DNA from: Pristiophorus japonicus
Taxonomy: Eukaryota
Assembly: GCF_044704955.1 (NCBI RefSeq)
Contig: NC_091999.1
Span: 10,974,001 to 11,038,000 of the forward strand
DNA length: 64,000 bases
Direction of reading: 5' to 3'
In this document: positions 1-64,000 of the stretch, piece after piece
Layout: every line of letters begins with the position of its first letter
Numbering within the stretch: position 1 is the stretch's first letter
Notes under the pieces: generated by a model
What the model was told of the DNA's origin: nothing
What the model saw: the letters and a program-made list of their open reading frames with translations, nothing else
Databases searched by the model: none
Program-made: the position numbers and the translations under genes

Positions 1-360
1 GAGATCTCCCCTGAAATGTGACCCCGTGAGATTCAGCTTCCAACCTTAGCGGCTGGCCAGGTTGCTGATTGTACCAGAACATATAATGTGCAGCACCGCT
101 GCTGGTTTTCAAGCTGCAAGTTAGTATGACATTACTTTCCTCTTCAACCTTCATTTCAGGAACTGGCTGTTGCACTGTATCTTGGTGGCTGCAGACTGAC
201 ATAAAATATTAGTAGCAGTAATCATCCTCATCATCATCACTTGACCAATAATAACATCTGGGTTACAGCATTGAAAGGAAGACTGGAGTTTTAGTAGGAG
301 ACCTTTAGTTACTGAGATGTGATTATAAATGAAGAGGAGCAGTTTGAGACCTTTCCACAT
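1..360 (-). pseudogene. TCR alpha/delta V pseudogene, family A (5' part only)
   Basis: Leader MWKGLKLLLFIYNHIS (313-360) with GT donor, but it is 48 nt (phase 0) and out of frame with the acceptor at ~196. The V exon reads DTVQQPVPEMKVEEESNVILTCSLKTSSGAAHYMFWYNQQPGQP, then loses V similarity. Paralogous to the intact V at 31948-32406. Confidence 0.85.
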
Positions 361-989
361 GATGATCCCTGAGTCTGTAACTGCACAGTCCTGGAAATCC
401 TCTGTCGGAGCAGATATATAGACAGGGCCCTACTGCACACCTGATCCAAACAAAGCCAGTGGAAGCAATCTCTCCAATAGCACAGGGCTACGAAACAGTG
501 TCAGAAGTGGAGCAGCAAATGGATTAGTTGCGTGCAGCTGCGACAGACACAAAACTGAGTGAATTCAAGGCTTTGATTATCCACTCGGAGTGCATTGGGC
601 GGAAAGGGTGATGGTTGGCTCGGGAGGTCTGTGGTCTAACCGCTTCTGCTTACTGAGCGAGTGACAGGGAATAAAGAGAGTTTGGGGGAAAGGAAGAGAT
701 TGTACAGCTTCAGAAATAATGAGCAGCTTCAGTCAGTTCTAAGTTTCAGTATTGAAACACAATATCTGAAACATGTGTTTTATATATAATCAACGAACCC
801 GAAATCCCTACAATGACCTTATTCTGAATAAATTACGCCAACAGAAGGCGCCGATGGCAAACATGGTCATTAGAGAGTCACGTGATGTAAGCAGGTGTAG
901 ATGGGAGAATAAACACACTGAAACAGATAGGCGCAAGTTGAGATCACTGCTGGTTAACTTCCAGTTCTTTTACTGCCCAATCTTCACAG

Positions 990-1310
990 GCGGATTTTGT
1001 ACAGATCCAGGAAATTAGTCTCCGTTGACACTTGCCGTTTGAGCAGGGGCTTCGGTGAGGTTAGATTGTGAACGTACAACCACGGATATTTACTACATGG
1101 AATGGTATCGGCAGAAACCGGAACAGCCTCGAAGCTGGGCAATTAGCAAAGTAGCAGCTTTGAAGGGTGTCGAAATCTCTGGTGGACGCTAACTTCTGGT
1201 GAAAGTACGGTTAAAGTAAGATAAGCGGTCTGAGTTGGGTGGACGGGGTGGCCCATTACTGTGCCGTGAGGCACTGCGTCAGATAAAAGCAAAGTCTTCA
1301 TACAAAAACC
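990..1310 (+). pseudogene. TCR V pseudogene, family B, with 23-RSS
   Basis: Acceptor ttcacag; VRLDCERTTTDIYYMEWYRQKPEQP...stop...ISGLSWVDGVAHYCAVR; RSS CACTGCG (1272-1278), 23 bp, ACAAAAACC (1302-1310). Confidence 0.88.
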
Positions 1311-1379
1311 TCAGCGAACATTCGCAACTCCATTAATTCATCGTTGTTGCGTTTATCTGTGGATTTAATTTGATCTCAA

Positions 1380-1761
1380 AGTCACGGCGACAAAAGCCTA
1401 TTAGGTCTCTAGATCATAGTGTTGTTTTCGTGTCCTTCTCTTTGTCCAAATCAGCACAAAAGCGGTGTGGGAAATCTGGAGAATTTTCTCGGTGCTTACC
1501 AGCGATATTGAAGTACCAATAGAGAGAGGAAAACGTTCGGATCTGGAGAAACTACAGTTCAGTGTAAGTTTGATCTTCCAGAACCGTTAATTCAGACGGA
1601 TAAAGGGACACGATGTCTCCGCTACTCGTTCCTGAATCAAAATATAGAATGTCTTAAAAGTCTGGGACTAAATATAACCGATGAAGCACATGCTGATCAT
1701 TTAAGCAAAATTCACCGGGCAGGACGACCATTATCAACAGTAATTAACATGGGGAACACAT
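1380..1761 (-). pseudogene. TCR V pseudogene, family C, internally deleted
   Basis: Leader 1716-1761 (MCSPC*LLLIMVVLP, GT donor) homologous to the leader at 3864-3909; acceptor at 1632; relic DIVSLYPSELTV..LNCSFS..YWY..SPDFPHRFCADLDKE; frameshifts; no RSS. Confidence 0.8.
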
Positions 1762-1988
1762 GGCGTCCGGTTTAGTGTTCGACAGAACAAGGCAACATGT
1801 TGATGCTATGTTGATCCTTCTCGTTTGGTATTAAAGGGTGATCTGAGAACAGGGGCAGGCATCACGTAATTGCAGACTGTGCGGCGGTTTCCAGGGACAG
1901 TGTTATAAATCATCCAGCACTCTGATAACCGCACAGGTTATGAGCGATTAGCCCCGCCCCAACCCCGACCACCACCCCGGGCCAGGCA

Positions 1989-2070
1989 GGTTTCTAGACG
2001 GTCCCTCGTGATCTTTGCGGCACAGTGTCACCGTACGACATGGGCTCTATTCTATCTTCACCAACAACCC
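1989..2070 (-). pseudogene. 3' remnant of a family-D V with degenerate RSS
   Basis: On the minus strand CACTGTG, 23 bp, CTAGAAACC. Position and flanks match the V/RSS at 18802-18890 in the duplicated cassette. Confidence 0.55.
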
Positions 2071-2224
2071 CTTTAAATACAGTTATATTTCCCGTTGCCA
2101 TAAGTTGCATTGAATAAAGTGAGCAACTTTTCGATCGGAATATCTAACAGATGGTGAGGGAGTATCCCACGCAATTGGGCTGCTGGTAAATGAGACCAAA
2201 TGAATTAATTGCCGAATAGAATTT

Positions 2225-2555
2225 TAACTCAGCCCCTACTTCAGCTCATAGTCGGGTGAAACCCTCATCCATGCCTTTGAAAACTCTAAGCTCGACTATT
2301 CCATGCTCCACTGACCGGCCTCACAGCGTGCACCCACTTTAAACATTAGCTCTTCCAAAGCTCTGCTGCCTGTATATTAACCCGTGCCAAGTTACGTTGA
2401 CTCATCACGTCTGTGCTCGCTGACGTACATTGGCTCCCTGTCCGACAACGCCTCGTGTTTAAAATTTACCTTCTTTTTCGAAAATCTTCACATTGTCTCG
2501 CTCATCACTGTCGCTGGGCCCACTCCAGCCCTCCAACCCTCAAATTCTCTGTACT
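2225..2555 (+). mobile_element. L2-type LINE fragment (3' part of RT ORF)
   Basis: ctcatccatgcctttg...ctcgactattcc...ctgtgctcgctgacgtacattggctccc, the typical L2 C-terminal LIHAF/LDY/LHWLP region, degenerate. Confidence 0.7.
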
Positions 2556-3398
2556 GTGGAGGAGAGAAAAAATATGAAATATGTTTGGTCTACAATTACC
2601 GATCAGAAAATCTCCACCTAAGCCCGATGCTGAGTAGCCAACTTGACGTTGTATACTCTCTAAAAGGGGGTTTGGATGTTTGTAGACTTACGTTCTAATC
2701 CCCACCCTCAATAATCTGCTGTCATGTCTCAGGATGCTCTCACCTCACATCCTTGTTTCCTCAGTCCTGCTTGAGACCGGTCGGTAAGGAGCTGCCTACC
2801 AGTGAATGGAAACACGCTCAACTGGGCCACAGTCAGTGTCCTAAGAAGGGAATGGTTAAAATTTTTGAGACAGGGAATGGGAATGAGCCCCTTGCCTGTT
2901 TGTTGCAAACCGGAAGCTGCGGGATTGTTATTGATGACAGGAAACATTTCAGAATTAAAGAGACTTTCTGAAGGACGGTGGAGATTGGGGGAACTCTGTG
3001 CTTGCGGCTTGTTTGGAAGAGCGTAGTCACGAACTTGTTAAATCTATTGATTGTGTATAAACAGACTCCGACTCAGCAACATAATCTGATCAAATAAAGT
3101 CTGTGTACAGGCCACGATCACTGGGTCCTGGAAACTAACAGAGGAGATGTGCAAACAGATGCACAATACTGGAGGCTGGTACCGAAAGAACATCAAAAGA
3201 TAAAGGGTAAATTAAGGCGATAGAAGTGGATTTATAAGTTGATTTTTCGTACGAATCTGAGTTTAAATCACTGAATAAAATTCTACAAGTGGACCTCGCC
3301 TCTTCTTGTTCAGAGTTGTGTTTTGCCACCCTTTTAAGAAGGTCTCTGTGACTCTCACTTTGGAGTTTAAATTTTTGCTACTGTGTATCCGTGTGAGG

Positions 3399-3412
3399 GC
3401 GCCCTCTGTTGA
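3399..3412 (-). promoter_or_regulatory. CTCF-like motif 24 bp downstream of the RSS nonamer
   Basis: TCAACAGAGGGCGC versus the CTCF core CCASYAGRKGGCRS. Confidence 0.6.
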
Positions 3413-3436
3413 GCACTGATTGGAATTCTCAGTATG

Positions 3437-3476
3437 AGTTTTTGTACGAGGTCCTCTATATCTCTGCAGCACTGTG
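3437..3476 (-). other. Recombination signal sequence, 24-bp spacer
   Basis: CACAGTG (3476-3470), 24 nt, ACAAAAACT (3445-3437). Confidence 0.9.
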
Positions 3477-3909
3477 GGCTCCATGGCACAGAAATATACG
3501 GCGGCATCGGAGACAAGCGTCTTGGCGATGTTTAAAGGAACCGTTTTATTTGTTTTGTTCATATCAGCAGAGAACCTGTCTGGTAAACCTGGAGACTTGT
3601 CTCCGCTTCCTGAGCTGTACCTCTTCAGTAAATATTTCGGAGCTTCTCCGGGATATTGTACGTACCAGAACAGATTTAAACCAGCTGTCGAGTAACTGCA
3701 GCTCAGGATTGTGTTCTGTCCTTCCTGAACCGTTAATTCAGGCGGATCCTGGAGCACCTTATCTTCGCCATTGATTCCTGTAACAAATCAGAGAATGCAT
3801 CAAAACGTCTGCGCATGAACATAACCCATGGAACTCAAACTGGCTGTTTAAACGAAGACTCACCGGGCAGCACGAACATTATTATTAGGAGGAAACATGG
3901 GGAGCGCAT
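3477..3909 (-). CDS. TRAV/DV: Intact TCR alpha/delta V gene segment, family C (leader exon 3864-3909, V exon 3477-3777)
   Basis: Spliced product MRSPCFLLIIMFVLP-G-INGEDKVLQDPPELTVQEGQNTILSCSYSTAGLNLFWYVQYPGEAPKYLLKRYSSGSGDKSPGLPDRFSADMNKTNKTVPLNIAKTLVSDAAVYFCAMEP. Both conserved Cys, WYxQ and DxAxYFC are present; GT-AG phase-1 intron; RSS follows directly. Confidence 0.95.
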
Positions 3910-4164
3910 TGTGAATTGTATAAAGGTCGACAGAATATAGCAGAATATTCTCAATATTCTCGTCGTTTATTCAGGTTCAAACGTCGTTCAGGCTCAGACT
4001 TCACTGATTGGGTGGCTGAGGGTGTTTCCCAGGGACAGGATTGGCTATTAACTCAGAACCGACAATTGTGTGAACCAATCAATTGCGGAGCAATTACTTT
4101 CTCTGCCGATTCCTTATTCTGTCTCTGTCTTTCACGGTGTCTCCACCTCTCTGTTTGTTTCGGC

Positions 4165-6418
4165 GATGTTAAGGGAAGGTCGTGTTTGACTGAATTGATT
4201 GAATTTTTTGAGATGGTAACAAGGATTGTCGATGAACCAGTGTGCATGAATTTTAGCAATGATTTTGACAATGTGCCACGTGGCATCCTGAAGAAAAAAG
4301 TAAAAGCCCATGGGATCCAAGGGGGAGTGGCAAATTGGATCAAAGATTGGCTCAGTGGCAGGAAGCAAAGTGTAGAAGCTGGCGAGTGCTTTTGCTATTG
4401 GAATGTTGTTTGCAGTGAGGTTCCACCGGGCTCAGTGCTCGGTCATTTACTGTCTGTAATATATATTAACACTTTATGCTTAAATGTAGAGTGCATGATA
4501 AAGAGGTTTGCAGCTGATACAAATATTCGCCTTGTGGTTGACAGTGAGGAAGAAAGCTTTGACTGGAGGAATATATCGATCAACTTCTCAGTGGAGCAGA
4601 AAAAGGGATAATGGAATGCAATCAGGAGAATTGTGACGTCATGCTATTGGGGCGGTGCAACAAGAAAATGGATCTCATAACAAATGTAGGATACTAAGAT
4701 GTGTGGAGGTGCAGAGGGACATAACAACATAAGAAAAGAAGAAACAGGAACAGGAGTAGGCCATATGGCCCCCCGAGCCTGCTCCGCCATTCATTAAGTT
4801 CATGGCTGATCTGATCATGGACTCAGCCCCACTTCCCCACCAACTCCCCATAACACCTTACACCCTTATCGCTTAAGAAACTATTTACATCTTAAATGTA
4901 TTCAATGTCCCAGCTTCCACAGCTCTCTGAGGCAGCAAATTCCACAGATTTACAACTCTCTGAGAGAAGAATTTCTCCTCATCTCTGTTTTAAATGGGCG
5001 GCCCCTTATTCTAAGATCATGCCCTCTAGTTCTGATCTACCCCATCTCTGCATCCACCTTGTAAAGCACCCTCATAAACTTATACGTATCAATAAGATCA
5101 CCTCTCATTCTTCTGAATTCCAATGAGTAGAGGCCCAAACGACGTATCCTTTCCTCATAAGTCAAACCCTTCAACCCCTAAATCAACTTAGTGAACCTCC
5201 TCTGAACTACCTCCAGAGCAAGTATATCCTTTCTTAAATATGGAAAACAGGTGTGGCCTCAGCAATATCTTCTATAGCTGTAGTAAGATTTCACTGCTTT
5301 TATACTCTATCCGCTTTGCAATAAAGACCAAGATAACATTGGCCTCCTGTTCATTTGCTGTACCATCATGAGATCCTTTTGTGTTTCATGCACAAGTACC
5401 CCCAGGTCCCGCTGTACTGCGGAATTTTGCAATCTTTCCTCATTTAAATAATAACTTACATTTTGATTTTTTTTCTGCCAAGGTGCATGACCTCACATTT
5501 TCTAACATACTCCATCTACTAAATCTTTGCCCACTAACTTATCCTGTCTATGTCCTTTTGCAGATTTTTTGTGTCATCCTCAGACATTGATTTTCCTCCC
5601 ATCTATGTATCGTCAGCAAATTGGATACGTTATAATTAGTCCCTTCTTCCAAGTCGTAAATATAGAATGTTAATAGTTGGGGTCACAGTACTGATTCCTG
5701 TGGCGCCCCACTAGTTACTGGGGTGTTTGTCCACAGATCCTTAAAGTTTGCACGATCGGCCGAAAATGTACTTAAAAGGCATATAGAATGCTTTCCTTTA
5801 TTACCCGTGGCGTAGACTAAAAGAGCAGTGAAGCTATGCTGGAACTGTATACAAAACTAGTTATCCTACAGCTTGAGTACTGCATACAGATCTGGTCACC
5901 ACATTACAGGAAATATGTAACTGCATTCGAGAGCGTACAGAGGATATTTACAAGGATGTTGCCAGGACTGGAAATTTTTTTAGCTATGATGAAATATTGG
6001 AGAGGCTGGGGTTGTTATCTTTCGACCAGAGGAGGCTGAGGCAACATTTTATTAAGTTGCATAGAATTATGAGGAGCCTTGATACAAGAGATAGGAATGA
6101 CCTAATCCCTTAGCAGAGGGTCAATAACGAGGGGGGGGGACAGGATCAAAGTCGTTGGTAAAAGGATTCGAGGCGAGATGATGAAATGTAAATTCACCTA
6201 GAGGGTGGTGGGGGTCTCCAACTCACTACCAGAAAGGGTGGTAGAGGCAGAAAACCTCATCACTTTGAAAAAGTACTTGCATGTTCACTGAAAGAGCCGT
6301 GACCTACAGGGTTGTGAAAATAATGCTGGACATTGGGAATAGGTAGGATCGCAATTTGTCAACACGATGGGTTGAATGGCCACCTTGTATGTTGTAATTT
6401 ATGATTCTATGATTCTAC
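4165..6418 (+). mobile_element. Old CR1 LINE 3' half, split by a younger CR1 at ~4720-5720
   Basis: KGRSCLT/VPPGSVLG/FAADT RT motifs, LEYCIQIWSP, and an (ATTCTATG)n tail at ~6401-6417. The host sequence resumes after the insert (gagggac|...|ggggtgtttgtccac). Confidence 0.85.
4720..5720 (-). mobile_element. 5'-truncated CR1 LINE nested in the older CR1
   Basis: Reverse-strand CR1 3' UTR (aacataagaa..aggagtaggcc) through the RT region (gtaactagtggggcgccacagg). Confidence 0.85.
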
Positions 6419-6694
6419 TGTGTCTGTGTGTGTCCCTCTCTTCCGTTCGCTCTCCCTGCTGTGTTACAATTTCTCTGAATCTCTAGCTTCAACACCACAA
6501 GGGGCTCCATTGATAGTATCAGTTATAATATATAAAACATTACTAAAGCGCAGTAACATATTTAAAATGGCAGCAGTCACAGCAAGATCCAAACGTTTAT
6601 TCATTAAGCAGTAATCATGATATGGTTCTACACCCTCTGTATTTGCCCCAGGCTCCTCAGAATTGGAATCTGTTTGTTTTAACGTTGTTTTGAG

Positions 6695-9550
6695 CATAAG
6701 AACTTAGGAATTAGGAAGAGGAGTAGGTGATCTAGCACCTCGATACTGCTGCGCCACTCAACAAGATCATGGCTGATCTGGCCGTGGACTCTGCTCCACT
6801 TACCCGCCCGCTCCCCATAACCCTTAATTACCTTATTGGTTAAAAATTAATCTAAATGTGATTTGAATACATTCAATGAGCTAGCCTCAACTGCTTCCCT
6901 GGGCAGAGCATTTCACAGATTCACAACCCTCTGGGAGCAGAAATCCCTTCTCAGCTCGGTTATAAATTGGCTCCCCCGTATTTTGAGGCTATGCCCCCTA
7001 GTTCTCGTCTCCCTGACCAGTGGGAACAACCTCTCTGCCTCTATCTTTTCTATCCCTTTCATTACTTTAAATGTTTCTATCTGATCTCGCCTCAACCTTC
7101 TGAACTACAACGAGTAAAGACCCAGTCTACTCAATTTATCATCATAAGGTAACCCCCTCATCTCCGGAATCAGCCGAGCGAATCGTCTCTGTAACCCCTC
7201 CAAAGCTAGTATATCCTTGCTTAAGTAAGGTGACCAAAATTGCACGCAGTACTCCAGGTGTGGCCTCACCAATACACTATACAGTTACAGCAGGACCTCC
7301 CTGCTTTTGTACTCCATCCCTCTCGCAATGAAGGCCAACATTCTATTCAACCTTCCTGATTACCTGCTACACCTGCAAACGAACGGTTTGGCATTCATGC
7401 ACAAGGTCTCCCAGGTCCCTCTTCACCGCAGCATTTTGTAATTTATCCCCATTCAAATAATATTCCCTTTTACTGTTTTGTTTTTCCCAAGGTGGATGAC
7501 CTCACATTTTCAGACATTGTATTCCATCTGCCAAACTTTAACCATTCGTTTAACCTATATAAATCTCTTTGCAGCCTCTCTGTGTCCTCGACACAACCCG
7601 TTTTCCCACTAATCTTTGTGTCATCTGCAAATTTTGTTGCACTACACTCTGTCCCCTCTTCCAGGTCATCTATGTATATTGTAAACAGTTGTGGTCCCAA
7701 CACCGATCCCTCTGGCACAACACTAACCACCGATTTACAACCCGAAAAGGGCCTATTTATCCCGACTCTCTGTTTTCTGTTTCCCAGCCAATTCTCGAAT
7801 CATGCTAATACATTTCCTCTGACTCCGCACATCTTTATCTTCTGCAGTAACCTTTTGTGTAGCACTTTATCGAATGCCTTTTGAAAATCCAAATTCACCA
7901 CATCCATCGGTACACCTCTATCCACCATGTTCGTTATATCCTCAAAGAATTCCAGTAAATTATTTAAACATGATTTCCCCTTCATGAATCCATGTTGCGT
8001 CTGCTTGATTGCACTATTCCTATCTAGATACCCGATATTTCTTCCTTAATGATAGCTTCAAGCATTTTTCCCAGACAGATGTTAAACTAACCGGGCTATA
8101 CTTACCTGCCTTTTGTCTGCCCCCTTTTTTAAACAGAGGCGTTACGTTAGCTGCTTTCCAATCCGATGGTAGCTCCCCAGAGTCGAGAGAATGTTGGTAG
8201 ATTATAACGAATGCATCTGTCATAACATCCGCCATCTCTTTTAATACCCTGGGATGCATTTCATCAGGACCAGGGGACTTGTCTACCTTGAGATCCATTA
8301 GCCTGTCCAGCACTACCCCGCTAGTGATAGTGATTGTCTCAAGGTCCTCCCTTCCACATTTCCGTGACCAGCAATTTTTGGCATGGTTTTTGTGTTTTCC
8401 ACTGTGAAAACCGAAGCAAAATAATTGTTTAAGGTCTCAGCCATTACCACATTTCCCATTATTAAATCCCCCTTCTCATCTCATCTTCTACATAATATAA
8501 GAGTACATAAGAATAAGGAACAGGAGTAGGCCATCTAGCCCCTCGAACCTGATACACCATTCAATAAGATCATGGCTGACCTGGCGGTGTACTCAGCTCC
8601 AATTACCCGCCCGCTCCCCGTAACCCTTAATTTCCTTATTGGTTAAAAATCTATCTATCTGTGACTTGAATACATTCAATGAGCTAGCCTCAACTGCTTC
8701 CTTGGGCAGAGAATTTCACAGATTCACAACCCTCTGGGAGAAGAGATTCCTTCTCAACTCGGTTTTAAATTGGCTCCCCCGTATTTTGAGGCTGTGCCCC
8801 CTAGTTCTAGTCTCCCCTACCAGTGGAAACAACCTCTCTCTGCCTCTATCTTGTCTATCCCTTTCATTATTTTAAATGTTTCTGTAAGATCACCCCTCAT
8901 CCTTCTGAACTCCAACGAGTAAAGAACCAGTCTACTCAATTTATCATCATAATGTAATCCCCTCATCTATTAAATCCCCCTTCTCATCTTCTAAGGGACC
9001 AACATTTACTGTAGTCACTCTTTTCCGTTTTATATATCGGTAAAAGCTTTTACTATCTGTTTTTATGTTTTGCTCAACTTTACTTTCGTAATCTATCTTT
9101 CCTTTCTTTATTGCTTTCTTCGTCATTCTTTGCTGTCGTGTAAAATTTCCCAAATCTTCTAGTTTCGCACTCACCTTGGCAACCTTATATGCATTGGTTT
9201 TTAATTTGATACGCTGCTTTATTTCCTTGGTTATCCACGGCTGGTTTTCCCTTCGCTTACTGCCCTTCTTTTTCACTGGAATATATTTTTGTTGAGCACG
9301 ATGAAAGAGCTCCTTAAAACTCCTTCACTGTTCCTCAATTGTGCCACCGTTTAGTCTGTGATCCCAGTCTATTTTGGCCAACACTGCCCACATCCCACTG
9401 TGGTCCCCTTTGTTTAAGCATAGTATACTCGTTTGAGACACTACTTCCTCACACTCAATCTGTATTACAAATTCAACCATACTGTGATCACTCATTCCGA
9501 GACGATCTTTTACTCGGAGATCGTTTATTATTCCTGTCTGATTATACAGA
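6695..9550 (-). mobile_element. CR1 LINE ORF2 (5'-truncated, degenerate), interrupted at 8491-8968
   Basis: Minus-strand ORF fragments DKSPGPDEMHPRVLKE, KGKSCLNNLLEFFE, VPEGSVLGPQLFTIYIDD, KFADDTK; 3' tail at ~6695. Confidence 0.93.
8491..8968 (-). mobile_element. Same-subfamily CR1 3' end inserted into CR1
   Basis: Near-copy of 6695-7165, flanked by the direct repeat attaaatcccccttctcatcttcta (8461-8490 and 8969-8993). Confidence 0.85.
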
Positions 9551-10169
9551 ACTGCGCTTCATTCATCAGTTGTGTTTTGGATATTAAAAATAAACAAAGG
9601 GAATCACCAAAATTTAAGCCGAAATTGCCACTAACGCCGGGTATTTCTCGTTCTGCACTAAAGTGTATAATAATAATAGTAAAAAAACCAAGAATATGTG
9701 TCATAATCAGTCAACAACATCCACCTGAAGTTCGAGAATTCCGTGCTTCCTCAGGCAGATGGCTGTTTACTTCACTTCGCCTCCAGAGGGAGCTCCGGCA
9801 TGTGCCTGCGATTTCACTGCAGCAAATCATTCGCAAGATCACAAGGTTGTGGAGGATGAGGAACGCCGTTCGTCCGATCATAATTTAATCTTCCAGAAAT
9901 TCGACACCCTAAAATATGCTGTATCTGTAAAAAGATGCTTATGAATCTTGAAATGCAATGTGATTTGCATACGAATCACAGAAAGATAACATGCAGTTAC
10001 AACAAGCTTTGGAAGGCAAATAGTTTTTAATTTTATTGCAAGGCATTAGAGGAAAAGAGTTTGGAAATCTTGCTGCAAATAAATTGAGGCTTGGTGAGAC
10101 CATACCGGGAGTACTGTGATCAGTTTTGTTCTCCTTATCTGAGGATGGAAGAATTTGCCATATAGTCAA

Positions 10170-12800
10170 CGAAGGTTTGCAATATTTAATTCCTGTAATG
10201 AAAAGGCTCTTCTATGCGTAGAGGTTTCATGGAATTAGTTTATATTCTCTGCCGTTTCGAAGAATGAGAGGTGATCTCATTGAAGCATATGAGCCTTTTC
10301 GTGTTCTTGATTTTATAGATGCTGAGAGGTTGTTTCCCTTGCCTGGAGAATCCAGAACTAGGGTTCATAAGAACATAAGAACATAAGAAATATGACCACG
10401 AGTAGGCCATTTGGCCCCTCAGAACTGCTCCACCATTCAATAAGATCATTGCATATCTGATCATCTGCCCGCTCCCCTTAACCCTTCACTCCCTTAACGC
10501 CCATAAATATGTCTATCTGCATCTTAAATATATTCAATGGCCCAGCCTCCACCGATCTCTTGGGCAGAGAATTCAACAGAGTTACAACCATTTGAGAGAA
10601 CAAATTCCTCCTCTTCTCAGTTTTAAATGGGCGACACATTATTCTGAAACAATCGACCCTAATTTGAGATTCTCCCTAAATGGAAACATCCTCTTTGCAT
10701 CTACATTGTCGAGACAACGCAATATCTTATATATCTCAAAAAGATCACGGCTCATTATTTTGAACTCCAATGAGTATAGGCCCAACCTGCTCACCCTTTC
10801 TTCATAAGTTAACCACTTCATCTCAGGAATCAATCTCGTGAACATTGTCTGAACTGCCTCCAATGCAAGAATATCACTCCTTAAATAAAGAGCCCAACAC
10901 TGTACGCATTACTCTAGTTGTGGCATCACCAGAAATCTGTACAGTTGTAGGAGGAATTCTCCGCAATAAAGGACAACATTCAATTTGATTTCCTGCTTTT
11001 TTGCAGTAACTGCATTCTAACTTTTTATACTTCATGCACAAGGACGCCCAGGTCCCTCCGTACTGCAGCATTTTGCAATTTCCGCCATTTAAATAAGAAT
11101 TTGCTTTTTTATTATATTTATCAAAGTGCATAACCTCACACTTTCCTACATTATACTCCATAGTCTCAGAATCCTCGCGGATCCAGGAACAATATCCTCG
11201 CACGGATGGTGGGGGTTGCTAGGGTTGATGGGGAGGTTATGAATAAGCTTGACAGGGGGGTGGGTACCCGAGAGTAGATTCAAAAGGGAGATAAACAACG
11301 CTGGAATTGGATAGCAGCAAATGTGAAAATAAAATTGTAGGCAGGGGAAACAAAAGCTGGAAAATAAATTGAGTTTGGCACTGCTAAAAGGTGTATACTC
11401 AAAGGAAGTGTGTACGGAACAATGCAGATGAAATGAGAGCACATATAGACACTTGGCAATATGATATTATAGCTATTACTGACAAATGGTTGAAAGAAGG
11501 GCAGGTATGTCAGCTCAACATTCCTGGTTACTGGATTTTCAGACGTGACAAAGAGGGAGATAAAAAGGAGGAAGGGTTGCAGCATTGATTTAAAAATCAA
11601 TTACAGCTGCGAGGAGGGTAGATATGTAGAAGGATCATCCAATAAAACCATATGTGTTGAATTTAAGAACAAAAAAGGGGCAATTACACTGCTGGGAGTA
11701 TACAGACCCTCAAACAGTCAGAGAGAATTCAATCCTGAAAAGCGTGAGGTAATCCCTTTGGGGAGGTCTAACAAGGCAAGGTAATACACATTAAATGGTA
11801 AGAGACTGAGAAATGTGGAGGAACATACGTACGTTCGGGTACATTTGCACGGATCCCTGAAGGTAGCAGCGCATGTATGTAACATGGTTAAGAAGGCAAA
11901 CAGAATACTTGCCTGATTCGAAGGGATACAGGTACTTGCATTATAGCGTGAACTGTTTAAAACATTAGTTAAGTCACAGCCAGAGTACAACGTACATTTC
12001 TGGTCACCACATTACATGAACGTGATTGCACTCGAGAGGGTACAGAGATTTGCGATGATGCTGCCTGGACTGAAGAGATTTTGCCATCAGGAAAGATTGA
12101 ATAGGCTGGGTTTGATTTCTTTGGAGAAAGGAATTTGAGGGGAGACCTTATTGAGGTGTATAAAATGAAGGGGGCCTACATAATGTAAATATGCGCATCT
12201 ATTTCGCTTAGTGGAGCGGTCAACAACCAGCGGGCATAGATTTAAATTAATTGGCAGACGGTTTAGTGGGGATTTGAAGGGAAATTTTTTCACCCAGTCG
12301 GGGTGGTTTTGAACTCACTGCCTGAAAGGTGATAGGGGCAGAAACCCTCATAGCACTTAAAAAGTATTTGGATGTGCTTTTGTATTTTCGAAACCTAATA
12401 CTCTATGGACCAAGTTTTGGAATGTGGGTTAAGGCCCTGATAGCTCTTTGTCATACAATGTGGAAACAATGGGCCGAAATGGCCTCTTTCCGTGCTTTAA
12501 GTGTCTATGATTCTATGATTCTATGATAAGGGCTCAGACATTTAGTTCTGCAGTGAGGAGCAATTGCTTCATTCAGAAGGTTGTGAAACTTTGGTATTCT
12601 CTATCCCAGAGGCCTGTGGATGCTGAATGGTGGACTATGTTCAAGACTGAGATCTATAGATTATTGGGAGTAATGGAATCAAGGGATATGGGATTTGGCC
12701 GGGAATGTGGATGTGATGTGCAATTTAAGCCATGATCTTATTGAATGCAGGAGCTGGCTAGATGGGAGATGAAGTCTACCCCTGCTCCTATTTCTTATAT
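10170..12800 (+). mobile_element. CR1 3' end (host) carrying two nested CR1 insertions
   Basis: Host pieces 10170-10368, 11159-11172 and 12526-12800 rejoin as agggttcat|agtctcagaat|aagggctcag. Inserts are a minus-strand CR1 (~10369-11158) and a plus-strand internally deleted CR1 (~11173-12525, ending in an ATTCTATG tail). Confidence 0.8.
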
Positions 12801-13047
12801 TCTTACTAAAGCAATTCCATGCATGTGGATTCTTCTAACTGTTCCCAGAGCACTTTCCAACTGTTTATCTCACGGTCTCTCGTTGAATTTCTCTCCCAGT
12901 ATCTCAATCTGTGTTTCACGCCCTATTTCTCCCTCAATTTTTTTCACTGTATCTATAACTATTTTTCTCTCTCTCTGTCTCTTCGTTAATGACAGATTTG
13001 AAAAGCAAGTAGAAAGACATTACCTCACGTACTACACCCTTTAAAAA

Positions 13048-13140
13048 AAGCAGCTCATCACCAACTTCTCAATGGCAATTAGGAATGATCAACAAATGCT
13101 GGCCGAGCCATCGACGCACCTCTCCAATGAAATAATAAAA
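13048..13140 (+). mobile_element. SINE/L2 3' tail fragment
   Basis: gcagctcatcaccaacttctcaatggcaattagg..aaatgctggcc..aataaaa. A similar relic lies at ~21855-21920. Confidence 0.6.
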
Positions 13141-13880
13141 ACCACGAATGGGCCACCAGGTAGCGCTCTTTTACGTCAATAGTTTTTATGCAGTGAAAAT
13201 ATCCAAGAGTTTTTTTTTGCATTCCTTTCCCGGGAGATTACATTCGATTAGCTCATGGTTACTGTTGTAGAAGGCCAGTGTAGTCAAAACTGTGTTGCCA
13301 TTGCAAACAGCGCATGCCACCTATAACCCGCCTCTGCCGTGACAACATTTCTGCAAAATTCCTCCACTCATTTCAAGCCCTTCCCATCCAAAACTCACTT
13401 TATCGGCTCTATTTAAATGGTGCAGAAGTATTAGCGTTAACATAGCTAACCTGTGCAGTCCCATCAGATAAAATAAAACTCCGTCTTTTCTGCCCCCTCA
13501 GTTTTCGAAACCAAATCCGAGAGGGAAATCCGTCAGTGTTTATCCCATTGCCCAATCAGACAGAGGAGACCTCTGCTCTCAGTTTGGATGGAGTTACTTT
13601 AGTTACCCGCCAGTACAGTATGCGTTAATGGTAAATTTGGCGGGTTTTGTGCAAGAAGATAAATGATAAACGGTGCAACCAGAGGGCGTGTTAGTTAGAA
13701 TAAAGCGTCAGCAGTAGCATTCCTCCCTGGTCTCAGTGAGGAAATAAAATATACTTACCATCATACCTGAAAATCACATCGACGATGACACATCAGAATA
13801 AGCCCGAAATAATCGAATTTCCAATAATATTCTTGATCCAATAGGATAAACTAAGAACTTGCATAAATTAGGGAAATACC

Positions 13881-14326
13881 ATGAATGGAATGATAATTTT
13901 CACTTTTTGATTTTAGGTGAGTGTCGGTGTGCTGAAAAACATTCGCTGTTAAAATTAATTTATTGTGTCTAATTTTCCACCTCCTTTGTATCTGCAGTTT
14001 TCGGTGGCGAGGCTGTGATCCACCGATCACAGCAGGTGTTTGCATAAAAGGGGGGATCGAGTAAAAGCCCGTGCAATGCGAGGACCAGCGGTTCTGATCG
14101 TATATTATGGTAGAGCCAACGTGCAGAACCGTGACCTGAAATTTATCATATCTACTATCCTGGCCAACGTCACTGATGGACGATTCAAATTCTTCATTGA
14201 CGCAATAAAAAGTTAAGAGGTTATAACATTCTCGTTATGGACAGCAACGCAGTCTCAGAGGCTGGAATTTATTACTGTGCAGTGAGGCACCGTGAGACAA
14301 AGGCTGGGCGCTCCAGTACAATATCT
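13881..14326 (+). pseudogene. TCR V pseudogene, family E, with 23-RSS
   Basis: Leader relic with gtgagt donor; acceptor at 13997; stops and frameshifts; ..DGRFKFFID..GYNILVMDSNAVSEAGIYYCAVR; RSS CACCGTG (14288-14294), 23 bp, ACAATATCT (14318-14326). Confidence 0.88.
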
Positions 14327-14868
14327 CTTGCAATTTCCGATCAGCCAATCTTAGCATGCTTCCACAGCTCTCCTGAATATGTAGTCTCCTTTGTTGTGTA
14401 CAGTTCCATTCATCCGGTAAGGAAAGGGTTAATCAGAACTTCTTGCAAGATGTTGACTCCTTCCTTCTGTACAGTTTGACAAGCTCTATTCTTTCTGCAA
14501 GGGAAGGGTTCATCACATTGACCTAACATCTATTAAAGTTCTACTGCTACTGATTTCTTTGCATATTGTAATTATTTTCTCTCATATTGTTGGTGACTTT
14601 TGTCAGATCTACCACATCCTGGTGTTCAAATCCCTCAGGACTCAGAGGCCTTCTATATCCCACTTTCTATTGGCTATGGGTAGTTCTAATAGTAAGTGAG
14701 CATTTTTTTAATGGGAGTCACCTACACTGATAACAGAAGAGCATTAACTATTTCGCTTCACTGCCTCTATCTCACCTGTTAAATGACCGACATTGGGTTT
14801 AATTCCCGTCCAGTTCTCTGTTGTGAGAACAATTTCATTCCGTTTAGCGCTGCTCGCTTTCATGTACT

Positions 14869-14957
14869 CAATTGGAGAACAGAGGAACTGTGAGCCGATT
14901 GCATCAATTGGAGAACAAAGGATCTGTGAACTGATTCGACGAATTGCAGAAAAAAGA
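14869..14957 (+). repeat. 36-bp CCAAT-containing tandem repeat (~2.5 units) in a V promoter
   Basis: caattggagaacagaggaactgtgagccgattgcat / caattggagaacaaaggatctgtgaactgattcgac / gaattgcagaaaaaaga. Confidence 0.75.
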
Positions 14958-15093
14958 CCCGCCTGCTGACACGGACAGGAATGAACCAATCGGCAAAAAC
15001 ACCGGATATTAATCAACATCTTCACAACTTTTGATTAAAACTATTTCAGGTTCAAACCGTGCTGTTCCAATCCGCAATCAACTCTCTGTAAAT

Positions 15094-15636
15094 ATGTTGG
15101 GTGTAACGTGTTTATTCAATCGTCACAGCTGCAGCTCTCTTAACTGGTACAGTTTACAAGTACAAAATCTTCTTCCTGTTGCCATTGAAATATTTATAAC
15201 GTTGTTTTCTCTCTATTTGCAATATTTTCCGTGACGTAATGATTTAGTTACAACAAAGTGATGAAAAATGGTTGAAGTTCTGTATTCTCAATTTCTGCAG
15301 CTGTTTGTGGCACAGACTCAATCTCACAGGGGCTGGTGACTGCGACACAGTTTGAAGGAGATGCGGTGACAATTAATTACAGCTATTCCTCTGATTCCTT
15401 ACAGCGGTACTGACAGGGCAGCGAAAAAGGACCCACAATCTTAATCAACCTCCCATCATACGGGGATGTTTTCAGAGCAGAGGGCGTGGCTGCTCGATTT
15501 TCCACATCTCTTGATACTTCGCAACGTGAGGGGAATTTCACCATCGGCGACTTACGGCTGTTTGACAGTGCGGTGTATTCCTGTGGGCAGAAACTGACAC
15601 AGGGGCAGGAACCAAAGGGAGACTCGTATAAAACCG
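15094..15636 (+). pseudogene. TCR alpha V pseudogene, family F, with 23-RSS
   Basis: Frameshifted leader 15094-15146; exon from 15301 reads DSISQGLVTATQFEGDAVTINYSYSSDSLQRY*QGSEKGPTILINLPSYGDVFRAEGVAARFSTSLDTSQREGNFTIGDLRLFDSAVYSCGQK; RSS CACAGGG, 23 bp, ATAAAACCG. Confidence 0.9.
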
Positions 15637-16039
15637 CTGCCGCAATGTGACAAAGTCAAGGGGTCAGTGGGAAAACCGGGAATAAACCGGGACTGGTAGT
15701 ACTAATCGCAGGAGAGTGTCCATCCAAATCAAACAAATGAGTAGCTATCCATATGGAATAATGTTTAATATTAATAACAATCTTGCTGTTACTATCATAA
15801 TAAGTTGTTTGATAGACAATGCTTCCAATCCATGTTCATATCATGGGCACCTCAAACTTTCAATCTTAGTGAAACAGATAAAAAAACAGTTCTGATTCAT
15901 TGTCAGAATCGCAAGCAGACCTCACGCTCCAGTCGGCAGGAAAATAACTTAATGGTGGGGCAATTCAGGAATGAATTTAGAAATCATTAGAGGGATTCAA
16001 AAACATCAGAACAACGCGGCCTCCCCTGAAATGTGACCC

Positions 16040-16360
16040 ACAACCCAAATCCCGACGGCTGTACGAGGTGCTGACGGTACCAGCACACATAACGTGACGG
16101 ACCACTTGCTTTCAAGGCTCGTGTTACATCACATTGCCTCTTTAACCGTAATTTCCGGAACTGGAGGTTCTACTGTGTCTTGGTGGTCTACTTCTGACAT
16201 AATAAAATAGTAATAGTTATTATCATCACTGTCACCACTTGGTCAATAATAACAGCTGGGTTGCAGCAGTCTGGGGGCGAATAGATTTTTACTGGGAAGG
16301 AAATCCTTACTGAGAAGAGATTTAATGATGAGGAGTGGCGAAGGATGGTGCCGGATGATC
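16040..16360 (-). pseudogene. TCR V pseudogene, family A, truncated after FR2
   Basis: Leader relic without ATG (..PLLIIKSLL, gtaagg donor); DTVEPPVPEITVKE..YVCWYRQHLVQP. Same post-FR2 junction (ggggtcacatttcaggggag) as the copy at 1-360. Confidence 0.8.
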
Positions 16361-17300
16361 GTCCCTGAGTCTGATGCACTGCAGTCTGGAAAATCCTCTG
16401 TCGGGACGGAAATACAGAGCCCCACTCCACTGTACTTCTGATCCAAACAATGACGAAGAGGGAGCAGTGGCATCAATCTCTCCAATAACAAAAGGCGGGT
16501 CAGAGCAAGAGCAGCAAACGGAAGGTGTGGGTGGGGCAGCCGCAGATACACAATTGAGTGAATTCAACTCTCTGTGCAACCGCAGAAAGTGCGCAGCGCC
16601 AATCAACTGAAATCGCAGCTGATGTAATGGAAAGGGTGTTGGCGTGGTGGAGAAGTCTGTGGCCAAACTGGTCCTGCTCACTGAGCAAGTGAATTGAAAT
16701 AAATAGAGTGGGAGGAAGAAGAAATGTTTGCACAGCTTCAGAAATATTCCTTATGAACCAGCTCAAATCTAGAGTTTGGAGATGCAATATCTGGCACAGG
16801 TCTTTTATATATGATCCATAAAACATAAATCCCCTCAATGACGTTATTTTAAATCGAATTGAACAAAATCCGCCAGCAGACGGTGCCAAACTCAAGTGTA
16901 GGAATTGGAAAGTCACGTGATGCAAACATCAAAGCCAACAATGACCGCAGGCAAAGGAAGTCACAAATGGGTCGCCCCCTGCAGCGTGTGGGTGGAACGG
17001 TGAGCTGGACAGGCCGCGGGTTACCTCTATCCCTCTCAAACTCTGCCTCATTCCATTCGAAGTTACTGCGAGTGATTCAATCAGACTTATTTCTCATAAT
17101 ACAGGCGGCTGTGCAGTAAGTACTGAATTATTTGAAAAACCCAAGTTAGCAGACTGATGCAAAGAATTTGTCAGGCAATCTGATCTCTCCATACAATGAA
17201 TAGCTGGGTTCATGGGAGGTTACATACACACACACAGATAGACACAAGTTGTAATCGATAATGCGTAAGCTCATGTTCTACTGTTCTCCTTTCTTCACAG

Positions 17301-17582
17301 GCGATCATGTGCGAATCCAGTAGCTCAGTCTCCGGTGACAATAGAGGTGTCATCAGGGTGTTCGCTGCATTAAGATTGCGAATATACAACCCTGGATATT
17401 GACATCGTGCAATGGTGTCGGCAGAAGCCGGTAGAGGCTCAAAGCTCAATAATTAGATAATATCCACACTAATGGGAGGCGAAATATCAGGACAATATTA
17501 GGTGGCTACAAGCAAGTGTAGAAAGAACATTTACCTAAGTGTGCAGGACGGGGGGTCAATCACTGTGTAGTGAAGTACAGCG
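17301..17582 (+). pseudogene. TCR V pseudogene, family B
   Basis: Acceptor ttcacag; NPVAQSPVTIEVSSGCSLH*DCEYTTLDIDIVQWCRQKP...NHCVVK; degenerate heptamer TACAGCG. Paralog of 990-1310. Confidence 0.78.
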
Positions 17583-17626
17583 TGAAAAGGCCCCGGACAT
17601 TAATTTCAGCATGTATTTATAGTTGC

Positions 17627-18135
17627 ATAAGAACATAACAACAGAAGACATAGGAGTATTAGTAGGCCCTAAGGCCTCTAGAATCAGCTCTGCCATTCAA
17701 TAAGATCATGGCTGATCTGACCATGGACTCAGCTCCACTTCTCCGCCCGCTCCCAATAACCCTTTATGCCCTTATCATTGAAGAAACTGTCTACATCTGC
17801 CTCAAATTTATTCAATGTCCCAGGTTCCACAGCTCTCTGAGGCAGCTAATTTCACAGATTTACAACCCTCTGAGAGAAGAAATGTCTCTGCTTTAAATGG
17901 GCGTCCACTTATTCTTAGATCATGCCCTCTAGTTGCAGCCTCCCACATCGGTGGAAACATCCTTACTGTATTCCACTTGTCAAGCCCCCGCATAATCTTA
18001 TGTTTCGATAAGATCACCTCTCATTTTTCTGAATTCCAATGAGTAGAGGCCCAACCTAATCAACATTTCCACATAAGTCAACCCCGTCAGCCGCCGGAAT
18101 CAACCTGGTGAACATTCTCTGAACTGTCTCCAACC
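17627..18135 (-). mobile_element. CR1 3' fragment
   Basis: Reverse-strand CR1 3' UTR and VQRMFTRLIP region; abuts and probably removed the RSS of the adjacent V relic. Confidence 0.85.
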
Positions 18136-18149
18136 ATGAGATCTTTCGT

Positions 18150-18600
18150 GCTTTTCTGTCTGGGGTTAGTTTGATCAGAAAGTGACGAAGACCAAATTCT
18201 GTCATTTTGCGAGAGGAAATACGTGTTGCATTCGTGTCCTGATCCTTGTCCAAATCTGCAGAGAACTGATCTGGGAAATACAGAGAATTATCAACCTGCC
18301 CGAAGTGATAACTCCTCTGGAAGTATCTCAGAGCTTACCAGGGGTGCTGATGTAGCAGCAGAGGAAGGACAAACTATCGGATCTGGAGAACCTACATATG
18401 AGTATTATGGTCTGTTCATCTAACCGTTAATTCAGATGGATACTAGCATACTGCGCCTGCACCCCTGGTTGCTGTAACAAAACACAAAATGTGTGAAAGT
18501 TCATGGATTGTACATAACCCATGAAGCACATACTGAGCATGTATACATATACTCACCGGGTAGCACGACAATTATCAGCAAGGCACAAGGGTAGTACACG
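18150..18600 (-). pseudogene. TCR V pseudogene, family C
   Basis: Leader relic with gtgagt donor (18556); acceptor 18472; ..YPSELTV..TIILICRFSRSD..DQFSADLDKDQ. Paralog of 1380-1761. Confidence 0.75.
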
Positions 18601-18801
18601 GGGAGCCCTTCTTAGAGTGCGACAGAAAAGAGCAAATTTTTAATAAAATGTTGAATCTTCTCGTCTGATGTTAAAGAGTAAACTGAGATCCGGAGCAGGT
18701 TTCCCTTATTGGGAGTCTGAAGGGGCGTTCACAGGGACAGTGTTATAAATCATCCAGCGCTCTAATAACGGCAGAGGATAGAAGACCTGAGGCCCACGGA
18801 A

Positions 18802-19499
18802 GGTTTTTGTACTCTCTCTGCTGATCTTGCTAGCACTGTGTCTTCACCGCACAGAAAAGGTTGCGGCGTCTGTTGCTCGAGCGTCACCAACAATTAGAGC
18901 ACTGCGCTTCTCTGTTGAACTGAACCGAGCCGCGATCCTGCTCTGATCGCTGGTACCAGTTGCTAGGTGCTGCACAGTTCTCCTCGGGTATTGTCTATAC
19001 CATTGCACGATCAGTCCTGCGACTGTGCTGATGCAGGTCAGTGATACATTATCCCCTTCGTTTAAAACCACTGGTTGGAAAACTGCGATACGTCTTCACT
19101 GCCCATGGCACCTAAGACGGGTATTTAGATTTTAATATGATGTAAAATTATATCATATGATATAATATATCATATGAGAAGTAGATATACTATAATAGAA
19201 TACACAATAAATTATTATATCATATAATTAATACAATGTAATTAATATCATATAATTTTATAACGTAATAAAGTAGAATATAACATAATATAACCTCAAG
19301 CAATATAACACAATACAACTTAATATAATACAATGTAGTTAAAATACAATATAAAATAACATAAAATAATAATATATAAACAATAAAAAATACATTTAAG
19401 ATGTTAAATATTTCCAACAGACTGATTGTGACGACACTCACAGGAAGGGGAAAGTAAGAAATTCAGGGAGATAATCACTAAAGTAAAGTCCAGCCTCAT
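18802..19499 (-). pseudogene. TCR V pseudogene, family D, with consensus 23-RSS
   Basis: Intact leader MRLDFTLVIISLNFLLSPS (19442-19499); AT-rich intron; exon 18841-19111 with two frameshifts (..NEGDNVSLTCISTVAGLIVQWYRQYP..ARFS..DAAT/FCAVK); RSS CACAGTG (18840-18834), 23 bp, ACAAAAACC (18810-18802). Confidence 0.9.
19130..19410. repeat. AT-rich low-complexity tract within the V intron
   Basis: Runs of ataat/aatat/taata. Confidence 0.85.
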
Positions 19500-20569
19500 G
19501 TCGGATCCTTTCGACTTATGTAAAGGAACCGCCAGTGGCTCAAGGCCGAGACAATTCCTGGAGAAGGCATCGCTGTTGTGTATCAATCTGAGCACAATAT
19601 CCCACTCTGCCCGGCACAAACGTGCCTCTGGGACTAAAGAGGTGAACCTGTGAGGGCGGCTCGGGGCTCAGCATTGATGGGGTTTGGGGGACGGTACCGC
19701 GCATGTATCGGGACATCCGCATGTGATTCTGAATGAAATAGGCAGAGCGAGAGGACAAATAGTGAACAATGTCTGCGAGTTCAGCTCAAAGAGGACCCGG
19801 CCTCCAGATGGCGCTGACTGACCATTGTTTCCCACGTGGGTCACGTTTCATCAAAACATACGGACTGATTTGTTTTTGATAAAAATTAATGGGAAATTCC
19901 TCCTCCCCTCTCAGATTTATGGTCACTTATATTATATTGTCCACTTACAGTTGAACAGTTCCACACATTACTTGACTGTAAATGAGCTTGTCAACATAAG
20001 TTGATAGTTTCTGTAAATATATTTCTCATTACTAATTACAATTGCGAATGCATTGGTCTTGTTTTATATTATCCAACATCTGATTTCACCAACAAAATGG
20101 AAACCCAACTCAGAGATGAAGTTGTTTGTAGCTAAAATAATAACGCTGGAAATCCTTGCTCGAGCCTGGAAATAACACTGTTCTTATAGAGAAGTGGAGT
20201 TACATTGTTCCTAAGGGTACAGTATTATTGAAGTAATTTCCTTGCACATGTATTGTCTGTGTTGTACAGCTGAATGCTGCAATTAAACAAATGGCGCCAA
20301 CAGATATTAAATCAGTTTGAACCTGTCAATGTGAACATCTCTTGTATAGTGACGCTAGACACTGGCGAATATCCCAACGGTTCTCCGCTGCATTCCTTGC
20401 GCATGTGGGGCATTTATTCCACTCTCTTTTAAATTCACCGCCAGCTATTTAAACACCATGCATGAAGTATTTATGTTCTTCATTGTCCCTTCTCATGTAC
20501 AATACTTTACACTTTTCTAGATTAAGTTACATCTGCCATAATCGTCTTTATTTATCCTGTCTCGCGTGG

Positions 20570-20880
20570 GTGAGTCCATCCATCGGGACCGCTAACGTTA
20601 ATTTCTCTCCATGTATTCCACAGTCCCCGTTGCCTGATCAGTGACTCTGTCCGACACATGGACCACCCCAGTCACCACCAGAAATGGAGACGCTTTAATC
20701 CCTTTTGTCTGGGCCGTTTACCACAGCAGATAGAATTGCTTCGGACCCATTGCATTGATCCACCATAGTGAACAGACACCAATCGCTTCTGACGTTTACA
20801 AAGTGACACCAGACTAAATATCGGGTGCGTCGGTTTGAAATACGTCAGCTATTTGGTTTTGGACATAGAAGAGCCACGCT
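20570..20880 (+). pseudogene. Heavily decayed V relic
   Basis: gtgagt donor followed by a ccacag acceptor (~20623), then fragments SDSV, NRF..RLNIGCV and SAIWFW in different frames. Confidence 0.4.
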
Positions 20881-20934
20881 ATAAGGATCAGCTACCTTTA
20901 CCGGTAGCTAGCAAATGATAACATCGGTTATCTT

Positions 20935-21090
20935 AGCCCTTACTACTAAGGGGATCAAGGGGTATGGCGAGAAAGCAGGAATGGGGTACTGAAGTTGCAT
21001 GTTCAGCCATGAACTCATTGAATGGCGGTGCAGGCTCTAAGGGCCGAATGGCCAACTCCTGCACCTATTTTCTATGTTTCTATGTTTCTA
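20935..21090 (+). mobile_element. CR1 extreme 3' end
   Basis: ggatcaaggggtatggcgagaaagcagg... followed by a (TTCTATGT)n tail. Confidence 0.88.
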
Positions 21091-21287
21091 TTATCGATCT
21101 TACCAAACATACAGACAGATTTGCAGACAATCGACAGCGCTGGAATTTACATATCCAATATCTTGCAGTACAGTACGTCGAATCGGGACATTCAAATTCT
21201 TATTTCCATGTAAGTATTCTGACTTCAGCATACTAGATTGGAAAATAAACCTGTTGAACGTGTTGCGTGTTTGTCTTTTCTTACCAG

Positions 21288-21611
21288 GGGTCTGTTGTTA
21301 GGACGTAATATCGCAAACCGAGCAGGTGACGGCCGCGGATAGACATTCATTTCAAATCCAGTGCGATGTGACCACCAGCCACAGTTATAGGGTTTTGTGT
21401 TACCGACAATTACCAGGCCGGACACCGGAATTTACAGTCTCCGCCTATCAAACTAATACAACCGACGATAGTGGACAGTTCAATTTGTTTGTTGACAAAA
21501 AGATTGGTTATAATATTTTCGGTGTGCTGAAAGTCACCGCTTCGTCTCCGGGCTGTTTACTACTCAAAGATGCATACTGAGGCAAACAGTGACACACCCA
21601 TCATAATTATG
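21288..21611 (+). pseudogene. TCR V pseudogene, family E
   Basis: Donor gtaagt ~21210; VCC*DVISQTEQVTAADRHSFQIQCDVTTSHSYRVLCYRQLPGRTPEFTVSAY..GYNIF../AVYYS; degenerate RSS CATACTG, 23 bp, ATAATTATG. Confidence 0.82.
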
Positions 21612-22530
21612 TTCATTCCTCTTATTAATCGATATCAGGATATTTATTCTCATAAGCCTGTGTGTCGCTTTGGAAAACAAAGATTTATAATTGTATTATT
21701 GCCATTTAATGTCAGCTGACAAAGATATACAGGGTTACAGTAAGGGTGAATGAGGTAGCCACCTCAAAGGACCGGATTTAGTCAGTAACCGTGATTTCAC
21801 TGGTGCACATCAAATATAGTGGCGTCATATTACTAAATACTTATTAAGAACCTATCAGGTATGGCCACTAAATTCTGGCCTTGCCAGCGTCGAATGCATC
21901 CAGCGAATGAATTAAAAATAACTTCGCATAACTTTATATGGCATTTTCAGATTTATTATTTATTGTTACTTCAAATGAAATAAATGAAAATGGAAGTTAC
22001 TAAAATATTTAGATCCGCGGGGGTTTAATCTCTCCCTGCAGTAAACCTCCTCTTCTCATTAAAATAAATAGGAAAGCAATCCAAATTATTCTGGGAGAGA
22101 GCACTTCGTTTGACAAATTCGACAAATACACATTTATCCAAAACCACCAACAGCAGGGGGAACGCCTGTCCGTCAGGAGTTTTCACGTTGCTATAGAACT
22201 TAAAGCACAATCAAAAAATTGCAGGTTTCCTTTGCCTAAGACAACGAAAGCATCGAGATCAGAGACCATATGAACTCACGGTAACGAAGTAAATATTCAT
22301 TTAAAGGAGTAAAGGTGGAGTAAAATTTAGGGGTTCAGATTCAGAAAGTTAGGAACAAGGTGTGAAATTCTTTGATTCCAAGATCGTGATGACTATTTCA
22401 GATTTAAATGCGACACAGATCAAATCATTCTGAACATTTTAATCTGTTATTACACATAGGTGTCAGAGGCATTCCAGATTCAAGAGTTCGTTGTTTTGAG
22501 ATACAGCCAATCCACGCCTGGGACTGGGAA

Positions 22531-22538
22531 TGACGTCA
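22531..22538. promoter_or_regulatory. CRE palindrome TGACGTCA flanked by CCAAT boxes upstream of a V pseudogene
   Basis: Exact TGACGTCA about 220 bp upstream of the leader relic. CRE motifs are typical of TCR V promoters. Confidence 0.4.
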
Positions 22539-22853
22539 GGTGACAACATCCCATAATAGGCCAATTGATGAGAATGTCGCACACTGTATGAGGCGAATGT
22601 AAAGCTCTCCTCTCACATCCCTGTCATCACGATTAAAATTCAGGGATTCGGCCAAACAGTCCAGTTTGGAAATCAGACCCGAATTGATCCGCTTTTGTCC
22701 ATCTTTATCGTCATCAACAAGAACCTCTGTAAGGACCAATTTCCAGATGGAGCAATGGTGCTGTTATGTGAGTTTATTTATCCGATCAGACGCCTTGACT
22801 TTAGCAATTTCTTATCATCTTGTGTTTGGTGAGTGACTTTGTTTTTTTCACAG

Positions 22854-23174
22854 ACGTTCTGTGCGAGGATCGGAGCTCACACCCTCAGCATGTGGTGTCA
22901 CGGTAAGGACAACGGGCTGAACTGGACTGCGGGCTCTCCTTTGGTGCTATGGATTCCACAGCTTGGTGCAAACAACTACTGACAGGGCCGCCAACATTTA
23001 TCGGCTCCATATACCAGGGGAATGAGAGTACAGGGCGCTACAAACTGTCCTTTGACCGAGCAAAGAAGTCCAACTCCATCTCAATAGATGGAACCGCGGC
23101 CAGAGGCGCCGGAGTGTATCACTGTGTGGTGCAGACTAGGTGAGGCGAAGATCGGCTCCAGCTGCACAGTATCT
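22854..23174 (+). pseudogene. TCR V pseudogene
   Basis: EDRSSHPQHVVSR*GQRAELDCGLSFGAMDSTAWCKQLLTGPPTFIGSIYQGNESTGRYKLSFDRAKKSNSISIDGTAARGAGVYHCVVQ; degenerate RSS CTAGGTG, 23 bp, ACAGTATCT. Confidence 0.85.
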
Positions 23175-23366
23175 TGTTTGTTGTCGTCTTTCAGCTGCAA
23201 CATAAACCTTTCCCCGAATTAAGTCCTTTAGAAATGCCGGTGGCGTTCAGAAATGGTACTTCCACATGTTTAAACATCCACCTGGTAAAATTACGACATA
23301 TACGAGTTGTAACTACCAACATAGTGCTTCGAACCATATTAACTTAGGTTTTTTTATGTTTGGTTG

Positions 23367-23924
23367 NNNNNNNNNNNNNNNNNNNNNNNNNNNNNNNNNN
23401 NNNNNNNNNNNNNNNNNNNNNNNNNNNNNNNNNNNNNNNNNNNNNNNNNNNNNNNNNNNNNNNNNNNNNNNNNNNNNNNNNNNNNNNNNNNNNNNNNNNN
23501 NNNNNNNNNNNNNNNNNNNNNNNNNNNNNNNNNNNNNNNNNNNNNNNNNNNNNNNNNNNNNNNNNNNNNNNNNNNNNNNNNNNNNNNNNNNNNNNNNNNN
23601 NNNNNNNNNNNNNNNNNNNNNNNNNNNNNNNNNNNNNNNNNNNNNNNNNNNNNNNNNNNNNNNNNNNNNNNNNNNNNNNNNNNNNNNNNNNNNNNNNNNN
23701 NNNNNNNNNNNNNNNNNNNNNNNNNNNNNNNNNNNNNNNNNNNNNNNNNNNNNNNNNNNNNNNNNNNNNNNNNNNNNNNNNNNNNNNNNNNNNNNNNNNN
23801 NNNNNNNNNNNNNNNNNNNNNNNNNNNNNNNNNNNNNNNNNNNNNNNNNNNNNNNNNNNNNNNNNNNNNNNNNNNNNNNNNNNNNNNNNNNNNNNNNNNN
23901 NNNNNNNNNNNNNNNNNNNNNNNN
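23367..23924. other. Assembly gap (N run)
   Basis: Ns. Confidence 1.
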
Positions 23925-24007
23925 ATAAATCCAGTCTTCCCATAGCCACTCATTTTATTATATTCTCCTTGGATGTATCTTCAGTTTAATTCTTATTACT
24001 GCTTTGG

Positions 24008-24280
24008 TAGCAGCTCCTTGTCACTCGGTAAGATTTGAAATATCGGTGTATCAGGAAACCGAAAGACAAACCATATTGCTTCATCACAAAACACAAACAA
24101 TTAACCAATCAGTCTCCGTAATATGCCAGCTCCTTCTTGAGCTCAGGTTTAAAGTGTCTATGGACCGTGAGAAATTCTACACCACTCTCACCATGAACGC
24201 TGCGTGTCTGTCAAATGTCGCGGTGTATTGCACTGCAGTGAGACATGGAAAAATAAAGAGGTGAGGAACCTATATCAGAA
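24008..24280 (+). pseudogene. V relic with FR2/CDR2 deleted
   Basis: HSVRFEISVYQETERQTILL..RFKVSMDREKFYTTLTMNAACLSNVAVYCTAVR; RSS not recognisable. Confidence 0.65.
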
Positions 24281-24489
24281 TCACTCATCGCAGGGACTGA
24301 GGGTACCACGGATGTCAGAATCCAGTGTGATAGAATTACAATCAGCAAGAGATTACTTATGTTAAGTAAAATACGTCATCAGTGCTATTAGTTTTAACAT
24401 ATTAATAATAAGATTCATTGTTTAGGTGGAAATGCAAGTTTTGTTTTCACAATTTCACCAAAATTATACCTGCTCCAGCCAGAAACTTA

Positions 24490-25030
24490 ACTTACCCGGT
24501 GCTGTGCTTGCGCTGGGAGTCTTTATTTGGATAGTACAGGGATTGGGGGCGGGGGTGGGGGAGTGGGGCGTCGTTACTCTGTATCTAGCCCGTGCTGTAG
24601 CTGCCCTGGCACTCTTTGATAGGACAGTATAGCGGCAGGTTAACTCTGTATCTAACACGGGCTGTAACTGCCCTGCGAGTGTTTGAAGGGACTGTGTTTA
24701 GGGAGATTTTTCTGAATCAAAAGGTTGCTGTACCTGCCCTGCGACTGTTTGGTGATAGAATGTGGAGGGAACTTTACCCTGCCTCCAACTCGTGCTTTAA
24801 CTGTCCCGGGATTGTTTGATGGGACAGTGCAGAGAGAGCTCTACTCTCTATATAACCTGTGTTTCACCTGCACTGGGAGTGTTTGATGGGCTAATGAAGT
24901 GGGAGCTTTGCTCTATATCGTACCCGTGCAGTACCTGTCCTGGAAGTTTTTGGTGGGACAGTGTAAAGGGAGCGTTACTCTCTATCTAACCCATGTTGTT
25001 CCTGTGTGGGATTGTTTTTTATGAAATATT
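24490..25030 (+). repeat. ~65-bp tandem satellite (~8 diverged units)
   Basis: Unit approximately actctgtatctaacccgtgctgtacctgccctgggagtgtttgatgggacagtgtagagggagcttt. Confidence 0.85.
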
Positions 25031-25794
25031 GATGAGGAACTTATGTTGATAGTGTTTTGATTCAGCATTTAGTTCAATCATCAAGAGCGAAACGTTAATC
25101 AACTTTGATTCACGGAGTTTTCTGCTTGGTCTCCATGTTGGAAGATTCGGAATATCGAATGACTTGCATTTTTACGATATTAATATTCCATAGTTATGAA
25201 TAGTGCTATTATTAATGTGAAGTACATCTAGTTCAGGAAAATGGATGCATATTTGTGTTGGTGACCTGGACATAATCAAAAACTTAAACATGAAATTTCC
25301 GAATTAATGTAAATAGCGAGGCAACAAAACCAGTGCAATAAAATGGCAGAAGTTGGAGTCATAATTCTTAACAAAATAGTAACAGCAATAACCTGGCATA
25401 ATAATAATACAAAATACTCACACAGCAGTGTTCTTTATAGATTGATAATTAATGTTTCACAGAGCGGATTCACTCTACGTCCTGTCGCCAAGAATGGAGC
25501 TCCAAAACCTCATATTTCTCCAAAACTTACAGATCCGACAGTTTAACGGGTGACAGCTGGGAATTCCCGGAAACATTTCTGTGTCTTATCACCGCACAAA
25601 TTTTTATATTTAGGGCAAGAGACTATACACAAACAATAGGCGTTACGGAGTAGGACAAGAAAATAACAGTGAACCTGCGATATTTCTCTATCTCATGGTC
25701 CAATATCACTGGGAGGTCTGATTGGGGAGGGTAACAATTCTTCAATCCAAAATTATACTTCAGGGTGTCATAAACAGACAGTTGTGTCGATCTT

Positions 25795-26350
25795 GCACTT
25801 GGATCTGCATCAGCTTGTACTGCACAAGGACATGTATCTATTTATATTACACAAAGCCCTGTCTCAGTTTTTACTCTACTAGACCATGTCTCTATTTATA
25901 TTACATTAGATCCTGTCGCTGTTTATATTACAAAAGACCATGTCTTTGTTTATATTCCACTGACTGTGTCTCAGTTATTACTATACTCAACCACGTCTCT
26001 CTTTCTATTACATTGGATCCTGTCGCTGTTTCTCTTACGCCAGACCCTGCATCTGTTTATATCACACTAGACCAAGTCTCTATTTATATTACACGAGGCA
26101 CTATCTCTGTTTATATTAAATTAGGTCCTAACCCAGTTATTATTGACCGTGTCTCTGTTTACATTACGCCATGCGCTGTCACTCTTTATATTACATTCGA
26201 CCACGTCTCTGTTTATGTTGCACTCGGCCCTGCTCAGTTATTGCTGCACCAGATCCTATCTCTATTTATATTACACTAGACGCAGTCACAGTTATTTATG
26301 CACTCGACCATGTCACTGTTTTTATTACACTAGGTGCTGTCTCTGTTTTT
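25795..26350 (+). repeat. 27-bp minisatellite (~20 units)
   Basis: Unit approximately agaccatgtctctatttatattacact. Confidence 0.88.
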
Positions 26351-27809
26351 CAACCATTGTCCTTCAGTCCTTCGCTCCCTGTTTCCCTGAAGTTTGACTG
26401 CACGTCCTTTACCACCTCAACGGATTCCTTCAGCGGCTCCTGGCGAGGGGAACATCTCCAGTTGTTTCTAATCAGACCATAGTACTGTCCGGCTTTTTTT
26501 GCTGATGTGGCGCACTTTTTCCTCTAAACACCTGGAGTTCACGCATGATGTCTCCTGTGGTATAATAGGACAGTTGGTTAAGGGAAGGAAGAATTAACGA
26601 CTATTATGAAGGGAATGGATGGAGTTGTTTGCGAATAGGTGCAGATGATGATTAAATTATTTCCCTGCCCCAATCACTTTCCCTGGCACCCCCTATCCGG
26701 GACTGCCCTCCACTCTAATCTCATCTTATTTTGCTGTCGTGTTCTCGCTGTCACCGGGCTCGGTAAGGTTCAGGGAGCGATTAAGCCCATCAAGTCTGTA
26801 ATCCCCTTATCGCTCCTCACACCCTTTAAAATACTCTTTAGAGACTCATATCCAATTTACCACAGTTTCAGCTGCTTCTGTGAAAAAATTGATTTTCTCA
26901 TCACAAAAATGTATCTTTTGCCGGATTCACTCGGTGACCTCCGGGCCATGGAGGGCTGCGGCTCCCACAATTCAAATCGGCAGACAAAAGCCGCTATCTG
27001 TGACATGGGTCCCGCTGGAGTCTGGCAGAAATGGTCACACATGTGCACCTCACCAACCTTTCCAGCGACAACTGTATATTTCTCTCTTTTATCGATTAAG
27101 ATACCGAAGTTATTTTCGTGCAAGTTGATGTGTTTCAATCGAGCCACTTTATGTAAATGAACGGAAACCATTCACATCGTGTTAGGTCACACAAATGTGG
27201 CGGACTCTACGTCACAAAATGTTGGCCGCCGGTGTGCTCGGCAGTGGATGACGACACAATTAATTTCCACGTTACAGTGCCATGATTGGCTGTTTCTCCC
27301 ATTGATTCAGCGTCATTGGTCACGGGCCGTTTGCTGCAGAGCACACGAGTCCCATTTGGTGCGGTCTGTGACCCCTGTCTCAGAGCTGTGACTGTGAGAT
27401 ATCAGCTCTTGAAAGGGTCTAGCACAGCCCAAGTTTGTTCTGTTAGTTTTGATACTTGATGGGACTTTGAATAAAACTAAGAATGGGAATAAAAGTAATT
27501 TTAACTCTTTAAGTATTCTTTCATTCAGTAGGTTGTTGAACAGCAAATAATCATAGTGGCTAATAATCGACATTGTGAAGTAGGATCAGTTATCCTCAAG
27601 TCGAACATGTTAATTTATAATGTAATTTTGAAAATGGAGATTATATTGATTTTATTTATTTCTTTATCCCAACATAATAAACCAATAGGAATATAGCAGC
27701 AAGTAATTCATCCGCTCAAGCCTTTCCATCATTCTAGAAATCGACTGCCAATCTCTGGCAGCAAACAGAAATAAATGCCATTGCCTCTTACAGCAAACTA
27801 ATGGGTCTA

Positions 27810-30650
27810 AATGTGGATAGGTCCCTTTTACCCCGATGGACTGCATCCTACGTTCTCAAGGGGGTGGCTGCAGAGATAGTGAATCCAATGCTTGTAATCT
27901 ACCAACATTCCCTGGATTCTGGCGAGGCCCCAGTGGACTTGAAAACCGCAAATGTGATGCACCTATTTAAGTAAGGAGAGAGACAGAAAGCAAGATACTA
28001 CATCCAAGTTAGCCTAATATATGTCATTGGGAAAATGCTACAGTCCATCATTGAGGACCTAGCAGCAGGTCCGTTAGAAAATCAGAATGCAGCCAAGCAG
28101 AGGCAACATGGTTTCATGAAAGGAAAGTCATGTTTAACAAATTTGCTCCAGTTCTTTGAGGAAGTAACGAGGAGGGTGGATATCGTGGAAGCAGTAGATG
28201 TTGTGTATTTCTATCTCCATAATGCATTCAATAAGATGCCACGTAAAGATTATTGCACAAGATAAGAGCTCACGGGTTTAGGGGTAATATATTAGCGTTC
28301 ATAGTGGATTGGATGAAGAACAGAAAGCAGAGATTCTAAGATAAATGGGTCATTTTCAGGTTGGCAAACAGTAACAAGTGGGGTGCTAAAGAGATCAGTG
28401 CTGGGGCCTTATCTATTTACAATTTGTATTAATTACTCGGATGAAGGGACCGAGTGTCATATAAACAAATTTACTAATGATATAAAATTAAGTTTGGAAG
28501 CAAGATGTGTGTTGGAAGCAAATAATCTACAAAGCAATATAGATAGGCTAATTACGTAGGCAACAATTTGACTAATTGAGTATATTTTCCAAAAATGTGA
28601 AGTTATCGAACTTGGGAGGAAAAATAAAAAGCTAATTATTATTTTAAATTTGGAGAGATTACAAAATGCAATGCTACAGAGGTATCTGTGGTCCTGGTAC
28701 AGGAAACTCAAAAACGTTAGCCTGCAGGTACAGCATGGAATTAGGAAGGGAAGTGAAATGTTAGCCTTTATTGTAAGGGGGAAGAATATTAAAGCAGAGA
28801 AGTCCTGCTACAAATATACCCAGTATTGGTGAGACCACACCTGCTACATTGCGTACAGTTTGGTCACCTTATTTAAGGAAAGATACAATTGCATTGGAGG
28901 CTGTTCAGAGATGTTTCACGAGATTGATTCCTGAGAAGAAGAGGTTGTCTTATTAAGAAAGGTTGAGCAGATAGGGCATGTACTTATTGGAGTTCTGAAG
29001 ACAAAGATGGTCTATTGAAACATACACGATTATGAGGGGGCTTATCACGGTGCATGAAGAGTGGCTATTTCCGCTAGTGCCGGTACCTAGAACTCTGGGG
29101 CATAGTTTCAGAATACGGGGTCGCCCATTTAAACATAGAAACTTAGAAACATAGACAATAGGCGCAGGATTAAGCCATTCGGTCCTTCGAGCCTGCACCA
29201 CCATTCAATATGATAATGGCAGATCATGCAACTTTACAACCCCATTCATGGTTTTTCTCCATACCATTGATCCCTTTAGCCTCAAGGACCATATTTAACT
29301 CCCTTTTGAATATATCCAACGTACTGGCCTCAAAAACTTTCTGTGGTAGAGAATACCACAGGTTCACAATTCTCTGAGTGAAGAAGTTTCTCCTTATCTC
29401 GGTACTAATTGGCTTACCCCGTATCCTTCGACTGTGACCCCTGATTCTGGACTGCTCCCACATCGCAACATTCTTCTTGCATCTACCATGTCCAACCCCG
29501 TCAGAATTTTAAATGTTTCTGTAAGATCCCCTCCCATTCTTCTCAATTCCAGTGAATATAAGCCTCGTCGATGCAGTCTTTCTTCATATGTCAGTCCTGC
29601 CATCCGGGCATCAGTCTCGTGAAGCTTCGCTGCACTCACTCAATAGCAAGAATGTCCTTCCTCAGATTAGGAGACCAAAGCTGTACACAATATTCAAAGT
29701 GTGGCCTCACCAAGGCCCTGTGAAACTGCAGTAAGATCCCCCCTGCTCCTATACTCAAATCCTCTCGCTATGAAGACCAACATGCCATTTGCTTTCTTCA
29801 CCGCCTGCTGTACCTGCATGCCAAATTTCAATGACTGATATACCATGACACCCAGGTCTCATTGCACCTCCCTTTTTCCTTATCTGTTACCATTCGGATA
29901 ATATTCTGCCTTCCTGTTTTTGCCACCCAAGTGGATAACGTCACATATACCTTCATTATACTGCATCTGCCATGCATTTGCCCACTCACCTAACTTGTCA
30001 AAGTCACCTTGCAGCCTCTTAGCATCCTCCTCACAGCTCACACTACCACCCAGCTTAGTGTCATCTGCAAACTTGGAGATATTACGTTAAATTCCCTCCA
30101 TTAAATTATTAATGCATATTGTGAATAGCTGGGTTCCCAGCACCGAAACGTGCTGTACCCCCACTAGTCACTGCCTGCCATTCTGAAAAGGATCCGTTTA
30201 TTCCTACCCTTTGCTTCCTGGCTGCCACGTCAATCAACGTCAATACATTAGCTCCAATACCATGTGCTTTAATTTAGCACACGAATCTCTTGCATGGGAC
30301 CTTGTAAAAGCCTTTTGAAAATCCAAATACACAACATCCACCGATTCTACCTTGTCCATTCTACGAGTTAAGTAGAAAATGAGGAGTAATTTCTTCTCTC
30401 AGAGGGTCCTGAATCTTTGGGTTTCTCTTACTCAGAGAGCTGTGAAGTCTCGTTCATTGGATGTATTTAAGTTGGAGATATACAGATTTTTGAACAATAA
30501 GGGAGTCAAGGTTTATGGGGATCTCGCGGAGAAATGGGGTTGAGGCCGGAATCAGATCAGCCATCATCTTTTTGAATGGCGAAGCAGGCTCATGAAGCCA
30601 AATGGACTACTCCTGCTCCTATTTCTTATTTTCTTATGTTCGTATGTTTT
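27810..30650 (+). mobile_element. Old CR1 (host 27810-29132 and 30368-30650) split by a younger CR1
   Basis: HGFMKGKSCLTNLL and other RT motifs. The host rejoins as cgcccatttaa|gtagaaaatgagg, with TTAA on both sides of the insert. Confidence 0.85.
29133..30367 (-). mobile_element. 5'-truncated CR1 nested in CR1
   Basis: (acatagaa)n tail at the left end; RT region to the right. Confidence 0.88.
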
Positions 30651-30659
30651 CCTTTCTTA

Positions 30660-31105
30660 TTAATTCTCGTGAGGTCACTGAGGATCCCAAGAATTATTGG
30701 CCATTCCCCAGATTCCGCTTGATAAGCTGATGGTGATCCTTTTTCTTGGACTGCTGCATTTCTGCTCTTTGCATGCGTTTGATACAATTGACTGGCTTAT
30801 TGGGCCACTTCACCGAACAGTCAAGAGACAACCATGCTGTGTGTTGCAACGGAGCCCCATAAGGGACAGAGCCGGATCAGGCAGCACTTTTCCTTCCCAA
30901 TTAAGGACTTTAATGATGTAGTTGGCGTTTTATCACAATCCCAGTTTCACGATCATTATTATCGATAATTGCTTCTTATTTATTTGTAAAACATCTGAAT
31001 TGAAATTTCTAAACTAACATAGTAGAAGTTGAACAAGCGCACTCTAGATTATTAGCTCACGGCTAGGGATTATTTGTTGAATAGCTTAACCAGCACACTA
31101 CGACA
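30660..31105 (-). mobile_element. Degenerate shark-type SINE
   Basis: Reverse-oriented L2-type tail plus SINE body, recognised by resemblance only. Confidence 0.5.
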
Positions 31106-31249
31106 CATCTTAAAACATCATTCTCTCTGCCACAACCAATATTTATGAAAGTGCCAAGAGTAATAAAAAGAGAGATTTGGTTTAGCGCAGTCATACCTCA
31201 GACAGGTACAAATGTAGCTTAAAACGAAATATTTAGGCAGAGACAGATG

Positions 31250-31620
31250 GAACGAAATAGATAGAGAACCAAATTTAAATAAACAGAGGGGAAGTAAGTG
31301 AGAGATAATGAGAGAGTGAAACAATGCGAGATTGAGGCAGAGCGAGAGACAGAGCGAAGAACAGAGAGAGAGAAAGCGAGAGAGATACAGAAAAAGGGAC
31401 ATTGTGAGAGACAGAGAGACATAGAGAGAGGGAGATAGGCAGAGCCAGACAGGGAGCTAATGAGATACATACAGTGAGAATCAGATGGAGACGAGAGACA
31501 CAGAGATATGGAAAAAGATAGACAGTGAAAATAGAATGACAAAGGACCACAGCGAGAGAAACAGAGAGATGAGCTGAAGCAAAGGTTTTACATCGTTAAA
31601 CTAAAAAAAGGAAGAAGAGA
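31250..31620. repeat. GA-rich simple repeat
   Basis: Degenerate (GA)n/(GACA)n. Confidence 0.85.
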
Positions 31621-31869
31621 TATCAAATAATTATGGATAAAGACTGGAGACAAGGGGTGAGATGGGATAGGCATGCATGGAGGGCATTGAAAGAAAATGT
31701 GCCACAGATGCCTTTGCGCAGTATATTTCTATTTGAATGTGCTTTAATATAATTCCACCAGTGAACGCCACCGCTTCTTTTTAAGAATTGTATTTTATTT
31801 GACTTTTAAGAAGGTCTCCGTGAATCTCACTGTGGAGGCTTACTTATCGCTTTGTTTATCATCGTGTGA

Positions 31870-31883
31870 GCGCCATCTGGTAA
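31870..31883 (-). promoter_or_regulatory. CTCF-like motif 24 bp downstream of the RSS nonamer
   Basis: TTACCAGATGGCGC. Confidence 0.55.
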
Positions 31884-31907
31884 GCACCGACTGGAATTAC
31901 CAGTGTG

Positions 31908-31947
31908 GGTTTTTGTACGGGTTCCGCTATATCTCTGCACCAGTGTG
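31908..31947 (-). other. Recombination signal sequence, 24-bp spacer
   Basis: CACACTG (31947-31941), 24 nt, ACAAAAACC (31916-31908). Confidence 0.9.
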
Positions 31948-32406
31948 GGGCTCATGGCACAGAAATACACGGCGGTGTCTGAGATCAAGGCCTTGCTGAT
32001 CATTAGCTCGGTAATCATAGTCGTTTTATGAAATGCAGAAGAGAATCGGTCAGTGAAGTCGGGGTTTCGGTTTACTGCTGTTCCAATAAGGTAATATACA
32101 TAACGTGGGGGCTGCCCGGGGTGCTGACTGTACCAGAATACAGAAGGGCTACGAATGCTGGTTTTCAAGCTGCAGTTTAGTGTGACATTCCCTTCCTCTT
32201 CAACCATCATTTCGAGAACCGACTGTTCCACTGTATCTTGCTGGCTCCATTCTAAAATAAAATAATAGAAATAGTAATCATCACATGATCATCTTCATTA
32301 TCACTTTGCCAATAATAACATCAGGGGCAGAATTATTATTATTGCGAAGGAAATACTTACTGAGAAATGATATAATAATGAGGAGCGATGCGAGACGGTT
32401 CCACAT
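31948..32406 (-). CDS. TRAV/DV: Intact TCR alpha/delta V gene segment, family A (leader exon 32361-32406, V exon 31948-32251)
   Basis: Spliced MWNRLASLLIIISFL-K-WSQQDTVEQSVLEMMVEEEGNVTLNCSLKTSIRSPSVFWYSQHPGQPPRYVYYLIGTAVNRNPDFTDRFSSAFHKTTMITELMISKALISDTAVYFCAMSP; canonical residues, GT-AG intron and RSS. Confidence 0.95.
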
Positions 32407-33002
32407 GATGGTCCCTGAATCTGTAACTCTGCAGTCCTGGAAATCCTCTGTCGGAGCAGCAATTGAGATCCCTGCTCCACTGCACTGCTGGCACAACCAA
32501 TGTGAAGCAGGGAACAGCGACAGCGGTCTCTCCAATTACACAGGGCAGGCAAGGCATGGCAGAGTGACAGCAGCAAACGGACGTTGTGGGCGCGGCTGTC
32601 ACAGGCAGTGTTGTCATATGCATGATCAATCTGTGAGAACAATATTCAGAATTATACAGCTCTTCCTCTCGATAAGAGCTGCGTTAATTTCACATTTATT
32701 ACAAATTCGGGGCAAGCAGATTTGCGATAGGAATTGCAAAATTATTACATTGTATAATAGTTACCGAAATCTTCAACAGTGAAGTAGGTTAAAACTAGGT
32801 GCTGAAATAAGCGATGGGAAAGAGAACAAAACTGGAAGGAAAAGTACAACATTAGTGAGCTGAAATGAGAAAACAAAAGGAATTTCATCTTAATTTATAT
32901 TGAATAATATGATTGTGGATTGACCACCGCCCTTTGACTCAACTGGCCGTTTCAGAACGGAATTGACTGTTACCCAATCAATTCAGACTTTGCTCAGAGA
33001 GG

Positions 33003-33290
33003 AGAAGTTGTACGAGAGCCGGGTTTGTCCCCACACTCTTGCCCACAGCACAGCATTGGTTCTGGTATCCACAAACTCTGCCTGGCCGAAGCCGAGTTTG
33101 CTCAGAATTTGATCCCGGTTGGTAGGGACCTTAAACCGGATTGGTGGCGTTCTGCTTTGAATCAACAATAGATGTATCTCGGGGTTGCGCTCACCAGTCG
33201 GCTGTACCAACAGATGTTGTCGATCGTGCTGAACCCGCGCTGGATTCTGAAAGGATTTTATTCCACTGCGAAGTCTCAGGTAGGTAGAGA
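33003..33290 (-). pseudogene. Decayed V relic
   Basis: NICWYS, RFKVPTNRD..AEFVDT and CCAVG in shifted frames; RSS-like CAAGAGT, 23 bp, ACAACTTCT. Confidence 0.55.
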
Positions 33291-34073
33291 AATCTGGGCC
33301 AAACTCGGTGCAACTTTCGAAAAAACTTAATAATCACATGGAATGAACAACACAGAAACAGTTCATAGAATCAGAGAACAATTGGGAAATAGAGAAGAGA
33401 AAGATTTAAAGAAAGTGAAAAATGAAAAAAGCTGGAAAAATAGATAGAGGAAAAGAAAGTGAAAGCACGATAGAAAGAATGAGAAAGACAAAGAGACAAA
33501 GCTATGCATTAATGAAAGTGTAGAGGACAGCAAATTAGAAAAGCCGAAAGAAGGTGATAAGTAACGAGAGAAGGACAGTGCTAATAGTTAAGAGAAAGCC
33601 ATAAACATATTGAGAAATAAAGTAAAATGTCCTTTCCTTTACATTCACGCACATTCCTCTTCCGCATATTTAGACAGTTGAATTGTCTGAAACAATATAC
33701 ATTTTCTCTAAACAATTGGCCGCTGGAAACCACCCCATTGATTAACTCATAATTTGCTCTGCCCATTATCCTGACTGTGTGAAGTCCTCAGAGTCACCGT
33801 TAGAGGGCGCCGTGGTTAAATGATTCTCACTATGATTAATCAGTAATTGCATCGACAAATCTTGCAGTAACATTGCCCACGGCAGCCCCGCCCATAGCTT
33901 CCATTTGCCGCTCTCGCTCTGACCCGCCTTGCCAGCCCTGTGTTATTGGAGTGATTGCTGCCGCTGCTCCCTGTTGGCATTGGTAGGATCAGCAGTGCAG
34001 TGACGCTGGGATCTGTACTTCTGCTCCCACAGAGCATTTCCAGGACTGCAGAGTTACAGACTTTGGGAGCATC

Positions 34074-34499
34074 ATGCGGAACCGTCTTGCACCACTGCTC
34101 ATTGTTATATTACTTCAAAGTAAGTATTTCCTTCCAATTAAAAATAATTTCTCCCCCTGGCTGCTGTAACTAAGGAGTTATTATTGGTAAAATTATATTG
34201 ATGATTACGATTATGTTCTTTGAGACGATGATGATGATGATCATGATGATTAATTTTATTATTTTCTGTTCGAAGGGAGCCAACAAGATACAGTGGAACA
34301 GTCTGTCCCTGAAATAATGGTTGAGGCGGAAAGTAATGTCACACTAACCTGCACCTTGAAAACCAGCAATACTAACCCTTATGTGTTCTGGTACATACAG
34401 CACCTCGGGAAGCCTCCACAGTACATGCTTCGTTTTATCAGAGTGAATGTGGACCTGAACCCTGCCTTCACTGATCGATTCTCTTCTACATTTGTTTAG
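34074..34499 (+). pseudogene. TCR V pseudogene, family A, truncated in FR3
   Basis: Intact leader MRNRLAPLLIVILLQ (34074-34119, gtaagt); DTVEQSVPEIMVEAESNVTLTCTLKTSNTNPYVFWYIQHLGKPPQYMLRFIRVNVDLNPAFTDRFSSTFV*; no second Cys and no RSS. Confidence 0.9.
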
Positions 34500-34769
34500 G
34501 AGCCTCGTGTGAGGCATGCAGACGATGTGGCCTGCCTAACGGAGATGATCGAGCGTGGTCAGTGCTTCGATGCTGGGTGACGGCATGGCGGCTCAGGGTG
34601 AGAGAAGCAAATGGAAGCTGTGGACGGTGCTAATGAAGTGGACGGGAGAAGAAAGAATTAGGCATCTGGTGCTAACTTTCTCCCGCAACTACCCCTTCTT
34701 CTGAAGCTGAATGATGAACGAGTTGTGCACAGGAACTGATTTAAACAGCACTGTATCCCAGCGCCTGAC

Positions 34770-35060
34770 TGCAACGACATTGAGAGGAGTATCCACATTA
34801 AAACCTAAATTGAATTGTGGAAATTAAACCTGGGGACACGGATTCACTGTGGAAAAATTCATTTTAGGACTGGTATCATGAAGTTCTTTGCACACACACC
34901 GAGTGATTAATGTGTGCAATACAGCATGGTGGAGGGAAATATACTAGCATAGTTAAAGGAAAAACTTGAGGCTACAATGAGAGGTGGGAGTAAAGATCTC
35001 TCTGGATAGATCAGACTAAACCACCCGAATGGCCTCTCTCGTTCTCAGATCTCGTGAACT
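34770..35060 (+). mobile_element. Ancient CR1-like 3' fragment
   Basis: acctggggacacgg..tttaggactggtatcatgaagttc..cacacaccgagtg..ccgaatggcct. Confidence 0.5.
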
Positions 35061-35096
35061 GCAATACGGCTGAACTTGTAACTTGTACAGTAAGTC

Positions 35097-35110
35097 ACCA
35101 CCAGAGGGCA
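35097..35110 (+). promoter_or_regulatory. CTCF consensus motif
   Basis: CCACCAGAGGGCAG is an exact match to CCASYAGRKGGCRS. Confidence 0.65.
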
Positions 35111-35949
35111 GTGGGCAGATGTATTCACTCTTGGTTTCAGTGTGAGGGCGAGTTTCAGACGGACAAAATCTCTCAGTCCCTTTATGTAATATTTAATATG
35201 AAAATTTTTCAATAATTATTAATGTCATGCTGCAAGTATTTTAATGATCAGCTCACCATTGTATCACTGATCCAACCGCTGCTTGCATTCTCCCATTCTG
35301 CTGAAACTTGTCAGTCATTCCCAATTTCATTCATATAACAGGTGGCGTTTGTATAATTTACCGTGTCTTTGTGTTCAAATGCCCCAGGACCCGCTGAATT
35401 TCTATAATAACCTTTACATCAGCAGTGGTTAGATCTAATGGTCAGTGAGCAGCTCCGGTACTGGGAGCCTCTACTGATACCTCTACAGCATTAACTGTTT
35501 CCCTTTACTTCCCCTACCTTAGAGATTGCACCTGTTTAGAGAATTGCGACCCCATTGCATCTGAAAACAGTGGACGATTTTCTACCCGAATCAAGGTGAA
35601 ATTTATGTTTTTATCTGATCAGTGACCAATACTTATCAGTTAAAGAAAGCAGCAAGTAGGTCACACAGATCGAACGCGGCTGGTCTGATTGTGTCCAAAA
35701 ATAGAAGCATGATATGACAAGAACACAATCTGTGACTCAGGGATGAGAGGATGCAGCTTGTCATAAGATCCTCAGGAATTGACTGACTGGTTGTTAATAG
35801 TTTTGGTACATTGCTGAGACCTAACGAATCCAATTTTGGAATAGTTTACATCCACTCTGTTGCTCATTCATTTCTAAATATTGACAACTGAACATACGTC
35901 AATATCCTCCCCAAGATATCAACCATTGTGTGCCCGTCCATGTTATTCT

Positions 35950-36360
35950 GGTATGTATGGCTGTGTGTGTTTTAGTGTGTGTCTATCTGTGTTTGTATGT
36001 TTGTGTGCATGTGTCTGAGTGTGTGTGTGTACGAATGTGGCTGTGTGTGTGAGTGTGTGTGGAAGTCTGTGTGACTGTATCAGCGAATGCTTGAATATGT
36101 GTGTGACAGAAAGTGTGCGTTTGTGTTTGAGTGTGTGCGAGTGTGTGAGTGTGTGAATGTGTGTGTATGTGTGCCTGAGTGTATTCGAATGTGTGTGTAT
36201 GTCTGTGTGTGAGTGTAGTTGTGTGTGTGAGTCTGTGTGTGTGAGTCTGTGTATGTGTGAGTGTGAGTATGCGTGTGTGTGTGTGACTCTGTGTGTGTGT
36301 ATGTGTTTGAGTTTGTGAGTTTGAGTATGTGTGTATGTCTATGGTGTCTGTGTGCGGGTG
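35950..36360. repeat. Degenerate (TG)n microsatellite
   Basis: Long GT/TG tract. Confidence 0.92.
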
Positions 36361-36643
36361 TCCATGGTCATGTGCTTGTTTCTAATGCTCTGTGTGAGGC
36401 TTGTATTGGACACAAGTGTGCGCTCTCTGCACTTATTAAAGAGATTTGCATCTCAAGCAAAGTACAACTAAATATACCTCAATAAGTTCCAAAGATATCA
36501 ATCATTATGTGTATTTTTGTTAAAGTTGGTGTGTGTATAACCTATCTTCTGAAGACTGCAACTATTAATGGGATGCGTTGACTGCAGGAATTTCTACACC
36601 TTATTTCACCTTAATGAGAGAGAGGTAGAGAAAGAATGAGAGG

Positions 36644-36840
36644 NNNNNNNNNNNNNNNNNNNNNNNNNNNNNNNNNNNNNNNNNNNNNNNNNNNNNNNNN
36701 NNNNNNNNNNNNNNNNNNNNNNNNNNNNNNNNNNNNNNNNNNNNNNNNNNNNNNNNNNNNNNNNNNNNNNNNNNNNNNNNNNNNNNNNNNNNNNNNNNNN
36801 NNNNNNNNNNNNNNNNNNNNNNNNNNNNNNNNNNNNNNNN
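36644..36840. other. Assembly gap (N run)
   Basis: Ns. Confidence 1.
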
Positions 36841-37048
36841 TTTGGAGAGATCATGCAGCAATCGGGCACAACTAACACTCATTGGTGCAAAGCTAAAGAC
36901 AGTTGTGAGAGATCAGCCAAACCTGTCCCTGGGACATGCCCCTCAGTTTCTCAATATGTGAAGCCTGCCCCTAATTTGGGTTTAATCTTTAATATCGCAT
37001 TTATTTAAAACATTCTGTTATTTTCTGTCATACTCTGATCCAGAGACG

Positions 37049-37523
37049 ATGTATTTCCTAAATTCTTTATTGATAATAATGGTCATGCTGTCCGGTGAGT
37101 CTATGTTTAAAAGGTCTGTGTGTCTTTCATGTTTTAAATTCACTCTCAGACTTTTGACGCATTCTGTATTTTGTAACAGGAATGAATGGCGAAAATTCAG
37201 TGTCACAGGATCCGGCAGAATTAAAGGCTAAGGAAGGAGAGACAATAATACTGCATTGTAGTTAATCCACATCGACAGCTTTCCCTACCTCTTCTGGTAT
37301 ATCCAGTATTCGGGAAAGCTTCGAGATATTTACTGAAGAGATATTACAAGGAGCAGGGGGGTCACTCTCTAGATCTACCAGACCGGATCTCTGCTTATTT
37401 CGACCAAGACAAGAAATCGATACCGTTAAATATCTCCGGGGCTCATGGCTCTGACTCTGACATCTATTATTGTGCGCTGCGCCCCACATTCTTACAGGGA
37501 TGCAATCAGCCCGTACTAAAAAG
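37049..37523 (+). pseudogene. TCR V pseudogene, family C, with 23-spacer RSS
   Basis: Leader MYFLNSLLIIMVMLS (37049-37094); exon from 37180 ENSVSQDPAELKAKEGETIILHCS*..LFWYIQY..YLLKRY..LPDRISAYFDQDKKSIPLNISGAHGSDSDIYYCALRP; one stop and two frameshifts; RSS CACATTC, 23 bp, ACTAAAAAG. Confidence 0.92.
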
Positions 37524-37867
37524 AGTAACATACTCTCATCTCCGGTCACTGACTCAGACCTGTGACCTGGATTGTGAAGTGATAATGGAACATAAACCAA
37601 AGTATAAAAACTAATTTGGCCTAATTACCAATTTCTCTGCTGTAGACTCTGTGAAATTATGTGCAATATCACTATGTATCAGCTGTTCTAATAGTCAGTG
37701 AGCAGCTCTTTTAAAGGGAGCCTCTGGCACTGACACCAGAACAACGTTAACTATAGCCATTCACTGCCTCCAACACTTATACTGTCGCTGTTCAAGGGCC
37801 AACATTGGGTTTAATCCACAGGCGGAAATCGTTTCAGTCCTTTCCCTGCTGCCCGCTCTGACGTTGT

Positions 37868-38080
37868 GAATTGCAGAACAAACAAGCTGTGAGCTGAATG
37901 GATGAATTGGAGGACAAAGCGCAGTGACAAGATTGGTTGACTTGGAGAACAAAGGGCTGTAAGGTCATTGGATGAATTGGAGTAAAAGGAACTGAAGTCT
38001 GATTGGCTGAAATGGCGAACAAGGTAACTGTGAACTGATTGGATGAATTGGAGTACACAGGACACGTGAGTTGATTGCAC
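37868..38080 (+). repeat. 35-36-bp CCAAT-containing tandem repeat (6 units) in a V promoter
   Basis: Units start at 37868, 37904, 37939, 37974, 38009 and 38045; consensus approximately gaattggagaacaaaggaactgtgagctgattggat. Confidence 0.85.
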
Positions 38081-38206
38081 ATCACATGCTTTTTCTGGCA
38101 AGAAGGATCCAATCAGCAGAGAGGCCGGATATTAATCAACATCTCCCCACGCTTGACGAAAAAAAATTTCAAGTTCAACCCATTCTATTGAAATCCGCCA
38201 TCAAAC

Positions 38207-39100
38207 ATGTTGGAAGTTACTTTTTATTTTTTCATCACAGCTGCAGCTCTTTCAACTGGTAAGTTCACAAGTTGCACAACACTGTTTTGCACACCTCTAA
38301 TGCTGCGGTCTTTGTCTCTTGTTGAATCAAATTAATCGGTCACTATCCTGAACACAATAATATCAACAGATTGATCTGAAGTGAAGACCATAAGGATGCA
38401 CCTTGACTCAACACTGAACACTGCGTGGGGAAACTCGCCAAAATCTCCCAGTGAATGAAAGCGGTTGAGTTCAGGTGAATGACAGACAGATTCGCCAGGC
38501 CTGCCGGTACTAATGACGGACATTGTCAGATACAGGGGTCTCAAATCCACAGACCGTTTGGAGTTTTCCTTCACCTCAGAGGTGAAGGTGAGGAACTGAT
38601 CCCGCTGAAGGTTCATTAATGGAAGTTTTATTCAGTCGTTCCAAGCACTTTCCCTTTGCAGCTGTGGGGAAATGTATTTCTATTAAACTGCCCAGAGTTA
38701 CTTCTCAGATAAATGTTGGGGGTGACCGGTTGATTCTGAGGGATAGACACAGTGAATTGATATTGTTTAATTTAATATCGCTCTGGGCTCTTGCAGGACA
38801 TTTTCGCGGGGACTCCGTTTCACAGACAGCAGCTGTAACCACAGTAAGTGAAGGAGACGATGTTCAGTTGCACTGTAATTATACAGCTACAAGAACTGGG
38901 TTTGATCTATTCTGGTATCGTCAGTTTCCCAGCGGATCCATAGAATATCTTTTGCGGAGAAGCAAATACAGCGAGGAAAAGGAGAGATTTCCTCGCGACC
39001 GTTTTTCAGCGAAGCTCAATGATTTGATCCGAACCATCCCACTGAATGTGTCTGAGACACAACTGACCGATTCCGTGGTCTATTACTGCGCACTGAAACC
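38207..39100 (+). CDS. TRAV/DV: Open TCR alpha/delta V gene segment (candidate leader 38207-38258, V exon 38797-39100)
   Basis: MLEVTFYFFITAAALST-G-HFRGDSVSQTAAVTTVSEGDDVQLHCNYTATRTGFDLFWYRQFPSGSIEYLLRRSKYSEEKERFPRDRFSAKLNDLIRTIPLNVSETQLTDSVVYYCALKP. The V exon is certain; the leader assignment is inferred from the in-frame phase-1 gtaagt donor. Confidence 0.88.
38340..38605 (-). pseudogene. Inverted V relic inside the leader intron
   Basis: Minus strand: acceptor ccttcag, ..GEGKLQTVCGFETPVSDNVRH*YRQA.. and ..YYCVQ at V-like spacing. Confidence 0.5.
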
Positions 39101-39139
39101 CACAGAGACACAGAGCTGGGCTGGACCTGAACAATAATG
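39101..39139 (+). other. Recombination signal sequence, 23-bp spacer
   Basis: CACAGAG, 23 bp, ACAATAATG. Confidence 0.8.
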
Positions 39140-39319
39140 CTTCGAGCATCGCTCAACATATCAGCGTGTCAGGGGAACACTGTGATCAGGGGAGTATCTG
39201 AGCTGATCCCTGTATTTATGGTCAGATATTCTACTGTTAATTCTCATACGTATTTACCTTTACTCATAGAAATATATCTTGCGGGCACATAAGTGAAAGG
39301 GAAGAAAGGAACCAAGAAG

Positions 39320-39720
39320 ACATTGCACTTATATAGCGTCTTTCACGAGCTCAGGACGTCAAAAAATATTTTACAATGATACCAATACGTTTTAGAAATG
39401 TCGTCACTGTTATAATGTAATAAACGCGGCAACCAATCTATGCAAAGCAAGATCACACAACGAGGAATGTTTTTATGATGGACTGTTATTAGTGAAATTG
39501 ATTGAGGGATAAATATTGGGCAGGACACGGCGGCGTACTGCTCTGCTGTTTTTCGAAATATTGGAATAGTTTACAAACACCTGAGAGAGCAGACGGAATT
39601 AAAATCTAATGCAAAAGACACCATCTCCAATAATTCAGCATTCCCTGACTACTGCACTGAAGTATAAGACCAGAATATGTGCTCAAGTCTCTGGACTGAC
39701 GTGTGAACGCTCAACAGCTG
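39320..39720 (-). mobile_element. Deu-domain (SacSINE1-like) SINE
   Basis: ttgcacttatatagcgtctttcacgagctcaggacgtc..gagggataaatattgggcaggacac..ctgagagagcagacgg..tactgcactg. A second copy lies at 60430-60740. Confidence 0.7.
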
Positions 39721-39987
39721 ACACCTAATCCTTACAGATTCGACATTGTTCTATTCACTCTCGCTCAAAATTACCTTTATTATATATATATATGCAGATC
39801 GATGAGTGCAATTATATTATAGAGGGAAACTGGCTGATGATTGACAAGCAGATGTAAAACGGCATGTATGGGCCTCGCTTTCCGTCAATGAGCAAGGGGA
39901 CCAGTTTGTATCAGGGTTACCTCAATTCAACTGCACACAGAAATGAATCACTGGATGGGGAAATGCAGGAGGACATTTAACTGTAAA

Positions 39988-42900
39988 CTCGGGGGAGTGT
40001 TTGCTAGTGCTGTTGGGGAGGAGTTAAACTAATATGTCGGGAGATGGGTACCAATGCAGGGAGACAGAGGGAAACAAAATGGAGACGGAAGCAAAAGACA
40101 GAAAGGAGATGAGTAAAAGTGGAGGGCAGAGAAACCCAAGGCAAAAAATAAAAAGGGCCACTGTACAGCAAATGTCTAAAGTATCACCGTGTCATAAAAC
40201 GGCAAGCCTCAAAGCTCGCTGCCTCAATGCGAGGAGTATTCGAAACCCAGGAGAGGGCTCTGAGCTAGTTAGAGTGGGTGAGAGCGTAGATGAACAGGAT
40301 CCAAGAAAGAATGCAAAAGGCAGGAGGCTACAGAGCACTGGGGTAAGTGTAAACCACAAGGTGATAGGAAGGGACAATATGTATGAATATAAAGGGGCTG
40401 CAGGAGTGGTCTAAACGAAAAATCCTGGTTTAAAAACGAGCATTGAAACACTCTAGCAAAACGCACGCAGCATTCGAAATAAATAAATGAGTAGACGGCA
40501 CAAATCATTACAAATGGGTATGATTTGGTGGCCATTACAGAAACGTGGTTGCAGGGTGGCCAAGACTGGGAATTAAACATACAGGGGTATCTTACAATTC
40601 GGAAGGATAGACAAGAAGGGAAAGGAGGTGGGGTAGCTTTGTTAATACACGATGATATCAGGGCAGTTGTGAGAGATGATATTGGCTCTAATGAACAAAA
40701 TGTTGAATCATTGTGGGTGGAGATTAGAGATATTAAGGGTAAAAAGTAACTGGTGGTCGTAGTTGATAGGCCCCAAATAATAATTTCACGGTGGGGTGGA
40801 AAATAATCAAGGGAATAATGGAGGCATGTGAAAAAGAAACGGCAGTATTCATGGGGGATTTTAACCGACCTATCGATTGGTCAAATCAAATCGCACGGGG
40901 TAGCCTGGAGGAAGAATTCTTAGAATGCACACGGGATTGTTTCTTAGAACAGTATGTTACAGAACCTACAAGGTAACAAGCTATCATAGATCTGGTTCTG
41001 TGTAATGAGACGGAATAATAAACGATCTCCTAGTAAAAGATCCTCTCGGAATGAGTAATCACAGAATGGTTGAATTTGTAATACAGATTGAGGGTGAGGA
41101 AGTAGTGACTCCAGCAAGCATACTATGCTTGAACAAAGGGTCGACAGTGGGATGATGGCAGAGTTAGCTAAAGTAGACTGGGAACACAGATTAAACGGTG
41201 GCACAATTGAGGAATAGTGGAGTACTTTTAAGGAGCTCTTTCATAGTGCTCAACAAAAATATATTTCAGTGAAAAAAAAGGGCGGTAAGAAAAGGGAAAA
41301 CCAGCCGTGGATAACCAAGGAAATAAAGCAGAGTATCTAATTAAAAACCAATGCGTATAAGGTGGCCAAGGTTAGTTGGAAACTAGAAGATTGGGAACAT
41401 TTTAAACGACAGCAAAGAATGACTAACAAAGCAATACAGAAAGGAAAGATAGGTTACGAAAGTAAACTTGCGCAAAACATAAAAACAGATAGTAAAAGCT
41501 TTTACAGATATCTAAAACGGAAGAGAATGACGAAAGTAAATGTTGGTCCCATCGAAGATGAGAAGGGGGATTTAATAATGGGAAATGTGGAAATGGCTGA
41601 GACCTTAACAATTATTTTGCTTCGGTCGACACAGCGGAAGACACAAAAACCATGCCAAAAATTGCTGGTCACGGGAATGTGGGAAAGGAGGACCTTGAAA
41701 CAATCACTATCACTGGGAGGTAGTGCTGGTCAGGCTAATGGGACTCAAGGTAGACACGTCCCCTGGTCCTGATGAAATGCATCCCAGGGTATTAAAAGAG
41801 ATGGCGGATGTTATAGCAGATGCATTCGTTATAATCTACCAAAATTCTCTGGACTCTGGGGAGATACCAGCGGATTGGAAAGCAGCTAATGTAACGCCTC
41901 TGTTTAAAAAAGGGGGCAGGCAAAAGGCACGTAACTATAGGCCGGTTAGTTTAACATCTGTAGTGGGGAAAATGCTTGAAGCTATCATTAAGGATGAAAT
42001 AGCGGGACATCTAGAAAGGAATAGTGCAATCAAGAAGACGCAACATGGGTTCATGAAGGGCAAATCATGTTTAACTAATTTACAGGAATTCTTTGAGGAT
42101 ATAAGGAGCATGGTGGTTAGAGGTGTACCGATGGATGTGGTGTATTTAGATTTCCAAAAGGCATTCGATAAGGTGCCACACAAAAGGTTACTGCAGAAGA
42201 TAAAGGCACGCGGAGTCAGAGGAAATGTATTAGCATTGATCGAGAATTGGCTGGCTAACAGAAAGCAGAGAGTCTGGATAAATGGGTCCTTTTCGGGCTG
42301 GAAATCGGTGGTTAGTGGTGTGCCACAGGGATCGGTGCTGGGACCATAACTGTTTACTATATACACCGATGACCTGGAAGAGGGGACAGAGTGTAGTGTA
42401 ACAAAATGTTCAGATGACACAAAGATTAGTGGGAAAGCGGGTTGTGTAGAGGGCAGAGAGAGGCTGCAGAGATATTTAAATAGGTTAAGCGAATGGGCGA
42501 AGTTTTGGCAGATGGAATACAATGTTGGAAAATGTGAGGTCATCCACCTTGGAAAAAAAACAGTAAACGCAATATTATTTGAATGGGGAGAAATTGCAAG
42601 ATGCTGCGGTGCAGATGGACCTGGGGATCCTGGTGCATGAATCCCAAAAAGTTAGTTTGCAGGTGCAGCAGGTAATCAGGAAGGCGAATGGAATGTTGGC
42701 CTTCATTGCGAGAGGGATGAAGTACAAAAGCAGGGAGGTCCTGCTGCAACTGTACAGGGTATTGGAGAGGCCGCATCTGGAGTACTGCGTGCAGTTTGGT
42801 CACCTTACTTCACAAAGGATATAATAGCCTTGGATGTGGTACAGAGACGATTCACTTGGCTGATTCCGGAGATGAGGGGGTTACCTTATGGTGATAGATT

Positions 42901-43352
42901 GAGCAGACTGGGTCTTTACTCGTTGGAGTTCAGAAGGATGATGGATGATCTTATAGAAACATTTAAAATAATGAAAGGGATAGACAGGATAGAGGCAGAG
43001 AGGTTATTTCCACTGGTCGGGAAGAGTAGAACTAGAGGGCACAGCCTCAAAGTACGGGGGAGCCAATTTAAAACCAAGTTGAGAAGGAATTTCTTCTCCC
43101 AGGGGGTTGTGAATTTGTGGAATTCGCTGCCCAAGGAAGCAGTTGAGGCGAGCTCATTGAATGTATTCAAATCACAGATAGATAGATTTTTAACCAATAA
43201 GGGAACTAAGGGTTATGGGGAGCGGGCGGATAAGTGGAGCTGAGTCCACTGCCAGATCAGCCATGATCTTTTTGAATGGTGGAGCAGGCTCGAGGGGCTA
43301 GATGGCCTACTCCTGTTGCTAAGTCTTATGTTCTTATGTTATGTTCTTTATG
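39988..43352 (+). mobile_element. Near full-length CR1 LINE (ORF1 C-terminus, ORF2 endonuclease and RT), disrupted
   Basis: LGGVFASAVGEELN* ORF1 end; VAITETWL and MGDFN (APE endonuclease); YRPVSLTS, HGFMKGKSCLTNL, GVPQGSVLGP (RT); (TTCTTATG)n tail. Confidence 0.95.
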
Positions 43353-43725
43353 TCATATGAGAATGAACCTATTGCTCTCGATCAGTCGTCACCCACCAGC
43401 ATTAAATAAACCAACACTGCAAAGTGATTGACTCAGACCTGGTGAAAATATTCCCACAATTAAGCATTGCTAAAGCTTTGCTCACACCAAAGACTGCACT
43501 CACTGAGCCACTGGCTCCACAGGCCAATATATTATGCTGTGACTGTCAGTATCTCTGATCATACCCGCTATCAACTGGAAATTATAGAGACAAGCATTGT
43601 GGTAACACTGCCTGCCGCAACCCGGCCCTCAGCTTTCGTTTGCTGCTCTCGTTCTGACCCGCTTTACCTGCGCCATGTTATTGAAGAGATTGCTGCAGCT
43701 GTTACGGAACTGTAAACAGGATGGA

Positions 43726-44191
43726 GGTTTTTGTGCAGTGACTGCCGCTGTTCCTCTCAGTATGTGTCCCTATCGCTCAATAATACGCAGCGGTATCCCC
43801 ACACTCCGAGTTCTGAAAGACCAATTGGTCATGTTTGTCCGCAGTGGAACGATCCAGTTAAAATCGGGTCCTGCTCACTTTGCCCTGCGATGCTCGCATT
43901 ATTACCCACTCGAGTCCCTGACGAGATTTCTGTTTGTACCAGTGCACGGAGTAAATGATGGACGTGTCATAGCTGTAGGTTATCTACACCAAATCTCCGC
44001 TCCGAACTGTTACCGCAGCCGGAGACTGCAGCACTCGGTCCGAGAAACATCGACCTGTAAAAACATTCAGTTAATATAAAACTGAGCAACGCGAACAGAA
44101 AGCCCTGCGGTTATTGAGCTCAGCTCCTGTACCTACATCTGAGCAGCAGCAGAATAACGAGCAATACATTAATTTGTACCGAGCAATACAT
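43726..44191 (-). pseudogene. V pseudogene with a GLEWV motif and 23-RSS
   Basis: Leader MYCSVQINVLLVILLLLR (44137-44191); exon 43765-44054 DRVLQSPAAVTVRSGDLV*ITYSYDTSIIYSVHWYKQKSRQGLEWVIMRASQGKVSRTRF*LDRSTADKHDQLVFQNSECGDTAAYY*AIG; RSS CATACTG, 23 bp, ACAAAAACC. Confidence 0.9.
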
Positions 44192-44518
44192 CCTTGTGAT
44201 TACAATGTCAAGAGGAAAGTGGCACAAAGCTCGCATCAGAAGACCCCGAACCCCATGACAACATTGAACAGATGGTGAATAAAGTCAGCGGCGCCCAGTT
44301 AAAGTCTCAATCACGTGGGTTTTCTCCTCTTCGATTGGCTGGAAATCGACTTTGTTCCACTACGGTTCACATCCGGACATGCCAGTGATCTCATGGCCAG
44401 GAAGATTATCTCCTTGTTGAGGGAAATGAAGTGAACCCCATCCCTTTGTGATAGTGACCCTCAGAAGTGACATTCCCGGCGTTGGGAACCAAGTCAATCT
44501 CTCGATAACCCTTTCCAA

Positions 44519-47110
44519 ATAGAAACACAGAAACATAGAACCATAGAAAATAGGTGCAGGAGTAGGCCATTCAGCCGTTTTAGCCTGCACCGCCATTCAA
44601 TGAGTTCATGGCTGAACATGCAACTTCGGTATCCCCTTCCTGCTTTCTCGCCATACCCCTTGATCCCCCGAGTAATAAGGACTTCATCCAACTCCTTTTT
44701 GAATATATTTAGTGAATTGGCCTCAACTACTTTCTGTGGTAGAGAATTCCACAGGTTCACCACTCTCTGGGTGAAGAACTTTCTCCTCATCTCGATCCTA
44801 AATGGCTTACCCCTTATCCTTAGACTGTGACCCCTGGTTCTGGACTTCCCCAACATTGGGAACATTCTTCCTGCATCTAACCTGTCTAAACCCGTCAGAA
44901 TGTTAAACGTTTCTATGAGGTCCCCTCTCATTCTTCTGAACTCCAGTGAATACAAGCCCAATTGATCCAGTCTTTCTTGATAGGTCAGTCCCACCATCCC
45001 GGGAATCAGTCTGGTGCATTTTCGCTGCACTCCCTCAATAGCAAGAATGTCCTTCCTCAAGTTGGGAGACCAAAACTGTACACAATACTCCAGGTGTGGC
45101 CTCACCAAGGCCCTGTACAACTGTAGCAACACCTCCCTGCCCCTGTACTCAAATCCCCTCGCTATGAAGGCCAACATGCCATTTGCTTTCTTAACCGCCT
45201 GCTGTACCTGCATGCCAACCTTCAATGACTGATGTACCATGAAACCCAGGTCTCGTTGCACCTCCCCTTTTCCTAATCTGTCACCATTCAGATAATAGTC
45301 TGTCTCTCTGTTTTTACCCCAACGTGGATAACCTCACATTTATCCACATTATACTTCATCTGCCATGCATTTGCCCACTCACCTAACCTATCCAAGTCAC
45401 TCTGCAGCCTCATAACATCCTCCTCGCAGCTCACACTTCCACCCAACTTAGTGTCATCCGCAAATTTGGAGATACTACATTTAATCCCCTCGTCTAAATC
45501 AATAATGTACAATGTAAACAGCTGGGGCCCCAGCACAGAACCTTGCGGTACCCCACTAGTCACTGCCTGCCATTCTGAAAAGTACCCATTTAATCCTACT
45601 CTTTGCTTCCTTTCTGACAACCAGTTCTCAATCCACATCACAACACTACCCCCAATCCCATGTGCTTTAAATTTGCACATTAATCTCTTGTGTGGGACCT
45701 TGTCGAAAGCCTTCTGAAAGTCCAAATATACCACATCAACTGGTTCTCCTTTGTCCACTTTACTGGAAACATCCTCAAAAAATTCCAGAAGATTTGTCAA
45801 GCATGATTTCTCTTTCACAAATTCATGCTGACTTAGACCTACCATGTCAATATTTTCCAAATGCGCTGCTATGACATCCTTAATAATTGATTCCATCATT
45901 TAACCCACTACTGAGGTCAGGCTGCCCGGTCTATAATTCCCTGTTTTCTCTCTCCCTCCTTTTTTAAAAAGTGTTGTTACATTGGCTACCCTCCACCCGA
46001 TAGGAACTGATCCAGAATCAATGGAATGCTGGAAAATGACTGTCAATGCATCCGCTAGTTCCAAGGCCACCTCCTTAAGTACTCTGGGATGCAGTCCATC
46101 AGGCTCTGGGGATTTATCGGCCTTCAATCCCATCAATTTCCCCAACACAATTTCCCGACGAATAAAGATTTCCCTCAGTTCCTCCTCCTTACTAGATCCT
46201 CTGACCTCTTTTATATCCGGAAGGTTGTTTGTGTCCTCCTTAGTGAATACCGAACCAAAGTACTTGTTCAATTGGTATGCCATTTCTTTGTTCCACGTTA
46301 AGACTTCCCCTCATTCTGACTGCAGGGGAACTACGTTTGTCTTTACTAAACTTTTTCTCTTTACATACCTATAGAAACTTTTCAATCCGCCTTAATGTTC
46401 CCTGCAAGCTTCTTCTCGTACTCCATTTTCCCTGCCCTAATCAAACCCTTTGTCCTCCTCTGCTGAGTTCTAAATTTCTCCCAGTCCCCGGTTCGCTGCT
46501 ATTTCTGGCCAATTTGTATGCCACTTCCTTGGCTTTAATACGATCCCTGATTTCCCTCGATAGCCACGGTTGAGCCACGTTCCCTTTTTTATTTTTACGC
46601 CAGACAGGAACGAAAAGTTGTTGTAGTTCATCATGCAGTCTCTAAATGTCTGCCATTGCCCATCCACAGTCAACCCCTTAAGTATCATTCGGCAATCTAT
46701 CCTAGCCAATTCATGCCTCATACATTCAAAGTTACCCTTCTTTAAGTTCTGGACCATGGTCTCTGAATTAACTGTTTCATTCTCCATCCTAATGCAGAAT
46801 TCCACCATATTATGGTCACTCTTCGCTAAGGGGCCTCGCACATTGAGATTTCTAATTAATCCTCTCTCATTACACAACACCCTGTCTAAGATGGCCTCCC
46901 CCTAGTTGGTTCCTCGACATATTGGTCTCGAAAACCATCCCTTATGCATTCCAGGAAATCCTCCTCCACCGTATTGCTTCCAGCTTGGCTAGCCCAATCT
47001 ATGTGCATATTCAAGTCACCCATTATAACTGCTGCACCTTTATTGCATGCACCCCTAATTTCCTGTTTGATGCCCTCCCCAACATCACTACTACTGTTTG
47101 AATCTGTACC
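44519..47110 (-). mobile_element. CR1 LINE ORF2, 5'-truncated
   Basis: ORFs 44494-45261, 45288-45899, 45900-46283 and 46470-46880 carry RT motifs (KFADDTKL, GVPQGSVLGP). Confidence 0.95.
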
Positions 47111-47494
47111 AATAGAGGATTCAACCCATTCAGGACGCTCTGATTGACCCTTTCCTTACCAAATTCATGGAACCTCTGTATCTGCAGCCGACAGAGAAGT
47201 CACCCATTCAATGCAGTCTGATTAACTCTTATTTTACATAATTTATGGATGCTTTGGAACTTTGCACCAAAGCAGTAATAGCAGAAATCCAAACTTCCTT
47301 TGCAGAGCAGACACCAACAATGCGGCTAGTCAGCATTTGATTGTGTGGGAGGCATTTCTGAAAATCCAAGCTGGACTGTAGTCTATGTCCTTATAGGAAA
47401 ATGGTTCCACATTTTGAGTCCGGGGCGGGAATGAAACCCATATCTAGTTTCTGTAATCTGGAAGCACAGGATTATTAAAAAAGTTTACTTTACA

Positions 47495-47910
47495 TAAGCA
47501 CAAAGGAATTAAGAGTGGGAGTAGGCCATACGGCCTTTTGAGTCTTCCCGCCATTCAATACGTTCATGGCTGATCTTCGACCTCAACTCCACTTTCCCAC
47601 CTGCCCCCCGCATCCTTTGATTCAACTCAAGTCCAAAACTCGATATATCTCAGACTTGAATATATTCAAAGACTCAGCTTCCACAGGCTTTTGGTGTCGA
47701 GAATTGTCAAGATTCACTACCCTCCGAGTGAAGAAATTCCTGCTCATCTCGGTATTAAATGTCTCACCCCTTATCCTGAGACGATGCCCCCTAGTTCAGG
47801 ACTCGACAGTCAGGGGAAACAACCTCTCAGCAGCTACTTTGTCAATCCGTTTTCGGATCTCATATGTTTCAATGAGATCACCTCTCATTCTTTTAAACTC
47901 CAGAGTGTGT
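47495..47910 (-). mobile_element. CR1 3' fragment
   Basis: Reverse-strand CR1 3' UTR. Confidence 0.8.
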
Positions 47911-48382
47911 AGATTTATTTCGGGATCAATGAAATATCTCTAATTCTGTTGGATTTACTGGAGTCTGTAGTTAACCGTGACTCCAGTGAACTTTCTCTCA
48001 CGGGTCAGTTCACTGTTGAACTAACAATGATATAGAATTTTAGGGAAGTGATTTATTAATCCGTGTTATTAGAACGATGACATTTGCTATTACTGAACAA
48101 ACAACAACAACTTGGATCTATATAGCGCCCTTAACGTAGTAAATCAACCCAAGATGCTTCACATTAGTATTGTGAGATAAAACATTTGACGCAGAGCCTC
48201 ATAAGGAGAAATTAGGGCAGGTGACAAAAACCTGGTCAAATAGGTCGGTATTAAAGAGCGTTTTGAAGGAGAACTAGAGAGGCAATGAGTTTAGGCAGGG
48301 AATCCGTGAGCTTAGGGCTGAGGCAGCAGAATTCGTGCAGACATCTTGGCTGGAGAAGATTAAAGAGATAGGGAGAAGCGAG

Positions 48383-51300
48383 TGTTGTGTCTGGACAAAG
48401 AGTCAGACTGAATACCGTGAGCTCAAAGTAACGTGTGACCGTAGTCTTTTATTGCAGGTCTCCAGGGTGGCTCTCCAACCTGTGAAGCCTTCTTAAATAC
48501 CTGTGCTCCCAAGGGGTTATGGGATCCCTTGGGACTCCGGGGAAAGAGCCCTGTGGTGGCTGTACAGAATAAATACAAGTCCACATATATACCAACATTC
48601 CCCCCCCCCAACGTCAATAGGGCAACTATTTACAATGTCAGTCGATCTGGGGACCTTCTTGACCTGGTTGATAATCTCGTTGTGAAAGCTGGTGTTGTTG
48701 AATCATTTGTTGGGCCCTCGTTGTCCTGCCTGGTTTGTCAGGCCCTGCAGGACTGCTGTGGATGATGGGTTCTGATTCGTGGTCAACTGTGGTATCGGTT
48801 GGCAATGGTGTGTGCTTTGGGGGATCATAAAAGTTAGGATCCAAGGTGGAATGCTCAGGGTAGTACATGAATCTGAGTTTGATTTGGTCAAAGTGTTTCC
48901 GGTGAATGAGTCCATTTGCAAGTTTGACCTGAAATACGCTGCTACCCTCTTTGGCCACGACAGTGCCGGGAAGCCACTTGGGTCCTTGTCCATAATTTAA
49001 AACATAAACAGGATCATTGATTTCAATCTCGCGTGACACATTTGCGTTATCATGGTGTGCACTTTGGTGAAGTCGCATGCTCTCTACCTGTTCATGTAGA
49101 TCAGGCTGAAGTAACGAGAGCCTTGTCTTAAGTGCTCTTTTCATGAGCAGTTGAGCAGGTGGGATTCCAGTGAGTGAGTGGGGTCTCGTACGGTAGCAAA
49201 GCAGGACTCTGGATAGGCAGGTCTGCAATGAGCCTTCAGGTACCCTCTTCAAGCCTTGCTTGATGGTTTGCACTGCTCTCTCTGCCTGACCATTGGACGC
49301 TGGTTTAAACGGGGCAGACATCACATGTTTGATTCCGTTACGGGTCATGAATTCTTTGAACTTGACACTAGTAATACATGGCCTGTTGTTGCTCACCAGG
49401 ACATGGGGTAAGCCGTGTGTGGCAAACATGGCCCGAAGGCTTTCAGTAGTGACAGCGGACGTGCTAGCCGACATTATCTCGCATTCAATCCACTTGGAGT
49501 ATGCGTCTACAACCACAAGATACACTTTACCCACGAACGGGCCAGCATAGTCGACGTGTACTCTAGACCACGGTTTGGAGGGCCAAGACCATAAACTTAG
49601 CGGCGCCTCCCTGAGTGCATTGCTTAACTGCGAGCAGATATTACATCTGTGAGCGCAGGACTCTAAGTCTGCATCGATACCGGGCCACCACACGTGGGAT
49701 ATGGCAATCACTTTCATCATTACAATGCCTGGGTGGGTGCTGTGGAGGTCATTGATGAAGGTGTATCTGCCCTTCTTGGGGACCACTACTCGATTGCCCC
49801 ACTGAAGGCAGTCTGCCTGTATAGACATTTCAACTTTGCGCCACTGAAACGGCTTTACCTCTTGCTGCACTTCCACTGGGACACTGGACCAGCTCCCGTG
49901 AAGCACACAGCTTTTGACTAGAGATAATAAGGTGTACTGGCTTGTCCAGGTTTTGAACTGTCGGGCAGTGACGGGTGATTGCTCACTCTCAAATGCTTCA
50001 ATGGCCATGGCGAGATCAGCGGGCTGCACCATTTCCACCCCCGTGGTGGGCAATGGCAGCCTACTGAGAGCATTGTCGCAGTTTTCTGTGCCTGGCCTGT
50101 GGTGGATTGCATTGTTGTATGCGGACAGTTTGAGCGCCCACCGTTGGTATTTATCCTTTTCTCTCGGAAAACAGGGATATAAGTGGCTTATGGTCATCTT
50201 CCAATTCGAATTTTAGCCCAAACATGTATTGATGCATTTTCTTTACCCCATAGACACACGTTAACGCTTCTTTTTCAATCATGCTGTCGGCTCTCTCAGC
50301 CTTCGACAGATTCCTGGATGCATGAGCACCCGGTTGCAGTTTCCCAAAATCATTAGCTTGTTGCAATACACAACGGACGCCATATGACGACGCATCACAT
50401 GATAGTACCACATGCTTACATGGATCATACAACTCAAGCAATTTGTTTGAGCATACCAGTTTTCTCGCTTTTACAAAGGCATTTTCTTGGCTTTTGCCCC
50501 AAACCTATTCGCCCCCTTTTCATAATAAGACATGTAGTGATTCTAGCTGTGTGCTGAGACCTGGTCAGAAGTTACCAAAGTAGTTCAAGAGTCCCAGAAA
50601 TGACAGCAGCTCTGTCACATTCTGTGGCCTCGGGGTATTCGCAATTGCCTCTGTCTTCGAGTTGGTGTGCCTGATGCCGTCGGCCACAATCCTCCTGCCC
50701 ATGAATTCCAATTCAGGCGCCAGAAAAACGCACCGAACATTTTAACCTGAGCCCCACGCGGTTGAGTCGACTAAGAATCTCCTCCAGGTTCTGCAGATAT
50801 TCGACTGTGTTCTGACCTGTGGCCAAGATGTCGTTCTGGAAGACCACGGTGTGCGGAACCGACTTGAGTAAACTTCCCATGTTTCTCTGGAATATTGCCA
50901 CCGCTGATCGGATTCCAAACGGACACCTCTTATAAACAAAAATAGCTTTGTGCGTGTATATGCAGGTGAGGGCCTTCAATGATTCCTCCAGTTCCTGCGT
51001 CATGTAGGCTGAAGTCAGATCCAGCTTTGTAAATGTCTTTCCTCCCGCCAGCGTTGCAAAGAGGTCCTCGGCTTTTGCTAGTGGGTATTGGTCCTGCAGG
51101 GAGAATCGATTACTCGTTACATTATAATCAACACAGATTCTGACGGTGCCGTCTCCCTTGAGGACTGGGACAACAGGACTGGCTGAACTCGATCAGTGAA
51201 ATCATGCCGTCTTGTTGCAGCCAGTCTAGCTCGATCTCTCCCCTTTCTCTCATCATGTATGGTACTGCTCTCGCCTTGTGATGGATGGCTCACGCCCCCG

Positions 51301-52865
51301 GAATTAGGTGGATCTGCACGTTTGCTCCATGGAATGTCCCGATGCCTCGTTCTTACAGCGAAGTAAATTTGTTTAAGACCTGGGCACATGAAGTGTCATC
51401 AGCGGGCAATAGCGCTCGGACATCGTCCCAGTTCCAGCGTTTCTTTCCCAGCGAACCTGTCGAGAAGCGTGGGACCTTCACCCAGTACCACCCAGAGTGG
51501 TAGCGTGTGCACCGTTCCATCATTGGAGACCTTTATGGAAGCACTGCCGATTACAAGAATCAGTTATTTTGTGTAAGCTCTTAGTTTCAGGCGAATTGGT
51601 GTTGAGAATGGCATTGAGGCCTTGCTGCACCACAACCTTTCGAAAGTCTTTTTGCCCATGATGGACGGGCTTGCACCCGTGTCCAGCACCATTGACACCG
51701 GGAGTCTATTGAGTTCAACATTCAGTATTATTGGAGGACAATTCGTGGTGAATGTGTGTATCCCATGTACCTCTGCCTCCTCTATCTATGGCTTTGTTTT
51801 GTCGTGATCCTCCTCTGCAACATGCTGGTTTGCAGGTTTAACAGGCTTAGTAGCTCGCCTACACACTCGTTGGAGGTGTCCCATTGTTCCTCAGCCTTTG
51901 CAAACGTATCCTTTGAATCGGCATGAATGGAAGTGATGATAACCCCCGCAGCGTCAACAAGGTGTTAATGACTTTGCATTCATCAGCCTTGATGGTGGAC
52001 TCTGAGACATCTGCGGACGTGTACTGCAGGTGTGTATGACCTGCCCTCACCGTTATGATTCGAAAACAACATCACTTTGTTCACATTACTTGTAGCAGCA
52101 TTTTTTGTGCTGAAGATAGGCTTAGAATTGTCACTGGTGGCAATGAGCGTCTGCGCTATCGCTATGGCCTTAGTCAAGGTTGGGATCTTTATAGTCAAAA
52201 GTTTGCGAAGTATGGTTTCATGGCCAATGCCAAGTACGAAAAAGTCTCTGAGCATGTGCTCCAAATGATGGCCAAATTCGCTCGGCGACATAACTCGCCA
52301 CTTCCTGGCCTTCAGAGATTTTGTAGGTGTAGAACCGGTACCTCGCTATCAGAACGCTTTCCTTCGGCTTCAATTGCTCTCAGACCAGTGTGTACAAATC
52401 GTCGTACGATTTCTCCGTGGGTTTCGCTGGAGAGAGCAGATTCTTCATGAGGCCATACGTTGGTGCCCCACAGACGGTGAGGAGGATCGCCCTTCATTTG
52501 GAAGCGCTCTCTTCCCCATCTAGCTCGTTGACCACAAAGTATTGGTAGAGTCACTCCACAAACGTTTCCCAATCATCTCCCTCCGAAAATTTCTCCAGGA
52601 TGCCAACTGTTCTGTGCATCTTTGGGATCGCTTTCTGTCTCTCTTCGTCGGTTTGTTGTGTATGAAAAAAGAGTCAGACTGAATACTGTGAGCTCAAAGT
52701 AAAGGGTGACCATAGTCTTTTATTGCAGGTTTCCAGCATGCCTCTCCAAACTGTGAAGCCTTCTTAAATACCTGCTCTCCCACGGGATTATGGGATCCCT
52801 TGGGACACCAGGGAATGAGCCCTCTTGTGGCTGTACAGAGCAAATAGAAGTCACCATATATAACA
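48383..52865 (-). mobile_element. Full-length degenerate Ty3/Gypsy LTR retrotransposon (Mag-like)
   Basis: ~215-bp TG..CA LTRs at 48383-48597 and 52654-52865; G-run polypurine tract 48598-48610; TSD gcgag/gagag. Domain order on the minus strand is gag (Cys/His knuckles), protease LDTGAS, RT (KLDLTSAY, VFQNDIL), RNase H (CDASSYG) and integrase. Confidence 0.95.
48638..50197 (-). CDS. Gypsy pol remnant: integrase with HHCC zinc finger and catalytic core
   Basis: LHSTHPGIVMMK..WWPGID..CNIC; PWSRVHVDYAGP, VVDAYSKWIE, PASNGQAERAVQT. Upstream pol is broken by stops and frameshifts. Confidence 0.85.
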   Translation of the reverse strand: MTISHLYPCFPREKDKYQRWALKLSAYNNAIHHRPGTENCDNALSRLPLPTTGVEMVQPADLAMAIEAFESEQSPVTARQFKTWTSQYTLLSLVKSCVLHGSWSSVPVEVQQEVKPFQWRKVEMSIQADCLQWGNRVVVPKKGRYTFINDLHSTHPGIVMMKVIAISHVWWPGIDADLESCAHRCNICSQLSNALREAPLSLWSWPSKPWSRVHVDYAGPFVGKVYLVVVDAYSKWIECEIMSASTSAVTTESLRAMFATHGLPHVLVSNNRPCITSVKFKEFMTRNGIKHVMSAPFKPASNGQAERAVQTIKQGLKRVPEGSLQTCLSRVLLCYRTRPHSLTGIPPAQLLMKRALKTRLSLLQPDLHEQVESMRLHQSAHHDNANVSREIEINDPVYVLNYGQGPKWLPGTVVAKEGSSVFQVKLANGLIHRKHFDQIKLRFMYYPEHSTLDPNFYDPPKHTPLPTDTTVDHESEPIIHSSPAGPDKPGRTTRAQQMIQQHQLSQRDYQPGQEGPQID

Positions 52866-52967
52866 GAGAGGATATAAAGGGAGTTTAAGACAAGGATGAG
52901 AATTTTGAAACAGAATCGTTGCATAACCGGGAGCCAATGTCGGTCAGCGAGCACAAGACAAGGGACA

Positions 52968-55900
52968 AGAGATTCCAGGTAACAACCCAGCAGTGCTTTT
53001 CAGGGAACCTATACATGGAGACAGAGTGAAGTAGAATGGGGGCAGAAGCAAAAGATAAAAAGAAAGAAAAAGTGGTGGGCAGCGAAACCCAAGGCAAATA
53101 TCAAAAAGGGCCACATTACAGCAAAATTTTAAAGGTGCAAAGTTTGTTAAAAAGACAAGCCTGAAGGCTCTGTGCCTCAATGCGAGGATTATTCGTGATA
53201 AGGTGGATGTATTAACTGCGCAGGGCAACCAAGGCTCCATGGTGACCAAGGCTGCGAACTCAACATCCAGGGGTGTTGAACAATAGACAGAAAGGAAAAG
53301 GATGTGGGGTAGCGTTGCCCGTTAAAGAGGAAATTAACACAATAGTAAGGAGGGGCATTAGCTTGAATGATTTTGAATCTGTATGGGTAGTGCTGCGGAA
53401 TACCAAAGGGCAGAAAACACTAATGGGAGTTGTGTACAGACTACCAAACAGTAGTAGTAAGGTTGCGGACAGCATCAAACAAGAAATTAGGGATGCATGC
53501 AATAAGGGTACAGCAATTATCACAGGCGACTGTAATCTACATATACATTGGGCAAACCGAACTGGTAGCAATACGGTGGAGGAGGATTTCCTGGGGTGTA
53601 TTAGGGATGGTTTTCTCGAGCAATATGACGAGGAACCAATTAGAGGGCTGGCCATCCTAGACTGGGTCATGTGTAATAAGAAAGAACTAATAAACAATCT
53701 TGTTGTGCGAGGCCCCTTGGCAAAGAGTGATCATAATATGGTAGAATTCTTTGTTAAGATGGGAGTGACACAGTTAATTCAGAGACTAGGGTTCTGAATT
53801 AGTGAAAGCTAACTTCGATGCTATGGGACGTGAATTTGCTGGAATAGATTGATGATCGATACTTAAAGGTTTGACGGTGGATAGGCAATGGCAAACATTT
53901 AAAGATCACATGGATGAACTTCAACAGTTGTACATCCCGGACTTGAGTAAACATAAAACGGGGAAGGTGGCTCAACTGTGGCTAGAAAGGGAAATTATGG
54001 ATAGTGTTAAATCCAAGGAAGAGGCATAGAAATTGGGCAGAAAAAGCAGCAAACCTGAGGATTTGGAGAAATTTAGAATTCAGCAGAGGAGGACAAAGGG
54101 TCTAAATAGGTGGGGAATATAGACTTTGAGAGGAAGCTTACTGGGAATATAAAATTGAATGCAAAAGCTTGTATAGATACGTGAAGAGAATAAGATTAGT
54201 GAAGACAAACATAGGTCCCTTGTCGTCAGAAACGGGTGAATTTATAATGGGGAACAAAGGAATGGCAGACCAATTGAACAAATACTTTGGTTCCGTCTTC
54301 ACGAAGGAAGACACAAATAACCTTCCATAAATACTAGGGGACTGAGGGTCTAGTGAGAAGTAGGAACTGAAGGAAATCCTTATTAGTCAGGAAATTGTAT
54401 TAGGGTAATTGATGGAATTGAAGACCGCTATATCCCCTGGGCCTGATAGTCTGCATCCCAGAGTACTTAAGGAAGTGGTCGTAGAAATGGTGGATGCATT
54501 GGTAATAATTTTCCAGCAGTCCATCGATCTCTGGATCAGTTCTGATGGACTGGAGGCGAGCCAATGTAAGACCACTTTTTAAGAAGGGAGGGAGAGAGAA
54601 ATGGGAGAATTATAAATCGTTTAGTCTGACATCAGTAGTGGGGAAAATGTTGGAATCAATTATTAAAGATGGAATAGCAGCGCATTTGGAAAGCAGTGAC
54701 AGGATCGGTCCAAGTCAGTATGGATTTATGAAAGGGAAATCATGCTTGACAAAACTTCTACAATTCTTTGAGGATGTAACTAGCAGAGTGGACAGGGGAG
54801 AACAAGTGGATGTGCTGTATTTGGAATTTCAAAAGGCTTTTGACAAGATCGCACACGACAGATTGTTGTTCAAAATTGAAGCACATGGTATTGGGGGTAA
54901 TGTATTGATGTGGATACAGAACTTGTTGGAGACAGAAAGGAGAGAGTGAGGATAAACGGGTCATTTTCAGAATGGCAGGCAGTGAGTAGTCGGATGCCAC
55001 AGGACTCAGTGCTGGGACCCCAGCTATTTACAATATACATCAATGATTTAGATGAAGGAATTGAGTGTTATATCTCCAAGTTTGCAGATGACACGAAGCT
55101 GGGTGGCGGTGTGAGCTATAAAGAGGATGCTAAGAGGCTGCAGGTTGACTTGGACAGGTTAGGTGTGAGGGCAAATGCATGGTAGATGAAGTATAATGTG
55201 GAAAAATGTGAGGTTATCCACTTTGGTGACAAAAACACGAAGTTATAATATTTTCTGAATGGCCGCAGATTAGGAAAAGGGTTGGTGCATCGAGACCTGG
55301 GTATCATGGTACATCAGTCATTGAAAGTTGGCATGCAGGTACAGCAGGCGGTGAAGAAGGCAAATGGCGTGTTAGCCGTCTTAGCTACGCGATTTGAGTG
55401 TAGGAGCAGGGAGGTCTTACGGCATTTCTACAGGGCCTTGGTGAGGCCTCACCTGGAATATTGTGTTCAGTTTTGGTCTCCTAATCAGAAGAAGGACGTT
55501 CTTGCTATTGAGGCAGCGCAGCGAAGGTTCATCGTACTGATTCCCGGGATGGCAGGACTGACATATGAGGAGAGACTGGATCGACTGGGCCTGCATTCAC
55601 TGAAGTTTAGAAGGATGAGAGGGGATCTCATAGAAACAATTAAAATTCTGACGGGACTGGACAGGTTAGAAGCAGGAAGAATGTTCGCGATGGTGGGGAA
55701 TTCCAGAACCAGGGGACACACTCGCAGAATAAGGGGTAAGCTGTTTAAGACTGAGATGTGGATAAACTGCTTCACTCAGAGAGTTGCAAACGTGCGGAAT
55801 TCTCTAGCGCAGAGAGTTGAAGAATGCCGGTTCATTGGATATATTCAAGAGGGCGTTAGATATGGCCCTTATGACGAAAGACATCAAGTGGTATGGAGAG

Positions 55901-56008
55901 AAAGCAGGAAAGGGTTACTGAGGTTATGATCAGCCTTGATCATATTGACTGATGGTGCAGGCTTCAAGGGTCCTGCACCTATTTTCTATGTTTATATGTT
56001 TCTATATT
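52968..56008 (+). mobile_element. CR1 LINE ORF2 (endonuclease and RT), degenerate
   Basis: LKALCLNAR, GVVYRLPNS, GFMKGKSCLT, KFADDTKLGG, LEYCVQFWSP; TTCTATGT tail. Confidence 0.94.
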
Positions 56009-56029
56009 TAACAATCGCTATGTAAATCA

Positions 56030-56478
56030 CCCAGGAGCAGAGCATGGGTAGCGGTTCAGAGCCCCGGAGTGAGGTTTAGGGGATGGCGGGGGTTCGGAGC
56101 CCATGGTCATGTGTAGCGCGTTTTCAGAACCCACAGTGTGACGGGAAGGGTCAGTTCGTACCCAAGGGTGAAGTGTAAGGCACGTTCAATCCCCAGGATG
56201 AGGTGTAGGGCGGATTCAGAGCCCACAGTGTGAGGTAGATGACTGATTCAGAGCCCGAAATGTGAGGTGTTGGGCGGATTCAGAGCCCGCAATGTTACTT
56301 ATAAGGCGGATTCATAGCCCGCAGTGTGAGGTGCAGTGTGGTTCCGAGCCCCGACGGTGAGGCATAGGGCGGTTCAAACCAGAGGGTGTGCTGTAGGTCG
56401 GGTTCAGACCTCAGAGTGAGCTGCAGGGCGTGTTCAAACCCCAGGGTGATGAGTAGGGCGGATTCGAACCCCACTATT
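56030..56478 (+). repeat. ~32-bp GC-rich minisatellite (~14 units)
   Basis: Unit approximately gggcggattcagagcccacagtgtgaggtgta. Confidence 0.85.
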
Positions 56479-56911
56479 GTGCATCCGTTTTCACATCTTC
56501 CCTGTTAATTTCGTGGACCCAGTGATCGGTGCCTGTACACAGTTTGTTGTTTCAGAGTATGTTGCTGGTTCGGAGTCTGTTTATACACATTCAACAGATT
56601 TCACAAGGTCGCGTCTGTGCTGTTTAAAACAAGCCCCAAGCAAAGAGTTCCCTCAATCTTCACATTCAGGCCGCTTATCTTGAGTTAACCATATGTTTGA
56701 GAGATGTTAGCAGCCGGCAGAGATTTCGACACACTTCAGTGCTGCTGCATTAATAATTATCCAGCTTGGAGGCTGTGTTCGGTTTCTACCGATAGATTCA
56801 ATGTACTAAATATGCGGAATTGTACATTCGCAATCTAACTGCACCAAACCCACTGCTGACAATTGTTCACAGAGGCTAATTTACTGGATCTGTTCAAAAT
56901 CCGCCTGTCAA

Positions 56912-57232
56912 AGCCCAGAACCAGGAGTCACAGTCTATTGATAAGGGGTAAGCCATTTAGGACCGAGATGACGGGAAACCTCTTCACTCAGAGAGTTGTG
57001 AGCATGTGGAATTCACTAGCACAGAAAGTTGTTGAAGCCAGTTCGTTAGATATACTGAAAAGGGAGTTAGAAGTGGCACTTATGGCTAAAGGGATCAAGG
57101 GGTATGCAGAGAAAGCTGGAATGGGGAACTGAAGTGTATGATCAGCCACAATCATATTGAATGGTGGTGCAGGCTCGAAGGGCCGATTGGCCTAATCCTG
57201 CACGTATTCTCTATATTTCTATCTTTCTATGT
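56912..57232 (+). mobile_element. CR1 3' fragment
   Basis: RTRSHSLLIRGKPFRTEM and a TTTCTAT tail. Confidence 0.88.
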
Positions 57233-57719
57233 GAAGATTGGGGAGTAAAAAACAGGAAGTTAACCAGCAGCGACCTAAACTTGCGCCTATCTATATCAGT
57301 GTATTTATTCTCCCATCTACCCAGCTGATAATCACATTAATGTGTGATTACTAATTGCACCGAGACCATGCACAAGCTGTTTGCATCAATCAGTTAACCT
57401 GTGTTGTTTAATACAATGCAATATTTACGGACCAACACAGTTGCAGGATTATTAGCAATATGTCGCAGTGAATTTGAATTGAATGAGACAGAGATTGAAA
57501 AGACGGAAGTAAATCGAGGCCGATTCCATTGCTCCACCCATTCACTGCAGGGGGCAGCCCCATTGTGATATCACTCAGGCTTCGATCGCTGTTGCCACTG
57601 GTGTTTGCACACGTAACTTTACAAAGCCCACCTTTGATATTGGCGCCCTCTGTTGGCGTAATTTGTTCAGGATAAAATCATTGAGGGGATTTCTGGGTTG
57701 TTGATTATATATAAAAATA

Positions 57720-58135
57720 TATGTGCCAGATATTGTGTTTCAACACCACCGATTAGAGCTGCTTAAACGTGCTTATTGTTTCTGAAGCTGTGCGATCCCT
57801 TCTTTTCCCTCCAACTCTGTTTATTCCCTGTCAGTTGCGCAGTAAGCAGAAGCAGTTAGACCACCGACCTCTCGACGCAACCATCGCCCTGCAGCTGTGT
57901 TGCGTGGTTTGTGCAGTTTAACAAAGCCTTGAATTCGCTCAATTTTGTGCCTGCGGCAGCAGCGTGCAATACAGCCATTTGCTGCTCTCCTTCTGACCTT
58001 CCTTTGTAGGCCTGTGCTATTGCAGAGATTGCTTCTGCTGTTCCCTGTTTGGCATTGTTTGGATCAGGTGTGCAATCCGGCCCTATCTATATTTATGCAC
58101 TGACAGACGATTTCCCGGATGAGTGAAAGACAGGG
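57720..58135 (+). promoter_or_regulatory. Orphan family-A V promoter/5' region
   Basis: Inverted homolog of ~390-775; ends before the leader at a GA-rich tract. Confidence 0.7.
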
Positions 58136-58520
58136 AAATCTACACCTGAGTACACAGAGAGAGAAATTAAGGGGGAGACGGAGAGAGAAACATGGAGAGA
58201 AAGTGAGAAAAATGAGAGAGAGATGGGGAGGGAAATAGATGAAATAACAGCAAGACAACAGTGGGACAGATGATAAGGAGTGAGTGAAGCAGTGGGAAAG
58301 AAGGGAGAGGGAAACAGATGCAGCAACACGGATTGTGAAACGGAAAGGAACTAATAAAGGAACAATAATAGATTCAGAAAGAGAAAAGGAATCTGAAACA
58401 ACTATAGAGACAGCGAGTGAAAGAGATGTCGAGACAGCGAGAGAATAATATGTAGAGATTGTGCAAACAGAGAGTGACAGTGAGACAAGCAGAGAGAGAG
58501 AAAGTGAGAGAAGCAATGTC
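58135..58520. repeat. GA-rich simple repeat
   Basis: Purine-rich tract; another lies at ~59380-59520. Confidence 0.8.
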
Positions 58521-59720
58521 TATGTATTCCAGGGTAAACAACACATTACATAAATATGCACGGTAAAACGTGATAGAGAAATGTGTTAATCCGAGAAATG
58601 GCTTAAATTATACAGTGGCATTAGGGCAAGTATGTCCAGGTTCTAACGAGTAAAAGGTAACTTTACGACTAAGATGAAGAGATTGGGGGTCATGCAGAGA
58701 GAGATCGTCACTTGAAATGGACAACGTGACAAAGTCCAACATCAACGAATTATTTTGCAACAAATAAAGGATATTAGGGGGAGTGGGTTCAGGAAGGATA
58801 AATTATGAGGCGTCGAATGGTGTTCCTCATCCGCAAGTACCACGTGATCGTGTGATTCATCGGCAGCAGTTAACAGGCAAACATGTTGAGGGCGCTCCTT
58901 CTGGTGGCGATGTGAAGTTTATATTTAGCTCTGCCTGAGAATACTCTGAATTCTCAATTTGCTGGGATGTTGTTGCGTGATGACGTCATATTCTTGTTTT
59001 ATTATTATACAATATAATGCAGGTATGTATATACACGGTGTGAAATACAACTGCATTGTAAATCTTGGTGATGTCCATTGTTTATTGCAGTGCCCAAGAC
59101 ATGAGTCATGAATGAAGCTCACTCAAAACAATATGAAAACACACCAATTCCAACTCAGAGTTACCGCACCACATATAGTGGATGTACATTTGTTTCATGT
59201 TGCACACCTGTTTAATATATTGTGGGATCTCTAAAGTATCTGCGGCCATTTCAAACATGTTCATGAGGTTCGGTTATCATCTATTATCATTTGTAACTGC
59301 ATCTATTAATTGAGCATTTTGTTGCGTTGAAAAGAGAGATTGAGACAAACAGGTTTTCTACACGCGGCACCTTTATGGAATACGAGAGGGAGAGAGAAGG
59401 AGACAAAGCTAACGACAGAGAGAGACAGACAGACAGACAGATAGATACCGAGACAAAGAGAGAGAACAGAGACGCAGTGAAAGCCAGAGAGATAGAAAGG
59501 GAAACAGGCAGAGAAAGTAATTGGTCTCCAACTAGCATTGATTGGTGCACAACTGTCGTCATTTCAGAGAGACCAGCCAATCCTGTCAATGCGAAACAAC
59601 GCTCATTTTCCCAATAAGTGAAGCATGCGCTGATCTGAGTTTACTCTTTAATATCACACTAGAAGTGTCAAGATATTTAAAACAAACCGCTCTTTGCTGT
59701 CAAACTCTAAAATAGGCATC

Positions 59721-60195
59721 ATGTGCTCTCCCTGTTCCTGACTGATAATAATGACCGTGCTGCCGGCGAGTCTACCTTTAAATGGCCAGTGCGTGTTCCA
59801 TGGGTTATATTCAATGTGGGACGTTTAGCACATTCTGCATTTTGTTACAGGAACGAGTGCTAAAATTCAGTGTCCCAGGATCCACCTCATCCAATGGTAC
59901 AGGAAAGGCAGACCATAATAATGAACTGTAGTTACTCGATAACATACAAAGCCCCAACTCTCTTCTGGTGTAACCAGTATCCCAGGGAAGCTCCGAGATA
60001 TCGACTGAGGAGATATAGCTCGGGGACGGTACATCACTCTCCAGATTTAACAGACAGGTACTTTGCTGTTTTGCTCAGTGACAACAAAATGATTCTGTTA
60101 AATATCGCTGGAGCTCTTAATCCGATACCGCTGTGCATTTCTGTGCCATGGATCCCACACTGCTGAGGAGATTTAGTGTATCCCGGACCAATATT
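59721..60195 (+). pseudogene. TCR V pseudogene, family C, with 24-spacer RSS relic
   Basis: Leader with a TGA stop and GC donor; NSVSQDPPHPMVQERQTIIMNCSYSITYKAPTLFWCNQYPREAPRYRLRRYSSG..LNIAGA/SDTAVHFCAMDP; RSS CACACTG (60156-60162), 24 bp, ACCAATATT (60187-60195). Confidence 0.92.
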
Positions 60196-60219
60196 TATAC
60201 TGTCAGTTCCAGTTGGAGT

Positions 60220-60233
60220 TCACCAGAGGGCCC
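60220..60233 (+). promoter_or_regulatory. CTCF-like motif 24 bp downstream of the RSS nonamer
   Basis: TCACCAGAGGGCCC. Confidence 0.5.
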
Positions 60234-60429
60234 TCTCACACCGATAAACAATAATTCAACCTCCTGACTGACAGCAAAAAACACAACACTCAACAGGCAC
60301 AGGTTAGGTCCACTGGTGGAATTTTATTAGTTTGTGATTTAACCTCGCATTTATAATAAAATTAACTTTCGCAATCTTGGCTGTGGAGACTTTACTCCCC
60401 TTTTATCGTTAAAAACATCGAAGAGTTGT

Positions 60430-60740
60430 AATGTATGAACCCATTCACAAACCCAGACGTCCCAAAGCGCTTTACAGCCAATCAAATACTGCTTGAAGTG
60501 CAGTCACTGTTGTAGTGTAGGAAATGCGGCAGCCACTTAGCGCACAGCAAGCTGCACAAAAAGCAACCTTAAAAATGATAACGTAATCTGCTTTAGCGAT
60601 GCTGGTTGAGGTGTAAATATTGGTCACGACTCCAGGGATAACTCTCCTGCTCTTCTTCAAATGATGCCTTGGGATATTTTACATCCATCTGAGAGAGCAG
60701 ACGGGGGCTCGGTTGAATATCTCATCCGAAAGACTTTTCC
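60430..60740 (-). mobile_element. Deu-domain (SacSINE1-like) SINE fragment
   Basis: gacgtcccaaagcgctttacagccaat..gtcactgttgtagtgtaggaaatgcggcagcc..ctgagagagcagacggggg. Confidence 0.72.
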
Positions 60741-61004
60741 GTGCCTACCTGCAATAGTGTGCATCTGTTTACACATCTCCATTGTCACTTTCACGCACCC
60801 TTTGATCGCGGCTTGAAGGCAAGATTTAGTTGATCAGGCTGTTGCTAGGTCAGAGAGTCTTTATACAAAATGAACAGAATTAACAAGGCAGTGATTGTGC
60901 CCTTTAAAACATGCCCCAAGCTCAGAGTTACCCCAATGTACATTCTCTTTCAGGATGTCTCTCCTGTTGCAATATTTTCTGTCACCATTATCAATCTCGT
61001 GTTT

Positions 61005-64000
61005 CATAGATACATAGATACATAGTAAATTGGTGCAGGAGAAGGCCATTCGGCCCTTCGAGCCTGCACCGCCATTCAATGAGTTCATGGCTGAACATGC
61101 AACTTCAGTACCCCATTCCTGCTTTCTAGCCATACCCCTTGATCCCCCGAGTTGTAAGGACTATATCCAACTTATTTTTGAATATATTTAGTGAATTGGC
61201 CTCAACAAATTTCTGTGGTAGAGAATTCCACAGGTTAACCACACTCTGGGTGAAAAAGTTTCTCCTCATCTCGGTCCTAAATTGCTTACCCTTTATCCTT
61301 AGACTGTGACGCCTGGTTCTGGACTTCCCCAACATTGAGAATATTCTTCCTGAACCTAACACATCTAAACCCGTCAGAATTTTAAACGTTTCTATGAGAT
61401 CCCCTCTCATTCTTCTGAACTCCAGTGAATACAAGCCCAGTTGTTCCAGTACTTCTTGATATATCAGTCCCGCTATCCTGGGAATCAGTCTGGTGAACCT
61501 TCGCTGCACTCCCTCAATAGCAAGAATGTCCTTCCTCAAGTTAGGAGACGACAACTGTACACAATACTCCAGGTGTGGCCTCACCAAGGCCCTGTACAAC
61601 TGTAGTAACACCTCCCTGCCCTTGTTGTCAAATCCTCTCGCAATGAAGGCGAACATGACATTTGCTTTCTTAACAGCCTCCTGGACCTGCATGCCAATCT
61701 TCAATGACTGATGTACCATGACACCCAGATCTCGTTGCACCTCCTCTTTTCCTAATCTGTCACCATTCAGACCATAGTCTGTCTCTCTGTTTTTACAACC
61801 AAAGTGGATAACCTTAAATCACTTTATACTTCATCTGCCATGCATTTGCCCACTCACCTAATGTATCCAAGTCACTCTGCAGCCTCATAGCATCCTCCTC
61901 GCAGCTCACACTGCCACCCAACTTAGTGTCATCCGCAAATTTGGAGATACTACATTTAATCCCCTCGTCTAAATCATTAATGTACAATGTAAACAGTTGG
62001 GGCCCCAGCACAGAACCTTGCGGTACCCCACTAGTCACCGCCTGCCATTCTGAAAAGTACCCATTTACTGCTACTCTTTGCTTCCTGTCTGCCAACCAGT
62101 TCTCAATCTACGTCATTACACTACCCCCAATCCCATATGCTTTAACTTTGCACATTAATGTTTTGTGTGGTACCTTGTCGAAAGCCTTCTGAAAGTCCAA
62201 TACACCACACCAACTGGTTCTCCCTTGTCCACTCTATTGGAAACATCCTCAAAAAATTCCAGAGGATTTGTCAATCATGATTTCCCTTTCACAAATCCAT
62301 GCTGACTTGGACCTATCATGTCACTTCTTTCCAAATGCGCTGCTATGACATCCTTAATAAATTATTCCATCATTTTACCCATTACCGATGCCAGGCTGAC
62401 CAGACTATAATTCCCTGTTTTCTCTCTCCCAACCTTTTTAAAAGTGAGGTTTCATTGCCTATCCTCCACTCCATAGGAACGGATACAGTATCAATGGAAT
62501 GTTGGAAAATGACTGTCAATGCATTCGCTATTTCCAAGGCCACTTCCTTAAGAAATCCGATATGCAGACCATCAGGCGCTGTGGATGTATCAGCCTTCAA
62601 TCGCATCAATTTCCCCAACACAATTGCCTGACGAATAAGGATTTCCCTCAGTTCCTCCTACATACTGCACCCTCTGTCACCTTTTCTATCCGGAAGGTTG
62701 TTTGTATCCTCCTTAGTGAATACCGATCCAAAGTACTTGTTCAATTATTCTGCCATTTCTTTGTTCCCCGTTATGACTTCCCCTGATTCTGACTGCAGGG
62801 GACCTACGTTTGTCTTTACTAACCTTTTTTTCTTTACATATCTATAGAAGCTTTTGCAGTCCTTCTCAATGTTCCCTGAAAGCATCCTCTCGTACTCTAT
62901 TTTCACGGCCCTAACCAAACCATTTGTCCTCCTCTGCTGAGTTCTAAATTTCTCCCAGTCCCCGGATTCGCTGCTTTCTCTGGCCAATTTTTAATGCCAC
63001 ATCCTTGGCTTCATCATTATGCCTGATTTCCCTTGATAGCCACGGTTGAGTCACCTTCCCTTTTTTATTTTTGCGCCAGACAGGGATATACAATTGTTGT
63101 AGTTCATCCATGCGGTCTCTAAATGTGTGCCATTGCCCATCCACAGTCAATCCCTTAAGTATTATTCGCCAATCCATCCTCGCAAGTCACGCCTCAAACC
63201 TTCAAAGGTACCCTTCTTTAAGTTCTGGACCATGGTCTCTGAATTAACTTTTTCATTCTCCATCCTAATGTAGAATTCCACCATATTATGGTCGCTCTTC
63301 CCCAAAGGGCGTCGCACAACGAGATATCTAATTAATCCTCTCTCATTACACAACACCCAGTCTAAGATGGCCTCCCCCCCTAGTTGGTTCCTCGACATAT
63401 TGGTCACGAAAACCATCCCTTATGCACGCCAGGAAATCCTCCTCCACCATGTTACTTCCAGTTTGGTTAGCCCAATCTATATGCACATTAAAGTCACCCA
63501 TGATAACTGCTGCACCTTGATTGCATGCACCCCTAATTTCTTGCTTGATGCCCTCTCCAATATCACTACTACTGTTTAGAGGTCTGTACACAACTCCCAC
63601 TAACGTCTTTTGCCCTTTGGTGTTCTGCAGCTCTACCCATATAGAATCCACATCATCCAAGCGAATGTCCTTCCTAACTGTTGCATTAATCTCCTCTTTG
63701 ACCGGCAATGCTTACCCACCACCTTTTCCTTTTATTCTATCCTTCCCGAATGTTGAATACGCTTCGATGTTGAGTTTCCAACCCTGATCATCCTGGAGCC
63801 CCGCCTCTGTAATCCCAATCACATCGTATCTGTTAAGATATATTTGCACATTTAATTCATCCACATTATTACGGATGCTCCTTGCACTAAGACACAGACC
63901 CTTCAGACTTGTCCTTTTAACACACCATGTCCCTTTAGAATTTTGCTGTAATGTGGCCCTCTTTGTTTTTACCTTGAGATTCTCTGCCCTCCACTTTTAC
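61005..64000 (-). mobile_element. CR1 LINE ORF2, continuing off the window end
   Basis: Same subfamily as 44519-47110; endonuclease (VVYRPLNS, MGDFN) and RT motifs. Confidence 0.95.

What the first reader, a model, noticed from the sequence alone, without database searches (positions are those of the whole stretch)
31690..31990. Two different V families share one 3' module: possible chimeric V or gene-conversion tract
Seen: V 31948-32406 (family A promoter, MWNRL leader, DTVEQSV FR1) and V 3477-3909 (family C promoter, MRSPC leader, DKVLQDP FR1) have unrelated upstream regions and dissimilar FR1. From the YFCAM codons through the RSS spacer (gcagagatatag..cgtacaaaaac), the CTCF-like site and more than 200 bp of flank (gagaccttcttaaaag), they are clearly homologous. 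The family-C member at 37049 lacks this module. Inference: a portable FR3-RSS-CBE cassette was moved between families by recombination or gene conversion.
Basis: partly seen in the sequence, partly recalled or inferred. Interest (0 to 1): 0.7.

Follow-up and report, generated by a model that had tools for sequence, protein, structure and literature searches.

The report
Ancient hybrid shark T-receptor gene family
In this shark-type T-cell-receptor gene array, about half of one variable-gene family carries another family's tail (last codons, cutting signal and a predicted CTCF site), likely from one very old germline crossover later copied many times rather than from a mobile cassette; an ordinary process, but it leaves the same family with and without that site for testing.

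Summary
In detail: window 3274-3517 and 31746-31989 align at 77% over 247 columns, while the V exons share about 46%. It is not special to this pair. In 1.75 Mb of the surrounding V array, 29 of 55 family-C genes analysed carry the family-A 3' end and 26 keep their own. All 29 switch from C-like to A-like near the end of FR3, mostly 36-38 nt before the heptamer. They share with A an unusual 24-bp RSS spacer and a CTCF-like motif 24 nt past the nonamer, form one clade in the longest 5' tree (support 92), and never return to the C flank. No other family among 191 RSS-bearing Vs shares a flank. Best reading: one ancient unequal crossover (A donor, C recipient), then duplication. Direction and single origin are inferred. 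Read-through proteins suggest a skate has the hybrid too. A portable cassette or recent pairwise conversion is not supported. CTCF binding and expression are untested. This scan noted the same module before, on other DNA of this genome and in another genome.

The parts
31948..32406 (-). Family-A TCR alpha/delta-type V gene (leader MWNRL, open V exon ending CAMS); member of the likely donor family
31746..31989 (-). Shared 3' module of the A gene: FR3 end, RSS, CTCF-like motif, flank
   Evidence: 77.3%, 247 columns vs 3274-3517
31908..31947 (-). RSS of the A gene, heptamer 31941-31947, 24-bp spacer, nonamer 31908-31916
31869..31883 (-). CTCF-like core (2 mismatches to consensus), 24 nt past the nonamer; binding untested
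3477..3909 (-). Hybrid V gene (subgroup Ca1): family-C leader and FR1-FR3, family-A end; open V exon
3493..3530 (-). Crossover interval for this gene (best point about 3512, 36 nt before the heptamer)
   Evidence: interval -54 to -17
3437..3476 (-). RSS of the hybrid gene, canonical heptamer, 24-bp spacer
3398..3412 (-). CTCF-like core of the hybrid gene (2 mismatches)
3274..3397 (-). Flank shared with family A
2564..3266 (-). Distal flank homologous (71%) to the upstream region of V family f7, as in A-to-f7 cassettes
59721..60370 (+). Hybrid pseudogene (subgroup Ca3): stop in leader, frameshift, decayed nonamer, CTCF-like core 60220-60234
37049..37734 (+). Family-C pseudogene with the family's own flank (Cc type), no CTCF-like motif

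Best explanation
Twenty-nine family-C V genes in this array end in family-A sequence from the last codons of FR3 onward, most likely because one ancient germline unequal crossover joined a C gene's promoter, leader and most of its exon to an A gene's FR3 end, signal, predicted CTCF site and downstream DNA, and the hybrid was then duplicated into three subfamilies. Shown: the mosaic, the breakpoint zone, the shared 24-bp spacer and motif, and family-wide distribution. Inferred: that the exchange was one event, that A was the donor, that it used the short conserved stretch around the L-[IV]-S-D codons, and that it is older than the shark-ray split. Predicted: the hybrid V rearranges under the A-type signal and, by analogy with mouse proximal VH genes, gains access from the adjacent CTCF site.
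For: Mosaic: V exon Ca~Cc 70-71%, Ca~A 46-49%; +40..+100 flank Ca~A 71-77%, Ca~Cc 27-33%, A~A 79%. Breakpoint model gains 33-66 lnL in 29 of 29 Ca; best point -36 to -38 in 12 of 12 Ca2/Ca3; interval includes -36 in 12 of 17 Ca1. 24-bp spacer in 39 of 52 A, 23 of 29 Ca, 0 of 26 Cc. Ca is one clade in the 693-column 5' tree, SH-aLRT 92. In the 3' tree Ca lies among A lineages and one clade is not rejected, p-AU 0.094. f7-upstream sequence lies behind 25 of 29 Ca, 0 of 26 Cc, and behind the six A-remnant loci examined. Both parents of an A-to-C crossover still exist; the Cc flank matches no other family. Read-through proteins: skate C-type V with A-type end, bamboo shark A-type V with the same end and C-type Vs with CAL ends.
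Against: Single origin is not shown: a shorter 5' tree needs 2 changes, 3' trees 3-4 changes; five Ca1 intervals exclude -36; Ca2 (4 genes) lacks the f7-upstream flank. The C family could not be rooted: with A as outgroup Ca is not one clade, and the protein tree with other species is unresolved (p-AU 0.19 and 0.30), so direction rests on parsimony. Skate and bamboo-shark read-throughs imply 23-bp spacers, which needs reversions or a later spread of the 24-bp form. The CTCF-like motif is not better kept in intact genes (Fisher p 0.38).
Confidence: 0.7

Rival explanations
1. Two or three separate crossovers or conversions from A into different C sublineages at the same FR3 homology patch.
For: Best 3' trees split Ca into 3-4 groups among A lineages; Ca1 breakpoints drift to -20..-27 in 10 of 17 genes; Ca2 has a different distal flank.
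Against: Ca is one clade in the longest 5' tree; Ca1 and Ca3 share distal flank to about +1450; one 3' clade not rejected.
Confidence: 0.13
2. Reverse direction: the module is ancestral in C; stem A took it from C, and Cc later got a new tail.
For: C is unrooted; C-type Vs with CAMEP ends occur in a skate and two unnamed records.
Against: Needs two events and two parents that are not found: 0 of 55 A genes carry the Cc flank, and the Cc flank is private among 191 Vs.
Confidence: 0.1
3. A portable FR3-RSS-CTCF cassette, or a recent conversion tract between these two genes.
For: Homology between subfamilies fades at about +200 to +250, like a bounded unit.
Against: Partner ranks 20 and 29 of 81; no C flank resumes; no third family has it; all 30 genome hits inspected lie behind A or C V sequence.
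Confidence: 0.04
4. No exchange: A and C kept an ancestral 3' end under selection and Cc lost it.
For: RSS and CTCF-like motif are conserved parts; A and Cc spacers are distantly alike, 63%.
Against: Non-coding Ca~A identity equals A~A identity although the exons are only 46-49% alike.
Confidence: 0.02
5. RAG-made germline join through the cryptic heptamer at the end of FR3 (V-replacement-like; mechanism recalled, from no call).
For: The junction is near the YxC codons.
Against: The switch lies upstream of the YxC codons, and hybrids have one YxC and no added bases.
Confidence: 0.01

Closest known systems
Birth-and-death evolution of antigen-receptor V arrays with unequal crossover (recalled; no paper read for this)
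   Same: Tandem and inverted V cassettes, many pseudogenes, a hybrid gene with one junction in a conserved patch.
   Different: The parents are families only about 46% alike, and the hybrid founded 29 genes in three subfamilies.
RSS-associated CTCF sites of mouse and human IGH V genes (PMC6746451, passages seen; PMC7930373, passages seen)
   Same: Consensus-like core at a fixed distance behind the nonamer, same orientation as the V gene, restricted to some families.
   Different: TCR locus of a cartilaginous fish; 24 nt rather than 17-19 (mouse) or 19/48 (human); intervening DNA also conserved; no link to gene intactness here; in mouse the site follows the coding-sequence tree, here it crosses families; binding untested.
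Elasmobranch TCR alpha/delta V array in the antigen-receptor complex (PMC12227049, passages; PMC5931798, passages)
   Same: TCR-alpha-like V exons, 23-type signals, closest named relatives in horn shark, bamboo shark and skate.
   Different: The passages seen discuss Ig-TCR chimeras (NARTCR, TAILV), not hybrids between two TCR V families.

Membership tests
TCR alpha/delta V segment of cartilaginous fish | Leader exon, intron, V-set exon with C, W and YxC | tested here: met
   PDB hits include TCR alpha V domains, but scFv entries rank first
TCR alpha/delta V segment of cartilaginous fish | 3' RSS of the 23 class | tested here: met
   heptamer and nonamer present, spacer 24 rather than 23
TCR alpha/delta V segment of cartilaginous fish | Closest relatives in cartilaginous fish | tested here: met
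   named best relatives are horn shark, bamboo shark, skate, elephant shark
TCR alpha/delta V segment of cartilaginous fish | Linkage to, or rearrangement with, J and C alpha/delta | not tested
   no J or C region searched; no RNA run listed
Crossover hybrid gene | One switch point, incongruent 5' and 3' trees | tested here: met
Crossover hybrid gene | Upstream context of one parent and downstream context of the other | tested here: inconclusive
   downstream A-to-f7 context in 25 of 29; upstream f18 neighbour shared by 2 Ca2 genes and the Cc gene at 11.429 Mb only
Gene-conversion tract | Second switch back to recipient sequence | tested here: not met
   0% Ca-Cc collinear flank over 1.5 kb at printed precision
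Mobile cassette | Occurs in unrelated contexts or several families | tested here: not met
   only 40 of 82 genome candidates were scored
RSS-associated CTCF element | Consensus core at a fixed distance behind the nonamer | tested here: met
   <=2 mismatches in 37 of 41 A, 22 of 24 Ca, 0 of 16 Cc, mostly at +64
RSS-associated CTCF element | Kept in functional genes, lost in pseudogenes | tested here: not met
   18 of 37 intact vs 17 of 44 other genes at <=1 mismatch, p 0.38
RSS-associated CTCF element | CTCF binding and effect on recombination | not testable with these tools
   needs ChIP/EMSA and repertoire data

The most novel reading that the evidence does not exclude
A V-gene lineage captured a whole recombination-control module (24-bp-spacer signal plus CTCF anchor) from another family before sharks and rays split, and was kept and amplified because the anchor raises its use; CTCF stalling would offset the non-canonical spacer. 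Loop-extrusion control of V choice would then be as old as jawed vertebrates and transferable between V families by one crossover.
Probability: 0.2. Interest if true: 0.65.

Novelty: new member of a known kind. Interest (0 to 1): 0.36.

Why it matters
The mechanism is ordinary array evolution. Its use is as a natural experiment: one V family exists in the same locus with and without an RSS-adjacent CTCF-like site (17 of 29 hybrids vs 7 of 26 own-tail genes keep an open exon and a good signal; related copies, so not independent). Thymus repertoire data could test whether such sites steer V choice outside mammals and how well a 24-bp spacer works. It also warns that V-family trees built on whole exons mix two histories.

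Tried and rejected
No RNA holder was listed for 3300-3950, so expression and rearrangement are open. Word-index protein searches with the hybrid V found nothing at my strict cut-offs. The cross-species protein tree did not resolve Ca vs Cc. Rooting C with A gave an unsupported root. A search for a return to C-type flank found none (the script stopped before its last two queries finished). The first V census used off-frame seeds and served only as a map; counts come. Family-A labels in the neighbour table were collapsed by a script error, so A neighbours were not counted. Paper searches (listings only unless named) found no description of this hybrid family, of a 24-bp shark TCR spacer, or of RSS-CTCF sites in shark TCR; subscription papers are not covered, PMC6026039 was not held, and no supplements were opened, though those of PMC12227049 and PMC5931798 may hold relevant V tables.

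Full report
Setting. The window is G000:C23:10,974,001-11,038,000 of a 5.9-Gb genome. It lies in an array of V segments in both orientations. I fetched C23 9.954-11.708 Mb plus 11 outlying stretches; V segments continue to the low edge, so the array is not complete. The V exons match V-set domains including TCR alpha and their closest named relatives come from cartilaginous fish. A TCR alpha/delta identity is inferred; J and C regions were not located.

Observation. Confirmed as described. The shared stretch is 31746-31989 vs 3274-3517, 77.3% over 247 columns.

It is family-wide. A genome search with the module gave 41 matches (40 of 82 candidates scored): 38 in this array, 2 on contig C645, 1 at C23 5.55 Mb. 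All 30 inspected had A or C V sequence upstream. Classifying V genes with at least 200 aligned nt gave 52 A with the A flank, 3 A without, 29 C with the A flank (Ca), 25 C with their own flank and 14 C with neither; 48 partial hits were set aside. I dropped 16 rows (7 degenerate C, 6 near-identical dispersed copies, 3 A), leaving 52 A, 29 Ca and 26 Cc. One of the 52 A has most of the module deleted. Ca falls into three subfamilies of 17, 4 and 8. The two window genes are not a special pair: each ranks 20th and 29th of 81 for the other's module (72%), with own-family matches at 90-93%.

One switch point. Upstream of -40 from the heptamer Ca is 70-71% like Cc and 46-49% like A; in the last 33 nt of FR3 it is 75-80% like A and 59-63% like Cc; at +40..+100 it is 71-77% like A and 27-33% like Cc, with A~A at 79%. 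A breakpoint model gains 33-66 lnL units in 29 of 29 Ca genes, against at most 4.7 in 52 A and 3.8 in 26 Cc (these controls helped build the profiles). The best point is -36 to -38 in all 12 Ca2/Ca3 genes; in Ca1 it is -36 in 7 of 17 and the interval includes -36 in 12 of 17. The junction sits in the L-[IV]-S-D codons, where A and C are locally alike, and upstream of the YxC codons, which argues against a RAG join at the cryptic heptamer.

What travelled. The spacer is 24 bp in 39 of 52 A (9 unreadable) and 23 of 29 Ca (3 unreadable), and in 0 of 26 Cc; among the other families only 2 single genes were called 24. A review passage reports that a one-base change of the 23 spacer reduces cutting, moderately in one cited study and drastically in another (PMC7753069, passages). 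A CTCF-like core lies 24 nt past the nonamer in 37 of 41 A, 22 of 24 Ca and 0 of 16 Cc at two mismatches or fewer; the locus has 118 sites at one mismatch or fewer against 5-10 in five shuffles, 35 of them at A/Ca ends. Mouse proximal VH genes have such sites 17-19 bp past the nonamer (PMC6746451, passages). Here the motif is not better kept in intact genes (p 0.38).

Crossover, not tract or cassette. Ca flanks show no collinear match to Cc flanks over 1.5 kb. Behind all 17 Ca1 and 8 Ca3 genes, but no Ca2 and 0 of 26 Cc, lies the upstream region of V family f7 in the same orientation, as behind six A-remnant loci and 3 of the 52 A (one of the 3 is among the six, one is a short repeat-like match). 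A horn-shark gene model joins an A-type V to an f7-like V. Among 191 RSS-bearing Vs in 21 exon clusters, this is the only flank cluster shared between families, and the Cc flank gave 27 genome matches, those inside the fetched DNA all at C-type or fragment positions; four outlying ones were not fetched.

How many events, which way. Ca is one clade in the longest 5' alignment (SH-aLRT 92, one row left out) but needs two changes in a shorter one. In 3' trees Ca lies among A lineages in 3-4 groups with weak support; one clade is not rejected (p-AU 0.094, three long rows left out, four A remnants added). A-to-C needs one event and two parents that both survive; C-to-A needs two events and two unseen parents. 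The C family could not be rooted, so direction is parsimony only.

Age. Gene models from other species read through the signal into the flank. A skate C-type V ends CAMEP and continues in residues matching the A module up to the CTCF-like site; two unnamed C-type records also end CAMEP; bamboo shark has an A-type V with the module and two C-type Vs ending CAL; one unnamed record has the Cc flank. This suggests the hybrid predates the shark-ray split, but it rests on a few translated non-coding stretches and orthology is unresolved. Skate and bamboo-shark read-throughs imply 23-bp spacers; one unnamed A record implies 24. Two of four Ca2 genes here also have 23.

Known and new. Hybrid V genes from unequal crossover are a known kind of event (recalled). 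My nine paper searches found no account of this family (listings only). Earlier notes of this scan reached the same reading 60 kb away (e1-9961522) and in another genome (e1-9560901); I saw them after forming my reading. Added here: locus-wide counts, the breakpoint, the A-to-f7 distal flank, the uniqueness among families and the cross-species hints.

Verdict. Real, old, explained by ordinary germline recombination; moderately useful as a test bed for CTCF-guided V choice. Interest 0.36.

Noticed in passing
G000:C23 23.83, 25.85, 29.65, 47.97, 50.46, 64.05 Mb and C3770 (L200-L206): Seven nearly identical copies of a pair of broken V segments (an f18-like piece and a C-type V) are scattered over 40 Mb of the same chromosome, probably inside larger duplicated blocks.
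   Followed up: no
L131, G000:C23 about 11,044,848 and five more copies (family f8, with f11 nearby): V family with a 22-bp spacer and IgNAR-like look, beside a family with an extra CDR1 cysteine: likely NAR-TCR V and its supporting V (labels recalled).
   Followed up: no
G000:C23 10,184,990 and 11,489,618: Two A pseudogenes have lost the FR3 end, signal and CTCF-like site in one deletion of roughly 220 bp, fusing exon to distal flank.
   Followed up: partly
window 50-523, 16057-16545, 33870-34495: A-family 5' halves cut off in mid-exon; the one at 34.0-34.5 kb ends in FR3 at unrelated sequence. Many similar half genes occur in the array.
   Followed up: no
window 18246-18575 and 1546-1940, with intact-looking signals at 18840 and 1272: Decayed C-type V pieces without a V-type 3' end, packed within 0.5 kb of V segments of other families in a repeated cassette.
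   Followed up: partly
family f14 (for example G000:C23 9,962,221): A third family has its own CTCF-like motif at +81 from the heptamer in 3 of 3 genes, in a flank unrelated to the A module.
   Followed up: no
G000:C23 11,320,087 and C645 1,051,312: A Ca3 pseudogene and an A pseudogene share 91% identity from +220 to +1500, probably the same young repeat inserted behind both.
   Followed up: no
window 6695-8481, 27798-30370, 41556-47109, 53068-56011, 61005-63998: Long dispersed repeats of 65-90% identity, LINE-like by size; not identified.
   Followed up: no
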